Source: Takakia lepidozioides (lineage: Eukaryota; Plantae; Bryophyta). Taken from it: a stretch of DNA of 64,000 bases. Position numbers and translations under genes: made by a program. Under the pieces are notes generated by a model. That model saw nothing but the letters and a program-made list of their open reading frames with translations. It was not told the origin of the DNA and did no database searches. This document shows, piece by piece, positions 1-64,000 of this stretch (position 1 is its first letter; each line of letters starts with the position of its first letter). The DNA lies in contig CM060732.1 in the NCBI GenBank assembly GCA_030704615.1, forward strand, positions 18,352,001 to 18,416,000, in the 5' to 3' direction.

Positions 1-703
1 TTGTCATGCACCAAGGGTGTCCGTCATGTTTCTTGTCCATGCCTTGCAGAAGCCTAGCCAGTCCACTGGAAGACGTGGGAGGGTTGAGCTCAAACAAGAT
101 GTCCCCATCAAACTTTGTTGGCACGTATTGAACCCGCTGCACATGAAGGGACTCCCAATCAACAAAACGCAACTCGCTCTTGCACCCAAGCACCCCTGCG
201 AGGGCTTTCAATTTCGGAATGACACTCGTTATCTCCTGCAATTCGTCATCATCCAAGATGGGAGTGTGCACTGGCGGAGGAATCTCAGAAACATCCTCCG
301 AGGACGAGTCTGAAAGAGTCACGAATGTAGTGGATGTGCTCACCTCTTGTTTCACATGAACTGTGCCCTTCTGCTGCACGACTGATGCTGCAGTGCCAGG
401 GGTAACTACTGATCCTGCTGATTGTCTTCTCTCTTTTCCAAGGACATAGGATGTGCCTGGAAGGACTCTCCACTTCCTTCCACACTCGCCAACCAATGGT
501 TTCTCCAAGTGCCCAGAATCCAAATTCCCATCCTCGTCATACACCTCTTTTTGAACAAGCAGATAACCCAATTCCAGCGGGAACACTGTAACCAGCTCAT
601 CCTCATGAACAACTGCAAACCCATTGTCGTCTGTAGTGGTAGTCAGTGGAAGACTACCTGCATTGGAATGAAATCGAGCGAGTCTATCTTACTCCCTCGA
701 CAT
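1..703 (-). pseudogene. 5' part of a putative DNA-transposon protein with a DGxxW (WRKY/GCM1-like) motif; runs off the window
   Basis: Manual translation: ATG at 703, in-frame TAA at 691-689, then an open frame from 688 to 1 ending ...VQYVPTKFDGDILFELNPP...QGMDKKHDGHPWCMT. It is absent from the ORF track, probably because there is no stop in the window. The transposase and domain assignments are inference. Confidence 0.5.
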
Positions 704-1067
704 GTTTTCCTCCACTGACCAAAAATTGCGATTCACAACGGAATCCCCGAACTGATAGCCCGTAATTCTCGAAAGGGGATCCACCACAAACAAACTGAGG
801 TCAATAAGGTTAGCACTAACCCAAAGACTGTGGGCGATGCCTGCAAATGATGTAGGAATGACATGCACCGAACTTCGCAGACAACCACACTGAGAGACAC
901 CAACCAAAAAAACTGTTTAGGGTGACAAGAAGCCACAAGAAGCCGTGCTGTATTTGGATGAAAAACAAACCCTAAACATGACATGAAACCATCAATTATG
1001 GAAAGACGACAACAACCCTAGAGAGCAGTAAACAGGAAGACCCCGAATGTAATGAGGTTGTGTTGTG

Positions 1068-4000
1068 CACCTTGTCATTGTTTTTTTCATTTGGAATCGG
1101 CCTCATAGGGTATCTCTTTGAGCTTCAATGCACACTTACCTGGCAGCTCTAGCAGTGTGTGTCAACGCACACTGTTTGAGCCCACCTTGTCATTCTTTTT
1201 TTCATTTGGAAATCGGTCTCATAGGGCATCTCTTTGTTACACTTACCTGGCAGCTCCAGCAGTGTGCGTCAACGCACACTATTTGAGCCCACCTTGTCAT
1301 TGTTTTTTTTCATGTGAAAATCGGCCACATAGGGCATCTCTTTGAGCTTCAATAAACACTTACATGGTAGCTCCAGCAGCGTGCGTCAATGCACACTGTT
1401 TGAGCCCACCATGTCATTATATTTTTAATCTGAAAATCGGCCACATAAGACATCTCTTTGAGCTTCAATGCACACTTACGTGGCAGCTCAAATAGTGTGC
1501 GTCAACGCACACTGTTTGAGCCCAACTTGTCATTGTTTTTTTCATGTGAAAATTGGTCACATATGGCATGTATTTGAGGTTCAATGCAGACTTACCTGGC
1601 AGCTCAAACAGTGTGCGTCAACGCACACTGTTCCAGCCCACCATGTCATTGTTTTTTTTTATATGAAAATCGGCCACATAGGGCATCTCTTTGAGCCTCA
1701 ATACGCACTTACGTGACAGCTCAAACAGTGTGCATCAACGCACACTGTTTGACCCCAACATGTCTTTATTTTTTTCATGTGAAAATCGGCCACATAGGGC
1801 ATGTATTTGAGGTTCAATGCAGACTTACGTGGCAGCTCAAATAGTGTGCGTCAACGCACTCTAATGCAATCATCCATTTTTTATTTTATTTTTTTTTTTT
1901 TTTTTTTGAAAATCGGCCACATAGGGCATCTCAAGGCAGCTCCAGCAGTGTGCGTCAACGCACACTGTTTGAGCACACCATCTCATTATTTTTTTAATCT
2001 GAAAATCGGCCACATAAGGCATCTCTTTGAGCTTCAATGCACACTTACGTGGCAGCTCAAATAGTGTGCGTCAACGCACACTGTTTGAGCCCAACTTGTC
2101 ATTGTTTTTTTCATGTGAAAATTGGCCACATAGGGCATGTATTTGAGGTTCAATGCAGACTTACCTGGCAGCTCAAACAGTGTGCGTCAACGCACACTGT
2201 TCCAGCCCACCATGTCATTGTTTTTTTTTATATGAAAATCGGCCACCTAGGGCATCTCTTTGAGCCTCAATACACACTTACGTGGCAGCTCAAACAGTGT
2301 GCGTCAACGCACACTGTTTGACCCCAACATGTCTTTATTTTTTTCATGTGAAAATCGGCCACATAGAGCATGTATTTGAGGTTCAATGCAGACTTACGTG
2401 GCAGCTCAAACAGTGTGCGTCAACGCACACTGTTGCAGGCATTTTTTTATTTTTTTTTATTTTTTTTTCGAAAATCGGCCACATAGGGCATCTCAAGGCA
2501 GCTCCAGCAGTGTGCGTCAACGCACACTGTTTGAGCACACCATCTCATTATTTTTTTAATCTGAAAATCGGCCACATAAGGCATCTCTTTGAGCTTCAAT
2601 GCACACTTACGTGGCAGCTCAAATAGTGTGCGTCAACGCACACTGTTTGAGCCCAACTTGTCATTGTTTTTTTCATGTGAAAATTGGCCACATAGGGCAT
2701 GTATTTGAGGTTCAATGCAGACTTACCTGGCAGCTCAAACAGTGTGCGTCAACGCACACTGTTCCAGCCCACCATGTCATTGTTTTTTTTTATATGAAAA
2801 TCGGCCACCTAGGGCATCTCTTTGAGCCTCAATACACACTTACGTGGCAGCTCAAACAGTGTGCGTCAACGCACACTGTTTGACCCCAACATGTCTTTAT
2901 TTTTTCATGTGAAAATCGGCCACATAGAGCATGTATTTGAGGTTCAATGCAGACTTACGTGGCAGCTCAAACAGTGTGCGTCAACGCACACTGTTGCAAG
3001 CATTTTTTTATTTTTTTTTTATTTTTTTTATTTTTTTTTCGAAAATCGGCCACATAGGGCATCTCAAGGCAGCTCCAGCAGTGTGCGTCAACGCACACTG
3101 TTTGAGCACACCATCTCATTATTTTTTTAATCTGAAAATCGGCCACATAAGGCATCTCTTTGAGCTTCAATGCACACTTACGTGGCAGCTCAAATAGTGT
3201 GCGTCAACGCACACTGTTTGAGCCCAACTTGTCATTGTTTTTTTCATGTGAAAATTGGCCACATAGGGCATGTATTTGAGGTTCAATGTAGACTTACCTG
3301 GCAGCTCAAACAGTGTGCGTCAACGCACACTGTTCCAGCCCACCATGTCATTGTTTTTTTTTATATGAAAATCGGCCACCTAGGGCATCTCTCTGAGCCT
3401 CAATACACACTTACGTGACAGCTCAAACAGTGTGCGTCAACGCACACTGTTTGACCCCAACATGTCTTTATTTTTTTCATGTGAAAATCGGCCACATAGG
3501 GCATGTATTTGAGGTTCAATGCAGACTTACGTGGCAGCTCAAACAGTGTGCGTCAACGCACACTGTTGCAAGCATCTTTTTTTTTTTTTTTTTTTTTTTT
3601 TTTCGAAAATCGGCCACATAGGGCATCTCAAGGCAGCTCCAGCAGTGTGCGTCAACGCACACTGTTCGAGCACACCATGTCATTATTTTTTTAATCTGAA
3701 AATCGACCACATAAGACATCTCTTTGAGCTTCAATGCACACTTACGTTGCAGCTCAAATAGTGTGCGTCAACGCACACTGTTTGAGCCCAACTTGTCATT
3801 GTTTTTTTCATTTGAAAATTGGCCACATAGGGCATGTATTTGAGGTTCAATGCAGACTTACCTGGCAGCTCAAATAGAGTGCGTCAACGCACACTGTTCC
3901 AGCCAACCATGTTTTTTTTTTTTTTTTTTTTTTTTTTTTTCTTTGAAAATCGGCCACATAGGGCATCTCTTTGAGCTTTAATGCACACTTACGTGGCAGT

Positions 4001-5769
4001 TCCAGCAGTGTGCGTCAACGTACACTGTTCGAGTCCACCATGTCATTATTTTTTTAATCTGAAAATCGGCCACATAAGGCATCTCTTTGAGCTTCAATGC
4101 ACACTTACGTGGCAGCTCAAATAGTGTGCGTCAACGCACACTGTTTGAGCCCAACTTGTCATTGTTTTTTTCATGTGAAAATTGGCCACATAGGGCATGT
4201 ATTTGAGGTTCAATGCAGACTTACCTAGCAGCTCAAACAGTGTACGTCAACGCACACTGTTCCAGCCCACCATGTCATTGTTTTTTTTTATATGAAAATC
4301 GGCCACATAGGGCATCTCTTTGAGCTTTAATGCACACTTACGTGGCAGTTCCAGCAGTGTGCGTCAACGCACACTGTTCGAGTCCACCATGTCATTATTT
4401 TTTTAATCTGAAAATCGGCCATAAAAGGCATCTCTTTGAGCTTCAATGCACACTTACGTGGCAGCTCAAATAGTGTGCGTCAACGCACACTGTTTGAGCC
4501 CAACTTGTCATTTTTTTTTTCATGTAAAAATTGGCCACATAGGGCATGTATTTGAGGTTCAATGCAGACTTACCTGGCAGCTCAAACAGTGTGCGTCAAC
4601 GCACACTGTTCCAGCCCACCATGTCATTGTTTTTTTTATATGAAAATCGGCCACCTAGGGCATCTCTTTGAGCCTCAATACACACTTACGTGGCAGCTCA
4701 AACAGTGTGCGTCAACGCACACTGTTTGACCCCAACATGTCTTTATTTTTTTCATGTGAAAATCGGCCACATAGGGCATGTATTTGAGGTTCAATGCAGA
4801 CTTACGTGGCAGCTCAAACAGTGTGCGTCAACGCACGCTGTTGCAGGCATTTTTTTTTTTTTTTTTTTATTTTTTTTTTTTTTTTCGAAAATCGGCCACA
4901 TAGGGCATCTCAAGGCAGCTCCAGCAGTGTGCGTCAACGCACACTGTTTGAGCACACCATGTCATTATTTTTTTAATCTGAAAATCGGCCACTTAAGGTA
5001 TCTCTTTGAGCTTCAATGCACACTTACGTGGCAGCTCAAATAGTGTGCGTCAACGCACACTGTTTGAGCCCAACTTGTCATTGTTTTTTTCATGTGAAAA
5101 TTGGCCACATAGGGCATGTATTTGATGTTCAATGTAGACTTACCTTGCAGCTCAAACAGTGTGCGTCAACGCACACTGTTCCAGCCCACAATGTCATTGT
5201 TTTTTTTTATATGAAAATCGGCCACCACTAGGGCATCTCTTTGAGCCTCAATACACACTTACGTGGCAGCTCAAACAGTGTGCGTCAACGCACACTGTTT
5301 GACCCCAACATGTCTTTATTTTTTTCATGTGAAAATCGGCCACATAGGGCATGTATTTGAGGTTCAATGCAGACTTACGTGGCAGCTCAAACAGTGTGCG
5401 TCAACGCAAACTTAGCAAGCATTCTTTTTTTTTTTTTTTTCTTTTTCTTTTTTTTTTTTTTTCGAAAATCGGCCACATAGGGCATCTCAAGGCAGCTCCA
5501 GAAGTGTGCGTCAACGCACACTGTTTGAGCACACCATGTCATTATTTTTTTAATCTGAAAATCGGCCACATAAGACATCTCGTTGAGCTTCAATGCACAC
5601 TTACGTGGCAGCTCAAATAGTGTGCGTCAACGCACACTGTTTGAGCCCAACTTGTCATTGTTTTTTTCATGTGAAAATTGGCCACATAGGGCATGTATTT
5701 GAGATTCAATGCAGACTTACCTGGCAGCTCAAATAGAGTGCGTCAACGCACACTGTTCCAGCCAACCAT

Positions 5770-5810
<41 letters not shown>

Positions 5811-6493
5811 CTCTGAAAATCGGCCACATGGCATCTCTTTGAGCTTTAATGCACACTTACGTGGCAGTTCCAGCAGTGTGCGTCAACGCACACTGTTCGA
5901 GTCCACCATGTCATTATTTTTTTAATCTGAAAATCGGCCACATAAGGCATCTCTTTGAGCTTCAATGCACACTTACGTGGCAGCTCAAATAGTGTGCGTC
6001 AACGCACACTGTTTGAGCCCAACTTGTCATTGTTTTTTTCATGTGAAAATTGGCCACATAGGGCATGTATTTGAGGTTCAATGCAGACTTACCTGGCAGC
6101 TCAATAGAGTGCGTCAACGCACACTGTTCCAGCCAACCATGTTTTTTTTTTTCTTTTTTTTTTTTTCTTTGAAAATCGGCCACGTAGGGCATCTCTTTGA
6201 GCTTTAATGCACACTTACGTGGCAGTCCAGCAGTGTGCGTCAACGCACACTGTTCGAGTCCACCATGTCATTTATTTTTTAATCTGAAAATCGGCCACAT
6301 AAGGCATCTCTTTGAGCTTCAATGCACACTTACGTGGCAGCTCAAATATTGTGCGTCAACGCACACTGTTTGAGCCCAACTTGTCATTTTTTTTTCATGT
6401 GAAAATTGGCCACATAGGGCATGTATTTGAGGTTCAATGCAGACTTACCTGGCAGCTCAAATAGTGTGCGTCAACGCACACTGTTCCAGCCAA

Positions 6494-6528
<35 letters not shown>

Positions 6529-7215
6529 AAAATCGGCCATATAGGGCATCTCTTTGAGCTTTAATGCACACTTACGTGGCAGCTCCAGCAGTGTGCGTCA
6601 ACGCACACTGTTCGAGTCCACCATGTCATTATTTTTTTAATCTGAAAATCGGCCACATAAGGCATCTCTTTGAGCTTCAATGCACACTTACGTGGCAGCT
6701 CAAATAGTGTGCGTCAACGCACACTGTTTGAGCCCAACTTGTCATTGTTTTTTCATGTGAAAATTGGCCACATAGGGCATGTATTTGAGGTTCAATGCAG
6801 ACTTACCTGGCAGCTCAAATAGAGTGCGTCAACGCACACTGTTCCAGCCAACCAGTGTTTTTTCTTTTTTCTTTTTTTTTTTTTCTTTGAAAAATCGGCC
6901 ACATAGGGCATCTCTTTGAGCTTCAATGCACACTTACGTGGCAGTTCCAAGCAGTGTGCGTCAACGCACACTGTTCGAGTCCACCATGTCATTATTTTTT
7001 TAATCTGAAAATCGGCCACATAAGGCATCTCCTTGAGCTTCAATGCACACTTACGTGGCAGCTCAAAGAGTGTGCGTCAACGCACACTGTTTGAGCCCAA
7101 CTTGTCATTGTTTTTTTCATGTGAAAATCGGCCACATAGGGCATGTATTTGAGGTTCAATGCAGACTTACCTGGCAGCTCAAATAGTGTGCGTCAACGCA
7201 CACTGTTTCAGCCAA

Positions 7216-7256
<41 letters not shown>

Positions 7257-8990
7257 AAAATCGGCCACATAGGGCATCTCTTTGAGCTTCAATGCACACT
7301 TACGTGGCAGCTCACAGTGTGCGTCAACGCACACAGTTCCCATCACATGTAATGTTGTTTTTTTATCTGAAAATCGGCCACATAGGGCATCTCTTTGAGC
7401 GTTAATGCACACTTACCTGGCAGCTCAAATAGTGTGCGTCACGCACACTGTTTGAGCCCAACTTGGCATTGTTTTTTTTTCATGTGAAAATTGGCCACAT
7501 AGGGCATGTATTTGAGGTTCAATGCAGACTTACCTGGCAGCTCAAATAGTGTGCGTCAACGCACACTGTTCCAGCCAACCATGTTTTTTTTTTTTTTTTT
7601 TTTTTTTTTTTTGGATAATCGGCCATATAGGGCATCTCTTTGAGCTTTAATGCACACTTACTTGGCAGCTCCAGCAGTGTGCGTCAACGCACACTGTTCG
7701 TGTCCACCATGTCATTATTTTTTAATCTGAAAATCGGCCACATATGGCATCTCTTTGAGCTTCAATGCACACTTACGTGGCAGCTCAAACAGTGTGCGTC
7801 AACGCACAACAGCCCACCATGTCATTGTTTTTTTTATTGAAAATCGGCCACATAGGGCATCTCTTTGAGCGTCAATGCACACTTACCTGGCAGCTCAAAC
7901 AGTGTGCGTCAACGCACACTGTTTGAGCCCAACTTGTCATTTTTTTTTTCATGTGAAAATTGGCCACATATGGCATGTATTTGAGGTTCAATGCAGACTT
8001 ACCTGGCAGCTCAAATAGTGTGCGTCAACGCACACTGTTCCAGCCAACCATGTTTTTTTTTTGTTTTTTTTTAATTATTTATTATTTATTTAATAAATTA
8101 GCCACAGAGGGCATCTCTTTGAGCTTTAATGCACACTTACGTGGCAGCTCCAGTAGTGTGAGTCAACGCACACTGTTCGAGTCCACCATGTCATTATTTT
8201 TTCAATCTGAAAATCGGCTACATATGGCATCTCTTTGAGCGTCAATGCACACTTACGTGGCAGCTCAAATAGTGTGCGTCAACGCACATTGTTTGAGCCC
8301 AACTTGTCATTGTTTTTTTCATGTGAAAATCGGCCACATAGGGCATGTATTTGAGGTTCAATCCAGACTTACCTGGCAGCTCAAACAGTGTGCGTCAACG
8401 CACAACAGCCCACCATGTCATTGTTTTTTTTATCTGAAAATCGGCCACATAGGGCATCTCTTTGAGCGTCAATGCACACTTACCTGGCAGCTGGCATTTT
8501 AGAATCGACCACAAAGGTCATCTCTGTCAGGTTCAATTCAGACTTACCTGGCAGCCCAAACGGTGTGCGTCAACGCACACGGTTTGAGCCCCCCTGATTT
8601 GCTTGTTTATGGATATGGAAATTGTGCACCTACGGCTAGTCTGGCAAGTTCATTCGACTCCAAAATGGAAGCTCAAACAGTGTGCGCGGACGCACACTGT
8701 TTGAGCCCCCTTCACTGCCTTTTCTTTTATTTCAAATTGGTCACTTATGGCCACTATGCCATATTAAAATCACACCTTATTGCAAGCTCAAACAGTGTGC
8801 GGCAACGCACACTGTTTGAGCTTCCTTATGTGATTGATTTTGATGTGAAAATCGGTCTCCTGGGGCCACTTTGGCAGGTTGAATCCAATCTTTATTGGAA
8901 GCTCAAACAGTGTGCGGCAACGCACACTGTTTTGAGCCCCCTTCGTGCTTGTTTTTCTATGTGAAATTGGGCCTAACAGGGCCAGTATGC
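1068..8990. repeat. Tandem satellite, ~118-bp monomer (roughly 65-70 copies), each with a 36-bp palindrome; higher-order repeats
   Basis: Recurrent unit GAAAATCGGCCACATAGGGCATCTCTTTGAGCTTCAATGCACACTTACGTGGCAGCTCAAACAGTGTGCGTCAACGCACACTGTTTGAGCCC...poly-T. Near-identical ORFs recur at 1468, 2037, 2599 and 3170 (~562-571 bp period). Monomers at both edges are more degenerate. Confidence 0.97.
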
Positions 8991-10239
8991 ATGCTCAAAA
9001 CTCCCATAGTTGTCAAAACTCCCATGGTATTTGGATTGCCCTCCTTCTGAGACCCCAGCTCAGGATGTGTCTTTGAGGAGAGAGAATGAGCGTATAGCAG
9101 CCACCGCCGCAGCAGCCGACCTCGACATTCATGATAGAAATTTGAGGACTCTTGCAGAGAAGGAGCCTCCCGCTCAGGATACCCCGGTAGAGGTTGAAAG
9201 GCAAAGGGAAAAGATGTTGTTGGTGGTGTGGGGAAAGGAAGGGGTAGGGGGAAGGAGGCACAAGGGCAGATAGGTGGGCTATCACACCTATTTGGACTTC
9301 TTTCAAGTCCTCCTCGGTCTTACGTGCAACCTGTCTATGCGGAGGCACTCGCAACAAGCATGTCCATTCATGGCACTCGCTGTCCGCCCATTGACGGCCG
9401 TGGTAGAAGACGTGGTGTTGGGGCCAGAATCTTTGTGGATGACATAGCACAGGAGGTCGAGAGTGATTCTGATGACTGTGACACTTGATATGAAGTTTTC
9501 TTTTGGTTTTATTCGGGGCCAAATTTGAAATGGGATGGTTGTGTGTCCTTGTTGTCCTGTTTGCAATGTGTGCGTGGGATGCAACTTCATGGGAACAAAC
9601 TATTATTGGAGATGGGGGTTGCATGGACTGCCCGGATTGTTCCTTCAATCTATTTAGAGTTTTGTGGACCTCACAGGCTTGAGTGCATTTCAAAAACAAA
9701 CAATCGACTTTGGTTCGTGTACAGCATTCTCGCATCATTTGCTCGCTTGTCTCCAAACCATTCCTGCTAGAAGAATGCTTGGTGAATCCATCGAGGTGAA
9801 GTCCACGTGATCAAAGATCGTTCAGGCATTCTCAAATCTGGTGAGTATCCATGATGCTCCCGCACATACTTGGCATGTTCACAAAGGTGGTGAGTAAGAA
9901 AAGATTTCGCAGGGATCCGCTTTAGATGATGTCAGTGTGCACCTCCTCACGACGTACCCACATTCCAATGCAGAGTTTGGCTTTCCGTCCTTAAGCTCCC
10001 GACAGTCTCGAGGCTGAGCCAAAAGCCCAGGCCCTCCTGAGGCCTAGTTTTTGGGCAAATTACACACAGCAGATTGATGCTTGTGTGAAGGGATTTCTAG
10101 AGGATATCTGGAAAACATGGATTAATTCTTTATATGAAGGAAAGTCTTTGATAACGTCTAGATGGATGCAATGGATACAAAGGATGGATACAATGGATGT
10201 AATACATCCAGTCTGCATTCCCGGGAAATGGCTGTTCAA

Positions 10240-10369
10240 CCCGCGGTAATAGGTGACACCCGCGGAAATAGGCCCTGTATGCATGCTGACGTGGCGTGAG
10301 CCTGTGCTGGGCTCACGGTTTCCTGGGCTCACAGGCTCACGCCTCCGGGCTCACGGAATAGCACCCCCC
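10240..10369 (-). mobile_element. Terminal inverted repeat end of a large TIR element (other end probably left of the window)
   Basis: The minus strand reads GGGGGGTGCTATTCCGTGAGC...CACCTATTACCGCGGGTTG. This matches the left end of the 18820-21816 element (GGGGATTGCTAAACCGTGAGC...CACCTATGACCGCGG...CCTACTACTGCGGGTTG). GCTCAC subterminal motifs are repeated. Confidence 0.7.
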
Positions 10370-10375
10370 CTCCCC

Positions 10376-11909
10376 TACTAGCAAAATGGGTTCTTCGAGT
10401 GTTCACTAATCTAAACAGCCCCTGGAGCATTATTGTGCATCATCACATTATGTCTGCCACACCGCGCTCTAGCCCTTTGTGGCCTCCCTCTCTTCGTTGG
10501 ATCGTTCAGGGAGGTAAGTACAGCATTCTTCCCAACTCAGGCTCGCACGCCTGGAAGTCCATTTGGTTTGCTTGGTGCCAGATTCGACCCTTTCTTGTGC
10601 AGCTATGCCCTAAGTCCTTTGACGAAGTGCTAAGACAGCCATTATTTGGCAACTTTAACCGTGATAAAGAGTTGCTTATCCCCTGCTCTAAAAGATGGGC
10701 TCCATAGGAAGCTGCTGGTCTCTCCCATGTAACTTATATTTGGGATGTGGTTTCGGGTTCCTTCATCTCCACTAGTCAGGCAGCAAAAGGATTCTTCTCT
10801 CGTCATATTGCTCTGGGTTGGGATGTGGTGACAGGTGATTTCCCTACCCTTTGGATGCTCTCCTCTCTCAACCTCATGTTCGGAAGTATCCCTGCTGGTT
10901 ATGTTTTTTCCAGGATGGGAAAGCCTTACCTTTCTTTGCTGAGCGCTCACTAGATGGTCAAATTGAAGGTTGTTGCTTCAGTGTTAACTTGGATGGTTCT
11001 CTATTTTCGCCTAAACGAACCCTTCTCCCTTATACTACTCCCCTCCATCTTATCAGGGTTTTCTGCTCCATTTCGGGTAAATTTGATCCTATTCCTTCTG
11101 GATTGTCACTGCCCTCGCAAACCCTGATCTGGTTCCTCTTTGCTCCAGTGAAAGATCTTCAGTTTGACCCAGGGGAGTGGGTATGGATGAATAAAAAGCA
11201 CAATCACCTTTTCTCTTATTCAGTCAAGCTGAGTTACAAGCTTCTCAGACCACCTCGGAAATTTGATCACAAATGGTTTGCCAAGTGGTCTCACATCCCT
11301 GGGCATCGTACTTCCTAGAAGCCGATTTGGGCTGATGTTTGGAAAAAACACAAATCAGCCAAGGTCTCCACTTTCCTATGGAAGATTGTTAATTGAATAT
11401 TGCCAGTTGGTGCTATGTTTTCTGAGAACCCTTCTCCTTGTTCTGTATGCTCTACTCAGGCTCAAGAAACAATTGAACATTGTCTCGTTCAATGCCCTTT
11501 TGCTATGAGTGTTTGGCATCTGATTGCAGTTTTTTATTCTAAGTGGAAGCCATGGTTTGATTTCTCCATTCCAATTCTTCTTCTCAATTTTAAAGGAGGG
11601 ATTATCTGGCATTCATGCCCTGTTTGGGAATCCTTAAGAGGTCTCACTCTCTGGAACCTCTGGAAGAGCATATGCTCTGTGATGTTTGAAAGAACTAGTC
11701 CTTGTCTGAAAAATGTCTTGTTTAGGGTTCCCTCAGATTTATTATCTGAGGCAAGGAAAACGTGGGTGGTGCTTTCAGCAACTTTACAGAGGTGCTCAGA
11801 CCGGAGACACACTCAACTGCTCGTTGTAGATGCATATATTGGTACAACTTTCTTTTCAGATCGTTTTTGTAAAACAAGCGGTTTCGGCATTGTACTGTCA
11901 AAAACATGA
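10376..11909 (+). mobile_element. LINE (L1-like) ORF2 3' fragment with zf-RVT
   Basis: LLAKWVLR motif at ~10376, CSVC...ETIEHCLVQCPFAMSVW, and LWNLWK; multiple frameshifts. Confidence 0.85.
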
Positions 11910-12507
11910 TAATTTGTTAGTTATCTGGAAATCGTTGGTAAAACACGTAGGAAATTAGACAGTGTCTGCAACGACCATGGAGAGGAGCTCCGGCATCAAG
12001 ATGACTGTAGGAAGCTGCATCGACAGCATGTTAGGCTGCCAATTCGGTAGCAGAAACGGCAAGGTAATCATGTTCAAACAATATAGGACGACTATTCCAG
12101 TCCCAGATTGCGATCTCTCTTTTCTCCCGCCTCTCAAGTCCAGTAGAAACACACAACGATGAGCTTGGCATTTGGAAGAAACAACATGTACAGCGATGAA
12201 ATATCGCAACAAAACGAAAGGCTGCATCGGAACGACAACAGGTCAGGACGACTTCAAATGGCAAAACGGGGACTTATCAGTGGTGCGGGACAACTGGAGG
12301 AGACTCCGGAAAACCTATGACTCAGTGGCAGGGTCAAAGACCCTAGGGCCACCACCAGGGATTTGATTTCCAAAATACAACAAAATCTTTATGTAGCGAA
12401 AATACGACGAATGGCGAAAGGAGCAACTTTTTATCACCGATGGACCTAAGAATTTACAAGCTGATAAGGGGTATATAATTGTAGTTTTTCACCAAGTTTG
12501 GTGATTT

Positions 12508-13940
12508 ATGGAGCAGAGTAGCAACGGCACCAAATTATCGAGTCGCAGACACTCACATGAGCCGATTAATAACCACCTTATGCAGGTCTGGTTAGCACAA
12601 GGGCCGGTGGAAGGCAAAGCACCACGGAAGCTCACCCAAGGCGAGATGAATGAGCTCAGACTGCAGGTGCAGAACATTGCCACAACTACTATAGACAATG
12701 TCTATAGTAGGATAGCGGAGCTACAGGAGGATGTAGACGGCCTGCAGACTTAGGTGGAGGACCTGACTTCAAATATTGATAAGAGAGTCTTTGTACCTGA
12801 GGAGCAGCTGATGGCTACTTATTTACAAGCCAGAACTCTAATCTTTCAGTCTTCTTCGCAAGGGGTGCAGGAGATGCCACTATTACCAATACCACAACAA
12901 GTGACTGTGCCGGTAGCTGACCCTGTTGTTACTACAGCCACACCAACCGCCACAGCTTGAGGTATGGGGGGATGCTGCTTTTAACCCACCTAGGACTCCT
13001 ACTGCACGGGAGTACAGTCGGGCTATGATTATGCCCTTCAACCAAATTCCCATTGTGTTGGATTTGGCTTGGAATGAATTTAGTCCTCCGTAGTCGTTGG
13101 CACATTACTACCAGATCATGCGCATTTGGCTGCTAGTGGCAACTAGGACTAAGGTTCTTCCGAACAATCGACCCATTGAGGATCATCACTTTGCGAGGTA
13201 TTGGCATGAAGCAAATACCATGTTGAAGGAATTAATTGCCTTCCAGGTTGTACATGGGTACATTTATACCAAGACCAAGGAGGTAGCAAGTATTGTCATG
13301 GGCTGCGGGTTATACTATGCTGCTTGTTTTCTGGCACGTTATCACATTGAGCAGCAGAAGATGCAATCGCGATTTCTGAGTTATTCCAGTGGGGATCATT
13401 GGGTCTTACCTTCAGTGCCACCTCATATGTACCTATATGATGCAAAGGTTATGATGCAGAAGGAATCCCAACTTCGTTCATGGTTTCATTCGGCTTGGAA
13501 CAATTTGACAACACATAAATTTGGCCCTGACATGTGGGGGACGTGGGATATTTCATCCTAGAAAATGCATTACTTTCCGATCATCCCGCGATTGAGGGCA
13601 CATTTTCTTTAAGGGCCATGAGGCATGGAAATACTTGCACTGTTCCCAAGTCATTGGCACACCACTCACCTATACGGACAAGGAGTTCAGGGTGTTCACC
13701 AATTTTGCCATTAAGAGCTTATAGCAGGTTGTACAGTGTAAACTTCCAGACATGGTGAGACCACATTGTATGCCCCAACGGATTCCAGTTAGAGTTCGAC
13801 CGTTAAAACACCTGAGGGGCGACGAAGACTCTGATACTATTGTTTCTTCAGCGGACTCTTTTGACATGGCAGAGGACTACGCAATTCAGATGGCAGAGAA
13901 GAAACGACGGGGATCTCATATGCCTGAGAGGTTACCATGA
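12508..13940 (+). pseudogene. Degraded unidentified ORF (coiled-coil segment) upstream of a Gypsy-type PPT; probable extra ORF of an LTR element
   Basis: Chain of coding-like ORFs (12508-12960, 13097-13561, 13752-13940) directly 5' of the PPT at ~14115; no recognisable domain. Confidence 0.35.
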
Positions 13941-14095
13941 TATCAGCCAAAGGAGGGACTGACATTTCCAGGTAGTGCTCAATCATCTCCGTCAACCAGT
14001 GACAGGACTCGGGCTCGCACACGGAGTCCTTCACGAGACTCTCACCGTCAGAAGGGTGCTCGCTCACAAAGGTTTGCTAATCCCAAACAGTAAAC

Positions 14096-14560
14096 CGTGA
14101 GGACACGGCTTTTTGAGAGGGGGAGGGGTAAATGCTAGAGGGCTGCTTGGGACTTAGACGCTTTTACGGGTTCTGTGGGGTACCCTTAATTTTTGCGCAG
14201 ACTGAGACCAACAGGAGCCTTAGGGGTGACAGCAGCGCACTTTAGGGGGGGTTTACACGGCCCGACACAGCCCGACACAGTCCGTCACAGCCAATCAAAG
14301 CTGACACAGCCCGACACAGCTTCGCACAGCCAGTCACAGCCAACACAGCCCTCACAGCCAACACAGCCAACACAGCCAGTCACAGCTCGGCACAGCTTGA
14401 CACAGCCTGTCACAGTACATGGGGAACAGTTATCAATGGCAGGGAACGACTGTGAGGGAACGACATCTGAAGAAGGAACGTGATACTTCGGGGATAACGG
14501 TTAATTAGTTAGGTGGTTAGAACAGCTTAGGGGGCAGATAAGGAGAGCGGCAACGGAAAT
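14096..14560 (+). mobile_element. Gypsy-type PPT and start of a 3' LTR (TG at 14133); LTR end not found
   Basis: CCGTGAGGACACGG-CTTTTT-GAGAGGGGGAGGGGTAAA-TGCTAG, the typical pre-PPT hairpin plus purine tract plus TG. The right boundary given here is approximate. Confidence 0.55.
14255..14416. repeat. Degenerate (ACACAGCC/TCACAGCC)n minisatellite within the LTR
   Basis: Repeated CACAGC units with ~9-10 bp period. Confidence 0.8.
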
Positions 14561-15865
14561 AATGACACTTCACGGGGGAGCGCTTGAGGGTTATGGAGGA
14601 GAGGAGATCAGGCGGAGAGCAAGAACGAGAGCACGGAGTAGGAGGAGAGATGAAAGAGAGGGTCTACGTTCAAATTCCGCAACAACGGTCGTCTTGTTGA
14701 TGCCGTTGTGGACCCTGTTACCTACGATGTCCTCTACAACTATGTGCCCCACTCCAGTATGCCGAAGGACACAAAGACAGGCAAACCGTGACGGTACAGC
14801 CAGACCCGGAGCCCTGCTTCCATACAAACCCTCATGGAGATGTGCTCGGATGTCCAAGGGCGCTCACATGCGGCACGGGTAAGCCTTCACGTGCACAGTT
14901 TGTCCCCTGGCCCGATTGCAATTGCATGCCGCATGACCGCCCGCTTTGTCCCTCAGGTGCCTCAATATGGGCAGGGACGTTGTCCGACAGGCATGTCTTC
15001 GCCTTCGAGCCAGATACTGCCCTCCCCAACTCCGAACTTGCAGCGGCTGAACGTTTGCCGAAAGAGGAAGATGCATCCTCGGAGGATGAGGAAGAATCCG
15101 ACAAGGAGCAGGGGGAGGTACAAGTTGGGATCGAGGCCGAGGAGCCCCCGGTTTACGAGTGAGTGGTCGCATTGTAAGTTGCCTCCTGATTTCTTGAGGC
15201 ACCTCCCTTCACTCTCTTATTTCATTGAAAGACCATTTTTTGCTTATCCTGGTATTGACATTCTTAAAGTGGATTTGTTCTTACTACATGATGCCAAGTA
15301 CTGCAGGAGGAAAGTCTACACCGCAGTTCATGGGCAGGAGGAACGTGCCTTTTTTTTGCCAGGGGGGATTTCATGCCTAGCCCAGAAAGGGACTACATCC
15401 TTCCTACTTATGCTGCCCGGCTTACTTCAGTGTCCATTATGAGGTCTTTCGAACCTAGTCGTGTACAGCAGATTTTAGACGAGGCAAGCCTCAAGAAAAT
15501 GAAGATGAGGGAGGAGGCAACAGCTATTAGAGCCCGTCAGGCTCGTAGATTTGTCTTGATTCTGCTGAGGAAAGTGGGGGAGAAGAGGCAGAAGATTCCC
15601 AGGAGGTGAGGTGGACAGTCCCCCAAAGAGAGGACAAAATTTTTGAGAGGCATAGTGGAACTGATGCATCACAGAGCTCGGAGGATGGGGGATGAGGGGA
15701 TGAGAGGAAGGCGGGGCAAGTTCCTCGGATGGTGTAGGAGAGTAGTGCCCATTCCGGCTATGACAGTTAGGACACACTTGTATAGATGTGGTTTGCCACA
15801 AAATTTGCAATAAAATGTTGCATTTCATTGCTATGACGAGTCCACTGGTGCCAAATTCCAACTTC

Positions 15866-15979
15866 ATATGACCCTATTTCCGTGCCTCCTAACCCTATTT
15901 CCGTGGACACACAATGGTCCGCTCATGCCTTTTTTTTTTTTCCGCTCATGCTCATGCCGCTCATGAAATAGCAACCCCC
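15866..15979 (-). mobile_element. Isolated terminus of the same TIR family, abutting a truncated LINE RT
   Basis: The minus strand reads GGGGGTTGCTATTTCATGAGC, with CCTATTTCCG and GCTCA subterminal motifs. The LINE RT frame breaks here, just before the expected LDFEKAYD motif. Confidence 0.6.
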
Positions 15980-17075
15980 TTGCCAACGGCTGCTCCGAGC
16001 ACTTAGCCTTATGCATAGCCTCCTTGATTAGAAGTATATTGTCAAGAATCATTGTATCTGCCCTTGAGAAATCCAGACATACGAGAGAGAATTGGTTGCA
16101 ACCAGCTCAATGCTAGCGCTTTAGCAATGATTTTGTAGCTGGTAGAATTTAAAAGCGTGATTGCAAAGCGATAATTGGAGATGAGGCTTCTGTCACCTTT
16201 ATTGAAGATTAAGGTGATAAGATCCACAGAAATCTGAGAAGGCACGGTGCCTTTCTGCAGGATATCTTGGGCCAGGGCAACAAAATCATCAACAATAGTG
16301 GACCAGAGGGCAGCAAACAATTCAATGGGCAAGCCGTCAAGACCGGGCATCTTTCCCGAATGAAGAGACTGCATAGCTTTGGCAAAGCTCTAAGTCAGAA
16401 AGCAGGGAGGAAAGAGACTCCTTAAAGAAGGGATGTGACTGAGAATAGATTCGGAGGCCATGGCAGCCTCAGAGGAGAGAGATCTTTTGGAGAAGAGGGA
16501 GGCAAAATGCTGTTCAGCAATTGATGCCATAGTCTTAGGGGAGGAGGAGGAAGTCCCATCAGGGCTTGCAAGGGAAGCAATTGAAGAGGCCATTCTTCTT
16601 TGCTTTGCTTTGATAAAAATTTTGTTTGGATATTTTCTTACTTTTAAGGGACCAGTTAACTCCAGCTTTGAGACGAAGAGCATTCTCCTTTTCCTGCCTA
16701 AAGTTCCACAGATTGGCTTTGGCTCTATTGTAATTCATGAGAGTGGAAGGGCCTTCATCTTTGTTTTCCAGGAGCTGTTGACAAAGATGAAGACATTTGA
16801 GGAGACATTTTTCTTTGTGGGATCTAGCCAGTGCAAAGTCTCTAGAGATCTCTTGAGACCTAATGCGAATAGCCTCCAACTTAGAAAGGAATCTAAGCGT
16901 GGGGGAAACAAATTGATTGTCAGAAGAGGACCAGAGTTTAGACATGACTTCAACCATCACTGGGGACTTAAGCAAGGATGGATTTAACTTGAATTTAAAA
17001 CCCCTCCCTTTAGCTCTATAGCGTGGAACAGTGAAACGAGTCCTAATCTCATCATGATCAAAGTCTATTTTTAAA
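15980..17075 (-). mobile_element. LINE ORF2 fragment (linker and RT N-terminal part)
   Basis: GKMPGLDGLPIELF, ITLIFNKGD...NYR-AITLLN..YKIIAKAL, GFLKGR, DNILLIKEAMH; frameshifted. Confidence 0.9.
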
Positions 17076-17119
17076 AAAATTAATTAATTTTTCCACTCTG
17101 CCTGTTCGCGGCCTTCCGT

Positions 17120-17425
17120 GGCTCTAACCGCCACGACTCCTCACGGCCCGCCCTAGGCGCTCGTTGGCCATGGGCTGCCTCGTGATACCCCGTGGTACCA
17201 CACCCACGAGCCTTCACGGCCCACCATCCCCACGATCTAGTCACCGTGCCAACCCGTGGTGTCCGCACCACTGCTTCCCACGGTCACGGTCAACGGTCAC
17301 AGTCAACAATCATGGCCTGGGCTCGTGGTGTCTCGTGATACCGCCCCAACGGCCCATCACGGCCACTATTCCCTGCGTTCCCTGGAACTCCCAATGAGTT
17401 CCCATGCGTTCCCACGCGTTCCCGA
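17120..17425. repeat. GC-rich low-complexity tract with repeated CCCACG/CACGG motifs
   Basis: Many CACGG/CCACG units and a duplicated CTCGTGATACC segment. Confidence 0.5.
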
Positions 17426-18819
17426 ACTCTTCTCGAGCTGGGGTTGGATCCTGCACCTGCTGCCGGCGAGCTATGGCTTTTGCGAAGCCACCAGACCTGC
17501 TGTCATGCTCTCTTAGGCTCTCACGACCCACCAGAGGCACCCTAAACTCAACAAGCAAGCAATATGTTGCCCAACAAGCTCCATTTCTTCATGAAGCTCA
17601 CAAAAACGAATCTGAAAATACACACCTTTACAAAATTGGTGCACCTGCACTTCTCATGCATATTCCCTGGCTCTAGGGCGCCTCGTTGCTACCCTTCCAG
17701 CCCTGCTCTTGCCACTCCAAGAGCCCTTACACTGCTGAATTTCAGATTGAAACTCCAACTCAGCACATGCTTCACAAGTGTTCTGATTGCACACAAGAGG
17801 GACCAGCCCCCTCTCTTCACTCATACCTCCTCATAAGCTTGGAGCTGAAGCTCCCAACGGGCTGCGATGCATCCCCTCGTAGCTCCACCATTTGGCTGCT
17901 CCTCATCTACCCACAACAACTAGTTTCGGGTAGAAATACCTAGAGCTGATCATATCATCTCCAACCTGCAACATGCTAGCTTCCCATGCACAGCCCACAT
18001 TTCTGTAGCTCCTCAACTCGGCCTGCAGCTGAAGAAGACGACCACCAGTTCGCCCACTCGTGGCTAGAACCTCCTCCGCTTCACACTGAACCGCATACTC
18101 AGTTGCCATACCGTTGAGCTATGCAACACTGACCGCCTCTCTATCCATTGCAAACCTGCAACCTGTTCGCCTTTGCACTCTATCCGCTTTGGATAGGCTC
18201 ATGCACGGATCCCTGCACTCTAGGCTAAACCGCTTTTCATGATCTGAAAACACAAGTGCTACAACTAACTCGAACCTGGCACTCACAGACTCGAGCTAAT
18301 CATCTTTCTCGAGTGATAAAGAAAGGAAAGATACAAGCACACAAGCTCTCTCAAACTCACATACTTGCACATGAAAACATCACTCATATATTAAGTCGAG
18401 CCAAGTGCACCCCACGCCATGGGGAATCCACAATACGGCGCCATAGCTAGACGCGGTGAGGCTCAACTCGAGAAAGATGAGCCCACCGTGATCTGCCGTG
18501 AAGATAACAACGCCAGGTGCCAAACAAGTATTGGCCCCTGGATTGACACTTGGGTCAATCCCAAATGTCAATATATAAAAGCTAGCTATTTCCTAGCTAA
18601 CTTCATACTAGTGGTAAAATAACTTGACAGGGAGGACATTGTCAGTGATGCTCCCACGGCCAGCTTTTTCATGGATCACTAAGCAATCACTCTCTGACGG
18701 CTCTTCTGGGTTTTACCCTATGTCAGGGAGTTTCCCTTCCTCCGGAGGTTTCCCTGCGAGTGTTAAAGTTTTGTAGGCACGTTTCACCTTGGTTCACACT
18801 ATTCTGGGATTTCCAGGAG

Positions 18820-20506
18820 GGGGATTGCTAAACCGTGAGCAGAATCCATGAGCAGAATTCTGCTCACGCTTCTGCATATGCTCACCTATGACCGCGGACA
18901 CCTATTCGGCCTAGAAGACCTACTACTGCGGGTTGTGTCTGGTATATCATGCATACGTCATTCATCATTATGGATGAATGATGGATGAACGATGGATGAA
19001 TGGGGGATGAATGTATGTTCGACGAATGGCACATGGATGAATGTAGTTTGTGGATGAATGCAAAACTAAGATACATTTTTGAGTAGTGGTAGCTAAATCA
19101 CCTAGCTCTAGAGTGAACCTCTGCCCACTGGTGAGGGTTGTGATTGTCCTTTCATCAGGTATCAGAAGTCGACATAGTTGCTGACACACAATTGCAAAGA
19201 AGGTGGAGAGGCCATTTGGTGCTTCAAACTAAATAGTTTAAAAACTACAGATTCATTCCGACGAAGAATATTCTATGCTACTGGAGTCGGCGTCCGAAAT
19301 GAAGGCAGAACTGTCTATGAAGACACTAGCCCTGCTTTGCACAAAACCCTCTCTGTTTAAAAGCACAGCAGGGGGAGAAGAGATGAGACTAAATTCCGAA
19401 GCTGCAGCCTCCGCATAATATGACAATTTAAAATCTGCTTTCGAACTTGGGAAAAATTGCGGGTTTGCAAAGAAAGGGAGGAACCGTGGCGACCTTGGGC
19501 TCATGTACACACACACAAACAATGTAAGTCCACATACATTCTGCTGGCCCAACTTGTGAAGGAAAGATGGAAATAGAAGGATGTGCCGTCGTGTCAGTGA
19601 AGTACCACAACTGAACTAGCACTTATTCACATGAGAAATCGGAATCAACATCCAGAGCATTGGGTTTTTGCAGATCCTGCTCCATAACAATGTTCTCGGT
19701 CTGGGTCGAATGCGATAAACCCCCAGACAGAGGTGCGATGACTTGAGAGTAGAGCTGCTCGTCCCACTCCATCCCAAAAGATCCCAAAATGGTTGCAATT
19801 CACTCTCATGATTAAGGTGTCGTCAACGACATCTTAATCCAGGCACTAAGAGGCAGGACTCCATAACTGATGTTGGCAACTTTCAAAAAAATCTGACCAT
19901 GTTAGATCTTCATTCATGGCAAACTCATCCCAAGAGGGCATGGATTTAAGGTATCGTCAACGACACCTTAATTCCATCTCTCAAATAGCAATCAAACAAG
20001 AGAATGGCACAACACAGAACAACACAAGACTTCATTGAAATTGAAAGTAGGGACAAAGGTGCAGAGTTGAGGCCACCTTGAATCAAACGGTATCAAAGGT
20101 TGAGAGAAATGCTCACACCCAAATCTAAAGAAGGCAGAGAGGTGAACTCGTGCTTTATAAATAAACATCTCAAAACACGTACTGGGAATTAAGATGTCAT
20201 TGACGACACCTTAATCCCCAGCACCTGCACACACACTGCCTTACCGCCAAGGCTTGTTCGCCATCAGATTTTTTCGGGTGAATTTTTTTGGGGTTTTTGT
20301 TTTTTCCATGAATTGTCATATGCCAACTCGTACTGGGATTTAAGATGTCGTTGACGACACCTTAATTTGGCACATTCAGGGGGGAAATAAAATAAAATAA
20401 AATAAAAGAGTTTTGTTTTGTTTTTTTTTTTTGGAAAACTTGCTGGGAATTAAGATGGCGTTGACGACACCTTAATCTGGCACATTCGGGGGGGGGGGGG
20501 TGGCGG

Positions 20507-20542
<36 letters not shown>

Positions 20543-21816
20543 GGTTTTTATTTTTATTTTTATTTTTAAACTTGTTGGGAATTAAGATGTCGTTGACAAC
20601 ACCTTAATCCCCACCACTTGCACACACACCGCCAAGGCTTCTTCGCCTTGAAAGTTTTTTGGGTTGAAATTTTTTTGGTTAATATTTTTGGAAAAAAAAA
20701 TTCAGGGATTTTGGTTTTTCCGTAAGCTGTCATGTGCCAACTCGTACTGGGAATTAAGATGTCGTTGACGACACCTTAATCCCGAGCACCTGCACATGCA
20801 CCATGGTTCATTCATGTCGCTCATTTTTCATCCAAAAGTCATCCAACATTCATCCATTCATTTTTTCATTCATCTCAAAACCATTCAACTTGCAGCTTTT
20901 CATCGCACATTCGTACCATATGGTCGTCACCCATGAAGGATTATTCCGTCGGATGGGGTGGAGATTGTGTCCGTACAGTGTAATTTTTGTCCATGGCAAT
21001 ATGTCATCTTCTTCCCTCGGTTGTAGGCTCCCATTCACTAATCTGCTCACGTTTGCAATTTGCTCACGCTTAAGGGATTCTACTCATGTTTACCACTTAA
21101 AGCGTGAGCATGCTCACGTGAATTGCTCACACGGTAGCTACCCTCTTGCAAATGAGACCAGTCACTCTTCATGGATCCACTTTGTTCAAGTAAACCCAAA
21201 CCTTTCTCCAGTTTTGGGCTTATATATATATAAAGTGTTTTATCCTGTTTGGTGAAATTCCCATGTCCAAACAGGGCAGGGGATTAAGATGTCGTTGACG
21301 ACATCTTAATTCGTGCTTCCCTGAGCAGGATTACAACTCCCCCCTATGGTTTTTTCCAGGCAAGATTTTTTTTTTTCTTGCAACGATTTTCATGGGTTCA
21401 TTTCTCATGCTGAGCATGCGATTTAAGATGTCGTTGACGATACCTTAATGTCTGGTCCCTGTGCTTGCTGATCCCTCACGAGACATGCTCATACAGTTGT
21501 CCATAGTCCCCTCATCTGGACAACTTTTCATCCGTGCTTCATCCATCGTTCATCCATTTCACTTTTACATCCATCCCAAATCCATTCATCCGTGAATGTT
21601 TCATCGTGCATTCGTGCCACTTTGTCGTCATGGAGCCTTTCTATCTTCGGTCTGATGGAGCGGAGATTGCGTGTTAGTGAAGTTGGCGTCCACGGCAATA
21701 GGCCCACTTGTTCCCACGGTTTTGGGGTCCGCATCAGAAATCTGCTCACGCTTCGGGGAATCTGCTCACGATCCAGGAATCTGCTCACAGGTTCTGCTCA
21801 CGGCTTTGCTGCCCTC
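18820..21816. mobile_element. Non-autonomous TIR DNA transposon (~3.0 kb), superfamily unassigned
   Basis: Left end GGGGATTGCTAAACCGTGAGCAGAA versus the reverse complement of the right end GAGGGCAGCAAAGCCGTGAGCAGAA (ungapped). Flanked by the direct repeat AGGAG (18815-18819 and 21817-21821). Mirror-image TGGATGAA/TTCATCCA subterminal tracts; no transposase ORF. Confidence 0.8.
19811..21449. repeat. Nine dispersed 28-bp palindromes ATTAAGATGTCGT-TG-ACGACACCTTAAT
   Basis: Copies start at ~19811 and 19945 (CA-centred orientation) and at 20188, 20339, 20449, 20581, 20753, 21283 and 21422 (TG-centred orientation). Confidence 0.92.
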
Positions 21817-22416
21817 AGGAGGGAGCTCCGTCACACCCCCCCCCCCCCCCACCCCCCACCCGACAATGAGGATGTTGTTGGCTTTGTGTCTTTTATAGGG
21901 AAAACGAAAAAAACTCTGCTCAGTCCCATGGCAGCGACCTCGCCATCTGCTCTGCCAGGATCTTCTATGTAGGTAAGCTCAGCTTACTCCGCCTTCCCCT
22001 GGTTCATCTGCTGCTTCCCTACTCGCTTGCCCTCCAGGTGTCAAAGTGTTTGTTCGAAGGCACCTCTGGGTAAAGCGTTGCCACACTTCCTCCATGATAC
22101 TGGGTTTCAACCCTTGTCTGAAGGCTGTACATGGCCAGGACTCTGGGTTTGTCGAAAATCACTCTAAGCTGCGCTTTATCCCTACTAGAAAGTCTCAATC
22201 TGTCTCTTTGATTGGGGAATCTAAGAGAAGATCTAGAAAAGACTCTAGGAGAAGTCTATGGGTTGGTATTATCACCCAAGCCACTGTACTTCCCCCCCCC
22301 TTCTAGTTTCTATTGGATTTCCTCTCTTCTTCTCCACGACAGAAGAACTGTCTTTCTATTTCCTTCCTCAGGGCCATCATTTTGAGAGGATCTCTCGAGC
22401 CCTTCCTCTTCAATTG

Positions 22417-23115
22417 ATGTCTTTTAGCATAAGGTCATGGAATATTAGGGGCATTGGGTCGGATGCCAGTGCCCCTAAGAAGTCCAGAATTGAAAGGTGG
22501 GCGGCCTCTTTGCTATCAGACAACTCCATTATCTTCTTACAGGAACATAAATTGAATGATTCAAAGATTGCTTCATTAGGTCAGTTCATTTGGCCTTCTA
22601 ATCGTGCCTGGTGGAATAGAACTGTGCTAGATTCGAGAGGTGGAACATATGTCCTGATCTCCCCCGGTTTGGCCAGTCACATTTTCGCAGTGGACACCTG
22701 GATCATTGGTCGCGCTCAGTTTGGCACGCTCTCCATTCCTGGATCAGGCTGCAAGATTGGTTTCATCAATATTTATGCTTCTAAAAGCATTTCTAATAGA
22801 ATTTCTTTTTTGCAGATGCTTAATTCTAAGGTCTTGAGTTATCCTAACATTGACCAGTGGATTCTGGCTAGGGATTTCAATATGACAGATAGGTCCGATG
22901 ATAGGTTGGATCCTGGCTCCTCCAGCCTCTCCCCCGACAAACTTAGTGCTTGGGAAGCCCTTTGTTTTTCTGTTGGCTTCATTGATGTTTCCATTCCTAG
23001 TGATAATGAGCTCCGTTTCTCATGGACTAATTGCAAGGCACCTCCTGAGCTGGTCATGGCTAGACTAGACATGGTGTACTGCACCTCTGGTATCACCTCT
23101 TGGGCAAGTCCGTCT
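22417..23115 (+). mobile_element. LINE ORF2 N-terminal AP-endonuclease fragment
   Basis: SWNIRG, FLQEH, INIYA, DFN, FSW and RLD motifs; truncated before the poly-A run at 23131. Confidence 0.9.
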
Positions 23116-24153
23116 CCTTTGGGGCCTGCCAAAAAAAAAAAAAAAAAAAAAAAACTTTTTTTCACTCGTTTCGTGGGACCTTGATGGGGAGGCTGGGCTC
23201 TGTAGAACAACGGTTATGAGCTAGCTGATCCGGCAGAAAAGTCGGAATTGCCTCCTTGTTGCGTTTTAACAAAGGGGATTACCCCCCTGCAGGTAATCTT
23301 TTCAGGTTTTCAGCCCAATTCTTAACTATGGGGGAGACCAGCCTGCAGGTAATTCCTTTGGACAGAATGTTGTTGGGGCCTATATGTACCTCTATTTGCT
23401 CCATATTTGAACCTTCAGCGAATGGTGTGGTTTCCTGAGGTGGTTCCATTATGAGGAATGGCTAGTGGACATAAGGAGGCACTGGCGGACCCGGTGGAGG
23501 CTTGCATGGGGCCTTGGAGGCCAAGTTTCATGAGCTCGTGGAGGGCAGTTTGAGGAGTGTCTACAGGATGCTCACATGGTCATGCAAGTGAGAGAAGAGA
23601 GGAAAAAAGAGGGTGTTGGGATGAGAGCGTGTTGGGGATAGACATTGCTTTAGTTTCCCTTCCTCGTAGTTTTCCACCTTCTCTGTAGGCCGAGACCTTT
23701 CCGTAGGTGGAGGCAAGAGTCAGTCCGGGTTTGGGTTGGGTTGCAGGAGCGACACCGTGGAGTTGTTTTTGGTGTGGGGGAGTTGTTGTTTTCATTCTTG
23801 TGTTTGGATCCCCTCCACATCTGCATGCTTGATTGTGCGCCATGCTAGTTTTATGTGGGCGCTTGATTTTATAAGTGGTGGACTCGGGCTTAATCGCCGA
23901 TCCCACCCTAGAGCATGTTGTGGCTGGGTTGATGAACAGTCAGACCATCTTTGTTTATCATGTGGTGAGGTTGGTGGTGATGACCAGCCAACTATGGGAG
24001 TGCCGGCGGTGGATGCAGGTGCAGGTGCAGGCTATGTTAGGAACCTAGTATTCCAAACCATAAGCCGCATCAGGTTCTCTACCCGGTTACCTTGTGGAGA
24101 GGGGGTTAGAGACAAGTTCTTGACCGGTTGAGTGTCAGTTTGTCAACACGGAG

Positions 24154-25734
24154 GTGCCACTAGTTGCTGGGGAAAGTGCCGGTACAAGCTCTAGCGATAC
24201 TAGCGGGTATACGAGACGAGGTGTGTGGTTTAGGCCACCTTCACCTCCTGTGTCTTCTACGGAAGGTTCTGATTCGGATTGTGAATCAGGAGGACTCACA
24301 CCGGTGGTGCAAGTTGTTTTCTTGCCATTATTGTGGGTCACAATGGAGGAGATGTATGAAGCCACCAAGGGGCCACGTAAGTACTCTGGGGCGGTGGGTA
24401 CCATCGAGTTGGATGATTTTATCCAAGAGTTTGATAGTTGGTGTGACTTGCAGCAAATGCGCAATCCACAACTGTTTACGCCTTTCATGGCATGGAAGGG
24501 GCTATTTCAGCACCTTGAGGGGCCGCCCATGGATGATTACCATGAGTTTAGGCGGGGGCACGATGTTTTGATCGAGGAGTGGAGGATGTACTGGTCACCC
24601 GACTATGTCTCCATCACTAGAGGCATTAGAGGCACTAGAGGCACAAGGGCAGCAGCCACACTGGCAGCTGCACCAGCAGTAGCAGCTACAACAACAGCTT
24701 CCACAAGCACTAGTGGGACTAGTGGTATAGCAACTATGACATCCACCCAAGCTACTGCTGCACCAGCACCAGTGGCGGTGCCTGCCTTCAACCCTGTTGT
24801 GGAGTTCTTTGAAGAGTTGAGAAGGAACTACCAAGGGAGGAGGACAGAGAAGTTGAGGAGCTTGCAAGAGTTCCAATGGAAGCCTATTGAGAGCTTGAGG
24901 GAGGCTTTCACTCGCATGAGGCGCTTGATAAATGTAACCCAAGGGGTTACGGAGGCTTAGGCAGTCCAATTCTGGTATGGCATATTGGACAAAGAGCTGA
25001 GGAGAAGGGCGCGGGATGCAACTCTCCTACAAGCGGCCCAACCCACCTTAGCAAATGTGTTTTTGCTGGCAGAGCGGATAGAGCTCAACATGGTGGAGGA
25101 ACGAGTGGTTATGGTGGGATTTGCTAAGGAGACACCACGCTCAACGTGCTCAAGGTAGCAAGGGGGCTCAGGTGAAGCCCAGGGAAGGGCAGAGAGGACC
25201 TCAGATTTAGGGGTCTCTCCCTTCATTTGCAAGCCAACAGGAGGATCCCATGTCAAGAAGGATTGCCCAGAGGGAGGCAATGGTTTGGCACCGGCACAGC
25301 CTCCACAGTTGCAGTGTGGGCATTGTGGCAAGTACGGGCATGGAGAGGCCCAGTGCTATGGTTTGCATCCTGAGTTGCACCCAGGCCAGTTCCAAGGGAA
25401 CAATGGTGGCCGGGGGCGAGGTGGAGCAGCCCAAAGAGGACGAGGTGCAGGCCAAGGGCAAGCTCAACATGGCCAAGGACGCGGAGGTCAGGGTGGTGAC
25501 CAAGGCATGGCCAACCGGCTTCAGCAGCTAGAGCAGAGGCTCGCTGCCATGGCCACAGCTCAGATGGTACCGGCTCCAAGGCCGGATGGTCCACCTCTTG
25601 CTCCTGAGGGAGGGGACATGGGAGGCATGGGATTCATGTGCGGGGCAGCACTACCACTAGTGAGGGGTGCCACTACCACTACCACTGTAGGTGGGGCACC
25701 ACTACCACTAAGTGTGGGACAGGACTACAACTAA
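24154..25734 (+). pseudogene. gag: Gag with CCHC zinc knuckle (copy 1)
   Basis: KYSG...LDDFIQEFDSWC, ESLREAFTRMRRL, CGHCGKYGHGEAQC and an RGG-rich tail; premature TAG at 24958 and frameshifts. Confidence 0.85.
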
Positions 25735-26032
25735 TGCAAGTGGAGTCAGCTGCGGCAGTGACTCGAGGAGCAGCACGAGTTCCTGAGCCACGGGGTGCGG
25801 AGGTGGAGTTGGATCCACAGCGTGGGGAGGCAAGCCGTCAGGCCAGGCTTCCTCAGTCATTCACATTGGCGGAGACAGTGTCGACGCCGTCCATGGCACC
25901 TAGTTCTTGCCTGACTGTTACCGAGGCGGAGGTTATTATGCCATTGGGGAGAGCTACACGGGCAGCACCACTACCTAGTGTTGCCAAGGCTACGGCAGCT
26001 AGTGTGCTGCTGGGGGCGGCCACATCTGTGTG

Positions 26033-26330
26033 CCAGGCGCCTTTGGCAGTGGTCAACAAGGTGGGTCAACCACGAGCAGCACTACCTACACTGCTCAGTT
26101 TCCCAGGATCACATGCTTTCCGGGATAGTGGACCTGGCCTCCTGTGGGATGCTAAGTTGCAGCAGTTAGTGGAGCCTAATATCGACGAGCAAGAGCGGGC
26201 TATGGGTTTTTCCACTGGGACCACGGCGGTGCCTTCTCTTTCTGAGGCATCACGTCGTCAGGTGTTGGGGCAAGCAATGGATCTCAATTGCTTGACCTAG
26301 ATTATCAGCTTGGCTATGGCTGAGCAACGT
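26033..26330 (+). pseudogene. C-terminal part (motifs IX-X) of a DNMT3/DRM-like C5 cytosine methyltransferase (copy 1)
   Basis: EPNIDEQERAMGFSTGTT...SEASRRQVLGQAMDLNCL resembles DNMT3 EMERVFGFP.HYT...SRLARQRLLGRSW. Same reading frame as the RT at 26772. Confidence 0.85.
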
Positions 26331-26771
26331 AGAGTGCGGAGTGCACTTCCCTTGACGGTCTCTCTGCCTACTGAGACAATACAGGCAATGAGTGGGGGCG
26401 AGCCGGTGAGGACCACGGGGTGTAGACATCCATGGCACACGTGGGAGGTGCTCGAGGTTCAGAGGGAGTTGGCAGCCAAGGCAGCTGTGATGGATGAGGT
26501 TGGGGACTCTTCTCGGGTTGAGGAGGTCCTCAAGGATGAGATGATGGGGCAGGATGAGGCCTTGTCATTGACTGAGCAGGCAGAGAGTACTGCTCAAGAG
26601 GTTGCGGCATAGCAACCACGGGACGCGTCCTCTACCTCTAAGTCTGCTGGACTTAAGGTTGCAGTTACGGAGGACAATTGGGAGCCTGACATTGGACCCA
26701 TTGTCACTGGAGGAGAGAGACGACGTATACGGCGGTTCCTGAGGGCTTACAGGAATTGCTTTGCCTTCAGT

Positions 26772-27748
26772 ATGAAGGATTTGGGAGCACTGAAGGGTCA
26801 GGAGATTCGTATTGAGTTGGCCACGGACACGCCAATCTTTTGGAGACCCTATAGATACAGTGACATGGAGAGGTCTTTGATTCAGATGAGGACTCAAGAT
26901 CTCTGGGAGGCTGGTTTGGTGGAGCTCTTTGGAGGAGAGTATGCCTCAGCCACGGTGATGCCAGCCAAGAAGGATGTCTATGGCAATTGGACGGAGAGAC
27001 GTATGTGCGGTGACTACCGGCCTGTAAATCATCAGACCAAGTCCGATAAGTATGCCATGCCCACACCGGAGGAGATCTTTGATGCCATCGGGCATGCCAA
27101 GGTCTTTAGCACTTTGGACTTGCGGTCCGGATATCACTAGTTCCCGATCAAGGAGGCGGACAAGCAGAAGACGACATTCTGGGGGATCAATGAGCACGGG
27201 AAGGATTGCCTATATCAGTGGCGGTTCTTACCATTCGGGCTTAAGAACGCTCCTGCAAAGTTCCAGAGAGTCATGGACAGGATTCTAGCAGGGGTAGATT
27301 TTTCTCGGTGCTACATAGATGACATCATCATCTTTAGTGCTACGGTGGAGGAGCACGAGAGACACCTTCAGGTGGTGTTTGAGCGCTTGAGAGCGCACGG
27401 ATTGAAATTACATCCGGGGAAGTGCAAATTCTTCCACAACCAGATTAAGTATCTGGGCCACATGATATATCCTGGAGGATTGGGGGTGCAGCAGACTAAG
27501 GTAGAGGCCATTGCACAGATTCCACGCCCCACGGATGTGAGCCGAGTTCGAACTTTTTATGGGGTTGGCAAACTACTATAGACGGTTTGTCAAGGGATTT
27601 AGTGCTATTGCAAAGGCTCTAACCAAGCTGACCAAAGTAGACCAGGAGTGGCAGTGGGAAGATGAGCAAGAGCGAGCTTTTCAAAAGCTCAAGGCGAGGT
27701 TAACCTCGGCGCCCATCTTGAGACGACCTATCAGGGGGCGTCCATTTT
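26772..27748 (+). pseudogene. pol: Gypsy reverse transcriptase (copy 1); RNase H deleted
   Basis: RMCGDYR, LDLRSGYH, PFGLKNAP, YIDDIII, YLGH. The sequence jumps from GRPF to the integrase zinc-binding region. Confidence 0.95.
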
Positions 27749-27799
27749 CAAGTGGGAGGGGATACACCTGCTTCGAGTGTGGGAAGATGGTCACCCATC

Positions 27800-28998
27800 A
27801 CAGCGTGCACGATTAGTGCGGCATGCCCATGAGGAGTTGGGGCATTTTGGAGTGCGACGCACTCATAGTTTACTGCAGGGGCAATATTGGTGGCGTGGTA
27901 TGCACACAGAGGTGTAACAGTTCGTGGCTAGGAACATGGTGTGTGATAGGGTGCATGCTTCATTCAACACCCCTACACCACAGTTGCATCCATTACCCAT
28001 CATGGGATTGGGCTACAGGTGGAGTCTTGACTTTGCAGGGCCTTTGCCACTGACGATGCGTCACCACAGAGATGTGTTGGTGATGGTGAAGCACTTCTCC
28101 AAGTGGATTGAGTTGGTTCCATTGCCTGACAAGGCTTGTGAGGGGGCTGCGTATGCATTCTTGGATCGTGTGCTTAGCCGATTCGGTGCTCCAGCTGAGG
28201 TACTCACGGACCAAGGGAGAGAGTTCTTGGGGGAGTTTCAGGCTTTGTGTGATAAAGCCTTGATAGACCACCGTACCACTTCTCGGGATCATCCTGAGGC
28301 TGATGGCTTGGCAGAGAGAGTGGTTCAGACAGTGAAGAGGGGTTTGCACAAGTATGGCTTGTAAAAGGGACACCTAGGAGATTGGGATCTTCAGGTACCT
28401 TGGTAGCCATGGGCTACAGGTTTAGCAAGCAAGCATCATTTGCCTCCTTCTCACCATATTTCCTTCTCTTTGGCCGAGAGCCGGATTTGCCTGCATCTAT
28501 TTGCAGGGAGGCTGCAGTAGTCCTCAACCTTGATGATCCGGATGTGTGGACACAAGCATGAGCCCAGCGGGCAGAGTTGTTCACTATACGTGGAGGGGGA
28601 TATCGGCCAGGTGTTCGGCGTTTCCACCCTGGGGACTATTGTATGTGTAGCAGACAGCGCCTACGACCTTGGATGTCACCGCATGACGTGTGATTCTAAG
28701 GGTCTGGGAGGTGTTGTCTTCAGGAGTGTTGATTCTGGAGGGTCGAGATGGCATGGTATGGAAGGACCATGTGCGTAATTGTGCGCCCTGTCACCTTCCA
28801 CATGTGGATGGGAGGATAGATCCCAACCTTGCAGTGGTATCTGCAGGGTTGCGTTGCATGCTATGTGGACATGCTCGTGGTGCCGCCACTATGCTGGTGT
28901 ATGATCGATGCTCAAGAGGTTGGCACATGGGATGCTTGACACCACCTCTTGAGAGGGTTCCTGATGGAGATTGGTTATGTCCACACTGCTTGGGATAG
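27800..28998 (+). pseudogene. Gypsy integrase with C-terminal PHD finger
   Basis: HEELGHFG...YWW, LDFAGP, TDQGREF, GLAER. PHD sequence CMLC...VYDRCSRGWHMGCLTPPLERVPDGDWLCPHC at 28855-28989. Confidence 0.92.
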
Positions 28999-29265
28999 TG
29001 GCAGTGGATATGACTAGTGGCAGCTAACAAGACATGGGAGGCCAAGCTCATATGAGTCAATACCCGAGATCTCAGGCTCAAGTTCACAGGTTGCAAGATG
29101 GCGACTAACGATGGGGCAACTCTTGTACTCGGCCTCTTGATCCATCGAGTTTGAGTATAGTAGGAACAGTGGTGGAGGACTTAGTGAGGCTATGACCACT
29201 ATCACATCTTATGGCTAGCTGGACTTAGAGGGACCTAAGCGCCAGCTAGGGGGGCGATTGTGATG

Positions 29266-29495
29266 GACTAGTGGCAGCCTAGTGGTTGGACTAGTAGCTA
29301 CACTAGTGGTGGCTAGTGGCAGCCTAGTGGTGGACTAGTGGCTGCACTAGTGGCGGCTAGTGGCAGCCTAGTGGTTGGACTAGTGGCTGCACTAGTGGTG
29401 GCTAGTGGCAGCCTAGTGGTGCACTAGTGGCTGCACTAGTGGTGACTAGCGGTTGTCTAGTGGCAGCCTAGTGGTGCACTAGTGGTAGACTAGTG
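29266..29495. repeat. CTAGTGG-based tandem repeat (~45-bp unit, about 5 copies) at the LTR start
   Basis: Unit CTAGTGGCAGCCTAGTGGT(T)GGACTAGTGGCTGCACTAGTGGYGG starting at ~29267, 29312, 29357 and 29402. Confidence 0.9.
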
Positions 29496-30587
29496 ATAGA
29501 TTAGTGTTTGGTGTGCACATGTGTTGTGTGGTTTTGGACAGCGATGTAGTTGTGTAGTGATATGTATGCGCACGACATCCCATCTGAAAAGCAAGAAGCG
29601 TGTGTACCGTGGAGGCCGAGTCGAACTCAGACGAGTTATCCCAAAAAGCTCCAAAGTGTACTGTAGTCTCGCTTGAGAGCTGAAATTGAAAGGGCTGCTC
29701 AGCGAAGATATTACCAACGAGCTTGAGGGAGAGCTCCACTTCTTTGACGGTAGAGTAGTAAGTGGCATGGTGGGTGACAACTTTTTATTTTTTTCATTTT
29801 GGCAAGGGCGCTCCAGTCGCGATATATTTTGGGGGGTGAATACAGAGGTGGCGTCACGTCTTATGTCCACCTGGCTACACATATAACAAATATTGTGCAA
29901 TATGGCGAATTTTTCATAACTAAAGAATATTATGCAGGCGACACATGTCAAATTGAGGCAGAAATAGTGGGCGAAATTCCCCTTTGTATTGTGGCAAACT
30001 GGCTACCATGAAGAACCCAAGGTAGCACTTTGGGCACCATTGCCCAAATTCATAGAGCAAAATGGCACCACTCATTCAAATGGAAAAAAATAGTCTCAGG
30101 CACCATAGCCTAATTTCAGACTGAGGCCCATGCATATCAGCAGCCCCCCCACATTCAAGCGCCGCCACCCCTCCTCCACAACAACAAAGCAGCATATCAA
30201 CGGCCCCCCTACATTCAAGCAGCGTTGAAGGCCCGCTCCAAAGTTTTGTACAGTTGACCTTAGATAAATGTTATCTACTTTTTTGTTATGTTATCCTTAA
30301 TGTTATGAAATCTTGGCTCTGTAAAACATAATAGTTTGTTGGTTTTGAAAAAATAATAGTTTTGAAAATAGATATGATAAATGGTCCTAATAATGCTCAC
30401 TTTCAGCATGCACCTGTCACATTTTGCTTAACCTAATGGAATTTCAGTTTTTCTTTTACATGGGTCCTTTTTTTTTTACAGTTGGCAACCCATACATATT
30501 TTTCATTATGTGAAATCTATAAAATTGAGAATAACCCATTAGGTTTTCATGCAATGGTATCCGATCTCTAGAAACATAGAAAAATCC

Positions 30588-30635
30588 CTAATATTGCGCA
30601 CTTGATTGCGCGCGCAATCAAATGCGCAATATTAG
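30588..30635. repeat. 48-bp palindrome (1 mismatch, no loop) in the pogo subterminal region
   Basis: CTAATATTGCGCACTTGATTGCGC|GCGCAATCAAATGCGCAATATTAG; a half-site recurs at 51920-51945. Confidence 0.9.
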
Positions 30636-32859
30636 TACCAAACACATTTTCTTTTCTTCAGTTTATGATCATTGATCCCGGAGTGAGATACATTGCTACA
30701 GCCAACAATGTATGAAATCTAAAATTGCAATTGCAAATCACAACTAAAATTGCAGGACAGCCAATGGCTGCACTCTCACTGTAGCTGACAGGAGAAACAA
30801 GGGAGCACCGCAGATACAACCTATCTCGCTATGCCTTAAATCTTATTTTTGGAAAGAAGTTGAAAGTGTAAGCAGATCCCCAGAATATCCAGTTCATGTT
30901 GTCTGTCCAGCTTCACAGCTCAGGTTTGGAGACATAATCAAACCCCCTCAAAATCCACTTTTTGGAACAAAGGCTGTTCTTTACACAATGACTTCATTTG
31001 CAATGTGAGGACTCTCATATAGCTTTATTTTTGTGCATGAAACGGCTTACACAAAAACAACAAGGAAGGTGAGAATAATCAATAAGAGAACCAGAAAGAC
31101 AATCATCATCACGTCCCGTCCATCCAACCTTCTTCATCATGATAGCCAACCTTTTCTGCACACCAACCCGCAAAGACATTCCCATTTCCCTGTTACCTCA
31201 AGACGAGTCACAATGCTTAATGCATAACATGTATGCAAAGTAGTCTTTCAAAGAAATCTTTCTCTGACACACACCGTCGTGTACACAAACGAAATGCTCA
31301 CTCACTAGGCAAACTGAGCTCTTTGATTGTCTTGGATAGGAAGGGAGCTGTGACAGATGACCTACCTGAACAAACTCAAGCCTGGTAGATGTGATGTTCA
31401 TGTCATGAGCCAAGTCATCAATAATTCTCTCCTGCCAACACCATCCCACACAGATTGGTCCACCTATTGCTTTTGCCTCATCCAAGTTGTGAATGACATG
31501 CCATGACCGATAGTTTTGACCATCAGAAAAAAAAATTCTTTATACCACTCATGGGACCCCCAACGAGCTTACGGCACAGTAGTGTGGAACACATAACCAA
31601 CCAAAGGAAAACAACCTTCTATCCCCTTAACAACAGAGACGAACGAGCTAAGGGAGGGGGGGAGTCTGTGAGTGGATCACAAGTAGGTCCAATCAGCTCC
31701 CATTTCACAAACAAGAGAGACAACCATGACCATATCACATGGAGACAACATCCTACTCTGCTGGTCAGGGGAGAGGACGGATGGGAAAAAGAGAGAGACC
31801 CATAACTACGTGAGTTTGAGAGTCCAATGTGTTATGATTGTTTACTAGGCTGGCAACCCAATCAAACAACCGAGTAGGCAATGGTGAGAAAGCACCTGTC
31901 CAGACAACTCCTCGTGAATGGTGAGTCCAACACACACCAAGCGCTCCACGCTAGCACTCAGCTCATCCAGATCCTCATCTTGTTCCCTGATATTTATTCG
32001 CTCAGATACCAAAACACACCCTTACGGGGAAGGAGAGTTTGCCTTAGTGCCTATGCTGCAAGCTTCAACACAGAAGATCTCATTCCCACAAAAAAAACTT
32101 AGGTTTCAGGAGCAGAAATTGTTGTCGGAAGAAACTCAGTAAATCCTCGAAAAATCAATGGACTGTGCAAATTATATCTGAAGAGCAGGCAGTCGACAGT
32201 TTGCCTTAAGATGGAAATGGGTGAGCATGAATTGGGTCAAGAGGTGAGTGTCAGACAAAGATACAAACACAAGCACAAGATATACATAGTCATGAAAGCA
32301 AAACCATCACATCATGTCTCTATAAGATAAGTCTTCTATCCTCATGTACAACAGTGCCATCCGTTTCTCCAGACCACGTGTTCAAACCACCTTGTCTAGT
32401 TCAGCACTTCTCTATAGCTTGCTTACTAGTTCCAAGTTGAGTTTTTAGCTAGAGCTTGCTGCAATGAGCTGGATTTGGATCCTCTTCCGCCTCAAGGGGC
32501 CACGGGATGAAGTGTATCAAATCTGCAGCCAGGGCGAGTGTGTAAACAACCAACTCACCTAATTATAAGTGCCTGTCGATCAAATTCATTGGCAAGAAAA
32601 CTATCATGCACAGTTTGAGTGGTCTTTGATTCAGAGAGGTCGGCTCACCACCTGCAATCGGTGGGTGTTCAGAGAGGCGGGCTCACCACCTGCAACATAC
32701 CTGTGCCACCACCTGCCACATATCAGGCCCAACCTTAGAACATGTGGAATATCTTTCAAGCATATATTTATATACTGTAACCCTAAAAAGAGCCTTAAGT
32801 GAAGCTAACACATTTCTGAGGTATGTGGTGTTCAATAACACCATTGTAACATAAACTCC

Positions 32860-34024
32860 TTAGGTACCCAAAGGCAACAAAGGTGGAGGTAAACCTTGTT
32901 CCACCGATTCCTTCACTGCTTGCCTATATCTTCTGTTGATGGAGTCTTCGTCACAGTCACTGTCTTGAGGAGCACTTACCTTCTTACCTTTGCGTCGAGT
33001 CCGCCCAGACGATGAAGCAGCTTTGCTCTTCCGTGCTACTTCTTTCTCCGCCCTTACCCTCTCACGAATTGCTTTGGCAATCTCTTTTTGTTGCTGCAGT
33101 TCTTCTTGCCTTTTAAGACATTCAGCTTGCTTTTGTTCTTTGTCTTTGGCCCTCTGGAGGCGGCCAACTTCCAATTTCTCAAGCCTTTTTTTCTTCCTTT
33201 CCTCTATATCAAGTTTGCGTTGTTGGCCAGCTAAGACCTTTGCTTCCTTCTGCAACCGTTGCTCTCTCAAATACTCCTCATACTCCGGGCCAGTGATGCA
33301 CGCTTGCGATGCAATAGTCTGCCCTCGATCTTCTATAATACGAGGTGGCGGGAGGCTTGGTAATGTAAGAAGATCCACAAGGGTTGGCCTAGGCTCATCA
33401 ATGCTAAGTTGTGGACACACGTTGTGATAACTCTTCTTCTTCACTAAAGACCATCATGTCCAAGAGAGACTCTGGTGGATTTTCAATGTTGTCATTGAGA
33501 GGGCTCTCATGGGTTGATTCTTCGTCAGACCCTGAGTCTTCATGATGCCCTGAACTTGAGGTTGAACCCCTGTCAAGGTCATTGGAGTCAAATATTGTAC
33601 TTGGGCCCATATGAGAGTCAAGAGCATGTGGATCTAATGGAAATATCCCTGTTTTGCCGAACCCTGCTTTAACGTTCTCCACAGTGCAAGCTGCCTCTAG
33701 GGCCTGAGATGCCAAAGTTGCCAATGCCACTTTATTGCCATTGCCATTCAACCACTTTGGGTTCGCTGCAATCATCTCTTCCCGCAGCTGGCCGAACCTC
33801 AGCTTGAATGCTCGGAAGACTGCCACATCCAATGGTTGAAGCCTATGTGAAGTGTGAGGGGGTAGTAGGGCCACTTGTAAACCCATATCTCGCGCAATTT
33901 TCACAGCCTCTTCTGTGAGATGGCTTCCATGGCCATCCAACAGGAGAAAATGTGGGTTGTCAGGACTTACTCCTCCAGGCACGGACTGCTGAAAGTGCTT
34001 TAACCACTCAATGAACAGGTCATT
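32860..34024 (-). pseudogene. pogo transposase, C-terminal half
   Basis: NNDLFIEWLKHF, LLLDGHGSH, LPPHTSHRLQPLDVAVFRAFK, GFGKTGIFP, then a K/E/R-rich coiled tail after a frameshift. Confidence 0.92.
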
Positions 34025-36666
34025 ATTCGGGTAGAAGCATGGTACGGGCCATCCAAAAGCGGCAACTTGCAGTCCATAAAAAATGGACATATGAAGTGGA
34101 AACGCAGCACGCGGGAACGAAGTCGGAAAAAGTTGAATTTATTGTAGCCGTTGATTGTTTTTGTACATCAAGTTATTACCGTCGATTGGAGGTCGCCTTC
34201 ATCGGGGGGTGGCTGGAAGATGGCTGGTCGCGTTGGGCTAGACTGAAGTGCGGGGACGACGAGCTGCCATGTATGACGCGCGATGCACAACTAGAAGCTA
34301 GCCAGGACGTACGAGTTGATTGGGATTGGGAATGTGAAGAGATTGGGAATGTTTGATCACAAAAGTTTGCTTACCATTTTGTAAGATTTTTAGGGTTTAG
34401 CTTGTGATTGTTTCATCAACTCTACGCATGCGTGAAGTTCATTTTCATTTCTGTGTTTCTATGGGCGCGCTTGGGTGGTGGTAGCAGAGGAAGCGGGCGA
34501 TGCGAGCAGAGCTATAAAGTGCAACATTGTGTGTTGCTGCCATAGCACAGAGGCACGAGGGTAGAGGAGTAGAGGAGGAGCTTGGGCGGGGGTGCTCGGG
34601 TGTGCCATCGCTAGAAAAGCACTTGATTGTTGCCTGACTCTACCCTTGGTAAGTTTCATTCAAGTTCGTGGCCAGTCGATTTGGTGTGCGGCATATCTGG
34701 AATTAGGTTCTTGCAAGCATGAATGTTTCTGTCGTAGCGCCTGGAAAGAGATGGCAGATTGCCATCCAAATGATGATCATGACTAGTAACTTTCCACTTG
34801 AACTCTACAAATACGAGCCACCGCTGCGATCTTTCACGCCTGATTCTATACTTTGCATTGTGCATTTGAACACAGGTGGTTAATTGCCTTTCTTGAATCT
34901 TGACAGTGATGTCTGTTTTGTTTATCATTCTCTATGGTGTGTTCCTTGTTGGGTTGGTATTCTCCCATTTTTTCCCTGCCCAGAGAAAGATATACTTACG
35001 TCTTGTTAGTGAGTCTAGTTGAGCTAATTTTTGGAGCTACCTGCTAGCAATTCATGTTGTAAAACCCTAAAAATTTAGGCTACACAGTCATTCATACATG
35101 ACAGTTTGTATGTGACCATTACGGTGAGGGTACCTGCACGATGATTGATCACAAAAGTCTGCTTACTATTACCTTTGTGAGGGGCTCACTCCAGTAGTTG
35201 GAGCTACCTTGATATAAACAATTGGTTGCATCAATCTGCTGTGTCTGAGAGCTACCTAGCAATTAGACCCCAACAGGGCCAGGGCCTTAGGCTCAGAATC
35301 GATACTTTGAAAGTTAGTGAACAGAGGTGCAAGCACTATACGGTCCTGAAGAGGGTGGCTCTCTGATGAGAATACCCGGGACACTGTTTTAGAAAATGGG
35401 TATTGCCTTCAGCGCCCACACATCGAGCATTGACAATCTCCCTTCCTGTCTGCATGTTATTTGTTCAAGAATTGACCCCCTGCCCTGGGGTTAAATTGTA
35501 GTTTAATGCTGAGGATAGGTAGGCCTTTCAGCCTAAGGTTCACCCATGTCACAAACTGGAAACAAGTTCAGGGATGTTATTCCTAACTTATTTTTGTTCA
35601 AGCATTATTTCATGCTTCAGACGTGGCCTTTAGACACTTCAGCCTCCAAGTGAGCTTCATCCAGCAGGGTCAGTTCTTCCTGCCCAAACTTCAGGTACTT
35701 GAAACATCTCCTCTACATTTTTTTTGCCATGACTTCAAACTGTTTAACAGGACGGTCTTGCTTCCAAGAAATAGAGTTTGTCATCTTAGGGTATCTGGTA
35801 TTAGGCACTGAGCCCACCATCCCTTGAACTAACTCATGACTTTGAGAGCTCGAGGGTGGTGCGCCAAACTCGCCTTGAACAGCCGCATTAGCTATTGTAG
35901 AGCACGCTGACATGCTCTCTTTGAGCACCGAAAGCTGAATGGATTTTAAAGTTTTAGGCATGGTTGGAGTTGCTCTCCCACACGGCAATGCCTACTCCAA
36001 GGTAGGCCAACATGGTCGTTGTAACTTCAGTATTAATCCGTCTGCAGTGGAAACATTTGAGTGAGAATATCCAAAGTTTGTGTTTAGTGTTTGTTTGTGT
36101 TTGTGTGTGTTCATCACAGTTACAACTGGAGGAGAACTCCACAGCAAGATATGTGCTCGAAGGGAGCACACAATTGTGGCATTTAATGATCGTGGGGAGG
36201 GATGAGGGGATCTGGCCTAATCTAGCCTACCATGTAGACTTGTGAACTGTTGTCGCTGGCTGGTTTCAAGTGAGACTGCATGCCCTTTTTTGTCAAGTTG
36301 CATTTGTATATGGCTTGTACAAATGTGGTCGTTGTTATAAAAGGGACGATATCAGCGAGGCAGGGAAGAGTAGCAGATGTAGCATAGGTAGCTGAATGTA
36401 AAGTTTGTCACACTGGTAGTGGGTACCAAGTCCAGTCTATTCAAACAGGTGAACAGACCCCTGAGTTTGTGTCACTTATCTTTGTTGTTATGACTTCAAA
36501 ACTACTCTCCAACGAGCTACCCTTTTTGTGTTATAGTGAGGGGGGGCAAGTGGATCCCATTTTTGGAGACCTGGACAGTAACCTATTTTCTAGTGTGCAG
36601 AAGAAGGGCCCAACAGTGTGACTGTTGATTGCCAAGGAATTTTGAGTGTCTGTGTTGAAAATGTTT

Positions 36667-37846
36667 GGTTTCTATATTGGTGCACATTACCTACCGGTGG
36701 AATCCACACCCTGATATGAATGATCCCGATTCCAAGGTTTTGAAAGAAATGCACTTTTACATTTCTGATGACAACAAGCATGACACGCTGTTCGTACAAC
36801 ATTGCTTTCGGTTTCATTGGAATTACCTTGCTGAAGCAGGGTTCAGACCTGAATCGCATTGGGTATGGAGTGACGGTTGTGCTGCTCAGTTTAAATGTGC
36901 TCGTCCTTGGTATTTTGTTAGTAGGTACCCCCACATCACAGGGGGTTGCACAATGTGGTGGAACTTTTTTGGATCAGGGCACGGGAAAGGTGAGCACGAT
37001 GGGGCTGGTGCTGTGATCAAGAGGGCTTTACGAGCAGAGCAGTTAAACTCAAATGGTGTGAAGCTGCAAAATGCTGCTGAGGCAGTAGCTTTTTTGCGCA
37101 AGAACTTGTCCACCTGACCTCCTTCTTCGTACTCTAAGATTTGAAAGCAGTGAAAAGACATTTTGTTGTTGGTACAGAAGATGTTGACCGTACACAAGAG
37201 TGGGATTGCAGACCGTACCTGGAACTCGGTCTTTACATTCCATTCTTGGGAGGAACAAGTCAGACCCAACCAAACTTATGGTTCGAGACTTAGCAAGTTT
37301 TTGTCCGCATTGTTTGGATCTTGATTGGGACAACTGCATCAATATTGCTCATGCACAAAAATGGAAGTTGCAAACCCTGCAACCTACAAATACAACTGCT
37401 GCTGGAGGCAGATTGAAGAAGAAGGGGATGAAGAACAAGAGTTTGGGGGAGATGGGGAGGACTTGGCCTCCTGCTTGGATACAGGGGACAATTTTGCTTG
37501 CAATGCTGAAGCTGGAAACTTAGAAGGGGTGGACTTCTACTTGCTCTGTTGTGAAAGGCCGGTTCACGTTGTTATGGAGACATTCAGATGGGTGGAGAAG
37601 TACTTTTGACCCTGGCGAGCATGGTTTGCAGGGAGATATTACCAGTTGTGTGGAAGAAGAGATAAGGCTTACAAGTTCCTATCTGACCAGCCTTTGGCAT
37701 TTCTGTATTCGCATTTGGTGAGGGCTATCAAATTTGCTATGCCTCCAGCGACATATCGAGTCAAAGGCAAGGATGCAGTCTTCACCTTGTCTGCGGATGC
37801 ATTGGAAGGCATCAATGAAGCTTTGGCAGCAATGGAAGATCGTTAA
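36667..37846 (+). pseudogene. Sola-like transposase, C-terminal half (inverted)
   Basis: VSILVHITY, ISDDNKHD, WSDGCAAQFK, WNFFGSGHGKGEHDGAGAVIKR, VPGTRSLH, FCPHC; frameshifts. Confidence 0.88.
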
Positions 37847-38950
37847 GATGGCATGTTGCAGGCCAATCCATGGTTGACGGGCAACTTCTCTTATCGGGAT
37901 GGGGTCCAATTCTCCCTTGGGTCATGTAACTCAAATATGTAGCAATGTGAATTACAAGTTGCTTGTGAGCTGAGAGATTGTTTTCGGAATTTGTATGTAT
38001 GTAGCTTTGTTATTTGGCCGCAGATTATAATTCATAATCTATAATCTATCTTGCAAGCTATGGCTAAAGAGGCTGTGGCTGTGGCCAAATTTGTTACTGT
38101 TGCTGCCATGTTAGTCCTTGAAGAATTTACATTTTACTATCCTCTTATTCCATCTGCTTGCCTGCATATGTTGTCGCATTTGTGGGGCTACAAGTTTCAG
38201 CTGTTTGTGCAGCTGATTTGCGGGATGGCAGGTGGCCTGCGGCTCTCCCTCATGCTACCTCCCACCACATCTTGCAAAAGCATTACAGGTGTGGCACCCC
38301 CTTAGCTTTTGTGCAATCTGTGTTCCCTCATATTTTCACTTTTATTGTGTACCTCATAGCCTAGGTGGGGTAGAGGGGTAGAGTAGTCTCTTGTTGTTGT
38401 AGCACGTGACAACCCAGCTCATCCTTGCGTACCTAATTACCTAAACTGAACCATGACGCTAGATTGAAGGAACTTGTCCCTTCTGTCAATCATTGGTTGG
38501 GATCGAAGAGGAATATGGCAATGCATATCATCAATATGTGAATGTTGATTCTCTGAAACTTCACCATGTGGGGGAATATAGAATTTGGAAACGTGTGGAA
38601 AGCAGGTTGTCATCTATGTGGATCACTTGCACTTCTTGAAAGCTGCACTTGCGTTAACCAGAGACGATCCAGACTTGGCCTCTGATTGAAAAGGTAATTT
38701 CATGTCAGAATTAGTAGTATGGTTGTCATGAAGCTGGAATATCAGTAGGGTTTAGGGTTGTTGGTTTGTTGTTTTGTTGATTTGTTGGTTCTCATGAAGC
38801 TGGAAATGTCGGTAGGGTTGTTGGTTTGTAGCCATCCTTGCCCCTCATGTTGCTGTCCCGTACATAACCAACCTGGAGTTGTAAAAAACTAGTTTAATGG
38901 GAATGTGGGGCTGGGAGTAGTGTAGGGCACTCAGGAAGCGGTTCAAAACA

Positions 38951-40440
38951 ATGGTGCAGTCGGGGAGTAAGTTACAGAATTCACCTACGAATGGGAAGAG
39001 TTCCAATGCAGCATCTGAAGATACTATGGGCGAAAGAGGGGGGCACAAATCAGCAGATTACTTCAGGGATGTCCTCAAGCTGAATGCGACAGGCAAGAAT
39101 CCCAAACAACTTCTCTTAGACAAAGACATCACCAAAGAACAATGTGCAAAGTTGTTTGGACAACCTGCAAACAAGAATGGCTACTTTTACATGGGTTGTA
39201 CTGACAAGAGTATGATTCCCAAAATCGAGGACCTGTGGAGTAAGGTTCATGGGTATGATTGTAAGCAACCGGTGGGTATCATTGCAAACTTGATGGCAAG
39301 GGCATTGTCTATGAAAAAAGGACTGGACAAAAACTCAATTGGGCAGCATACGCGGCATGGACAGCTAAGCAACAAAAAAGAATGAAGGAGCATCGAGAAG
39401 CAAAGGACCCTGGCAGCACAGACAGTATGCCAAAGCTAGGAGTTTGTGAATTGAAAGACAGGCTACGCAAAACCCAGGTAGAGGCAAAGAAGGACTGAAA
39501 CAAACGCCTGAGCAAGTGATTGCAGAGATGGAAAGGAAAAAACATGAGCAAGAAGAGTATGTGGCAACTGCCCTAGCGAGTCTTCAGAAACTACATGATT
39601 TGAAGTATGAGGAGATGTGTGGGGCAAAGGAACAGTTGGAGAGGTTAAAGAAAGGGAAGTTGGACTTGATGGAGAAGACGCGGACTGTTCCGGTGCAAAT
39701 GGAAGACAGACAATGGTGTCTTGCAGAGTGTCGGAACAAGATTGCAGACCTAGAGGCCAAACTCTCCCACGAGGGTGCCACAATCCGAGCCGGGGAAGAG
39801 ACCTTAATGCAAAAAGGGGAAGAGAGTGTTGGGTTACTGAATTGTGGAAGGGAAGACAGTCTGAGATGCAAAGGGAACTTGACCAGAAGAAATCAATTGA
39901 AGCAGAATTTTGGCTCAATGCTGATAAGACCGAAAAAGAGTTCAATGCTTTGTGTGATGCAGGGGGACCAGGAAGACAGGGACATTAGAGTGGCAGAGTA
40001 TGTGGTCGATGTTGCTGACACAGAGAGGAGTCTTATCCAAGATCAGATTGAGGCCTTGACAAATGGGGACAAAGGACTCGCCATCTATCCTATGCCTATA
40101 TGTCATCCTCAAGTGATCAAAGATAGTACGTCATCAAGGATTTCCTGAAGGTCTCTCCTTGCCCTGTTTGCCACAAAGGTTCCACTGTTGGGACATGGTG
40201 GTGGCATCTTGTAAGCACACTTACCATCCTGCTTGTATGGCATCCCATATGAAGACGTCCAGGTGTGGGACTTCAGCTGTTCAGAGATCATGCATCCTGA
40301 TTGGTGTTTAGTTTTGGGTTTAGGATTCTTGACCCAGAGGTGCAGGCACTTGCGAAAAGCGAGAGTGGTTGAGCTGCGCCAAAGGTGGATGTCAAGCAAC
40401 TTCACGAAGCCAGGGTTAGAAACACCCAAGTTCCAGGTAA
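38951..40440 (+). pseudogene. Cargo gene: N-terminal unknown domain, coiled coil, RING-H2-like finger
   Basis: ORFs 38951-39385 and 39516-40148 (coiled coil). Across two frameshifts at 40160-40304 the sequence reads CPVC...SCKHTYHPAC...RC...CSEIMHPDW. Confidence 0.65.
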
Positions 40441-40619
40441 GATTGATTGCAACATTTCCATGTTTTCTCTTCAGAAAACTTGTGTGGTCCAAGGCTGTAC
40501 CTCTTCATGTCCCAATCCTCAGGATTGTAGTCCCAAGATTGGACCTTCAACCCCTTCAACTGACTATGAGTCTGAATGTGGGACTGCAAATGTTATTATT
40601 TGTCCTTTTAGTGGAGTGA

Positions 40620-40985
40620 ATCCTTACTGGGGAGTCCTTGAGAGAGTGTCATTCTTAACTAGAATTCTGAGTCTTCAGTCATGTGGAGTGTGAGTCCAAG
40701 TGCTGACTCATGTGGAGTATGAGTCGATGTGTTTAGTCATGGGGAGTGTGAGTCCACTTGCTGACTAATTACTGGGAGTATGAGTCCTTAATGATTTCCA
40801 CTGATTTCCAGTTTGGAATCAGAGTCTGTGGAGGGTCAGTCCATGTGCTTAATCATGTGGAGTGTGAGTCCAACTGCAAAATAATGGATGTGGAATGCGA
40901 GTCCTTATTGAGGAGCTTGCTTCTCAACTTGGAATCTGAGTCATGGCCCAGATGGATTGTGAGTCCTAGTTAGGGAGTGTGAATC
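40620..40985. repeat. Degenerate GGAGTGTGAGTCC repeats
   Basis: Repeated CATGTGGAGTRTGAGTCC-like units. Confidence 0.65.
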
Positions 40986-41490
40986 TTGCTTGTAGTCCCA
41001 CCATCAGCTGCATAGAACTTGGAAGTCTAATATGGGGGACAAAAAGTCCATTATGATGGACTGTGCACTCCCCACATAATTATTGTAGTCCAACTGTTGG
41101 GACTTCGGCCAATGGTAAGGACTACAATGACTTGTCTGGACTCAAATTACAGTTAATGTTGTATTGGTAGACAGTAGGCACCAAGTGATAATTCAGCCTT
41201 CTCAAACCAGTTGTAATGGTGTAGGTGTGATAGCAGATGATGGCTCATTGATGCCAACAAACAAAGACCAGGACCTCCATCTCAGGCCACCACCAACTAT
41301 AGTGCATTCACCACCAACTACAGTGGAGGCCAAAGTGGACATGGTGGTAGTGTTGTGAACCAAAACTTCCCTCGAACTCCAAGCTCGTCAACTCTTCAAA
41401 ATGTCATCTTTGGGGCTGTCGGCCGGGGATCGTTGCACCAATTGTTGGTGATCCGTTGAACCTGAGGTTGATGTCACACCTGATACCATC

Positions 41491-42488
41491 ATGCAAGAGG
41501 TTTCAGCTTCAGGAAAGGGTTATGTCAAGAAGTTCCTCATTCCTGGTTCTCCACCAAAAAAAAAGATTCCTGGATCTCCACTGCAGGCTGCATTTGTTCC
41601 AGAGATTGTCACGACACATACGCTACAAAGTACACATGAAGATGTTGTGGACTTGACAATCCCATCCACTGTTGTTCCTCCTTTAGTGGATGTGAAGGTT
41701 GAAAGAGATGGTGCCCAAAATACTGGACATGTGGACAACCCTCTCATCAGACTCAGATTGGGGTCACAGGTATTTGAAAAATGATGCTGGGGCCGACTCC
41801 CAGTCTGATTCTGATACAGTTGTGTTGCACAGTACCATAGGTGGAGGCCCCTCACAAGTTCAGATCCTATATTTCAGTCACTCCACCAGTTGCTACCTCC
41901 CTTGTTGCTCCGCCAATATCCATTCCCGCAGTTCCAGCTCAATTGGATGGTGGTTCTCCATTACCTATGGTAGTATATGTACCTCATGCCTTAGCAACAA
42001 CCCCTCTTGTTCTTGGACCAGTGTTGAACCCCCCAGCTGTAGCCCTTGTCAGTCCACATGTTCAGGCAACAGGGAAGCGTAAACAAGAACGAAAGAGATC
42101 TCGCAAGGCATTGAGTGCAGAGTATGCAAAGAAGCCCACCACTAGGGCGGATTCTAAGGTATCAATTGACAAGGATATGGACAAGTGCCCAGGTGAAAGT
42201 ACCCCCTCATCAAAGAGAGTTGTCGTGCACAAGCCCTTGGATACGAATGAAGACAACGATCTGAGCCACCACGATAAGAGTAACTCAATCCCACGGGACG
42301 GTGTTGTGAAGGCCGCTCGGGGCCCTATTGTGAAGTCACTGAACACCGTGAAGACTCCTCCCAACTTGACCACTCGGGGGCCTGTTGTCAAGTCCCTTAA
42401 TATTGTCAAGACCCCACCTAACTTGAAGATGGATGCAGGTTCTTCTGGTGCAGGCCCTAAGAAGAAGAAAAGAAAACATATCAACTAG
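41491..42488 (+). pseudogene. Pro/Ser/Val-rich low-complexity coding-like segment ending in a basic NLS-like PKKKKRKH
   Basis: ORFs 41491-41784 and 41841-42488, with an internal duplication RGP(I/V)VKSLN(T/I)VKTPPNL x2; function unknown. Confidence 0.35.
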
Positions 42489-44122
42489 GTACAAGCTGAG
42501 TACTGTACACTTATGCTTTTATCACTAATGTTAGAATAACTCTTGGTTGTTATTTTGCCAATTCATGCTCAAGTTTCTGATGCAATTTAACTCCTCTATG
42601 CATGATATATAGGACATACATCTGGTATACGTCGCTGAATTATGAGACAGAAGTATAGTAAGATCTTGAGCATTGTGGGTGGCAATGCAGGGCATGTGAT
42701 TAGCAGACCGCCCCTATGAGGACTTTACCACTCGCTGCTGTCATTGTGGGGATAGGTCTCGTCTCTTCATCAGTACTTGTTCATTTATGACATGGCCACT
42801 TTGGGAGGCAGGCACCAAGCAAAGGCTAGTCTTTCATCGATGGGGTAGAGGTTGGTGCCACGATATGTCAATGTTGAGCAGTTTAGAACTGGCAGATGAT
42901 GTGTTAGTTGTTACCATTAGGTGCCCAGCCAAGTCATGTGATGTGGATTTGCCCTTGTGGTTTCTCGAGTAGCTCACAATGGACATATGACATGGATTGA
43001 GGGCATGCACATTACTGTTCTTTGTTCATTTTCTACTGATAGGTATGCTGTACTTGTTTGAGTAAGGCAGCAATATCATGACAGTGGTTTTTGAAAACAA
43101 TGCACTCTATTTTGCTATCTGTTTCTGATAGGAATTGCTAGAATACCTTCGTGCAGGCAGTCTACTGTCATTCATTCTATGTGAGAAAGATGGCTTTGAA
43201 AGGCCCGTTGCTTTTCCTGCCTGTGCTACAATTCTCCAACATGCGTGGGTTTAACAGAGTCTGCGCCTGAAATTTGACTAACTGGTGGATGGTATGGCTA
43301 CATCCGGTTGCGTACCTCTATCCTCCTTTGCTTGACTCTGATAGTTCATTTACAAAACTGCAATCGGACACCAACAATATAAGTCTCCATCTCTCAATGG
43401 TAATTAGTCTAGCTCCTTGGTGAAGATCCCTGGTATGGCGGACCGAAGCCTGGCCAACAGACAGCATTCCCATCATTCCCCTCTCTATAGGATGGCAGCT
43501 CTAAGCAATCTACCTTCGCTCAATTGAGCACATAAATGTGATTTGTAGTTCTGCCTGCCTAATTCTTCAGAGAGTTTGATAGTATCTCTCAACTTCATCC
43601 AAGCCCAAAAAATACTTGTGCGTATGATTTAATGCATGCAGTTCAATATGCAAGGATGGCTTAACTTTGAAGAGGGAATCAAGACAGTATGATAGCAGGT
43701 CTGCTGTTGTTCCACTTGATTGTCCCACTGTGTTTGGAAGGCTGTTAGCAACTCAGACTAGAATGGCACCCGGCTTCAGCGTGTTGAGGATCATGTGCCT
43801 TGAGGAACATGTGTCTTATTTTTACAGCTATGATCTTCTCCACTTTCTTATCCAAAACGAGGGTGTGGAACTTTGAAAGGACCAGGAAGTATGACAAGTT
43901 GTAGGGTTTATGATGAGGTTTTGCCATATCTTCGTAGCCAGGCACCTTTGCCAACCAGTTGGTATGAGAAGGGGGAGGACAACAGATTGTGTGATCAGAG
44001 AGGAAGGCAGACACACTCCAAATAACAAGAAAACCAGACACATTAAATTGAAGTTCCCCGCCTTGTGAAGTGATACACCACAGCACTAGTGCGGGAATTC
44101 TAGTCACCAGGCACATTCAATT

Positions 44123-46508
44123 ATCTCTTGCACTTCATTCTGAACCGTAAAAGTGTAGTTTTCAGCAAAGTCAACAACAGACAATATTGTATTCTCTGGC
44201 AAAGATTTCAAACTGGCTTTAAACTGAGCATCTTGCCATCGGGCTACAAAGTTATGACGAACAAAAGCCTGTAGCTTGGGTTTGAAGTACGACAAGAATT
44301 CAATAGAGGAAGTCGTTTGGTATTGGAGTTTCAGTCTCATTCTAGGGGCTCCATCTTTCTCCCCAACATTCTCTTTTGCATAGCATCTCCACTGCACTGT
44401 CAAATCACAACCATTTGCCTCCACGGGACAAATAGATAACTTACTTGAGCCACACCTCAAGCACTCTCCCATGAGACAGTCTCGCCGATGCCATTCATCC
44501 AATTCCCCTTTGGGACAAACAATTTCTTGCCAAAGCCAAGTCACTCCTTTGTAGGGGTGCTTGTTCGCTTGACAACCAGCTTCACCATCTAATACTGGTC
44601 CACGTCGACAAATATTACAGTCACAAGTACATGATGATGGAGAGTGGACACCCCTCTCGGCAGTCCGCATGTTGTTGAACCCATCCTTCAACTCCGCCAT
44701 CTCCACATGATATTTGCAGCAACAAACATTACGATCCTTCAGGCGTTTGACAAAGAATGGTCTCAACAACTCAAACAATCGTTGACCCACTTTGACATTG
44801 GGATGGGCTGATTTGAAGCAAAGAAAGAAAGCAGTCTGCATTGCCACCACAACATGCACAAAGAGAATCCCATTTAGTGCATGCACTAAGAATACCTACT
44901 ACTAGACCTAGACCAGTCCTAGACCTAGTCTTAGTCATAGTCCTTTCTCATCACATGTCAAATTGTACAAGTACTAATCAGTCCTAGTAGTCCTAGACCT
45001 AGTCCTTCCTAGTCACATATGAAGTAGTACATGTACTAATCAGTCCGAGTGTGAGTCCTTTCTAGTCACATATCAAGGAATGCATGTACTAACCAGTCCT
45101 AGTCCTAGTCCTAGTCCTAGTCACATACCAATGAATGCATGTCCTAATCAGTCCTAGTCCTACTTCTTTCTAGTCACATATCAAGGAATGCATGTCCAAA
45201 TCGGTCCTAGTCCTAGTCATTGTTCTTTTCTAGTCACATTTCAAGGAGTGCATGTACTAATGGAGTACATGTACATCGACTTCTAGTCCCTCCAAATCAA
45301 ATTACATGGAGTGCATGCTATTTTGTCCTATCTAGTCATAATATAAGGAGTGCATGCTAGTGAGTCGTACTTCTAGTCCATCCCAGGCCTGTTTACAATG
45401 AGTACCAGTCCATGAACAAGAGGGACATCTTCAAGACACTCCAATTCAGGACATGAGCTGGACATAGTGTCCACAATTGAGTACAGTAATCTCAGTCCAC
45501 TGGTAGGTTTACAGGTGACGATGTACCTTGTCTAGGGAAAATGTACGAGGCAACCCAAACAACACAATGGCAGTTGACAAACTCCAACATAGTCCAATAC
45601 AGTTATGTACAGTAGGAAGTGTAGAAGGATTGTAAAGTACTGAGAGCCCACACAAACACTGTAAAGAGAGGGTTCGCTTACCTGAGTCTCAAGAAGATAG
45701 TGAGCAGGTTGTGTATCATAGACTTTCCTCGATACGCGCTGCCTCACGACATCTTTCTTGTTGGGTGACACTCGTGTCTCATTTACCCACCAAGCCAAAA
45801 CGATCGCTCGGGTCGCATCTGGTACATGATCAGACCTTTTCTTTCTCCCACCCAAAGCCCACAAACCCTCACCTTCTGAATCAATGACTCTTCGTCGTAC
45901 AATTGCACGACTAATATTGCTATGATGAATATTAAGAATACGAGCCGTTGCCCTCACAGCAGTGGTCTGGGTTCCACTAACAGACGCTGTTAAGAATGAG
46001 CGTTTACTCGCAAGCTTATCTAAAGATTGCACACCCTTAACAAGTTGCATGGAGCTCTGCTGGTTCTTCAACAGATCTGCATGCGCCTTGGCCTCCTAGG
46101 CGGCAAGTAATAGGCAGGTAAGCTGAGTTTAATGAGATGGTGACCCAAAAATAACTCCATTACCTCTGTTTGTGAATGAAGTGTTGGGCATTCCCTCAAT
46201 TGCTTGTAACAGAAGTCGGCCATTTTCAAAGCTATTCTCCTCTTGTCTCGTTCTCCAAACCCCACCCTGGCATCTTCCACAGAACCTTGCCCAGACGTTG
46301 TAGTAGCCGCATTAATCTCTGCCTCTTTTTGGGCTTGAAGTCTCTCCCTATACATTCTTTTCTGGTCAGCGTGGGTTTGTTTGCGTGCATCCTCGGTGGG
46401 CCTGGCTGCAGCCAACAAAGCCAGTTTTGCCCTTTTTTGGGGGTCTGGTCTTACCTCTCCATTTACCCTATACTTGTTCTTCTTGTTCCCTATTGAAAAC
46501 TGATACAA
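44123..46508 (-). pseudogene. Sola-like transposase, N-terminal half with one GT-AG intron (45681-44836)
   Basis: ETRVSPNKKD...YLLETQ|gtaagc...tgcag|TAFFL...FELLRPFFV...CCCKYH...FVRHNFVARWQ...VVDFAENYTFTVQNEVQE, then an abrupt break. Confidence 0.88.
44895..45380. repeat. CTAGTC-rich tandem repeats inside the transposase intron
   Basis: (CCTAGT)n plus recurring TAGTCACAT...TGCATGT units. Confidence 0.8.
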
Positions 46509-48706
46509 CTGTTAGCACAATATAGAGATCGGAAACCAGACAACAATTTGCTTAAGTGTACTCTCTCTCCCAATGGTTGTCCCAGTCCAATTCAGTTCTA
46601 TGAAAACATGGCCTGCAAAACAACCCAAAGCAAATGTGAGAAGAATATCAACATTCTCGGTTCTGTTGCACCAATTTACACCAAGTAGGAAAATCTGCAA
46701 TGAATATGACAACAAATGGGAGAGCCCCCACCTTTACTTGTTATGTAATTAGCCACAAACCCAATGCTTCCACGATTTACTTCACCATTTTTATTATTCT
46801 CTCGCCCTTGTCGTCCGGACTGTGGACAAAATCAGAATGTCGACTTCACGTCCTTGAAACCCATCCACAGTATTGAACTCAATGTCACATGCTGCACCAA
46901 AACCTAGTGCACGAATAAAGCGATTCTGAAGCAGTAATAGCTACTGCTTGTACAGTGTAATTATTATCCCAAAGCGCCCTGGCCTCACCTCAGCTGAATA
47001 CCTGGTAAAATTCCACCAAACGCAGCAGCAGCAAAGAACGCATATCATCAGCAGGAAAATCGCATATCATCACAATACAACATCATTTTGAACCCCCAAG
47101 GATGCACCTTGAGAGGGACCCTGTATATAATCAAGTCTCCTGCTATAGGGCAGTCAATGCAATATGCCGGTAGGGGTTCCCACTCAAAAACAGGATGAGC
47201 ACGATAAGGCATGAGATTGCTATGGTGGCGGGAGCCCTGGATAGAGAACCTATCCAAACTAACGCATAGTACATCCTCTAACTCATGTTCAACTTGAGGG
47301 AAGATTAACATTATTCTAGATGGAGGTAATGCGCAGGCTGTAAGTAGCTGTGATTGAAGTGCACGCGACCTACAAGCAGCTTGCGTACCCAAGACTTGAG
47401 CTAGTAGATGGGGCTGATATGGTTCAGATTGTGACCCTCACAAACGCAAACACAATACCACTTACAGCTAGTTATCACTATACAAAGATTGCAACCTCCA
47501 AAACTCACACATGTATCACATAAATACTACACAGGGCACTTTCTTGGAACTCAGGTGAGCAACATAGACAAATGAATGTGCGTGCATAGTGAGTACGACA
47601 AGAGCAAAACCAAACACCCGAATGCTGGAGGAAATGGCCAGGTTGCACGAAGATACGGAAATGACGAGGTTGCATGCCAATACTGCCCGTGTCGCACCCC
47701 GTATCCAACGTGTTCCAGGCTGTTGTGCGCTCTAGTGCATTACATAACAACTGAAAGCATATCATGCATGGCTATCTCTGCACACTCAAAAATATGAGAA
47801 AGAAGGTCGATAGCACGAATAGAACGTTAGGCCATTAGGGCAAAGGTGTATGGGCCACACTTGCAAACGTGCAGACATTTTGAAAATCTACGTTGACAGA
47901 CCACCCGACGACGGGTGACCCGCCGTCTCGCACACTCCATGCGCGAGACTGTTGTCTTGAAGCTTTTCATGCAGCATCCATGGCGGACGCAGCCGCGCAG
48001 TCCATATCTCACGGTAGGCAGCTGAACGACTTAGTTTTTTTCACCAAAATGGCATACGTAGCAACCTTTAGTGCCTCCTGCAACCCCTTTGCCCTTATGT
48101 GAATGTTACATTATTTTCTAGATTTTCCAAAATATACACCAATGTAACTCTCTTCATGAAAAATCATCAAGCAGTTCATTCCTTCATAAAAACCTCCATA
48201 TCATTGTAAAGTGCCTTAGGGAGTCTTGAAAGCTACACTTCTTATGAAAGGACCATAGCATGAAAATGAATGGAAGAAGGTCTAATGAATTAGGATGTTC
48301 CAAGATAAAATGATAGATTTTGAAAATTTCTCACATATCTCATAAACTAATTCTTAGGGCTACATTGTGGTTTCCACGTATAACGGTGACCTTCCTACTG
48401 GACATTAAAATCCCTATGTGAATTGAAGTTTTCCACCACTCCAATTGATTCCATATAGTCCACAACCTTACTTTGGACATCATACATACTTTTACGTTTG
48501 GACTTCATTCAATGCTCAAATCTCCATGGATTCCAAAAAGAAAACCACCGTTGTTTTCAGCACAGAATAAGGATCAATGATTCATGTCTAAACTTTCAAA
48601 ATGCACTTATATCCAACATCCATGTCAGTCCTTCTATGTGGCACTGCATTCGCAGAGAGCTTGGGACGTCAATTTTGGGTGGACCGTAGCATGCTTTGAC
48701 CCATTC

Positions 48707-49475
48707 ATATTGAATTTCCAGAAAAAATGTATTGAGATGGTATCCGTTGTCCACTTGCATTGATGCAAACTACAACTGTCAGCCATTCTCGATTACCAGA
48801 ACTCCTAGTCAAAACTGCCTTGCTTCCTTTCCTTGCAATGACTTTGGCTCCACCAATCTTTATGCTGGCTGAAAGTCCTGTTTCGTCGACATTCCACACA
48901 TGAGATGGTAAGAACTTGGACCTGGCATATGTTTCACCAATGAACTTGTAGAAGGTATTACATCGCTCTGGACTCACATTCTTTGCTCTCTTAGCATCGA
49001 GGCCTTGTGGCGTCCGCAAAACAAGGTGTGGGTGCCTCAATTGGAAAAACCTCCACCACTTATTCCCGGGCATTCCAGCTTTTAAAGGGGTGGAACGACC
49101 TTCACAAATTTGCTTGACTTTGCTTTTTAACATCTGCAAAGATACACAATGGGCTACAACTTGCATATCCTCACACCATTTCACCAGTGCACTTTCTTCA
49201 TCTGGTCTCAAAGCAGTGGGTGGGCCAAGTTTCCTGTATGTCACCTTCTTTGTTTTCCAGCTACGGATGGTAGATTCAGGAATGTTGTACAATCTTGCAG
49301 CTGCGCGAAGGCCCATTTGCCTTGACTGAATGCTTTCGAGAGCTTCTTTCATTGATTCTTCTGTCCACTTGCCACGCTCCTTACATTTTTGTTTGAATCT
49401 CGGGGCAGGTGTCATGACACGATGAACTCTCTTCCCCCACACTAAGGGAGAAGACCCCTTGCACGCTGTCACCAT
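48707..49475 (-). pseudogene. pogo transposase, N-terminal half (HTH_psq, CENP-B-type HTH, first catalytic Asp)
   Basis: WTEESMKEAL...LRAAARLYNIPESTI, KWWRFFQLRHP, VWNVDETG, REWLTVVVCINASG...YIFSG. Confidence 0.93.
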
Positions 49476-52400
49476 TTTGGGCTATCTTATTCACCCTATT
49501 CTCCCTTAGCACATGTACACCTAGAAACATAGTGGATACATCTCCCTTGTCACACGTCAAACAATTGGCAAGCAGATCCACCCTGTATTTTGCTTCAGCT
49601 TCAGAAGGACCTGCCACATGCGGCCTAAATCATAGGCTTTCCAAGCTTGGGACCCTTGTTGGCCTCCACACCAATTTTTATGTCCTTAGATCTTTGCCGC
49701 GACCCTTCACCTATAGCAATCCTGACAGTTCATTGGGAAGCAGCTGCGCCACTGCCTTCCAGTATGCCTTGTTTGTACTTTTGTGGAAGTTCTCTTGATT
49801 TGCTGGAAAAACCTGCCCAATAGACAACATGGCCCTTATGTTCAGTGCACGTATGTGCATTGTACTTAGATATGTAAATCTCCACATAAAATATAGACCC
49901 ACATATGTAATAGTTTGTACATGTGTGTCAGTGAATTTGACCACATTTTTACACTCAACGATTTTGATTTTCCGTTGCAAACTTACTGAATGAATGCATG
50001 GGCACTTCAAACCTTCAGATAATCTCCAATGCCAAGGCAGGGCAAAGGACACTCAAGCGCATATACAACTCACATGAGGCAGCTAAAAGGGATAAATATT
50101 TCTCTCGATGTCCAGATTGCACGGTTCCCTTCTGCATCTGCATCTCATGGATCATTATTGTATGGCAATATGACAAATGAGTCGGACACCAGTGCAACCA
50201 TTCACTGGAAAAGTTAGAGAGTCTCTACACATGAGCAATAGACAAATCATATTGAACAGCCTAGTAGTGATTTTGGTTTCTTGACTGTGGTGACATTGAT
50301 TCCTTCTACCTTTGTCAAGGGCTGGAGGGAATTTCAAATTGGTGACTCTTGAATTTATCCCACTGTCTCTCCAAACAAGAGTTGGGTCCTTGATTCACTT
50401 TCATCTAAACCTAAAGGGCCTTTCTTTCTTGGCAATTCCTGGTGGCTGATGGCCCTTAGTCCTGATTGCTGCTACATGATTGTGTAGCCATAATATATGT
50501 TGATCCTTCAATGATAGAGACCGGATATAGACATTCATCCTTCAGATTTATCAGTGGATTACTGCCACACAATTTCAAAGAATCTGTCAAACTCTTACAT
50601 TATTCAATCAGAAAGTGCTCCGCATTGAGAAAAAACAGTATACCCTTGAAAAGGAGCTAACCACAATGAGTACTTACTTCGGGTCTGATAGGAAGTTCAA
50701 ACAGATGTGGAATCCCGAACTGCTTCACCACCTGTACTCAGATTTGATACGGCCCCCATCAAAACCACTTATGAGATAAACATGGTAGTCAAAATGGGAA
50801 GGGTTTAAGATATAGATGGTCTCAAAATGTTTCACCATGATCCACCTACACTAAAGCCATTGGAGGATGGCGGTGCATATGAAAACATGAAGGTGCAGTG
50901 CATAGCCCACATTCTTGTGCATTTGTTGGTAAAGATCTGCTTTGACTCACATTGAGTGATACAGTGATGCGCATACCTTGGATAGTAGCGCTTCCCATCA
51001 GCTTTGAAGCAGCACATATTCTCCACTATTGCAATGCACGGAATTTGGGCACAAAAAACATCATGCTATCATTTGGCCTTGATTTTTGTTATATCCATGG
51101 GGCTGACAGCCAAGCCGCTACAGCAAGAAACATTTATTCAACATGGCTGAGGACCTTAAGGATGATTTGAAGGGCCTAGCTACAATCAGCACTAGACTAA
51201 AATCTAAAGTGCGGGCGGAAGTCTACCTTAGAACAATAAACAGATGCAGAGAAGAAGAGGACAATGCCAATGCGGGCTGTGTGGTCGGCAATATTCATTT
51301 TTTGACCCTGCTGCCATGACCCGTTTGGGAGCTAGAGGCTAACGTCAGTAAATATGCTGCGGTGGCATTCAACGACAAAAATCCTTCCATCATAGGTAAT
51401 CTGGAGCTTGAAATCTGGCCCTCTTACACCAACGAGCTAACTTGCAGAATTCAACATGGAAATTTAGGGCCGATTCTGACAAGATGGAAAAACAAGGTGA
51501 AATGTGTTGAAGAAGGTGCCTTCATTAGCAGTGCCTTGTTCTATCAATTGTGATGCTGCCGCTGCTGTTTCCAGTTGTCCATTCGTGGCTGCATCCTCAT
51601 TGTCGCTCCATTGTTGTAGATGTAAGGCTCACGATTTTGAGTATGAGACAGATTCCATAACCGCATTGACTTGTTTCATGGATATTTTGGAAAATGTGAT
51701 GGCTACTATTTTTATGAAGATCTGATGGAGACCTTGAATGTAATTGCTCTGCCAGATCGATGGAGTTCACGCCATGGCAATGCCCGATCTCGTGACAATC
51801 AATTGTGGGGAGCAGAGGCGGGAAGCAAGAAGCATGAAGCGCGTGGATGAATGCATGGATGTGACAGGTAGAATGTGGATGGAATGTTCTGGATGATAAC
51901 GTATAACATTCATCCAAACTGCGCAATCAGGTGCGCAGTATTGGGAACATTGTTGCGAACTGCGCATTATTAGGACCATTTACCATATTACCTCAACAAT
52001 TATTTTGACCTCCCTCAAAAACTATTGATGAGGTAACTTTCTTTTAAGAAAAACATAATGTTTGATATGTGATAAAAGATAGCAGATATATTATAATTTT
52101 TCTGCCCTATAGGCATAACAATTATCTAGGGTCGACTGTAACAGCACCCTAATTCTTGGCGACGAGCCTAAGCACCTCGCAATCGAAGCAGGTGACACCA
52201 TCTCCTCGGGCAATGCAGCGTTCTGGCAACGGCCAGCCCCTCCACCCGGCTCAGTCTGGCGATCTGACGGTGGAGGATGGTGCCCATGGCGAAATCTGGC
52301 TGGCCCCCGGCGTGATGGGGCGCCAGCCCTTGGATTTAGGGCGCCGTGCCCCCCGTTCTCAGGCGAAAACATAGGGTTCCCTGGTGCTTTTTGGCACCCG

Positions 52401-52649
52401 TTCGGGCGATAAATTTAGATTTTGCCCCCAGAAATCGTAAAGGGGTGTCGCGGGCCTTTTTTTTTGGGTGCTATTGTGCTTTTTTTCTCCTAAAAAGGAG
52501 GGGCTGGTGGGTGGTGATCCATGAACCTGCAAGGCCCTCCGAGCCCATAGTGAGAAGGATAGAGGGAGGATGGCTAGGGCCGTTGAGAAGCCCGTAGATG
52601 ATAGGAGTGACCTTGACAACTGCAAGATTGCGCCTCACTGCATGCTCGG

Positions 52650-53640
52650 GCGTCTAGTCACATAGCCTTAGGCTCGCAAAAGACCTAAGCTCGAGGTACC
52701 TCCTTGCCAGATTGATAAGGGGGTCTTCTAGAGTGTTGGAGAAAGGGCAGAAATCAAAAGTAGCTGGAGGATGATGGGGGGGGGGGGGGGATGTCAAAGT
52801 AGATTGCCCCCACAAGGAAAATGCGGATGCAAAGGTGCAGGTTGGAATCCCCACGAATGGAGCGCCTCTGCCAGAAACTCACAGTGCTCCTGTCATACTT
52901 GTTTCTCCTTCACGTTCCTTGGACGCCAGTGCTGCGGCTGCCTCACACCCAACGCTCTCGGCTGGACGGCAGGCAAAAAGAAAGAGGACCGGCTTGCCCT
53001 TTGTCTCATCTCCTCCACCAAGGCCTCGGCTCATTTTGCTGCCACGGGATCAGGGAAGTCCCCATGGATTATACCCAAAGCAAATAATGCTTAGCAACTC
53101 CTCTCTGATTTGCACAAAGATGAACGAGCTATCCAATGTAGGGAGCTTGATAGCGTTTCCGATTTTAGCCGTCTCAGGCATCATGACCACAATCTTCGGG
53201 ACCCCACTATCCTTGCTAGAATCAAATAAGGCAGGGTCCTGATCCACACTTAAAACAACATCGTCAATAGGATCAAAGACATTGAGGCTTCCAATGTAGG
53301 AGCCGGAATGGGCTCCAATCTCCGGCAGCGAGGCCAGATAATTATCTGGTAGGAACGGGAGCGCAATAATTCGGGGTTTGCAGGTGGCGCCATCCTTGTC
53401 GCCCCAGGCAGGTGACCAAGGGAAGATGTTCAGTTTGAAGCGAGATTTCCTCGTGTTGAAAGCAAGAGCTCGGTCTGCATCCTCCTTAGAACCAAATCTG
53501 ACAGTGTAAAAGCCACAAGATTTACGTCAAAAACTCTGCCCATAAATCTCATCTGGAGAAACAACAATGCGGCCAGATATTTCACCCAGTTTCATGAAAG
53601 GATTAGAAGTCAAGGGGAGCTCAAAGAAATCCTTTGCCGG
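52650..53640 (-). mobile_element. LINE ORF1-like (DUF4283-type) fragment
   Basis: Minus-strand translation GFYTVRFGSKEDADRAL...NIFPWSPAW...LPEIG, as in plant LINE ORF1. Confidence 0.6.
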
Positions 53641-55596
53641 GAAAGGAAATCTGTTCCTGATTTCATCATGATGCAGTCATCTGAAGTGAATGAGAACAAG
53701 TAAACAAATTTATGGCGTCCGCAGGAGAGCACAGGACGCGCAGAGGGCCCATATGACACAGTACAACGACAGAGAAGATAGAGAGCTAGAGAGAGAGAGT
53801 ACATCGTATGCTTCCATAGCAGAGCATTCATTCTCCTCGACTGGTCCTGAGATGCAGACGGAATGGCCTAGAGCACGCACTGAGCCCTTTAAAAGAGGGC
53901 TTGTCAGATACGCAATAACCGGCACCTATCCCAAACACACACGGCGTGAGAAGGGCGAGCAAATTACAATGATGCCCACCAAACAAGTTAGGCCTCTGTG
54001 ATATCTCTCTCCATTTAACTTGATTTGGGCAGTTGAGTGTTTATTCTTTGTTCTGGCAGAGCAGTAGCAGCCATGCCAGTATTGCAAAACACAATCAGTA
54101 TAACAGCCATCGCTCTACATCATTGGGGTTAAACCTTAGATTCCATTGAACGTCAGCATCGCTGCAGAATGCGGGCAAATTCTGCACTAGCGGGGCTCAT
54201 GAGTAGCGACCAACATGGTACGAAACTCCTATCTTCCTGTCAGCGAAATCTTCTTTCAATCAATCAAATTCTCAGCAGGGAAGAGGAGACTAGCATGGGT
54301 CTTACTGTGAAGGTGTTTTCCAGCAACATCCACCATATACTGGCCCGCAGTGACTCCAGTGAATCGTGATGGCGACTCCAATGGGTTACTCGGACCAGCT
54401 TTCCCTCTACCCTTTTGTGGCGGGCGTGGATTCTCTACAACATCCGGCCTATGGCAACGTACAAACAACGATGGTTGTAAGCAATGTACTCACGTGTTGT
54501 AGAAGTTTCTTCATTTCTGAGCTTCCCGTGGACTTTATGAGAGTGTACCAGTTGAAGGGGTGATCTACAGTTGCAGCGCTGCCACAGTTAAAACATAACC
54601 ATCTCTGAGCTTATACTCTAGATAGGGGGTGTAGGACTGGGACGATTCTTACCTGGAAGATAAGTTTGCGTTTGTGAAATTGTCAGCTTCTTTAATGAGC
54701 ACATTTGTGTGATTGGGGGGATATCCCATCACCATTTCCAGCTCACTGTGACTAATGTACTATCGCAGCTCATTTGTGCCAACTTCAGCTCCAGATTGGT
54801 CGTGTTGCTCTTGTAGCAGTTGTTAGATAGAACAACCTAAGGAACATCAGGAACAGAGTACTGAATTAGAAATGTCACTTGCTTAGGTGAGAGATAGGAG
54901 CTTAATTTGCAACATTTGGCATTATCGTGTTATGTGCAATATCCAAGATTCTCTATCTGATTTTAACGTGAGCACCTTGAGCTGGGCACAGTGTCGATGT
55001 ACTAACTAGTTCCACAGATGGTAGCTTTGCTCTTCTCCCTGCAGTTTGAGATAGTCTAGAAGTGTCCCGAACATTTGAGCCAACCGTCTCACGAGGAGGG
55101 AAGAGCTTGAAGGGAATATGTGTTACACAGTCCACAAAAACCAAAGTATACTTCAGCTAGATAATACATCAAGGGGGAGAGGAAGATACCCCTGTTTTCA
55201 GTTCAAGGGGGATGGGGTTGTGGAGGCAACTTTCGAGCGATGTCGACGGGTGGTCCCTCACACGGGGAAGCTTCAGGGGCTAACAGTCGAGGTCCAAACA
55301 TTTGCTTTTCCTCTTCAAGGTGCTTATTAAAGCTTCTGGCTCACCCTTCTTGTCACAACCAACTGCTCAAGATAAGTACTTAAGGTCCTCCATCTGTCTC
55401 AGTCCAGCATACCGATGGTTGACATCAGATACAGAGCTTATGCGATTGCTAATAGCTAGATTTGCAGATAGAAGACAAGTCTGTTACAATGGAATAAAAA
55501 ATAGTATAGTACTCATAAGAGTACTTATAGGCATTCGAGGATGCCAGCAAAAATGCGCGCATAGATTCAAATTGTGTTTCTAGAAGCTACATACTC

Positions 55597-58500
55597 TGCA
55601 GGAAACTTCTGGAACACTCTATCCTATCTGTCTAAGAATCCTTCATGTAATTCGCTGAGCTGGATCATTACAAAATCTGACGTGGCCGCCATGTAGTAAG
55701 TACGTTGTTTATTTCGTGGAACTCTGTCACTTAATACTCCCACTAAGAGTTTCACAGAAATAAACAATAGAGTCACAGACACCATAAACCTCCTTGCATC
55801 TCCCACTTTGTTTATTTCGAAGCCAGATTGAGCAGCGCCCGAAAACGGTTGAATGCTGGAGTAGGCAAGGGCAATCTGATCGCTGGTAGCAATGTACTGA
55901 AGTATGATTTGCTCCTTCTCATAGAAATCCCTGACAAGATGATAAAACAATATCAATGTGCTTTGTTTTCTTGTGATAAACAGGATTCTTGACACAGCGG
56001 ATAGCGGCCTGGTTGTCACAGTAGATAGTAAGTTGGAATTTTCTGCGGAAAGCTGAGTTCAGCAAGCATTCTTCGCATCCATACAACTTCCTTCGATGTG
56101 TTGCTCATCGCAACATACTCAGCCTCCATAATAGAAGCAACATTGCAATTCTGTTCCCTGCTGGACCAAATGATTGGAGCCCCATTGAGAAATAGCAATG
56201 CGCCAGTTCTGCTTTTGCGATCATCGGGGTCGCCCCCATAATCTGCGTCTCCATAAGCAATTAACGTGTGAGGCGCTGAAGTAGGGCCGAAGTGAAGAGC
56301 AAAATCTGCTGTTGCATGAAGATAACGAAAAATTCGTTTTAGTGCAGTTACATGTATCGGCTTAGGTTGAGACGAATACTTGGCTGCAATAGCAATTGCA
56401 TATGCGATATCAGGACGGCTCCTTGTCATAGCATACATAAAGGAACCCACTGCTTCCTGGTAGGGAAAATTGGTAACCACAACATCGTCGTGTGACTGAG
56501 TATAAGCTTCCAGTGTGACATTGGAATCTGCTGGGGTTGTCACCGTACGAGCATCGTCCATCTTGAACTTTCTAACAATGCGCTTGACGTACAGTGTCTG
56601 ATCAATAGTGAGCGTCCTCTGTGCTCTGTTCCTTGTCACTCGTAAGCCGACGTAGCAGTCAGGTGCACCCTTAGTAACTTCGAAATGCTTTCGGAGATAA
56701 TCTATGATATCATCCCCCTGTCTTAGTATCAGAAGATGCCACAAGACCATCATCCACAAATATTGTCAGATAAATCTTGGGATCAGCACTGTAATAGAGA
56801 CATGGATCTGCAGTGCTTTGCAGGAGGTTGTACTTGATCAGGAAGTCGCTGAACTTCTGGTTCCATGCTCTGGATGCCTGCTTCAAGCCATACAAGCTTT
56901 TTCTGAGCTTGCAAACTAATCCTTATGTGCCTGGTTGCTCAAAGCCCTTTGGCTGGCACATGTAAATCTCTTCATCCAACTGCCCGTGTAAAAAAGCAGT
57001 TTCAATATCAAACTGTAATAGGTCAAGATCGTCAACAGCCGCGATAGACAAGAGTGTGCAAATGGTTTCATGTCGAACCACAGGAGCATAAGTGTCGTGA
57101 TAATCCACCCCTTGCTTCTGGGTGTATCCCTTAGCAACCAGTCGACCCTTTAGTCGATCCACGCTTCCGTTTGACTTAAAAACCCATCTGCATTGGACTG
57201 CTCTGCGTCCTGGAGGTAGCTGTGTCAATGTCCACGTCTCATTTTGAAGCCTGAGTGAGTTATACTCCGTCTGCATTGCCTCTTGCCACTTGGTATGATC
57301 TGGTGCAGAAATTGCCTCTTCATACGTATTTGGATCACCAAGAGACTCAATGGTCTCAGTGTTTCCTGCAAAATCAGTTTCAGCATAATAGAGGAAATCG
57401 TCGTACCGTTGAGGTGGCCCTGCATTTCGCTGTGGTCTGACTCTCACACGAGCTTCGTCAAAAATGATTTGACCGTCGGCATCTGGATTGTCCACATAAT
57501 CTCTGCTATTGGCTGCTCCTGAGCTCTGTGATCCATCAATTGGTTCTACAGGCTATGCCACATTCTGTTGCAGGTCTCATTCTGGCTGAACTGGATATGT
57601 TGATGCATTTGAGGCAGGACCTAAGGCAAGTATGATAGAGCTCTGATTGCTCTGTTGAGATTCCTTGAACGCTATGTTGGTTGCATCATCGTGAAACAAG
57701 ACATCTCTGCTTACGATCACCTTGCATTTTTCTGTGTCCCAAAGCCTATAAGCTTTACTTTGGATGTCATAGCCTAGGAAAAGGCACTTTCTGCTTTTGC
57801 TATCCAACTTCTTACGCAGCTATGAGGGGATGTGTGCATAGGCTGTAGTTCCAAATGCACGTAAATGTGCCACATCTGGCCGCTTATTATTCCAGGCCTG
57901 CAATGGGTTGCATACCCTAAGGAAAGAGTGCCAATTCGGTTGAGCTAATATGCTGCCGTCATTACTGCTTCACCCCAAAAGTTGAGCGGCATTTGCTTGT
58001 CATGCAACATAGTCCTAACCATTTCGATAATGGTTTGGTTATCTCTTTCTGCATAACCATTTTGTTCAGGGGTGTACGCTGTTGTCAGCTCATGCGTGAT
58101 TCCCTTAGCTGATAGAAACTCAGCAAATGCCTTGTTCACATATTCAGTCCCTCGATCGGTGCGAAGCTTCATTATCTCGTTTCCGGTAGCATGCTTGGAG
58201 ATGTTCCATAACTCCTTGAAGCGATTAAGAACATCACTTTTCTGGCTAATATAGTAGATTACTCTATAGCCGCTGAAGTCGTCTTTGAAATTTACAAAAT
58301 ACTTAGCACTACCTATTGAAGGCTGTTGAATAGGACCTACCACATCTGAGTGATAAAACGATCCTACCAGTGCTTTAACTCTCTCACGCTGAATATGTTT
58401 AGGGAAGGTTTGACGATGATTTTTACCATGGACACAACCCTGACAAAATGGAAGATCGCTCATCTTGCCTGAAATGCTTAGACCTGTAACTGATCCTCTC

Positions 58501-59000
58501 TTCTCCATGACCTTAAGCACCTCAGCATTAGCATGACCAAAGCGTCTATGCCAATTTTCCAAGTTCTGTCCTTTGAGTGACAGAACCAATCTCTGCAATG
58601 ACTGAGTGTGCCTGTGAATCTGGTTTGACTACTCTGATACACAATCGTCTTTCTCTCACTCCTGTCATGACCAGTTTAGACTGTATGTGCTCTGAGTAGA
58701 ACCGACAAGTACTGTGGCGATATAAACAAGTTATGTCTCTGCTTGTAAGCGCAGTGATTGACACAAGATTGCGTCTCAGTTCAAGTAAAAGTACTCGGTT
58801 CAAAATGCCTCTTATCCAAATCCCATCAACATAAGACATTATTTCTATATCTCCAACACCTCTGACCCAAACCTGAAGGTCCGTTGCGACTTTAACTCCC
58901 CAGACCCCAGAGACAATAGGTTTAAAGCTAGCATACCAATCGCGATGGAATGTCATGTGCTCCGATGCCCTGGAGTCGGCAATCCACATTTCTTCTTGAT
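55597..59000 (-). mobile_element. pol: Ty1/Copia retrotransposon pol (PR-IN-RT-RH) with PPT and 3' LTR start; gag and 5' LTR not recognisable
   Basis: WIADSRASEHMT, WHRRFGH, HSDVVGP, TDRGTEY, NGYAER, KGRLVAKGY, FDIETAFLHG, LYGLKQASRAW, FVDD, DADYGGD...EAEYVA. PPT AAAGTGGGAGA then TG at 55798 on the minus strand. LTR end at 55597 is tentative. Confidence 0.93.
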
Positions 59001-59442
59001 CACTGTGCGTGATGTACGCCTGACTGATGTATCATGCTGTTGTAAGCACCTGCTGAGGCTGAGTATTCTCTTGTGAAGATACAAAGTTCCAATTCCTCCA
59101 CTGCTTCGTGTATCTCTGATATATAATGCAAAACTTCATTGGCCATTACTTGCTGCTGCATCACTCCCACTGTCACTTGCAGTATGGTAATCAGCTTTCA
59201 ATAGCATATCAGGGATCGTTAACTTTGCTTCCGCAAGAAACGCATCGCTCTCCATGACGTCGGTTTCTGTTACATAGCTTGGCTGCCTGGCTTATGCTTA
59301 CAGTCCTTCTTGCAGCCCTTGATTGAGCAAAGATCCTCCGTACATTCCTTAGACCAGTGTCCCCAGCAATGACACTCGTTGCACTGACTGCTCTTTTTCT
59401 ATACTCTACAAACTCTAGTCTCCATACACTTCAAGAAACTGC

Positions 59443-59575
59443 GTATGGGCTCCCTCTGCCCAACATACACTTTTGTGAAACAGAGTATGGGCCCCCTCTG
59501 CCCAACATATATTTTTGTGAACAGTGTATGGGCTCCCTCTGCCTCACCATACAGTTTTGTGAAAAGAGTATGGAT
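59443..59575. repeat. ~41-bp tandem repeat x3
   Basis: GTATGGGCYCCCTCTGCC...CATAYA.TTTTGTGAA repeated three times. Confidence 0.85.
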
Positions 59576-60499
59576 ACAAGTGGAGAGACGTTGCCTACCA
59601 TACGTTTTCACTAAAAGAGTGTGACATCGAGGGTGTATCTGGAGGAGTATTGCCTTTGGAGGATCTTTGGGGGGTCATTTGAGGAGCTTTTGTAAGACAC
59701 TTGAAGAGCTCTTGAATGGGTGTTTGGAGGACTTGTTTGAAGGACTATTTGGGGTCCTTGAGGGCCAAGATTTGGCAGGCTCTTGCGGCCTTGGTGGACT
59801 ATTTGGGGTCCAATTGTACAGGCTTTGGGGGCCTTAGTGAGATTGTTTGAGAGACATCTTGAGGGCTCTTGGAGAGTTATTTGAGAGACCCTGGAAGGTA
59901 GTTCTGTCTGGTGGTCATGAGCAAGAGCGTTTAGAGATAGGGGGAGACTAGTGGGATGAGAGCATTTTGGGATTAGGAATTGCTTTAGTCTCTCTTCCCC
60001 ATAGTCTTCCACCCTCTCTATAGGCCAAAACCTTTCCGTAGGTGGAGGCAAGAGCCAGTCCGGGTTTGGGCTGGGGTGTCCTTGTAGGAGCGACAGTGTG
60101 GAGTCTTTTTTTGGTATGGGGGAGTTACTGTACTCTTGATTTTCTTGTGTTTGGATCCCCCCCACACCTGCATGATTGACAGTGCGCCATGTCAGTTTTG
60201 TGTGGGCGCTTGTTTTCATAGGAGGTTGGTCCGGATTTGATCACCGACCAATCCTAGAGCGTGCTGTCGATGGTGAGGCTGGGGTGATGACTAGTTAGAC
60301 CATCATTGTTTCTCTTATGGTGAGGCTGGGTTGATGACCAACAGACCATAGGAGTGCTTGCTGTGGATGCAGGTGCAGGTGCAGGTGCAGGTTTATGTTA
60401 CGAACCTAGTACTAGGCCACAATAGGTTCTCTATCATGTTACCTTGTGGAGAGGGGATTAGAGACAGGTTTACAACAAGTGTGGTTGCGAGTTTTCATC

Positions 60500-61730
60500 A
60501 CGGAGGTGCCACCAGTTGCCGAGGGGAGTGCCGGTGCGAGCACCAGCGATACTAGTGGGTACACAAGACGAGGTGTGCGGTTTAGGCCACCTTCACCTTC
60601 AGTGTCTTCTGAGGAAGGTTCAGACTCGGAGTCAGGAGGATTCTCGCCGAGGGTGCAAGCCATTTCCGTACCATTGTTGTGGGACACGATGGAGAAGATG
60701 TATGGCGCTACCAAGGGGCCACGTAGGTACTCTGGAGCTGTGGGCACCATTGAGCTTGATGACTTTATACAGGAGTTTGATAGTTGGTGTGATGTGCAGC
60801 AAATGCGCAATCCACAACTGTTTACGCCTTTTATGGCGTGGAAGGGGCTATTCCAGCACCTTGAAGGGCCGCCCATGGACGACTACCATGAATTTAGGCG
60901 GGAAAATGAGGTGGAGATTGAGGAGTGACGACAATATTGGTCACCTGACTTTGTCTCCATCACTAGAGGCATAGTGACAAGATCCACGGCAACCACGGCA
61001 GCAGCTACACCAGCGGCTTCTGCAAGCAGCAGTGGAATTAGTGGGTCAGGATTAGCTGGGACATCCACTGCAGCTCCTACCGTTGCACCAACACCTATGC
61101 ATGCCTTCAACCTAGTTGTGGAGTTCTTCCAAGAGTTGAGAAGGAACTACCAGGAGGTGAGGACCGAGAAGTTGCGGAGCTTGCAAGAGTTCCAATGCAA
61201 GCCTACTGAGAGTTTGAGGGAGGCTTACACTCGCATGAGACGCTTGATAAATGGAACCCAAGGGGTTACGGAAGCTCAAGCAGTCCAATTCTGGTATGGG
61301 ATATTGGACAAGGAGTTGAGGAGAAGGGTGCGGGATGCAACTCTCCTACAAGTGGCCCAACCCACCTTAGCAAATGTATTTTTGCTAGCCGAGCGGATAG
61401 AGCTCAACATGGTGGAGGAGCGGGTGGTTATGGTGGGGTTTGGCAAAGAGACACAACAAAGTGGGGCTCCTAGCCAACAACAACCAACTCCCCAACATGC
61501 TCAAGGCAACAAGGGGGCTCGGACGAAGCCCAGGGAAGGTCACCGGGTTGCGGTGGGGGTGGTTCCACGAGGGGTGGTGGTAGCGTAGTGGGTCTTAGTG
61601 GGGGTGGCATAGGACTCACCATGGGGGTGGAGACCTTGTGGTGGGAGTCGTGGGGAGTCTTGGGACTCATCATGAGAGAGGATCTCAGATGCAAAGGTCT
61701 CTTCCTTCATTCTCAGGCCAACAACAGACG
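60500..61730 (+). pseudogene. gag: Gag (copy 2), zinc knuckle deleted
   Basis: Same Gag motifs as copy 1; TGG>TGA stop at 60926. Confidence 0.85.
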
Positions 61731-61731
61731 A

Positions 61732-62420
61732 CCTTGCCAAAGACATTCTCCCGCAGGTCATGGTAATGGTTTACATGATGCAAGGTCGCATCCGTTTTGG
61801 GAGATGTTGCGAGTGTTGCGTGACTTGCAAGTGAGGCAAGTGCAACCTCCAGCTTACATTCTGGAGAATGTTCCTCTCATGGGGGATTCTCGGGCCAGGG
61901 TTATGGCTAGTGTGCATCAGGTGCGGTCTTGGATTGGACAAGCTGTATTATTGGATGCAGCTACAGTGGGGTCACGGGCTCATATGCCTAGGTTGTGGTG
62001 GACCAACCTAGCACCACCAGAGTTGCTCAAGAGAGCATATGATTCCATTCAACGGCCACCCAGTCTCACGGTTGAGGGCATTTTGGACCAAGGGAGGCAG
62101 CCACAGAGGGTGCGACATGATGACCATCCACTTTTGGTGGTGGTTAATCGAGTGGGACAGCCACGTACGGCCTTGCCTACACTTGTGAGATTTCCCACGT
62201 CTCATGCTTTTCAAGACAATGGTCCAGGGTTGATTTGGGACAGTGCACTACAGCAATTGATGGAGCCCAATGCGGATGAGAGAGAGCGGGCAATGGGGTT
62301 TGACACAGGCACTACAGCTATGCCAGCTCTATCAGAGGCATCACGCCGATAGATGTTGGGTCAAGCAATGGATCTAAATTGCTTGACATGGGTCATTAGC
62401 TTGTGCATGGTTGAGCAACG
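61732..62420 (+). pseudogene. DNMT3/DRM-like C5 cytosine methyltransferase catalytic domain (motifs IV, VI, VIII, IX, X)
   Basis: PCQ (61732), YILENV (ENV 61864-61872), LDAATVGSRAHMPRLWWTNL (compare DNMT3 IDA..VSAAHRARYFWGNL), ERERAMGF, RR*MLGQAMDL. Motif I FxGxG is missing. Confidence 0.9.
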
Positions 62421-62936
62421 GAGGTTGTAGACAGTGGTGGCTACTACTGCACTCCCATTGGATAGTGCATCCTCCCTGCCAACCGGGACGGTTGAGGCAG
62501 TGAGTGGGGGCAAGCACAGGATCATGGGGTGCAAACACCCATGGCAGATGTGGGATCAGATGCGGAAAAAGAGAGTCATTGGGTCTCTCAAGGAGCAATA
62601 TGAGGAGTGGGGAGAGCCATACACGGAGGATCAGTTGGAGGCCAAGGTGGCCAAGGCTCTTGAAGAGGTTGAGGATGTTTCTTTTGCGGAGGATGTTTTC
62701 AAGGTGGCTATGGCGGAGCAAGTGGAGGCTACGCCATAGTCAGGGTGGGCAGATAAGGCCCAAGAGATTGCTATCTAGCAACCAAAGGTGCGTTTCCTAC
62801 TTCCAAGCTTGGTGTACCCAAGGTTGCAGTCACTGAGGACAATTGCGAACCAGATGTCGGATCTACAGTCACTGGAGGAGAAAGACGGAGGATCCAACGA
62901 TTTCTAAGGGCTTATAAAAATTGCTTTGCCTTCGGT

Positions 62937-64000
62937 TTGAAGGATTTGGGGAGTTTGAAGGGCCAGGAGATTCGTATTGATTTGGCAAGTGACACGCCAA
63001 TTTTTCGAAGGCCCTACAGGTATAGTGACATAGAGAGGTCTTTGATCCAGTCGCGGACTATGGAGTTGTTCGAAGCTGGATTGGTGGAGTTGTCAGGTGG
63101 GGGGTATGCCTCGGCAATGGTGATGCCAGCTAAGAAGGATATCTATGGCAATTGGACAGAAAAGAGGATATGTGGGGACTACCGTCCTATGAACCGTCAG
63201 ACTAAGTCCGATAGATATGCCATGCCAACTCCAGAGGAGATCTTTGATGCCATTGGGCATGCAAAGGTGTTTAGCACATTGGACTTGCGATCCGGTTACC
63301 ACCAGTTGCCAATCAAAGAGGCTGACAAGCAAAAGACGGCATTCTGGGGGATTGACCAACATGGGAAGGATTGCTTGTACCAATGGCGGTTCCTACCGTT
63401 TGGGTTGAAAAATGTTCCTACAGAGTTTCAGATGGTCCTGGATAGGATTCTTGCGGGGCTAGACTTTGCCCGGTGCTACATTGATGATATCATCATCTTT
63501 AGTGCCACAGTTGAGGAGCATGAGAGACACCTTCAGGTGGTGTTTGAGCGCTTGAGAGCGCATGGGTTGAAATTGCACCCTGGGAAGTGCAAGTTCTTCT
63601 ACAGCCAGATTGAGTATCTAGGCCACATGATATACCCTGGAGGACTGGGTGTTCAAAAGACGAAGGTGGAGGCCATTCCACGCATTCCACGCCCCATAGA
63701 TGTTAGCAGAGTTCGTGCTTTCATGGGATTGACAAACTACTATCGACGGTTTGCAATCAAGGGATTTAACAGCATTGCAAAGGCTCTTACCAAGTTGACC
63801 AAGGTGGGTCAGGGGTGGCAGTGGGAGGAGGAGCAGAAGGAAGCCTTTGAGGAACTCAAGGTTTGATTGACTTCTGCACCTATTTTGAGGCGGCCTACTC
63901 AGGGGCGGCCTTTCCAGCTACATACGGATTGGAGTATGCTGGGGATTGGGGCAGTGCTCGCACAGGTGGATGATGAGAGAAGAGAGTTTGTAGTGGCATA
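62937..64000 (+). pseudogene. pol: Gypsy RT and start of RNase H (copy 2)
   Basis: CGDYR, LDLRSGYHQ, PFGLKN, YIDDIII, YLGH; stop at 63866, then LTSAPIL...LHTDWS. Confidence 0.95.

Follow-up and report, generated by a model that had tools for sequence, protein, structure and literature searches.

The window analyzed here is a 64,000-nucleotide stretch of contig CM060732.1 from Takakia lepidozioides. It opens on the 5′ part of a transposase gene, which is followed by a long palindrome array, a transposon end, further ends of the same type, and a sister element:

2..703, minus strand: 5′ part of a predicted GCM-finger Mutator-like (MuDRF-like) transposase, ATG at 703; 50% identity over 226 aa to the homolog P0001 (E 2e-70)
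704..1070, minus strand: non-coding leader that separates the transposase start from the array, likely a promoter region judging from its sequence
1071..8492, no strand assigned: main array, in which an imperfect 36-bp palindrome recurs in all 63 units (~116 bp per unit), in 5-unit and then 3-unit higher-order repeats
7893..7928, no strand assigned: the perfect 17+2+17 palindrome, matched exactly at this site only
8554..8990, no strand assigned: four older units, in which similarity to the reference is 92-97% for palindromes and 65-69% for linkers
8991..10249, no strand assigned: internal stretch, high-copy by contig depth, without a Pfam or tblastn match or a recognized protein
10004..10148, inside the high-copy stretch: piece of still higher copy by contig depth
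10250..10369, minus strand: terminus of the element, lying 5′ of the transposase, with the terminal motif and four TGAGC subterminal repeats
14690..14848, plus strand: possible, weak remnant of the second gene known from relatives, pointing to the 15979 end; best window match (E 0.17) of an HMM from which the window row had been left out
15860..15979, minus strand: further end of the same type
18820..21816, no strand assigned: non-autonomous sister element, with ends of the same type, nine palindromes that share the 8-bp core but differ in their arms, and a second right end at 21145
18815-18819 and 21817-21821: AGGAG flanks of the sister element

As assembled, the array contains 67 palindromes from 1146 to 8937, a count that was lowered from 70 calls by the removal of three false linker matches. 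A first-pass annotation had described 36-bp palindromes recurring every ~118 bp. The spacing has a mean of 117.5 bp over 66 intervals and is most often 116 bp (116 bp in 32, 115-117 bp in 48). The exact, perfectly symmetric 36-mer is present as a single copy, at 7893, and the arms of the array units form a mean of 14.1 of 17 pairs. The tandem array itself is real: 54 in-register sites with at least 13 of 17 pairs were found in the array versus none in five shuffles and eight in the remaining 55 kb. The final three units have differing centers (CGGA, GCAA). A W-box-like center, GTCAAC, is present in the window palindromes and absent from relatives. Palindromes also hold 147 of the 245 CpGs of the array (60%), as counted over 71 matches of which four are spurious. 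A further layer of organization was missing from the first-pass description. Repeats of five units that are 97-99.8% alike give way to repeats of three units that are 97-98% alike, and every higher-order repeat ends in one long poly-T unit.

The pattern of change within the array bears on what the palindromes might do. Counted over in-register units (the six of 67 with indels were omitted), the arms carry 42 distinct changes, 38 one-sided and four two-sided, and pairing is kept in a single one of the 42, so the compensatory, stem-keeping change of a structured RNA is not seen. The variants that define the higher-order blocks disrupt the outer stem. In the linkers, 16 of 54 columns carry recurrent variants, versus one of 20 inner columns of the palindrome (p 0.03). 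Identity in the distal units is 92-97% for palindromes versus 65-69% for linkers, with a shuffled-linker baseline of 57-59% for the older units at 8554-8990, and in the sister element it is 83-97% versus 32-63%. Palindromes outlast their linkers, yet pairing is hardly ever kept, which favors double-stranded binding sites over hairpins. The hairpin RNA or cruciform function that had been suggested thus finds no support in the arm changes, and none in Rfam, where the array has no family above or near threshold. Run X7, which is guessed to be RNA, has zero cover over 8500-9017 and is no evidence either way.

The array starts 365 bp upstream of the transposase gene, which is broken by an in-frame TAA at 689-691, four codons past its ATG. 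Only the first ~226 aa of the protein fall in the window. The first-pass annotation had listed a transposon-like ORF at 1-703; its transposon character is borne out by homology to GCM-Mutator transposases, but the open frame is 2-688, running off the window. The full-length homolog P0001 has a predicted model with a GCM finger and an IS256/Mutator core. By Foldseek, the four best matches of this model are all ISCth4 (E 1e-4 to 6e-4), which points to a DDE transposase of the IS256/Mutator type, and the core was recovered by VIA (Z 7.7, rmsd 11.7, 163 aligned). The GCM (WRKY-GCM1) domain of the model matches 1odh with a probability of 0.98 (E 0.011); residues 154-336 align with 1odh at Z 6.0 (rmsd 4.6, 132 aligned) and with the WRKY structure 2ayd at Z 6.2. 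These GCM scores are middling, and the Cys/His pattern is retained in the alignment. The window ORF belongs to a GCM-Mutator transposase family, whose domains are predicted on P0001. The Atlas neighbors of the transposase are MULE, with a basidiomycete cluster as the top match, a lead only. A direct Pfam scan of the transposase was blank, and in a wide VIA structure search helical bundles took up the matches. Viral contigs gave no match to the transposase, and its one match in prokaryote genomes, on a 4.1-kb contig without upstream DNA, is probably contamination.

On the other side of the array, summed contig depth (not taken as copy number) is 38,649 in the bin with the 10369 end versus 68-132 beyond it. 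As contig depth falls several hundred-fold at 10369, the stretch 8500-10369 is a high-copy element end. Contigs span the assembly junctions at 10369 and 18820 with no differences, in runs that are possibly the assembly's own sample. Other contigs end at palindrome edges and carry other linkers, so the palindrome word is also present in unplaced contexts. LINE and LTR debris surround the array-bearing element. Its end at 10369 is of the type seen at the 3′ ends of transposase-bearing relatives, matched in register, and the partner of this terminal inverted repeat lies outside the window.

Both ends of the sister element fall within the window. It had been proposed that the 10369 terminal inverted repeat is homologous to this element, and a common pattern, GRGGG-NN-GCTA..TGAGC, does link the 10369 and 18820/21816 ends. 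Self-blastn, however, found no similarity between the two elements beyond this pattern, so they represent sister families and not copies. The suggestion that the sister element has palindromes of its own with the same core proved correct, although their arms are unrelated to those of the array (6 of 17 positions identical). Its left terminus is marked by loose-end contigs, of which 12 among the 26 listed stop at 18818-18821. The element is flanked by a 5-bp AGGAG duplication with no 9-bp match, a single case in which two right ends leave the pairing uncertain. An 8-11-bp target duplication (9 bp in MuDRF) is not what the sole element with both ends in the window displays, hence the assignment as MuDRF-like, not as a MuDRF member. 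A Sola or 4-bp duplication reading is ruled out by the Mutator-type transposase and the terminus at 18820. The 21145 end has 14 identical bases in register with the 3′ end of a relative, L121, and all five window ends align with the 3′ ends of seven relatives. This common end type links the array with the transposase gene family.

Relatives from metagenomes carry a different ~36-bp palindrome arrayed upstream of the same transposase, with periods of 51, 107-134, and 116. These arrays are found 2-8 kb ahead of the transposase match, in part next to a second gene. Upstream, 65 sites were counted, in 17 of 80 loci, versus three downstream. After removal of six near-duplicate loci, 47 sites in 263 kb remained upstream versus one in 303 kb downstream and none in five shuffles, figures obtained with a motif derived from the same loci and after incomplete duplicate removal. 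Where homology extends into the array zone, 11 of 13 loci have sites (nine of 10 with duplicates merged), versus none of five in which it stops short. The long relatives, which exceed 14 kb, all apparently come from one or few genomes, and four loci from other species, with 1.3-1.9 kb of upstream sequence, had no palindrome array. A 5′ element end was not found in any of the 80 relatives. Between families the arms are 5-8 of 17 identical, whereas the TGAGC end repeats are conserved. The earlier placement of the array inside a DNA transposon is supported by the transposase family, the sharp high-copy boundary at 10369, the 3′ ends of relatives, and these like-placed arrays; the related proposal of an expanded internal site cluster is supported by the arrays lying on the same side of the transposase. 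Judged from these sequences, palindrome arrays appear to be a family trait with arm turnover, and the cluster of this copy appears to have expanded.

Several candidates for a signal common to the families were considered. A CG-N4-CG core is shared by all three families; in effect it is a 2-3 base match with symmetry supplying the remainder, and in relatives it decays like CG-G-CG-C-CG. Conservation of a CA/TG center was rejected, as in relatives this center is decayed CpG (TG 18, CA 15, CG 4, TA 3 of 50), and homologous units differ between copies. TGAGC in the arms was rejected because it is absent from the arms of the other two families. By inspection, helical phasing of periods 51, 107, 116, and 127 is inconsistent across families. 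A 14-base core was found in viral sequences as single palindromes in each of the 80 listed among 108 stretches, consistent with chance.

We lean toward a reading in which a high-copy MuDRF-like transposon, with the adjacent ORF as its probable transposase gene, has had its internal palindrome cluster expanded into the array. The palindromes would be double-stranded docking sites where a protein encoded by the element binds as a dimer, most likely through the predicted GCM finger of the transposase. Ancestrally, about 4-9 such sites would have been clustered in front of the transposase gene, where bound protein would regulate the promoter of the element, either by preventing methylation silencing, as with VANC and the AtMu1 transposase, or by protein titration. 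Arm sequence would turn over along with the specificity of the protein. Slippage and unequal exchange may then have built the 5-unit and 3-unit blocks as the cluster grew to 63 young units, growth that in this copy or subfamily was probably a by-product. Since the transposase here has an early stop, this copy would depend on protein from other copies. VANC target motifs are described as family-specific tandem repeats in PMC5735166, and the AtMu1 transposase activates its own copies according to 10.64898/2026.08.24.746577. Counting against our reading, the AtMu1 transposase bound TIRs rather than internal arrays, and conserved TGAGC ends alongside varying arms fit a transposase that binds ends rather than palindromes. 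The palindromes of relatives may be bound by the product of a second gene, and intrastrand gene conversion could be an alternative keeper of palindrome symmetry.

That second gene is central to a rival that we consider doubtful, in which element and array are the same and the binder is an accessory protein acting on CpG-rich palindromes, a VANC-like division of labor with, possibly, a ParB-like plus amino-methyltransferase-like protein. The gene is broken, intron-bearing, and located upstream of the transposase within the shared body of relatives, with one exon in eight of 80 loci and another in 10 of 80. One of its exons has the 51-bp arrays immediately on its 5′ side, and arrays with a period of 107-134 bp lie between the two genes. 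Arms that differ among families beside a conserved end motif, the common CG-N4-CG core, and the CpG content of the palindromes also fit this rival, as does the alignment by hhalign of the second exon on methyltransferase motif I. That alignment has a probability of 3.5%, a further hhalign comparison one of 0.7%, and the ParB comparison one of 0.2%, all from short decayed fragments for which Pfam, PDB, and Atlas searches were blank and the predicted fold has a pLDDT of 32. Moreover, no second-gene exon is detectable between 8990 and 10369, and the common core amounts to a match of 2-3 bases. A far-reaching extension strikes us as improbable: a giant GCM-Mutator transposon lineage of seed-free plants whose ParB-like plus amino-methyltransferase-like protein would load parS-like arrays and mark or shield CpG-dense cores against silencing, with protein and arms coevolving per family, runaway arrays seeding satellites, and the 5-bp duplication denoting a superfamily-level branch.

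The palindromes could also do without a binder. A neutral TE-borne minisatellite, with palindromes made by template switching, symmetry kept by intrastrand conversion, and slippage promoted by hairpins, would account for the imperfection of most young units, the higher-order blocks and unstable poly-T tracts expected of neutral amplification, and the broken transposase, and tandem repeats are commonly seeded by TEs (PMC9659126). We judge it unlikely: palindromes are alike between units whose linkers are near the shuffled baseline, conversion inside one palindrome would not hold separate units alike, and three families whose arms are unrelated agree in the size of the palindromes and in the side on which they lie. 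Symmetry that outlives complete arm turnover between families could instead point to structural units, either cruciform DNA or hairpin RNAs feeding small-RNA silencing. Among seven sequences folded as single-stranded DNA, all five intact sites from window units and the sister element have z of -3.2 to -7.9, a mutated unit has -0.9, and a sequence from L156 has -5.6. In addition, 66 of 103 two-sided changes in relatives still pair, but this is expected from symmetric methyl-C decay, and the search pattern favored such changes. With pairing almost never kept in the array, block-defining variants that break the outer stem, and no near match in Rfam, structural units have little probability, and the same holds for a centromeric array. 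Tandem monomers in higher-order repeats are what a centromeric satellite would have, but 7.9 kb within a TE is far below centromere scale.

Transposons are already known to give rise to satellites, and motif arrays that counter silencing are known from VANDAL/VANC. The addition here is an anatomy that recurs: three families whose arms are unrelated have arrays of ~36-bp palindromes upstream of a GCM-Mutator transposase, and one of these is caught in the course of growing into a higher-order satellite. Such arrays are undescribed in the literature searched, a scope that ended short of Repbase, most subscription journals, and supplements such as the MuDRF Fig. S2 alignment. They provide ready protein-site pairs for studying the coevolution of a transposon's binding specificity with its target array, and for asking if satellites can start from selection on sites. 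The range of MuDRF-like elements also widens to a plant host, and to elements with an unexplained second gene and a target duplication that is possibly shorter.

Among known systems, plasmid parS/sopC arrays bound by ParB consist of tandem units with a palindrome in each. The likeness extends to a nearby gene, which in relatives has a DGNH(R) motif, but the context here is a eukaryotic transposon, and ParB identity was unsupported in every test run. Tetris is reportedly a TE-derived satellite. TE-derived satellites, reviewed in PMC9659126, and the Rehavkus minisatellite (PMC6446971) resemble the array in being tandem arrays born inside TIR elements; here, by contrast, every unit has a long palindrome that persists through linker turnover, and several families show the same anatomy. 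VANDAL/VANC shares a Mutator-like element whose family-specific motifs in non-coding regions were multiplied by tandem repeat formation. Binding and demethylation were demonstrated for VANC, whereas here binding is predicted, and the VANC motifs are 8-9 bp, in a paper (PMC5735166) whose text never uses the word stem "palindrom", as against 36 bp here. VANDALs have no TIRs or degenerate ones (PMC6446971), unlike the ends with a terminal motif found here. The MuDRF branch of MuDR/Mutator was described in basidiomycetes and Naegleria; its elements encode a single protein and have a 9-bp duplication, and internal 36-bp palindrome arrays are unmentioned in the available part of PMC3164196. Here, the host is a plant, the sister element has a 5-bp duplication, and long relatives carry a second gene, so they depart from the single-protein plan, with none detected in the window's element. 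What is shared with MuDRF is a GCM domain with a DDE transposase, predicted here on P0001, and probably terminal inverted repeats, of which the window shows one end for the array-bearing element and both for the sister element.

The palindrome array that the first-pass annotation placed at 1068..8990 is present, with 67 palindromes counted in the window sequence from 1146 to 8937. Its description as 36-bp palindromic monomers every ~118 bp holds for the spacing (mode 116 bp in 32 of 66 intervals, mean 117.5); the perfect 36-mer occurs only once, at 7893, and the arms average 14.1 of 17 pairs across the 67 palindromes. Sites with at least 13 pairs number 54 in the array versus 0 in 5 shuffles. 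Units 1-63 form higher-order repeats in which 5-unit blocks (97-99.8% alike) give way to 3-unit blocks (97-98%), every block of either kind ending in a long poly-T unit. The four distal units keep palindromes 92-97% like the reference, with linkers 65-69% like it (57-59% for shuffled linkers), and judged by sequence they are older than the other 63.

The transposon-like ORF reported beside the array was borne out. Its minus-strand frame, 2-688, shares 50% identity over 226 residues with P0001, a full-length homolog (698 aa) for which a search of cluster representatives gave 1647 relatives at E <= 0.001. The transposase found no match in Pfam, and its Atlas neighbours are MULE clusters. The predicted model of P0001 (mean pLDDT 79.8) best matches ISCth4, an IS256-family transposase (E 1e-4), while residues 154-336 match both GCM (Z 6.0) and WRKY (Z 6.2) domains, so the product would be a GCM + IS256/MULE-type transposase. 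The window copy is likely defective because a stop codon lies four codons past its ATG.

Ends of a single type occur at five window positions (10369, 15979, 18820, 21145 and 21816), each with 2-4 copies of TGAGC within 120 bp (0.16 expected), which upholds the proposed kinship of the 10369 end with the sister element at 18820-21816. Over 8500-10700, contigs of sequencing run X1, possibly the assembly's own source, have a summed depth (which is not copy number) of 14,000 to 1.7 million as far as 10369 and 68-132 past it; the stretch from the distal units through 10369 is therefore a high-copy element end. Some contig joints in this interval step back 103-170 bases, which hints that the number of units varies among copies, and at the loose ends 8781/8785 and 8821/8822 the palindrome adjoins other linkers. 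In relatives that carry the transposase, the 3' ends can be aligned in register with the window ends (14 bases are common to the 21145 end and that of locus L121), which ties the end type to the transposase family independently of the window.

Near 10369, a ~145-bp segment (10004-10148) has roughly tenfold the summed depth of its surroundings and is also present in a run guessed to be RNA; 9964-10147 is missing from some copies and 9118-9630 from others. A coding-looking stretch at 9060-9490 (+), with an acidic tail and then a stop, is oriented away from the transposase, and no homolog of it was found among the relatives. The sister element begins at 18820, where depth goes from 52 to 4180 (12 of 26 loose-end contigs listed; four runs, one sample), and AGGAG on either side marks a 5-bp duplication. 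It has right ends at 21145 and 21816, and the 70% likeness of 20825-21086 to 21525-21787 suggests nesting or a duplicated end. Elsewhere in the window, frames at 36659-37117 (+), 44104-44895 (-) and 45532-46511 (-) carry DFAENY and SDGCAAQFK/GHGKGEHDG motifs, which we take to recall Sola-type transposases; Pfam gave no match for them. Pogo-like transposase pieces lie at 33404-34138 (-) and 48705-49481 (-) (Pfam DDE_1, HTH_psq, HTH_Tnp_Tc5), a near-perfect 48-bp palindrome with a CG-rich centre and no relation to the array at 30588-30635, and tandem arrays at 29260-29506 and 44900-45261 (11-bp ACTAGT-containing unit; 53-62 bp units). Repeat content, CpG depletion (0.48) and presence in a plant metagenome point to a plant host, likely a seed-free one.

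Relatives were represented by 80 metagenome loci with the transposase (the best 80 of 482), 35 of which have at least 3 kb upstream. A different ~36-bp palindrome occurs there at 65 upstream sites in 17 loci and at 3 downstream; once 6 near-duplicate loci are dropped, the 263 kb upstream contain 47 and the 303 kb downstream contain 1, against 0 in 5 shuffles, for a motif picked from the very loci counted, which seemingly come from few genomes. Where homology extends into the array zone, 11 of 13 loci have palindromes, compared with 0 of 5 where it ends before that zone; four other-species loci, each with <2 kb upstream, have none.

Palindrome arrays in relatives
L156 (nine units), L173, L179, L183: period 51
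L161, L164, L173: period 107-134, plus longer gaps
L128: period 113-116

Arms are unrelated among the three families (5-8 of 17 identical) and the 8-base core of the relatives' palindrome decays in a pattern like three CpGs, which leaves CG-N4-CG within a 30-36 bp palindrome as the common feature, a weak sequence match. The CA centre was ruled out as a conserved feature, since relatives do not keep it. An AGCT-centred second palindrome alternates with the main one at L128:2180-2620 and L173:6650-6910, and the window linker holds a short TTGA-GCT-TCAA near-palindrome. A small repeat with three palindromes ~200 bp apart has inserted many times into relatives' loci (L138:1763-2187, L147:7665-13290, others). 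In a cyanobacterial genome bin, one 4.1-kb contig (L204) carries the transposase, probably plant contamination.

With like arrays upstream of relatives' transposase, the proposal that an internal site array expanded within a transposon gains ground: the array very probably belongs to the element, a conclusion firmer than any about binding. In L173 the shared sequence extends >10 kb upstream and takes in a broken, intron-bearing second gene.

Second gene in relatives
L173:1300-5400, divergent from transposase
L156:1300-5020, divergent from transposase
L179:3000-4090, divergent from transposase
L183:4400-5420, divergent from transposase
L128:3000-8050, tandem with transposase

Motifs picked out by eye (DGNH, DVP, VVDLNCG) presumably recall ParB and amino-methyltransferases, a reading that hhalign did not confirm (3.5%, 0.7%, 0.2%). 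The gene has no match in Pfam, PDB or Atlas, and its predicted fold was unusable. A possible window remnant at 14690-14848 is weak (E 0.17), and a search of 8990-10369 gave none. No such ParB/methyltransferase-like gene of a plant DNA transposon is reported in passages of PMC4738411, PMC8885841 and 10.1101/2021.02.12.428880. That the second gene's product binds the palindromes is unlikely.

Folded as single strands, intact units give good structures, as suits units that act as structure, but only 1 of 42 distinct arm changes (38 one-sided, 4 two-sided; 61 of 67 units, the 6 with indels left out) keeps the pair. Stem pairing is, on this count, unprotected by evolution within the array; the hairpin or cruciform role once suggested loses its footing, and a structural or centromeric function is very improbable. 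Recurrent variants number 1 in the inner 20 palindrome columns versus 16 in 54 linker columns (p 0.03). A neutral minisatellite is a rather poor prospect, and the array, a real feature, goes beyond an ordinary satellite. Sequence kept, pairing unrepaired and two-fold symmetry together fit putative duplex sites for a dimer. By analogy with a Mutator transposase able to activate its own copies (in part of 10.64898/2026.08.24.746577), the transposase would bind palindromes upstream of its own gene and so regulate itself, a reading toward which we lean slightly.

In the array, a palindrome-array anatomy common to MuDRF-like transposons is seen in expanded form. MuDRF, the GCM-finger Mutator branch, is described as GCM + DDE in an excerpt of PMC3164196, and WRKY-GCM1 folds in MULE transposases are treated in portions of PMC1702500; the same GCM + DDE combination is predicted here on P0001. 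MULE target duplications span 8-11 bp in the relevant passage of PMC6446971, whereas that of the sister element is 5 bp, and because this is a single case, complicated by a second right end, the family is named MuDRF-like and not filed as a MuDRF member. A parallel in motif-array logic is with the target arrays of VANC, the VANDAL accessory protein (PMC5735166, in part), which the arrays of the window and its relatives resemble in their place upstream of the transposase and in their family-specific arms.

Follow-up and report, generated by a model that had tools for sequence, protein, structure and literature searches.

Does a retrotransposon that ends its integrase with a PHD finger and also encodes a DNA methyltransferase (DNMT) pair a histone reader with a writer of DNA methylation, or does the finger serve some other purpose at that position? 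The question is raised by a stretch of 64,000 nucleotides of Takakia lepidozioides DNA (the window, analyzed at its full length), in which positions 28855–28989 of the forward strand encode the pattern C-x2-C-x11-Y-D-x-C-x4-H-x2-C-...-W-x-C-x2-C with the literal motif LTPPLERVPDGDWLCPHC, followed closely by a stop codon at 28996–28998. The original prediction took this for a C4HC3 PHD finger with the third Cys changed to Tyr, and the Pfam search that it called for confirms the assignment: PF00628 matches at 36.2 bits (E 6.2e-9) against a curated cut-off of 24 bits, with 47 of 47 profile positions matched. Seven of the eight ligands are present in the window copy and all eight in most relatives. 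Sixty-five solved sequences match the finger at E<=0.001, the nearest being the PHD fingers of CHD4, KDM5A/B, ATXR5, PHF21A, BAZ2A/B, and UHRF1. The features of the element to which the finger belongs, and of its second copy in the window, are as follows.

24343–25901 (+): Gag region, frameshifted (tblastn with P0013 residues 1–490; weak PF03732)
26034–26450 (+): C-terminal remnant of a DNMT3-like cytosine methyltransferase (tblastn with Marchantia P0013; mapping of L021 ORF1)
26610–26618 (+): in-frame TAG CAA CCA between DNMT and reverse transcriptase (RT), a conserved stop in CAR-YYA readthrough context
26676–27747 (+): RT and the start of RNase H (PF00078 E 1.1e-25; PF17919, positions 1–31 only; tblastn)
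27795–28361 (+): integrase H2C2 zinc-binding region and DDE core, with premature stops (PF17921 E 4.5e-11; PF00665 E 2.9e-12)
28615–28812 (+): SH3/Tudor-like β-barrel of the integrase C-terminal region (residues 93–158 of the P0002 model, by offset from Cys1)
28855–28989 (+): C4HC3-type PHD finger with Tyr as its third ligand in this copy, at the C-terminal end of the integrase (Pfam, solved-sequence search, family alignment)
29248–29577 (+): polypurine tract (29248–29254) and one terminal repeat unit (29259–29577, TG...ACA), the end of the element
59952–64000 (+): second copy, ~79% identical, with Gag, DNMT from motif IV, TAG CAA CCA, and RT

The window copy is a dead Gypsy-DNMT3 element with nothing functional of its own, and frameshifts and stops are found throughout it. 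Its alignment with the Marchantia protein P0013 leaps from residue 490 to residue 1104 (tblastn), indicating that the protease and DNMT motifs I–VIII were lost in an internal deletion of ~610 codons. Most of RNase H is deleted as well, with loose contig ends at the deletion, and the barrel that precedes the finger is broken by one frameshift and two stops and carries a terminal C-x2-C-H motif at 28780–28794. The finger had been expected to end the pol frame; it does so in intact relatives such as L021, but in the window copy it lies in a 103-codon remnant (28687–28995) behind frameshifts and stops, and no open pol is left. The end of the element is marked in contigs from public runs by loose ends at 29577 and by a drop in depth from ~1.1e6 to ~240 after 29597. 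In the second copy, the DNMT occupies 61732–62565 (PF00145 E 3.3e-6) and TAG CAA CCA 62776–62784, and the copy meets the end of the window inside RNase H, before the integrase. No 5′ terminal repeat was found by blastn for either window copy. Approximately where the 5′ end of the first copy would be, there is a LINE endonuclease fragment at 22249–23155 (+) (PF03372 E 1.8e-6) that runs directly into a poly(A) run, and tandem units of 11–45 bases built on CTAGTGGC lie inside the terminal repeat at 29268–29506.

The Tyr codon at the third ligand is an outlier. Contigs from four public runs, which represent no more than two samples, were compared over 27600–29800. In run X1, another letter is read at this codon by 84 contigs, accounting for ~99% of the depth at that site, although summed contig depth is not usable as copy number; runs X2 and X3, from the same sample as X1, and five contigs of X5 likewise differ from the Tyr codon. 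Because contigs of public runs read another letter, the Tyr represents decay particular to the window copy, and the finger is real but broken.

The family was searched with two queries. The first contained only the 56 residues before the finger and, since it excludes the finger itself, is a non-circular test; it gave 10 matches, nine of which have a PHD finger at E<=0.001, eight above the cut-off. The second, the integrase core, gave 224 matches, the best 120 of which were examined. Among these best 120 of 224, 65 relatives run at least 235 amino acids past the core and 64 of the 65 have a PHD finger, the lone exception ending in the linker, whereas the finger is present in 6 of the 55 shorter relatives. 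The chromodomain PF00385 occurs in none of the same best 120 of 224 according to precomputed domain lists, nor in the frames of the window, nor in 45 relatives that were scanned, and the window element therefore lacks the domain by which a chromovirus is recognized. The claim that the integrase ends in a PHD finger and not in a chromodomain thus holds family-wide, replacement of a chromodomain by the finger being one possible history, and the absence of the finger from other members, which had been named as evidence to the contrary, is not what is seen. The named relatives come from liverworts (Marchantia, Calypogeia, and Riccia), Sphagnum, Klebsormidium, and green algae. A motif arisen by chance, or a host exon that the window copy alone had picked up, would be in keeping with the broken state of that copy and with nothing else; it is refuted by the linker and integrase-core searches, in which the finger has the same place in liverworts, Klebsormidium, Tetrabaena, and metagenomes, and by the PF00628 match (E 6e-9), and its probability is negligible.

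Similar results were obtained with 80 metagenome loci collected by RT, a redundant set in which many loci belong to the same subfamily or represent the same site across assemblies. A DNMT is present in 55 of the 56 loci with enough upstream DNA, a PHD finger in 36 of the 42 with enough downstream DNA, and both in 24 of the 30 that are long enough on both sides. Five of the six loci that miss the finger are interrupted or end before the linker, and one has the linker only. No member with full-length frames that clearly lacks the DNMT was identified among the relatives. The PHD finger is under purifying selection in the family: pooled Nei-Gojobori dN/dS, from pairs that are not independent, is 0.29 for the finger (57 pairs, pS 0.15–0.4), 0.34 for integrase, 0.35 for RT, and 0.46 for DNMT. 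Among near-identical copies, the value for the finger is 1.0 (99 pairs), as expected from decay after insertion. Several of the entries from Marchantia, Calypogeia, and Sphagnum among P0011–P0061 are frames of the Gypsy-DNMT3 retrotransposon family, although UniRef labels some of them DNA (cytosine-5)-methyltransferase or PHD-type; this accounts for a set of proteins of these three genera that match PF00145 or PF00628.

The element has the Gag-PR-RT-RH-INT order, Ty3-like RT, DDE integrase, and target-site duplication of Ty3/Gypsy, and the best solved relative of the L021 Pol is Ty3 (E 4e-98). Its methyltransferase domain is intronless and unpermuted, as seen from the PF00145 match of the second copy and from the order of the motifs in L021. 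We take this domain to be DNMT3-like, a label based on known motifs and on PMC5890265, with no host DNMT3 on the tree. DIRS-like repeats were found through the relatives: split direct repeats of the form A...B-A-B are complete in L016 (1621–10826), L025 (the same site as L016), and L056 and partial in L036 and L078, whereas the window copy retains one B unit only. The termini are TGTCATG...CA(C/T)GACA (L016, L025, L056, and L078), and a 4-bp target-site duplication is present at two of three distinct complete sites among relatives. Such an element joins DIRS-like ends to integration by a DDE integrase. The combination of Gypsy domains with DIRS-like repeats was described for KnitGypsy-Dnmt3 (de Mendoza et al. 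2018, PMC5890265), a name that also appears in bioRxiv 10.64898/2026.05.21.726589, and the split repeats and the 4-bp duplication place the present element with that kind; the finger almost certainly ends the integrase of a Gypsy-DNMT3 (KnitGypsy-Dnmt3) element. The two share, as far as the consulted parts of the published account go, the Gypsy domain set, the intronless unpermuted DNMT3-like domain, the DIRS-like repeats, and purifying selection on the DNMT. They differ in that the present family occurs in liverworts and Sphagnum and has its DNMT on the same side of a conserved stop as Gag, not in an open Pol frame. The word PHD is absent from the text of PMC5890265 and from three text supplements (Fig. 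4c lay outside this check). Klebsormidium nitens P0070, which is among the integrase matches, has the same terminal PHD finger and may or may not be KnitGypsy-Dnmt3 itself, and a Klebsormidium integrase-PHD protein lies on the window's side of a quick integrase tree.

To which class of reader the finger belongs was judged from 72 of 88 PHD-bearing proteins, the other 16 being truncated or degenerate and left out of the residue counts. Fingers labeled as readers of H3K4me3 are of the ING/BPTF type and are recognized by the column of the cage Trp. This Trp, two residues before the His ligand and taken as the mark of methyl-K4 reading from PMC5415848 (consulted in part), is found in none of the 72 fingers, of which 68 have Gly there, and no finger of the set is thus of the H3K4me3-reading kind. 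Asp follows Cys3 in 67 of the 72 and P-x-G-x-W is present in 58, the window copy having both. The Asp and the P-x-G-x-W pocket serve to hold the H3 N terminus. With no cage, Asp after Cys3, and P-x-G-x-W, the finger has the sequence features of the broad class that binds unmodified H3 and includes ATXR5 and PHF21A, and on these residues it is of the unmethylated-H3K4 type. In the fingers of BAZ2, KDM5-PHD1, and UHRF1, an acidic wall is used as well, and neutralizing both wall residues of BAZ2A lowers H3 affinity 17-fold, according to the parts of PMC5415848 consulted. The wall positions, five and six residues before Cys3, were set from a KDM5B alignment and the same source. The window finger has Ala-Ala there, acids are present in 0 of its 7 closest proteins, and it falls outside the acidic-wall subclass. 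A wall acid is found in 28 of the 72 fingers overall and in 14 of 18 of algal type; it is absent from all 24 rows of the window's group on the quick integrase tree (SH-aLRT 99) and from a 17-row group with the Klebsormidium protein but is kept in 26 of the 32 rows on the algal-type side. As judged from this distribution, the acidic wall is lost in the window's lineage. Few fingers have Asp after Cys4 (5 of 79), and a basic residue stands immediately before Cys1. The original prediction of a BAZ/KDM5/UHRF1-type reader of unmodified H3 is therefore upheld for the unmethylated-H3K4 class, with no cage in 72 of 72, but not for the acidic wall that those three proteins use.

The natural relative P0002, when modeled (mean pLDDT 80.5), superimposes on solved PHD fingers at rmsd values of 0.5–2, and its best fold match is the PHD finger of ATXR5 bound to H3 (Z 9.9, rmsd 1.8, 53 aligned). 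ATXR5 likewise has no acids at the wall positions of the alignment; because this wall-less finger was solved bound to H3, the loss of the wall lowers the case for H3 reading without removing it, and histone reading by the finger is plausible. In the model, an SH3/Tudor-like barrel precedes the finger. The place of the finger, after this barrel and at the end of Pol, is fixed in the family, and a CxxCH motif adjoins it in 62 of the 88 PHD-bearing relatives. Integrase C-terminal domains are SH3-like. The barrel was also considered as a Tudor reader of methyl-lysine, and this was rejected: its matches, at Z 6–8.6, do not favor Tudor chains over KOW, PWWP, or SH3-like ones.

In each window copy, the poorly conserved spacer between DNMT and RT contains an in-frame TAG CAA CCA. 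The intact relative L021 has adjoining frames of 1369 and 1047 codons with a single TAG CAG TTA between them (L021:5083–5091); the first encodes Gag, protease, and DNMT with motifs I, IV, VI, VIII, and X in order, and the second encodes RT, RNase H, integrase, and PHD, giving the order Gag-protease-DNMT-stop-RT-RNase H-integrase-PHD. The conservation of the stop is judged from the two window copies and related loci, 42 of 54 close loci being usable for the comparison once 9 short ones and 3 duplicates were set aside. A stop followed by CAR is present at the DNMT-RT site in 37 of the 42, with strict CAR-YYA in 6 and CAA CCC in 31, 7 of the latter having TAA; two of the remaining loci have a doubled stop there and three are rearranged. 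By comparison, CAR follows only 8 of 302 decay stops located within domains, and a stop between DNMT and RT is found in none of 19 loci of the distant group. In TMV and other plant viruses, CAR-YYA is by itself enough to direct readthrough, and the frames of MuLV, SIRE1, and Tca2 are also divided by in-frame stops, the last with a similar stop that gave no readthrough in yeast (PMC2194720, consulted in part). As in TMV, MuLV, and SIRE1, the stop here lies in frame between two frames, with CAR-YYA in the window copies and six loci. In contrast to those systems as described there, it follows a methyltransferase, so that Gag-protease-DNMT would be the putative major product, and it has CAA CCC in 31 loci. 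A conserved stop and CAR between Gag-protease-DNMT and RT-RNase H-integrase-PHD suggest programmed readthrough and separate proteins, and we consider such readthrough probable; splicing or an internal promoter could make Pol instead. No description of a readthrough stop in Gypsy-DNMT3 elements was found in the literature searched (outside subscription journals, Repbase, and figures).

The position of the DNMT varies within the family. In the window's clade, it lies beside the protease and before the conserved stop, ~1,100 residues upstream of the PHD finger; in algal-type relatives, a single open frame places it after RNase H and ahead of the integrase, ~650–700 residues from the finger, and these DNMTs group separately on a quick DNMT tree (22 rows, SH-aLRT 99). 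The DNMT therefore has two positions, one preceding RT and the other following RNase H, and the PHD finger is always on the integrase. Both positions were seen in P0041–P0055 and others and in L051–L080. A single move of the DNMT and two captures are indistinguishable because the DNMT and integrase trees are quick ones without bootstrap or outgroup. Many distant members have W-E-C, F-E-C, or W-S-C at DNMT motif IV instead of P-C, with the Cys kept. In an ADD-type unit, the reader is adjacent in cis to the catalytic domain. Here ~1,100 residues and a conserved stop intervene, and because the DNMT shifts place while the finger stays with the integrase, an accessory of the integrase is a better reading of the finger than an ADD equivalent. 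The pairing of a candidate H3-tail reader with a DNMT stands insofar as a DNMT3-like domain co-occurs with the finger (24 of 30 loci), but the likeness to ADD does not. Nor is the DNMT supported as a de novo methyltransferase in the form first stated; it is a putative enzyme of that kind, and the window copy has lost motifs I–VIII.

The algal-type proteins P0009, P0041, P0044, P0048, P0053, P0126, P0128, P0130, P0131, P0132, P0136, P0143, and P0171 usually have a Tudor-like β-module after the PHD finger and then a SAM-methyltransferase-like tail with the motifs DPWxGxG and IVxSP[WP]F. For P0044, the tail is similar to N6-methyltransferase clusters of phages, with a score of 0.94 and with PF02384 present in 36% of one of the clusters, which is a lead only. 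If these assignments hold, an algal-type Pol would be a single Pol with DNMT, PHD, Tudor-like, and DAM-like modules, unlike the chromodomain-bearing EpiLTRs.

The explanation that we favor overall, at somewhat better than an even chance, is that, in working copies, the PHD finger tethers the integration complex to H3 tails without K4 methylation and that the DNMT, encoded before a leaky stop, methylates the element's own new DNA. Readthrough would put the DNMT at the level of Gag, in excess, and supply the PHD finger only with Pol, and cleavage by the protease would leave the finger on the integrase and release the DNMT as a separate protein. The finger would bind the H3 N terminus weakly, the Ala1 pocket and the Asp after Cys3 being kept and the acidic wall lost, and new copies may thereby avoid H3K4-methylated promoters instead of homing actively to heterochromatin. 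The DNMT would act on the element's own cDNA. Taken singly, tethering to H3 tails is slightly favored, and self-methylation of element DNA is an evenly balanced proposition. A wider scenario, in which the leaky stop loads particles with a DNMT3 that pre-methylates the cDNA, the PHD-tipped integrase lands it on H3K4-unmethylated nucleosomes, and the copies arrive silenced and seed heterochromatin, in a lineage extending from bryophytes to algae whose algal members would add a kit of four modules in one Pol (DNMT, PHD, Tudor-like barrel, and adenine-methyltransferase-like domain), is tentative and, as a whole, rather unlikely.

Three other roles for the finger were weighed against tethering. It may no longer read histones and may instead be a structural or protein-binding part of a barrel-CxxCH-PHD module, or bind another chromatin protein or DNA. 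The loss of the wall in both the 24-row and the 17-row groups, when most algal-type-side rows keep it, the basic residue just before Cys1, and the conserved CxxCH would all suit such a role, but the Asp after Cys3 and the P-x-G-x-W are retained in most fingers and ATXR5 was solved bound to H3 without wall acids, and we regard a non-histone role as unlikely. Guidance or activation of the DNMT by the finger, as by ADD in animal DNMT3, with the two forming one reader-writer unit on H3K4-unmethylated chromatin, is still less probable. The two domains travel together, they share one open frame in algal-type relatives, and a readthrough product would carry both before cleavage; nevertheless, RT, RNase H, and the integrase core as well as the stop separate them in the window's clade, the DNMT changes place while the finger is fixed to the integrase, and plant and algal DNMT3s have no ADD in the consulted part of PMC12344493. 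Finally, a finger that binds H3 might act after integration or on the donor copy, recruiting remodelers or protecting expression, and have no part in target choice. Such functions have been proposed for PHD fingers borne by transposable elements (PMC9940879 and PMC8557442, each consulted in part), but the finger is fixed at the integrase C terminus, where chromoviruses carry a targeting chromodomain (PMC6673714, likewise in part), which makes this role quite improbable.

PHD-bearing Gypsy elements, Gypsy-DNMT3 elements, and elements with a reader plus a DNMT are already published separately. PHD fingers in retrotransposons have been called widespread (PMC6673714); Gypsy-7a_cRei has one in its Gag-Pol and inserts between genes 2.6 times more than chance, a bias that may be due to selection according to its authors (PMC9940879). 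The present element shares with Gypsy-7a_cRei, CR1, and Chlamys elements an accessory PHD finger, proposed in those cases to limit harmful insertions (PMC9940879, PMC6673714, and PMC8557442), but the parts of these papers that were consulted do not ascribe a DNMT to them. The literature search did not bear out Selgy elements as carriers of a PHD finger. REM1 is reportedly a further PHD-bearing retrotransposon. As in chromoviruses (Neumann et al. 2019, PMC6317226), a chromatin-reader fold is at the integrase C terminus; unlike the chromoviruses described in the text consulted, the window and the best 120 of 224 relatives have no chromodomain, and split repeats replace ordinary LTRs. The EpiLTRs likewise unite a histone reader and a cytosine methyltransferase in one retrotransposon (bioRxiv 10.64898/2026.05.21.726589), but, in the portion of the preprint consulted, theirs are a chromodomain and a DNMT4-related enzyme, with DAM, whereas here a PHD finger accompanies a DNMT3-like enzyme and only algal-type relatives add an adenine-methyltransferase-like tail. 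The PHD-DNMT3 pairing was not found described in the literature searched (outside subscription journals, Repbase, figures, and preprint supplements). The main additions here are the family-wide PHD counts, the finding that the window's lineage has lost the acidic wall, and a conserved stop that is likely leaky.

Should the finger prove to target integration, plant retrotransposons would have a second histone-reading route to site choice besides the chromodomain, and this could be tested in Marchantia and Chlamydomonas, for which both active elements and chromatin maps are available. The conserved stop alters the reading of the published Gypsy-DNMT3 elements, in that the methyltransferase would be a Gag-level protein packaged in particles. 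Such a location would fit methylation of the element's own cDNA and gives reason to retest the DNMT of the Klebsormidium KnitGypsy, which had no activity in yeast, a result called inconclusive by its authors in the part of PMC5890265 consulted.

The surroundings of the element in the window are rich in transposons. A TE-only neighborhood had been taken to fit the steering of integration into heterochromatin; this argument is not supported as it stands, since TE-rich surroundings cannot separate targeting from retention. Seven of the 66 other window frames of at least 105 codons matched anything, a search that short exons would escape, and the matches are to transposons (LINE, Tc5/DDE, and copia) together with one weak, sub-threshold match. 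They include a LINE fragment at 11397–11906 (+), two Tc5/pogo-like transposase fragments at 33407–34138 (−) and 48708–49481 (−), and a decayed copia element at 55600–59030 (−). The weak match, at 43748–44116 (−), is to a phosphatidylinositol transfer protein (PF02121 E 6.7e-4, below the cut-off) and may be a host exon, in which case the description of the neighborhood as TE-only would need qualifying. A 116-bp satellite array with higher-order units and more than 55 copies occupies about 1000–9000 of the window, and a cluster of short repeats at ~19800–21470 has the core TTAAGATGTCGTTGACGACACCTTAA, a near-palindrome that occurs in both orientations.

Follow-up and report, generated by a model that had tools for sequence, protein, structure and literature searches.

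The closest described system to the element analysed here is KnitGypsy-Dnmt3, a Gypsy retrotransposon whose methyltransferase domain lies in the Pol ORF and is described as an acquisition of the Klebsormidium nitens lineage (PMC5890265, de Mendoza et al. 2018). The same paper reports that this domain gave no activity in yeast, a result that its authors call inconclusive, and that SymbioDIRS-Dnmt3 methylated CG de novo in yeast. DNMT-carrying Gypsy elements had previously come, in that account, from this one alga, where activity could not be demonstrated (PMC5890265). Two other texts cite the KnitGypsy kind under 'streptophytes', land plants going unnamed in the portions available (PMC12344493; bioRxiv 10.64898/2026.05.21.726589), and the second of these states that its EpiLTRs are distinct from the streptophyte Gypsy-DNMT3 elements; the supplementary trees of both may include bryophyte or chlorophyte copies. 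Bryophyte and chlorophyte members are not reported in the accessible portions of PMC6453930, PMC6317226, PMC10952607, PMC6673714, PMC9985172 and PMC7466625. Moreover, a literature search over sources outside the subscription journals returned no paper on such members, nor on a stop codon following the DNMT, and the word 'methyltransferase' is absent from the REXdb lineage classification paper (Chlamyvir, Tcn1, Phygy, Selgy).

A sequence-only reading of the present DNA had pointed to the Klebsormidium precedent, and this precedent is real (PMC5890265). The DNMT-carrying Gypsy kind has been known since 2018; what is new is a land-plant branch in which the methyltransferase closes ORF1.

Two decayed copies of a Ty3/Gypsy element

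The window, by which we mean the whole stretch of 64,000 nucleotides that was analysed, was searched in six frames with a family profile made from 22 relatives, giving exactly two matches, at 61732-62565 (E 8e-116; copy 2) and 26034-26444 (E 1.5e-49; copy 1). Both DNMT segments sit between a gag and a reverse transcriptase (RT). Across the two copies, gag, RT, the start of RNase H and integrase follow one another in Ty3/Gypsy order, the protease being seen only in relatives (L001 and P0123), and the element is a Ty3/Gypsy retrotransposon. Identity between the copies is 79.6% across the 5' region plus gag and 78.2% across the RT. Their features are as follows.

Copy 2 (window 59400-64000, + strand)
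59400..60688, +: 5' non-coding region; left edge approximate; 79.6% identity to copy 1 from 59952 (23617 in copy 1); depth up from bin 59334
60689..61546, +: gag with one premature stop (tblastn to Marchantia P0123 residues 1-282, 60%)
61540..61674, no strand: insert of ~135 nt, missing from other copies (joints skipping 133-135 nt in runs X1 and X8; copy 1 aligns across)
61675..61731, +: post-gag segment fused directly to DNMT motif IV, a deletion junction (pairwise alignments to copy 1 and L001)
61732..62427, +: DNMT3-like C5 methyltransferase, motifs IV-X only, motif I absent, premature TAG at 62350 (PF00145, family profile)
62428..62775, +: C-terminal tail with which the Gag-protease-DNMT ORF closes; TAG occurs prematurely twice (P0123 aligned as far as 62565)
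62776..62784, +: TAG CAA CCA, ORF1 end and predicted readthrough signal (position and context as in copy 1, L001 and L002; fits the CAR YYA given in PMC2754532)
62811..64000, +: reverse transcriptase and RNase H start, cut by the window end (RVT_1 E 1e-31; tblastn)

Copy 1 (window 23343-28995, + strand)
23343..24342, +: 5' non-coding region (local alignment to copy 2)
24343..25560, +: gag with two zinc-knuckle-like motifs, 25240-25266 and 25315-25356 (tblastn to P0123 residues 1-415)
26034..26330, +: DNMT motifs IX-X, premature TAG at 26298 (tblastn, family profile)
26610..26618, +: TAG CAA CCA in the RT frame, predicted readthrough junction (sequence context)
26676..27747, +: reverse transcriptase and connection (RVT_1 E 1e-25)
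27747..28657, +: integrase with stops and frameshifts (rve E 3e-12)
28687..28995, +: PHD finger at the integrase end (PF00628 E 6e-9)
29260..29506, no strand: tandem repeat of 11-bp units 3' of the copy; element membership only putative

In copy 2, the methyltransferase motifs fall in a single + frame and in canonical order, as the sequence-only reading had it: motif IV (PCQ) at 61732-61740, VI (ENV) at 61864-61872, VIII (AHMPRLWWTNL) at 61978-62010, IX at 62278-62301 and X (GQAMDL) at 62359-62376. The profile check proposed in that reading bears this out, the copy 2 ORF matching PF00145 with E 5.2e-6 (26.5 bits; cut-off, 22), whereas the match of its gag to Retrotrans_gag (E 7e-4) lies below the cut-off of the Pfam scan. 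In the alignment to P0123, an uninterrupted Marchantia ORF of 1278 aa, copy 2 covers residues 1-282 and resumes at 973-1245, leaving a gap of ~690 residues from which the zinc knuckles, the protease and motifs I-III have been deleted; additionally, a methionine replaces the first arginine of motif VIII. At the join, the DNA of the first zinc knuckle and that of the motif IV loop are partly alike. A 265-nt contig from run X5 (9 differences over 175 nt) matches from 61906 back to exactly 61732 and then diverges; because the match stops exactly there, we take it to derive from sister copies with a different sequence upstream of 61732. The DNMT and RT of copy 2 lie in different frames, offset by a 1-nt gap relative to copy 1, with four TAGs between them; three TAGs before the RT are premature. 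The 135-nt insert (61540-61674), on which summed depth within the mapped stretch peaks, likely derives from a different repeat of very high abundance.

Copy 1 lacks P0123 residues 491-1103 (protease and motifs I-VIII), and its RNase H has also been deleted, residues 1643-1852 of the relative P0317 finding no match. Its DNMT segment shares the RT frame, with TAGs at 26298 and 26610 before the RT and a further one at 27138 within it, which agrees with the earlier observation that only TAG stops separate the two domains in this copy. Neither window copy can function: each has lost the protease and motif I and contains premature stops. An intact enzyme within the window was considered and rejected, as motifs I-III are gone from copy 2 and motifs I-VIII from copy 1.

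The 5' regions found no match in the 5 kb downstream of copy 1, and no matching 3' repeat for the 5' region of copy 2, which is cut by the window end, was seen within the window. Searches around these decayed copies for LTRs, primer sites and polypurine tracts, and for DIRS-like split repeats, found none.

The remainder of the window is also rich in repeats. A 116-bp satellite, punctuated by runs of T, forms an array of ~8 kb (1064-8990), and a LINE-type endonuclease ORF (PF03372; 22249-23154), directly followed by a 24-nt A run, lies just upstream of copy 1. Pieces of Pogo/Tc5-like transposases (DDE_1; HTH_psq, HTH_Tnp_Tc5) are found on the minus strand at 33407-34138 and 48708-49481, and a decayed Ty1/Copia pol (RVT_2, rve, gag_pre-integrase, Pol_BBD) on the same strand at 55600-59100; copy 2 starts just past the 5' end of the latter and may have inserted into that element. 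A Pfam scan of the 51 other window ORFs gave nothing above cut-off except transposon domains, and Rfam gave no matches on the window.

The methyltransferase is DNMT3-like

The predicted model of an intact relative (P0002; pLDDT 87) retrieved DNMT3A, DNMT3B or DNMT3C in all 32 of the Foldseek matches listed, the best with E 2.5e-19. The family profile scores 87 bits with DNMT3A and 78 with DNMT3B, against 35-45 for DRM and 34 for M.HhaI. Four phage methyltransferases, taken from the best of 582 phage records, score 64-77 bits with the same profile, near the 87 of DNMT3A, and an Atlas search returned a viral cluster first (0.95) and a streptophyte cluster second (0.94). The domain is DNMT3-like, and its nearest characterised relatives are the DNMT3 enzymes; the label follows from the best match and from the published Klebsormidium tree (PMC5890265), our own trees covering element and phage enzymes.

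The motifs run from I to X in the relatives and from IV to X in copy 2, that is, unpermuted. DRM enzymes carry motifs VI-X before I-V, so the domain is not of the DRM type and membership of that family was rejected: of the original assignment to DNMT3/DRM, the first half holds as a likeness to DNMT3 and the second falls. Over 184 near-complete domains, the catalytic cysteine is present in 182, the glutamate of ENV in 183, and the two motif VIII arginines in 180 and 182, respectively. With these residues retained in 180-183 of 184 domains and the fold recovered in the model, the domain is complete in the family, as opposed to the window copies.

Spread, architecture and relationships of the family

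One search picked out 127 relatives from 1725 candidates, and a further one gave 81 that were longer, from 2444; with a distant member as query, 113 of 3756 were recovered. The family profile finds 612 clusters at E<=1e-30. In run X1, 21,098 of 3,038,600 contig records map to 59000-64000, and summed depth on the DNMT, which is not a copy number, exceeds that of the first two flank bins hundreds-fold; the family is plainly abundant in the organism of this run. Relatives accounted for two of 203 pattern matches in metagenome_contigs, and for none of the four stretches that fit the pattern in viral_contigs.

Most relatives are nameless, and the named ones fall into two architectures. The DNMT precedes the RT in Marchantia, Riccia, Calypogeia, Sphagnum, Closterium and Klebsormidium nitens (KFL_013780020), and follows RNase H in the chlorophytes Monoraphidium and Cymbomonas. 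The sequence-only reading knew of no well-described land-plant case; Marchantia, Riccia, Calypogeia and Sphagnum now supply relatives from land plants. Of 156 proteins of at least 900 aa, 79 have the order RT-RH-DNMT-INT-PHD and 30 are Gag-protease-DNMT, and integrase followed by a PHD finger is the usual end of complete members. The DNMT is almost certainly an integral domain of the family. One after-RNaseH member, P0284, combines a PHD finger with a chromodomain (PF00385).

In an unrooted tree of the DNMT (49 hand-picked rows), the before-RT sequences (Klebsormidium, Closterium, bryophytes and the window) are separated from the after-RNaseH ones (Monoraphidium, Cymbomonas) at 86/90. Copy 2 groups with bryophyte proteins at 98/94, within a 14-row clade at 99/97. 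The K. nitens protease-DNMT protein KFL_013780020 (P0457), which we infer to be a KnitGypsy copy, lies on the same side as copy 2. An RT tree of 34 rows, with no Klebsormidium RT and with a bootstrap that had not fully settled, gives the same architectural split at 88/85 and joins both window copies, Marchantia and L001 at 100/100. When four phage enzymes were used as outgroup, the before-RT group was no longer one clade; this rooting was discarded as unreliable, the branch being long. P0278, an RT-RH-DNMT-INT-PHD polyprotein labelled as a bacterial MAG, pairs with a Monoraphidium protein at 99 and is probably algal DNA in a bacterial bin.

From these sequence comparisons, the window family probably shares its lineage with KnitGypsy-Dnmt3, and it is most likely the land-plant branch of that known kind, not a new kind. 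Its neighbours in the trees suggest that the host is most likely a land plant, one of those that form no seeds.

Selection on the DNMT

Over the 95 DNMT codons that the window copies share, pS is 0.78 (saturated) and pN 0.14, with 19, 12 and 53 differences at the three codon positions. Omega between the copies is 0.08 for the RT (287 codons) and 0.11 for Gag (200 codons); between copy 2 and L001, it is 0.06 over 226 DNMT codons. For L001 and L002, a closer and decayed pair, the values are ~0.3 (DNMT) and 0.23 (RT). These ratios indicate that the DNMT domain, like the RT, is under purifying selection. The earlier proposal that the domain is an integral and selected part of the element is upheld, with omega resembling that of the RT and the catalytic residues kept in ~180 of 184 relatives.

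Synonymous divergence between the copies (24343-27545 against 60689-63746) differs by domain, pS being 0.36 for Gag, 0.58 for the RT and 0.78 for the DNMT, which suggests recombination between subfamilies. Nested pieces of a different repeat interrupt both loci, L001 and L002, and in the former they divide the RT. The CpG observed/expected ratios of the window copies, 0.46 and 0.44, equal those of the local background (0.44-0.50); a footprint of self-methylation is therefore absent. Nor do they show any trace of the cDNA pre-methylation, or camouflage, that the sequence-only reading had suggested.

A stop codon between the DNMT and the reverse transcriptase

Of 448 DNMT-bearing proteins, 177 were assigned to the clade of the window copies. 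Sixty-seven of these end 90-155 residues past motif X, though not all of these ends are homologous, some being contig ends or frameshifts; 43 stop closer to motif X, 60 do not get as far as that motif and one has a long non-RT tail. Six reach the RT, and each of these is a gene model from Marchantia or Riccia; the point at which the junction is skipped varies among them. Uninterrupted Marchantia ORFs of 1248-1281 aa share one common end position, and in several subfamilies ORFs of 1228-1451 aa that are otherwise free of interruptions stop at positions fixed within each subfamily. Outside the clade, in P0317, P0413, P0431, P0439 and P0468 (Closterium included), the DNMT continues into the RT with no stop.

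All four DNA junctions examined, none of which comes from an intact element, read stop-CAA-CCN: TAG CAA CCA in copies 1 and 2, TAG CAA CCC in L001 and TAA CAA CCT in L002. The plant-virus (TMV-type) readthrough signal is UAG CAR YYA (PMC2754532), and readthrough between gag and pol is known in MuLV (PMC5009743). Two of the four junctions match CAR YYA in full and the other two at five of six positions. The tail of ORF1 is in the RT frame at three junctions, whereas that of copy 2 is off by 1 nt. Decay from CAG to TAG is frequent in these copies. No obvious common structure emerged when the RNA 3' of each of the four stops was folded, without a shuffle control.

The sequence-only reading had placed the domain inside the Pol polyprotein. 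This placement does not hold for the window branch: as read from these ORFs, the DNMT closes a Gag-protease-DNMT ORF ahead of a conserved stop, and would enter Pol only in a predicted readthrough product. On its sequence context, stop-CAA-CCN probably serves as a readthrough signal into RT-RNaseH-integrase-PHD.

Proposed mechanism and alternatives

The account that we favour as a whole, and consider reasonably probable, is that the window holds two dead copies of a family which encodes Gag-protease-DNMT before a leaky stop, makes the enzyme at the level of Gag, packages it and uses it on its own cDNA. Intact relatives would carry Gag-protease-DNMT, the stop codon and then RT-RNaseH-integrase-PHD. 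Were the stop read through at a low rate, protease and DNMT would be produced at the same level as Gag, together with small quantities of RT, RNase H, integrase and PHD finger; the DNMT would be packaged at high concentration, be freed by the protease inside the particle and methylate new element cDNA. As the DNMT would be concentrated and freed where reverse transcription occurs, new cDNA is its likeliest substrate, and from this analysis we lean towards cDNA as the main one. The idea of cDNA methylation follows a proposal made for SymbioDIRS-Dnmt3 (PMC5890265).

Two alternatives concern how the stop is passed. The stop might be a genuine one, with RT-integrase of the same family made by splicing or re-initiation, which we think unlikely: six gene models do link DNMT to RT by skipping the junction, and an ATG lies two codons past the stop in L001 and L002, but the points of skipping vary among the models, as is usual for gene finders faced with a stop, the window copies have no ATG at that place, and a single in-frame stop with CAA-CCN has been kept among sequences that are saturated at synonymous sites. 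Splicing between protease and RT does occur in Ogre elements. It is very unlikely that the junction stop is itself a decay mutation, active elements having one continuous ORF like their algal relatives. Such continuity is seen outside the clade (in the same five proteins, P0317, P0413, P0431, P0439 and P0468), and the remaining stops of the window copies are likewise TAG; yet ORFs of 1228-1451 aa from several subfamilies, uninterrupted otherwise, end precisely there, and an unspliced run from DNMT to RT occurs in none of the 177 clade members.

The main rival to cDNA as the substrate is host chromatin at the insertion site, where an active enzyme, travelling with the integration complex and guided by the PHD finger, would methylate either the site of insertion or other elements. 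PHD fingers are readers of histone marks (PMC6673714), one follows the integrase in copy 1, 79 of 156 long relatives are RT-RH-DNMT-INT-PHD, and the DNMT adjoins the integrase in chlorophyte members; in the window branch, however, the stop separates the DNMT, which is encoded together with Gag, from integrase and PHD finger, and we rate this reading as rather improbable. That the domain is retained for binding DNA or RNA rather than for catalysis would fit the inactivity of the Klebsormidium domain in yeast, which its authors call inconclusive (PMC5890265), but the catalytic cysteine, the glutamate and both arginines persist in 180-183 of 184 domains, from green algae to mosses, making this highly doubtful. 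The capture by chance of a fragment of host DNMT3 at a single locus, which with dN/dS near 1 is what the sequence-only reading had named as evidence against its claim, is refuted, its probability being close to nil: there are two loci in the window and hundreds of relatives, the position in the element is fixed and omega is far below 1.

A broader history can be sketched only tentatively. One ancient Gypsy clade might have carried an active DNMT3-like enzyme and a PHD finger since before the split of chlorophytes and streptophytes, with the DNMT later moving from behind RNase H to before the RT. Land plants might then have gained the leaky stop, which would supply each particle with enzyme at capsid stoichiometry and leave new copies pre-methylated; such elements would be plentiful in bryophytes and might contribute to the host methylome.

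The window copies themselves are ordinary dead remnants, and their value lies in the breadth of the family and its testability in Marchantia. Uninterrupted ORFs are annotated in Marchantia polymorpha (e.g. Mp_4g09160, Mp_5g06330 and Mp_Vg00370), and they allow the question of why a transposon should carry its own silencing enzyme to be put to the test with the genetics and methylomes already available. The position of the stop, behind the DNMT, predicts both the amount of enzyme and its site of action. The wider spread of the family makes a one-off capture in Klebsormidium less likely. Furthermore, DNMT counts in bryophyte annotations include transposon copies.

Comparison with known systems

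KnitGypsy-Dnmt3, as described, resembles the window family in being a Gypsy element with an unpermuted, intronless DNMT3-like domain under purifying selection. It differs in that its domain is placed in the Pol ORF, whereas the DNMT of the window branch ends ORF1 before a conserved stop, and in that it is called a K. nitens acquisition, whereas relatives of the window family occur in liverworts, mosses, Closterium and chlorophytes. SymbioDIRS-Dnmt3 and SymbioLINE-Dnmt of Symbiodinium are also cytosine methyltransferases borne by retroelements (PMC5890265), but are reported on a DIRS or LINE backbone in a dinoflagellate host, with neither a DDE integrase nor a PHD finger described. The EpiLTRs of Cymbomonas and Euglena likewise combine an LTR element with a cytosine methyltransferase and a chromatin reader; their DNMT, by contrast, is given as sister to DNMT4 and is accompanied by an adenine methyltransferase and a chromodomain (bioRxiv 10.64898/2026.05.21.726589).

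With the host DNMT3 enzymes (human DNMT3A/B; moss PpDNMT3, as described in PMC6453930), the element domain has fold, motif order and best sequence match in common. It is nevertheless only ~20-23% identical to them, lacks PWWP and ADD, has an insertion between motifs II and III and is embedded in a retroelement. Finally, the readthrough systems of TMV type (PMC2754532) and of MuLV (PMC5009743) share with the element, in their published descriptions, an in-frame stop before the polymerase and a CAA-CCN context; in the element, the putative readthrough stop comes after protease and DNMT rather than after Gag.
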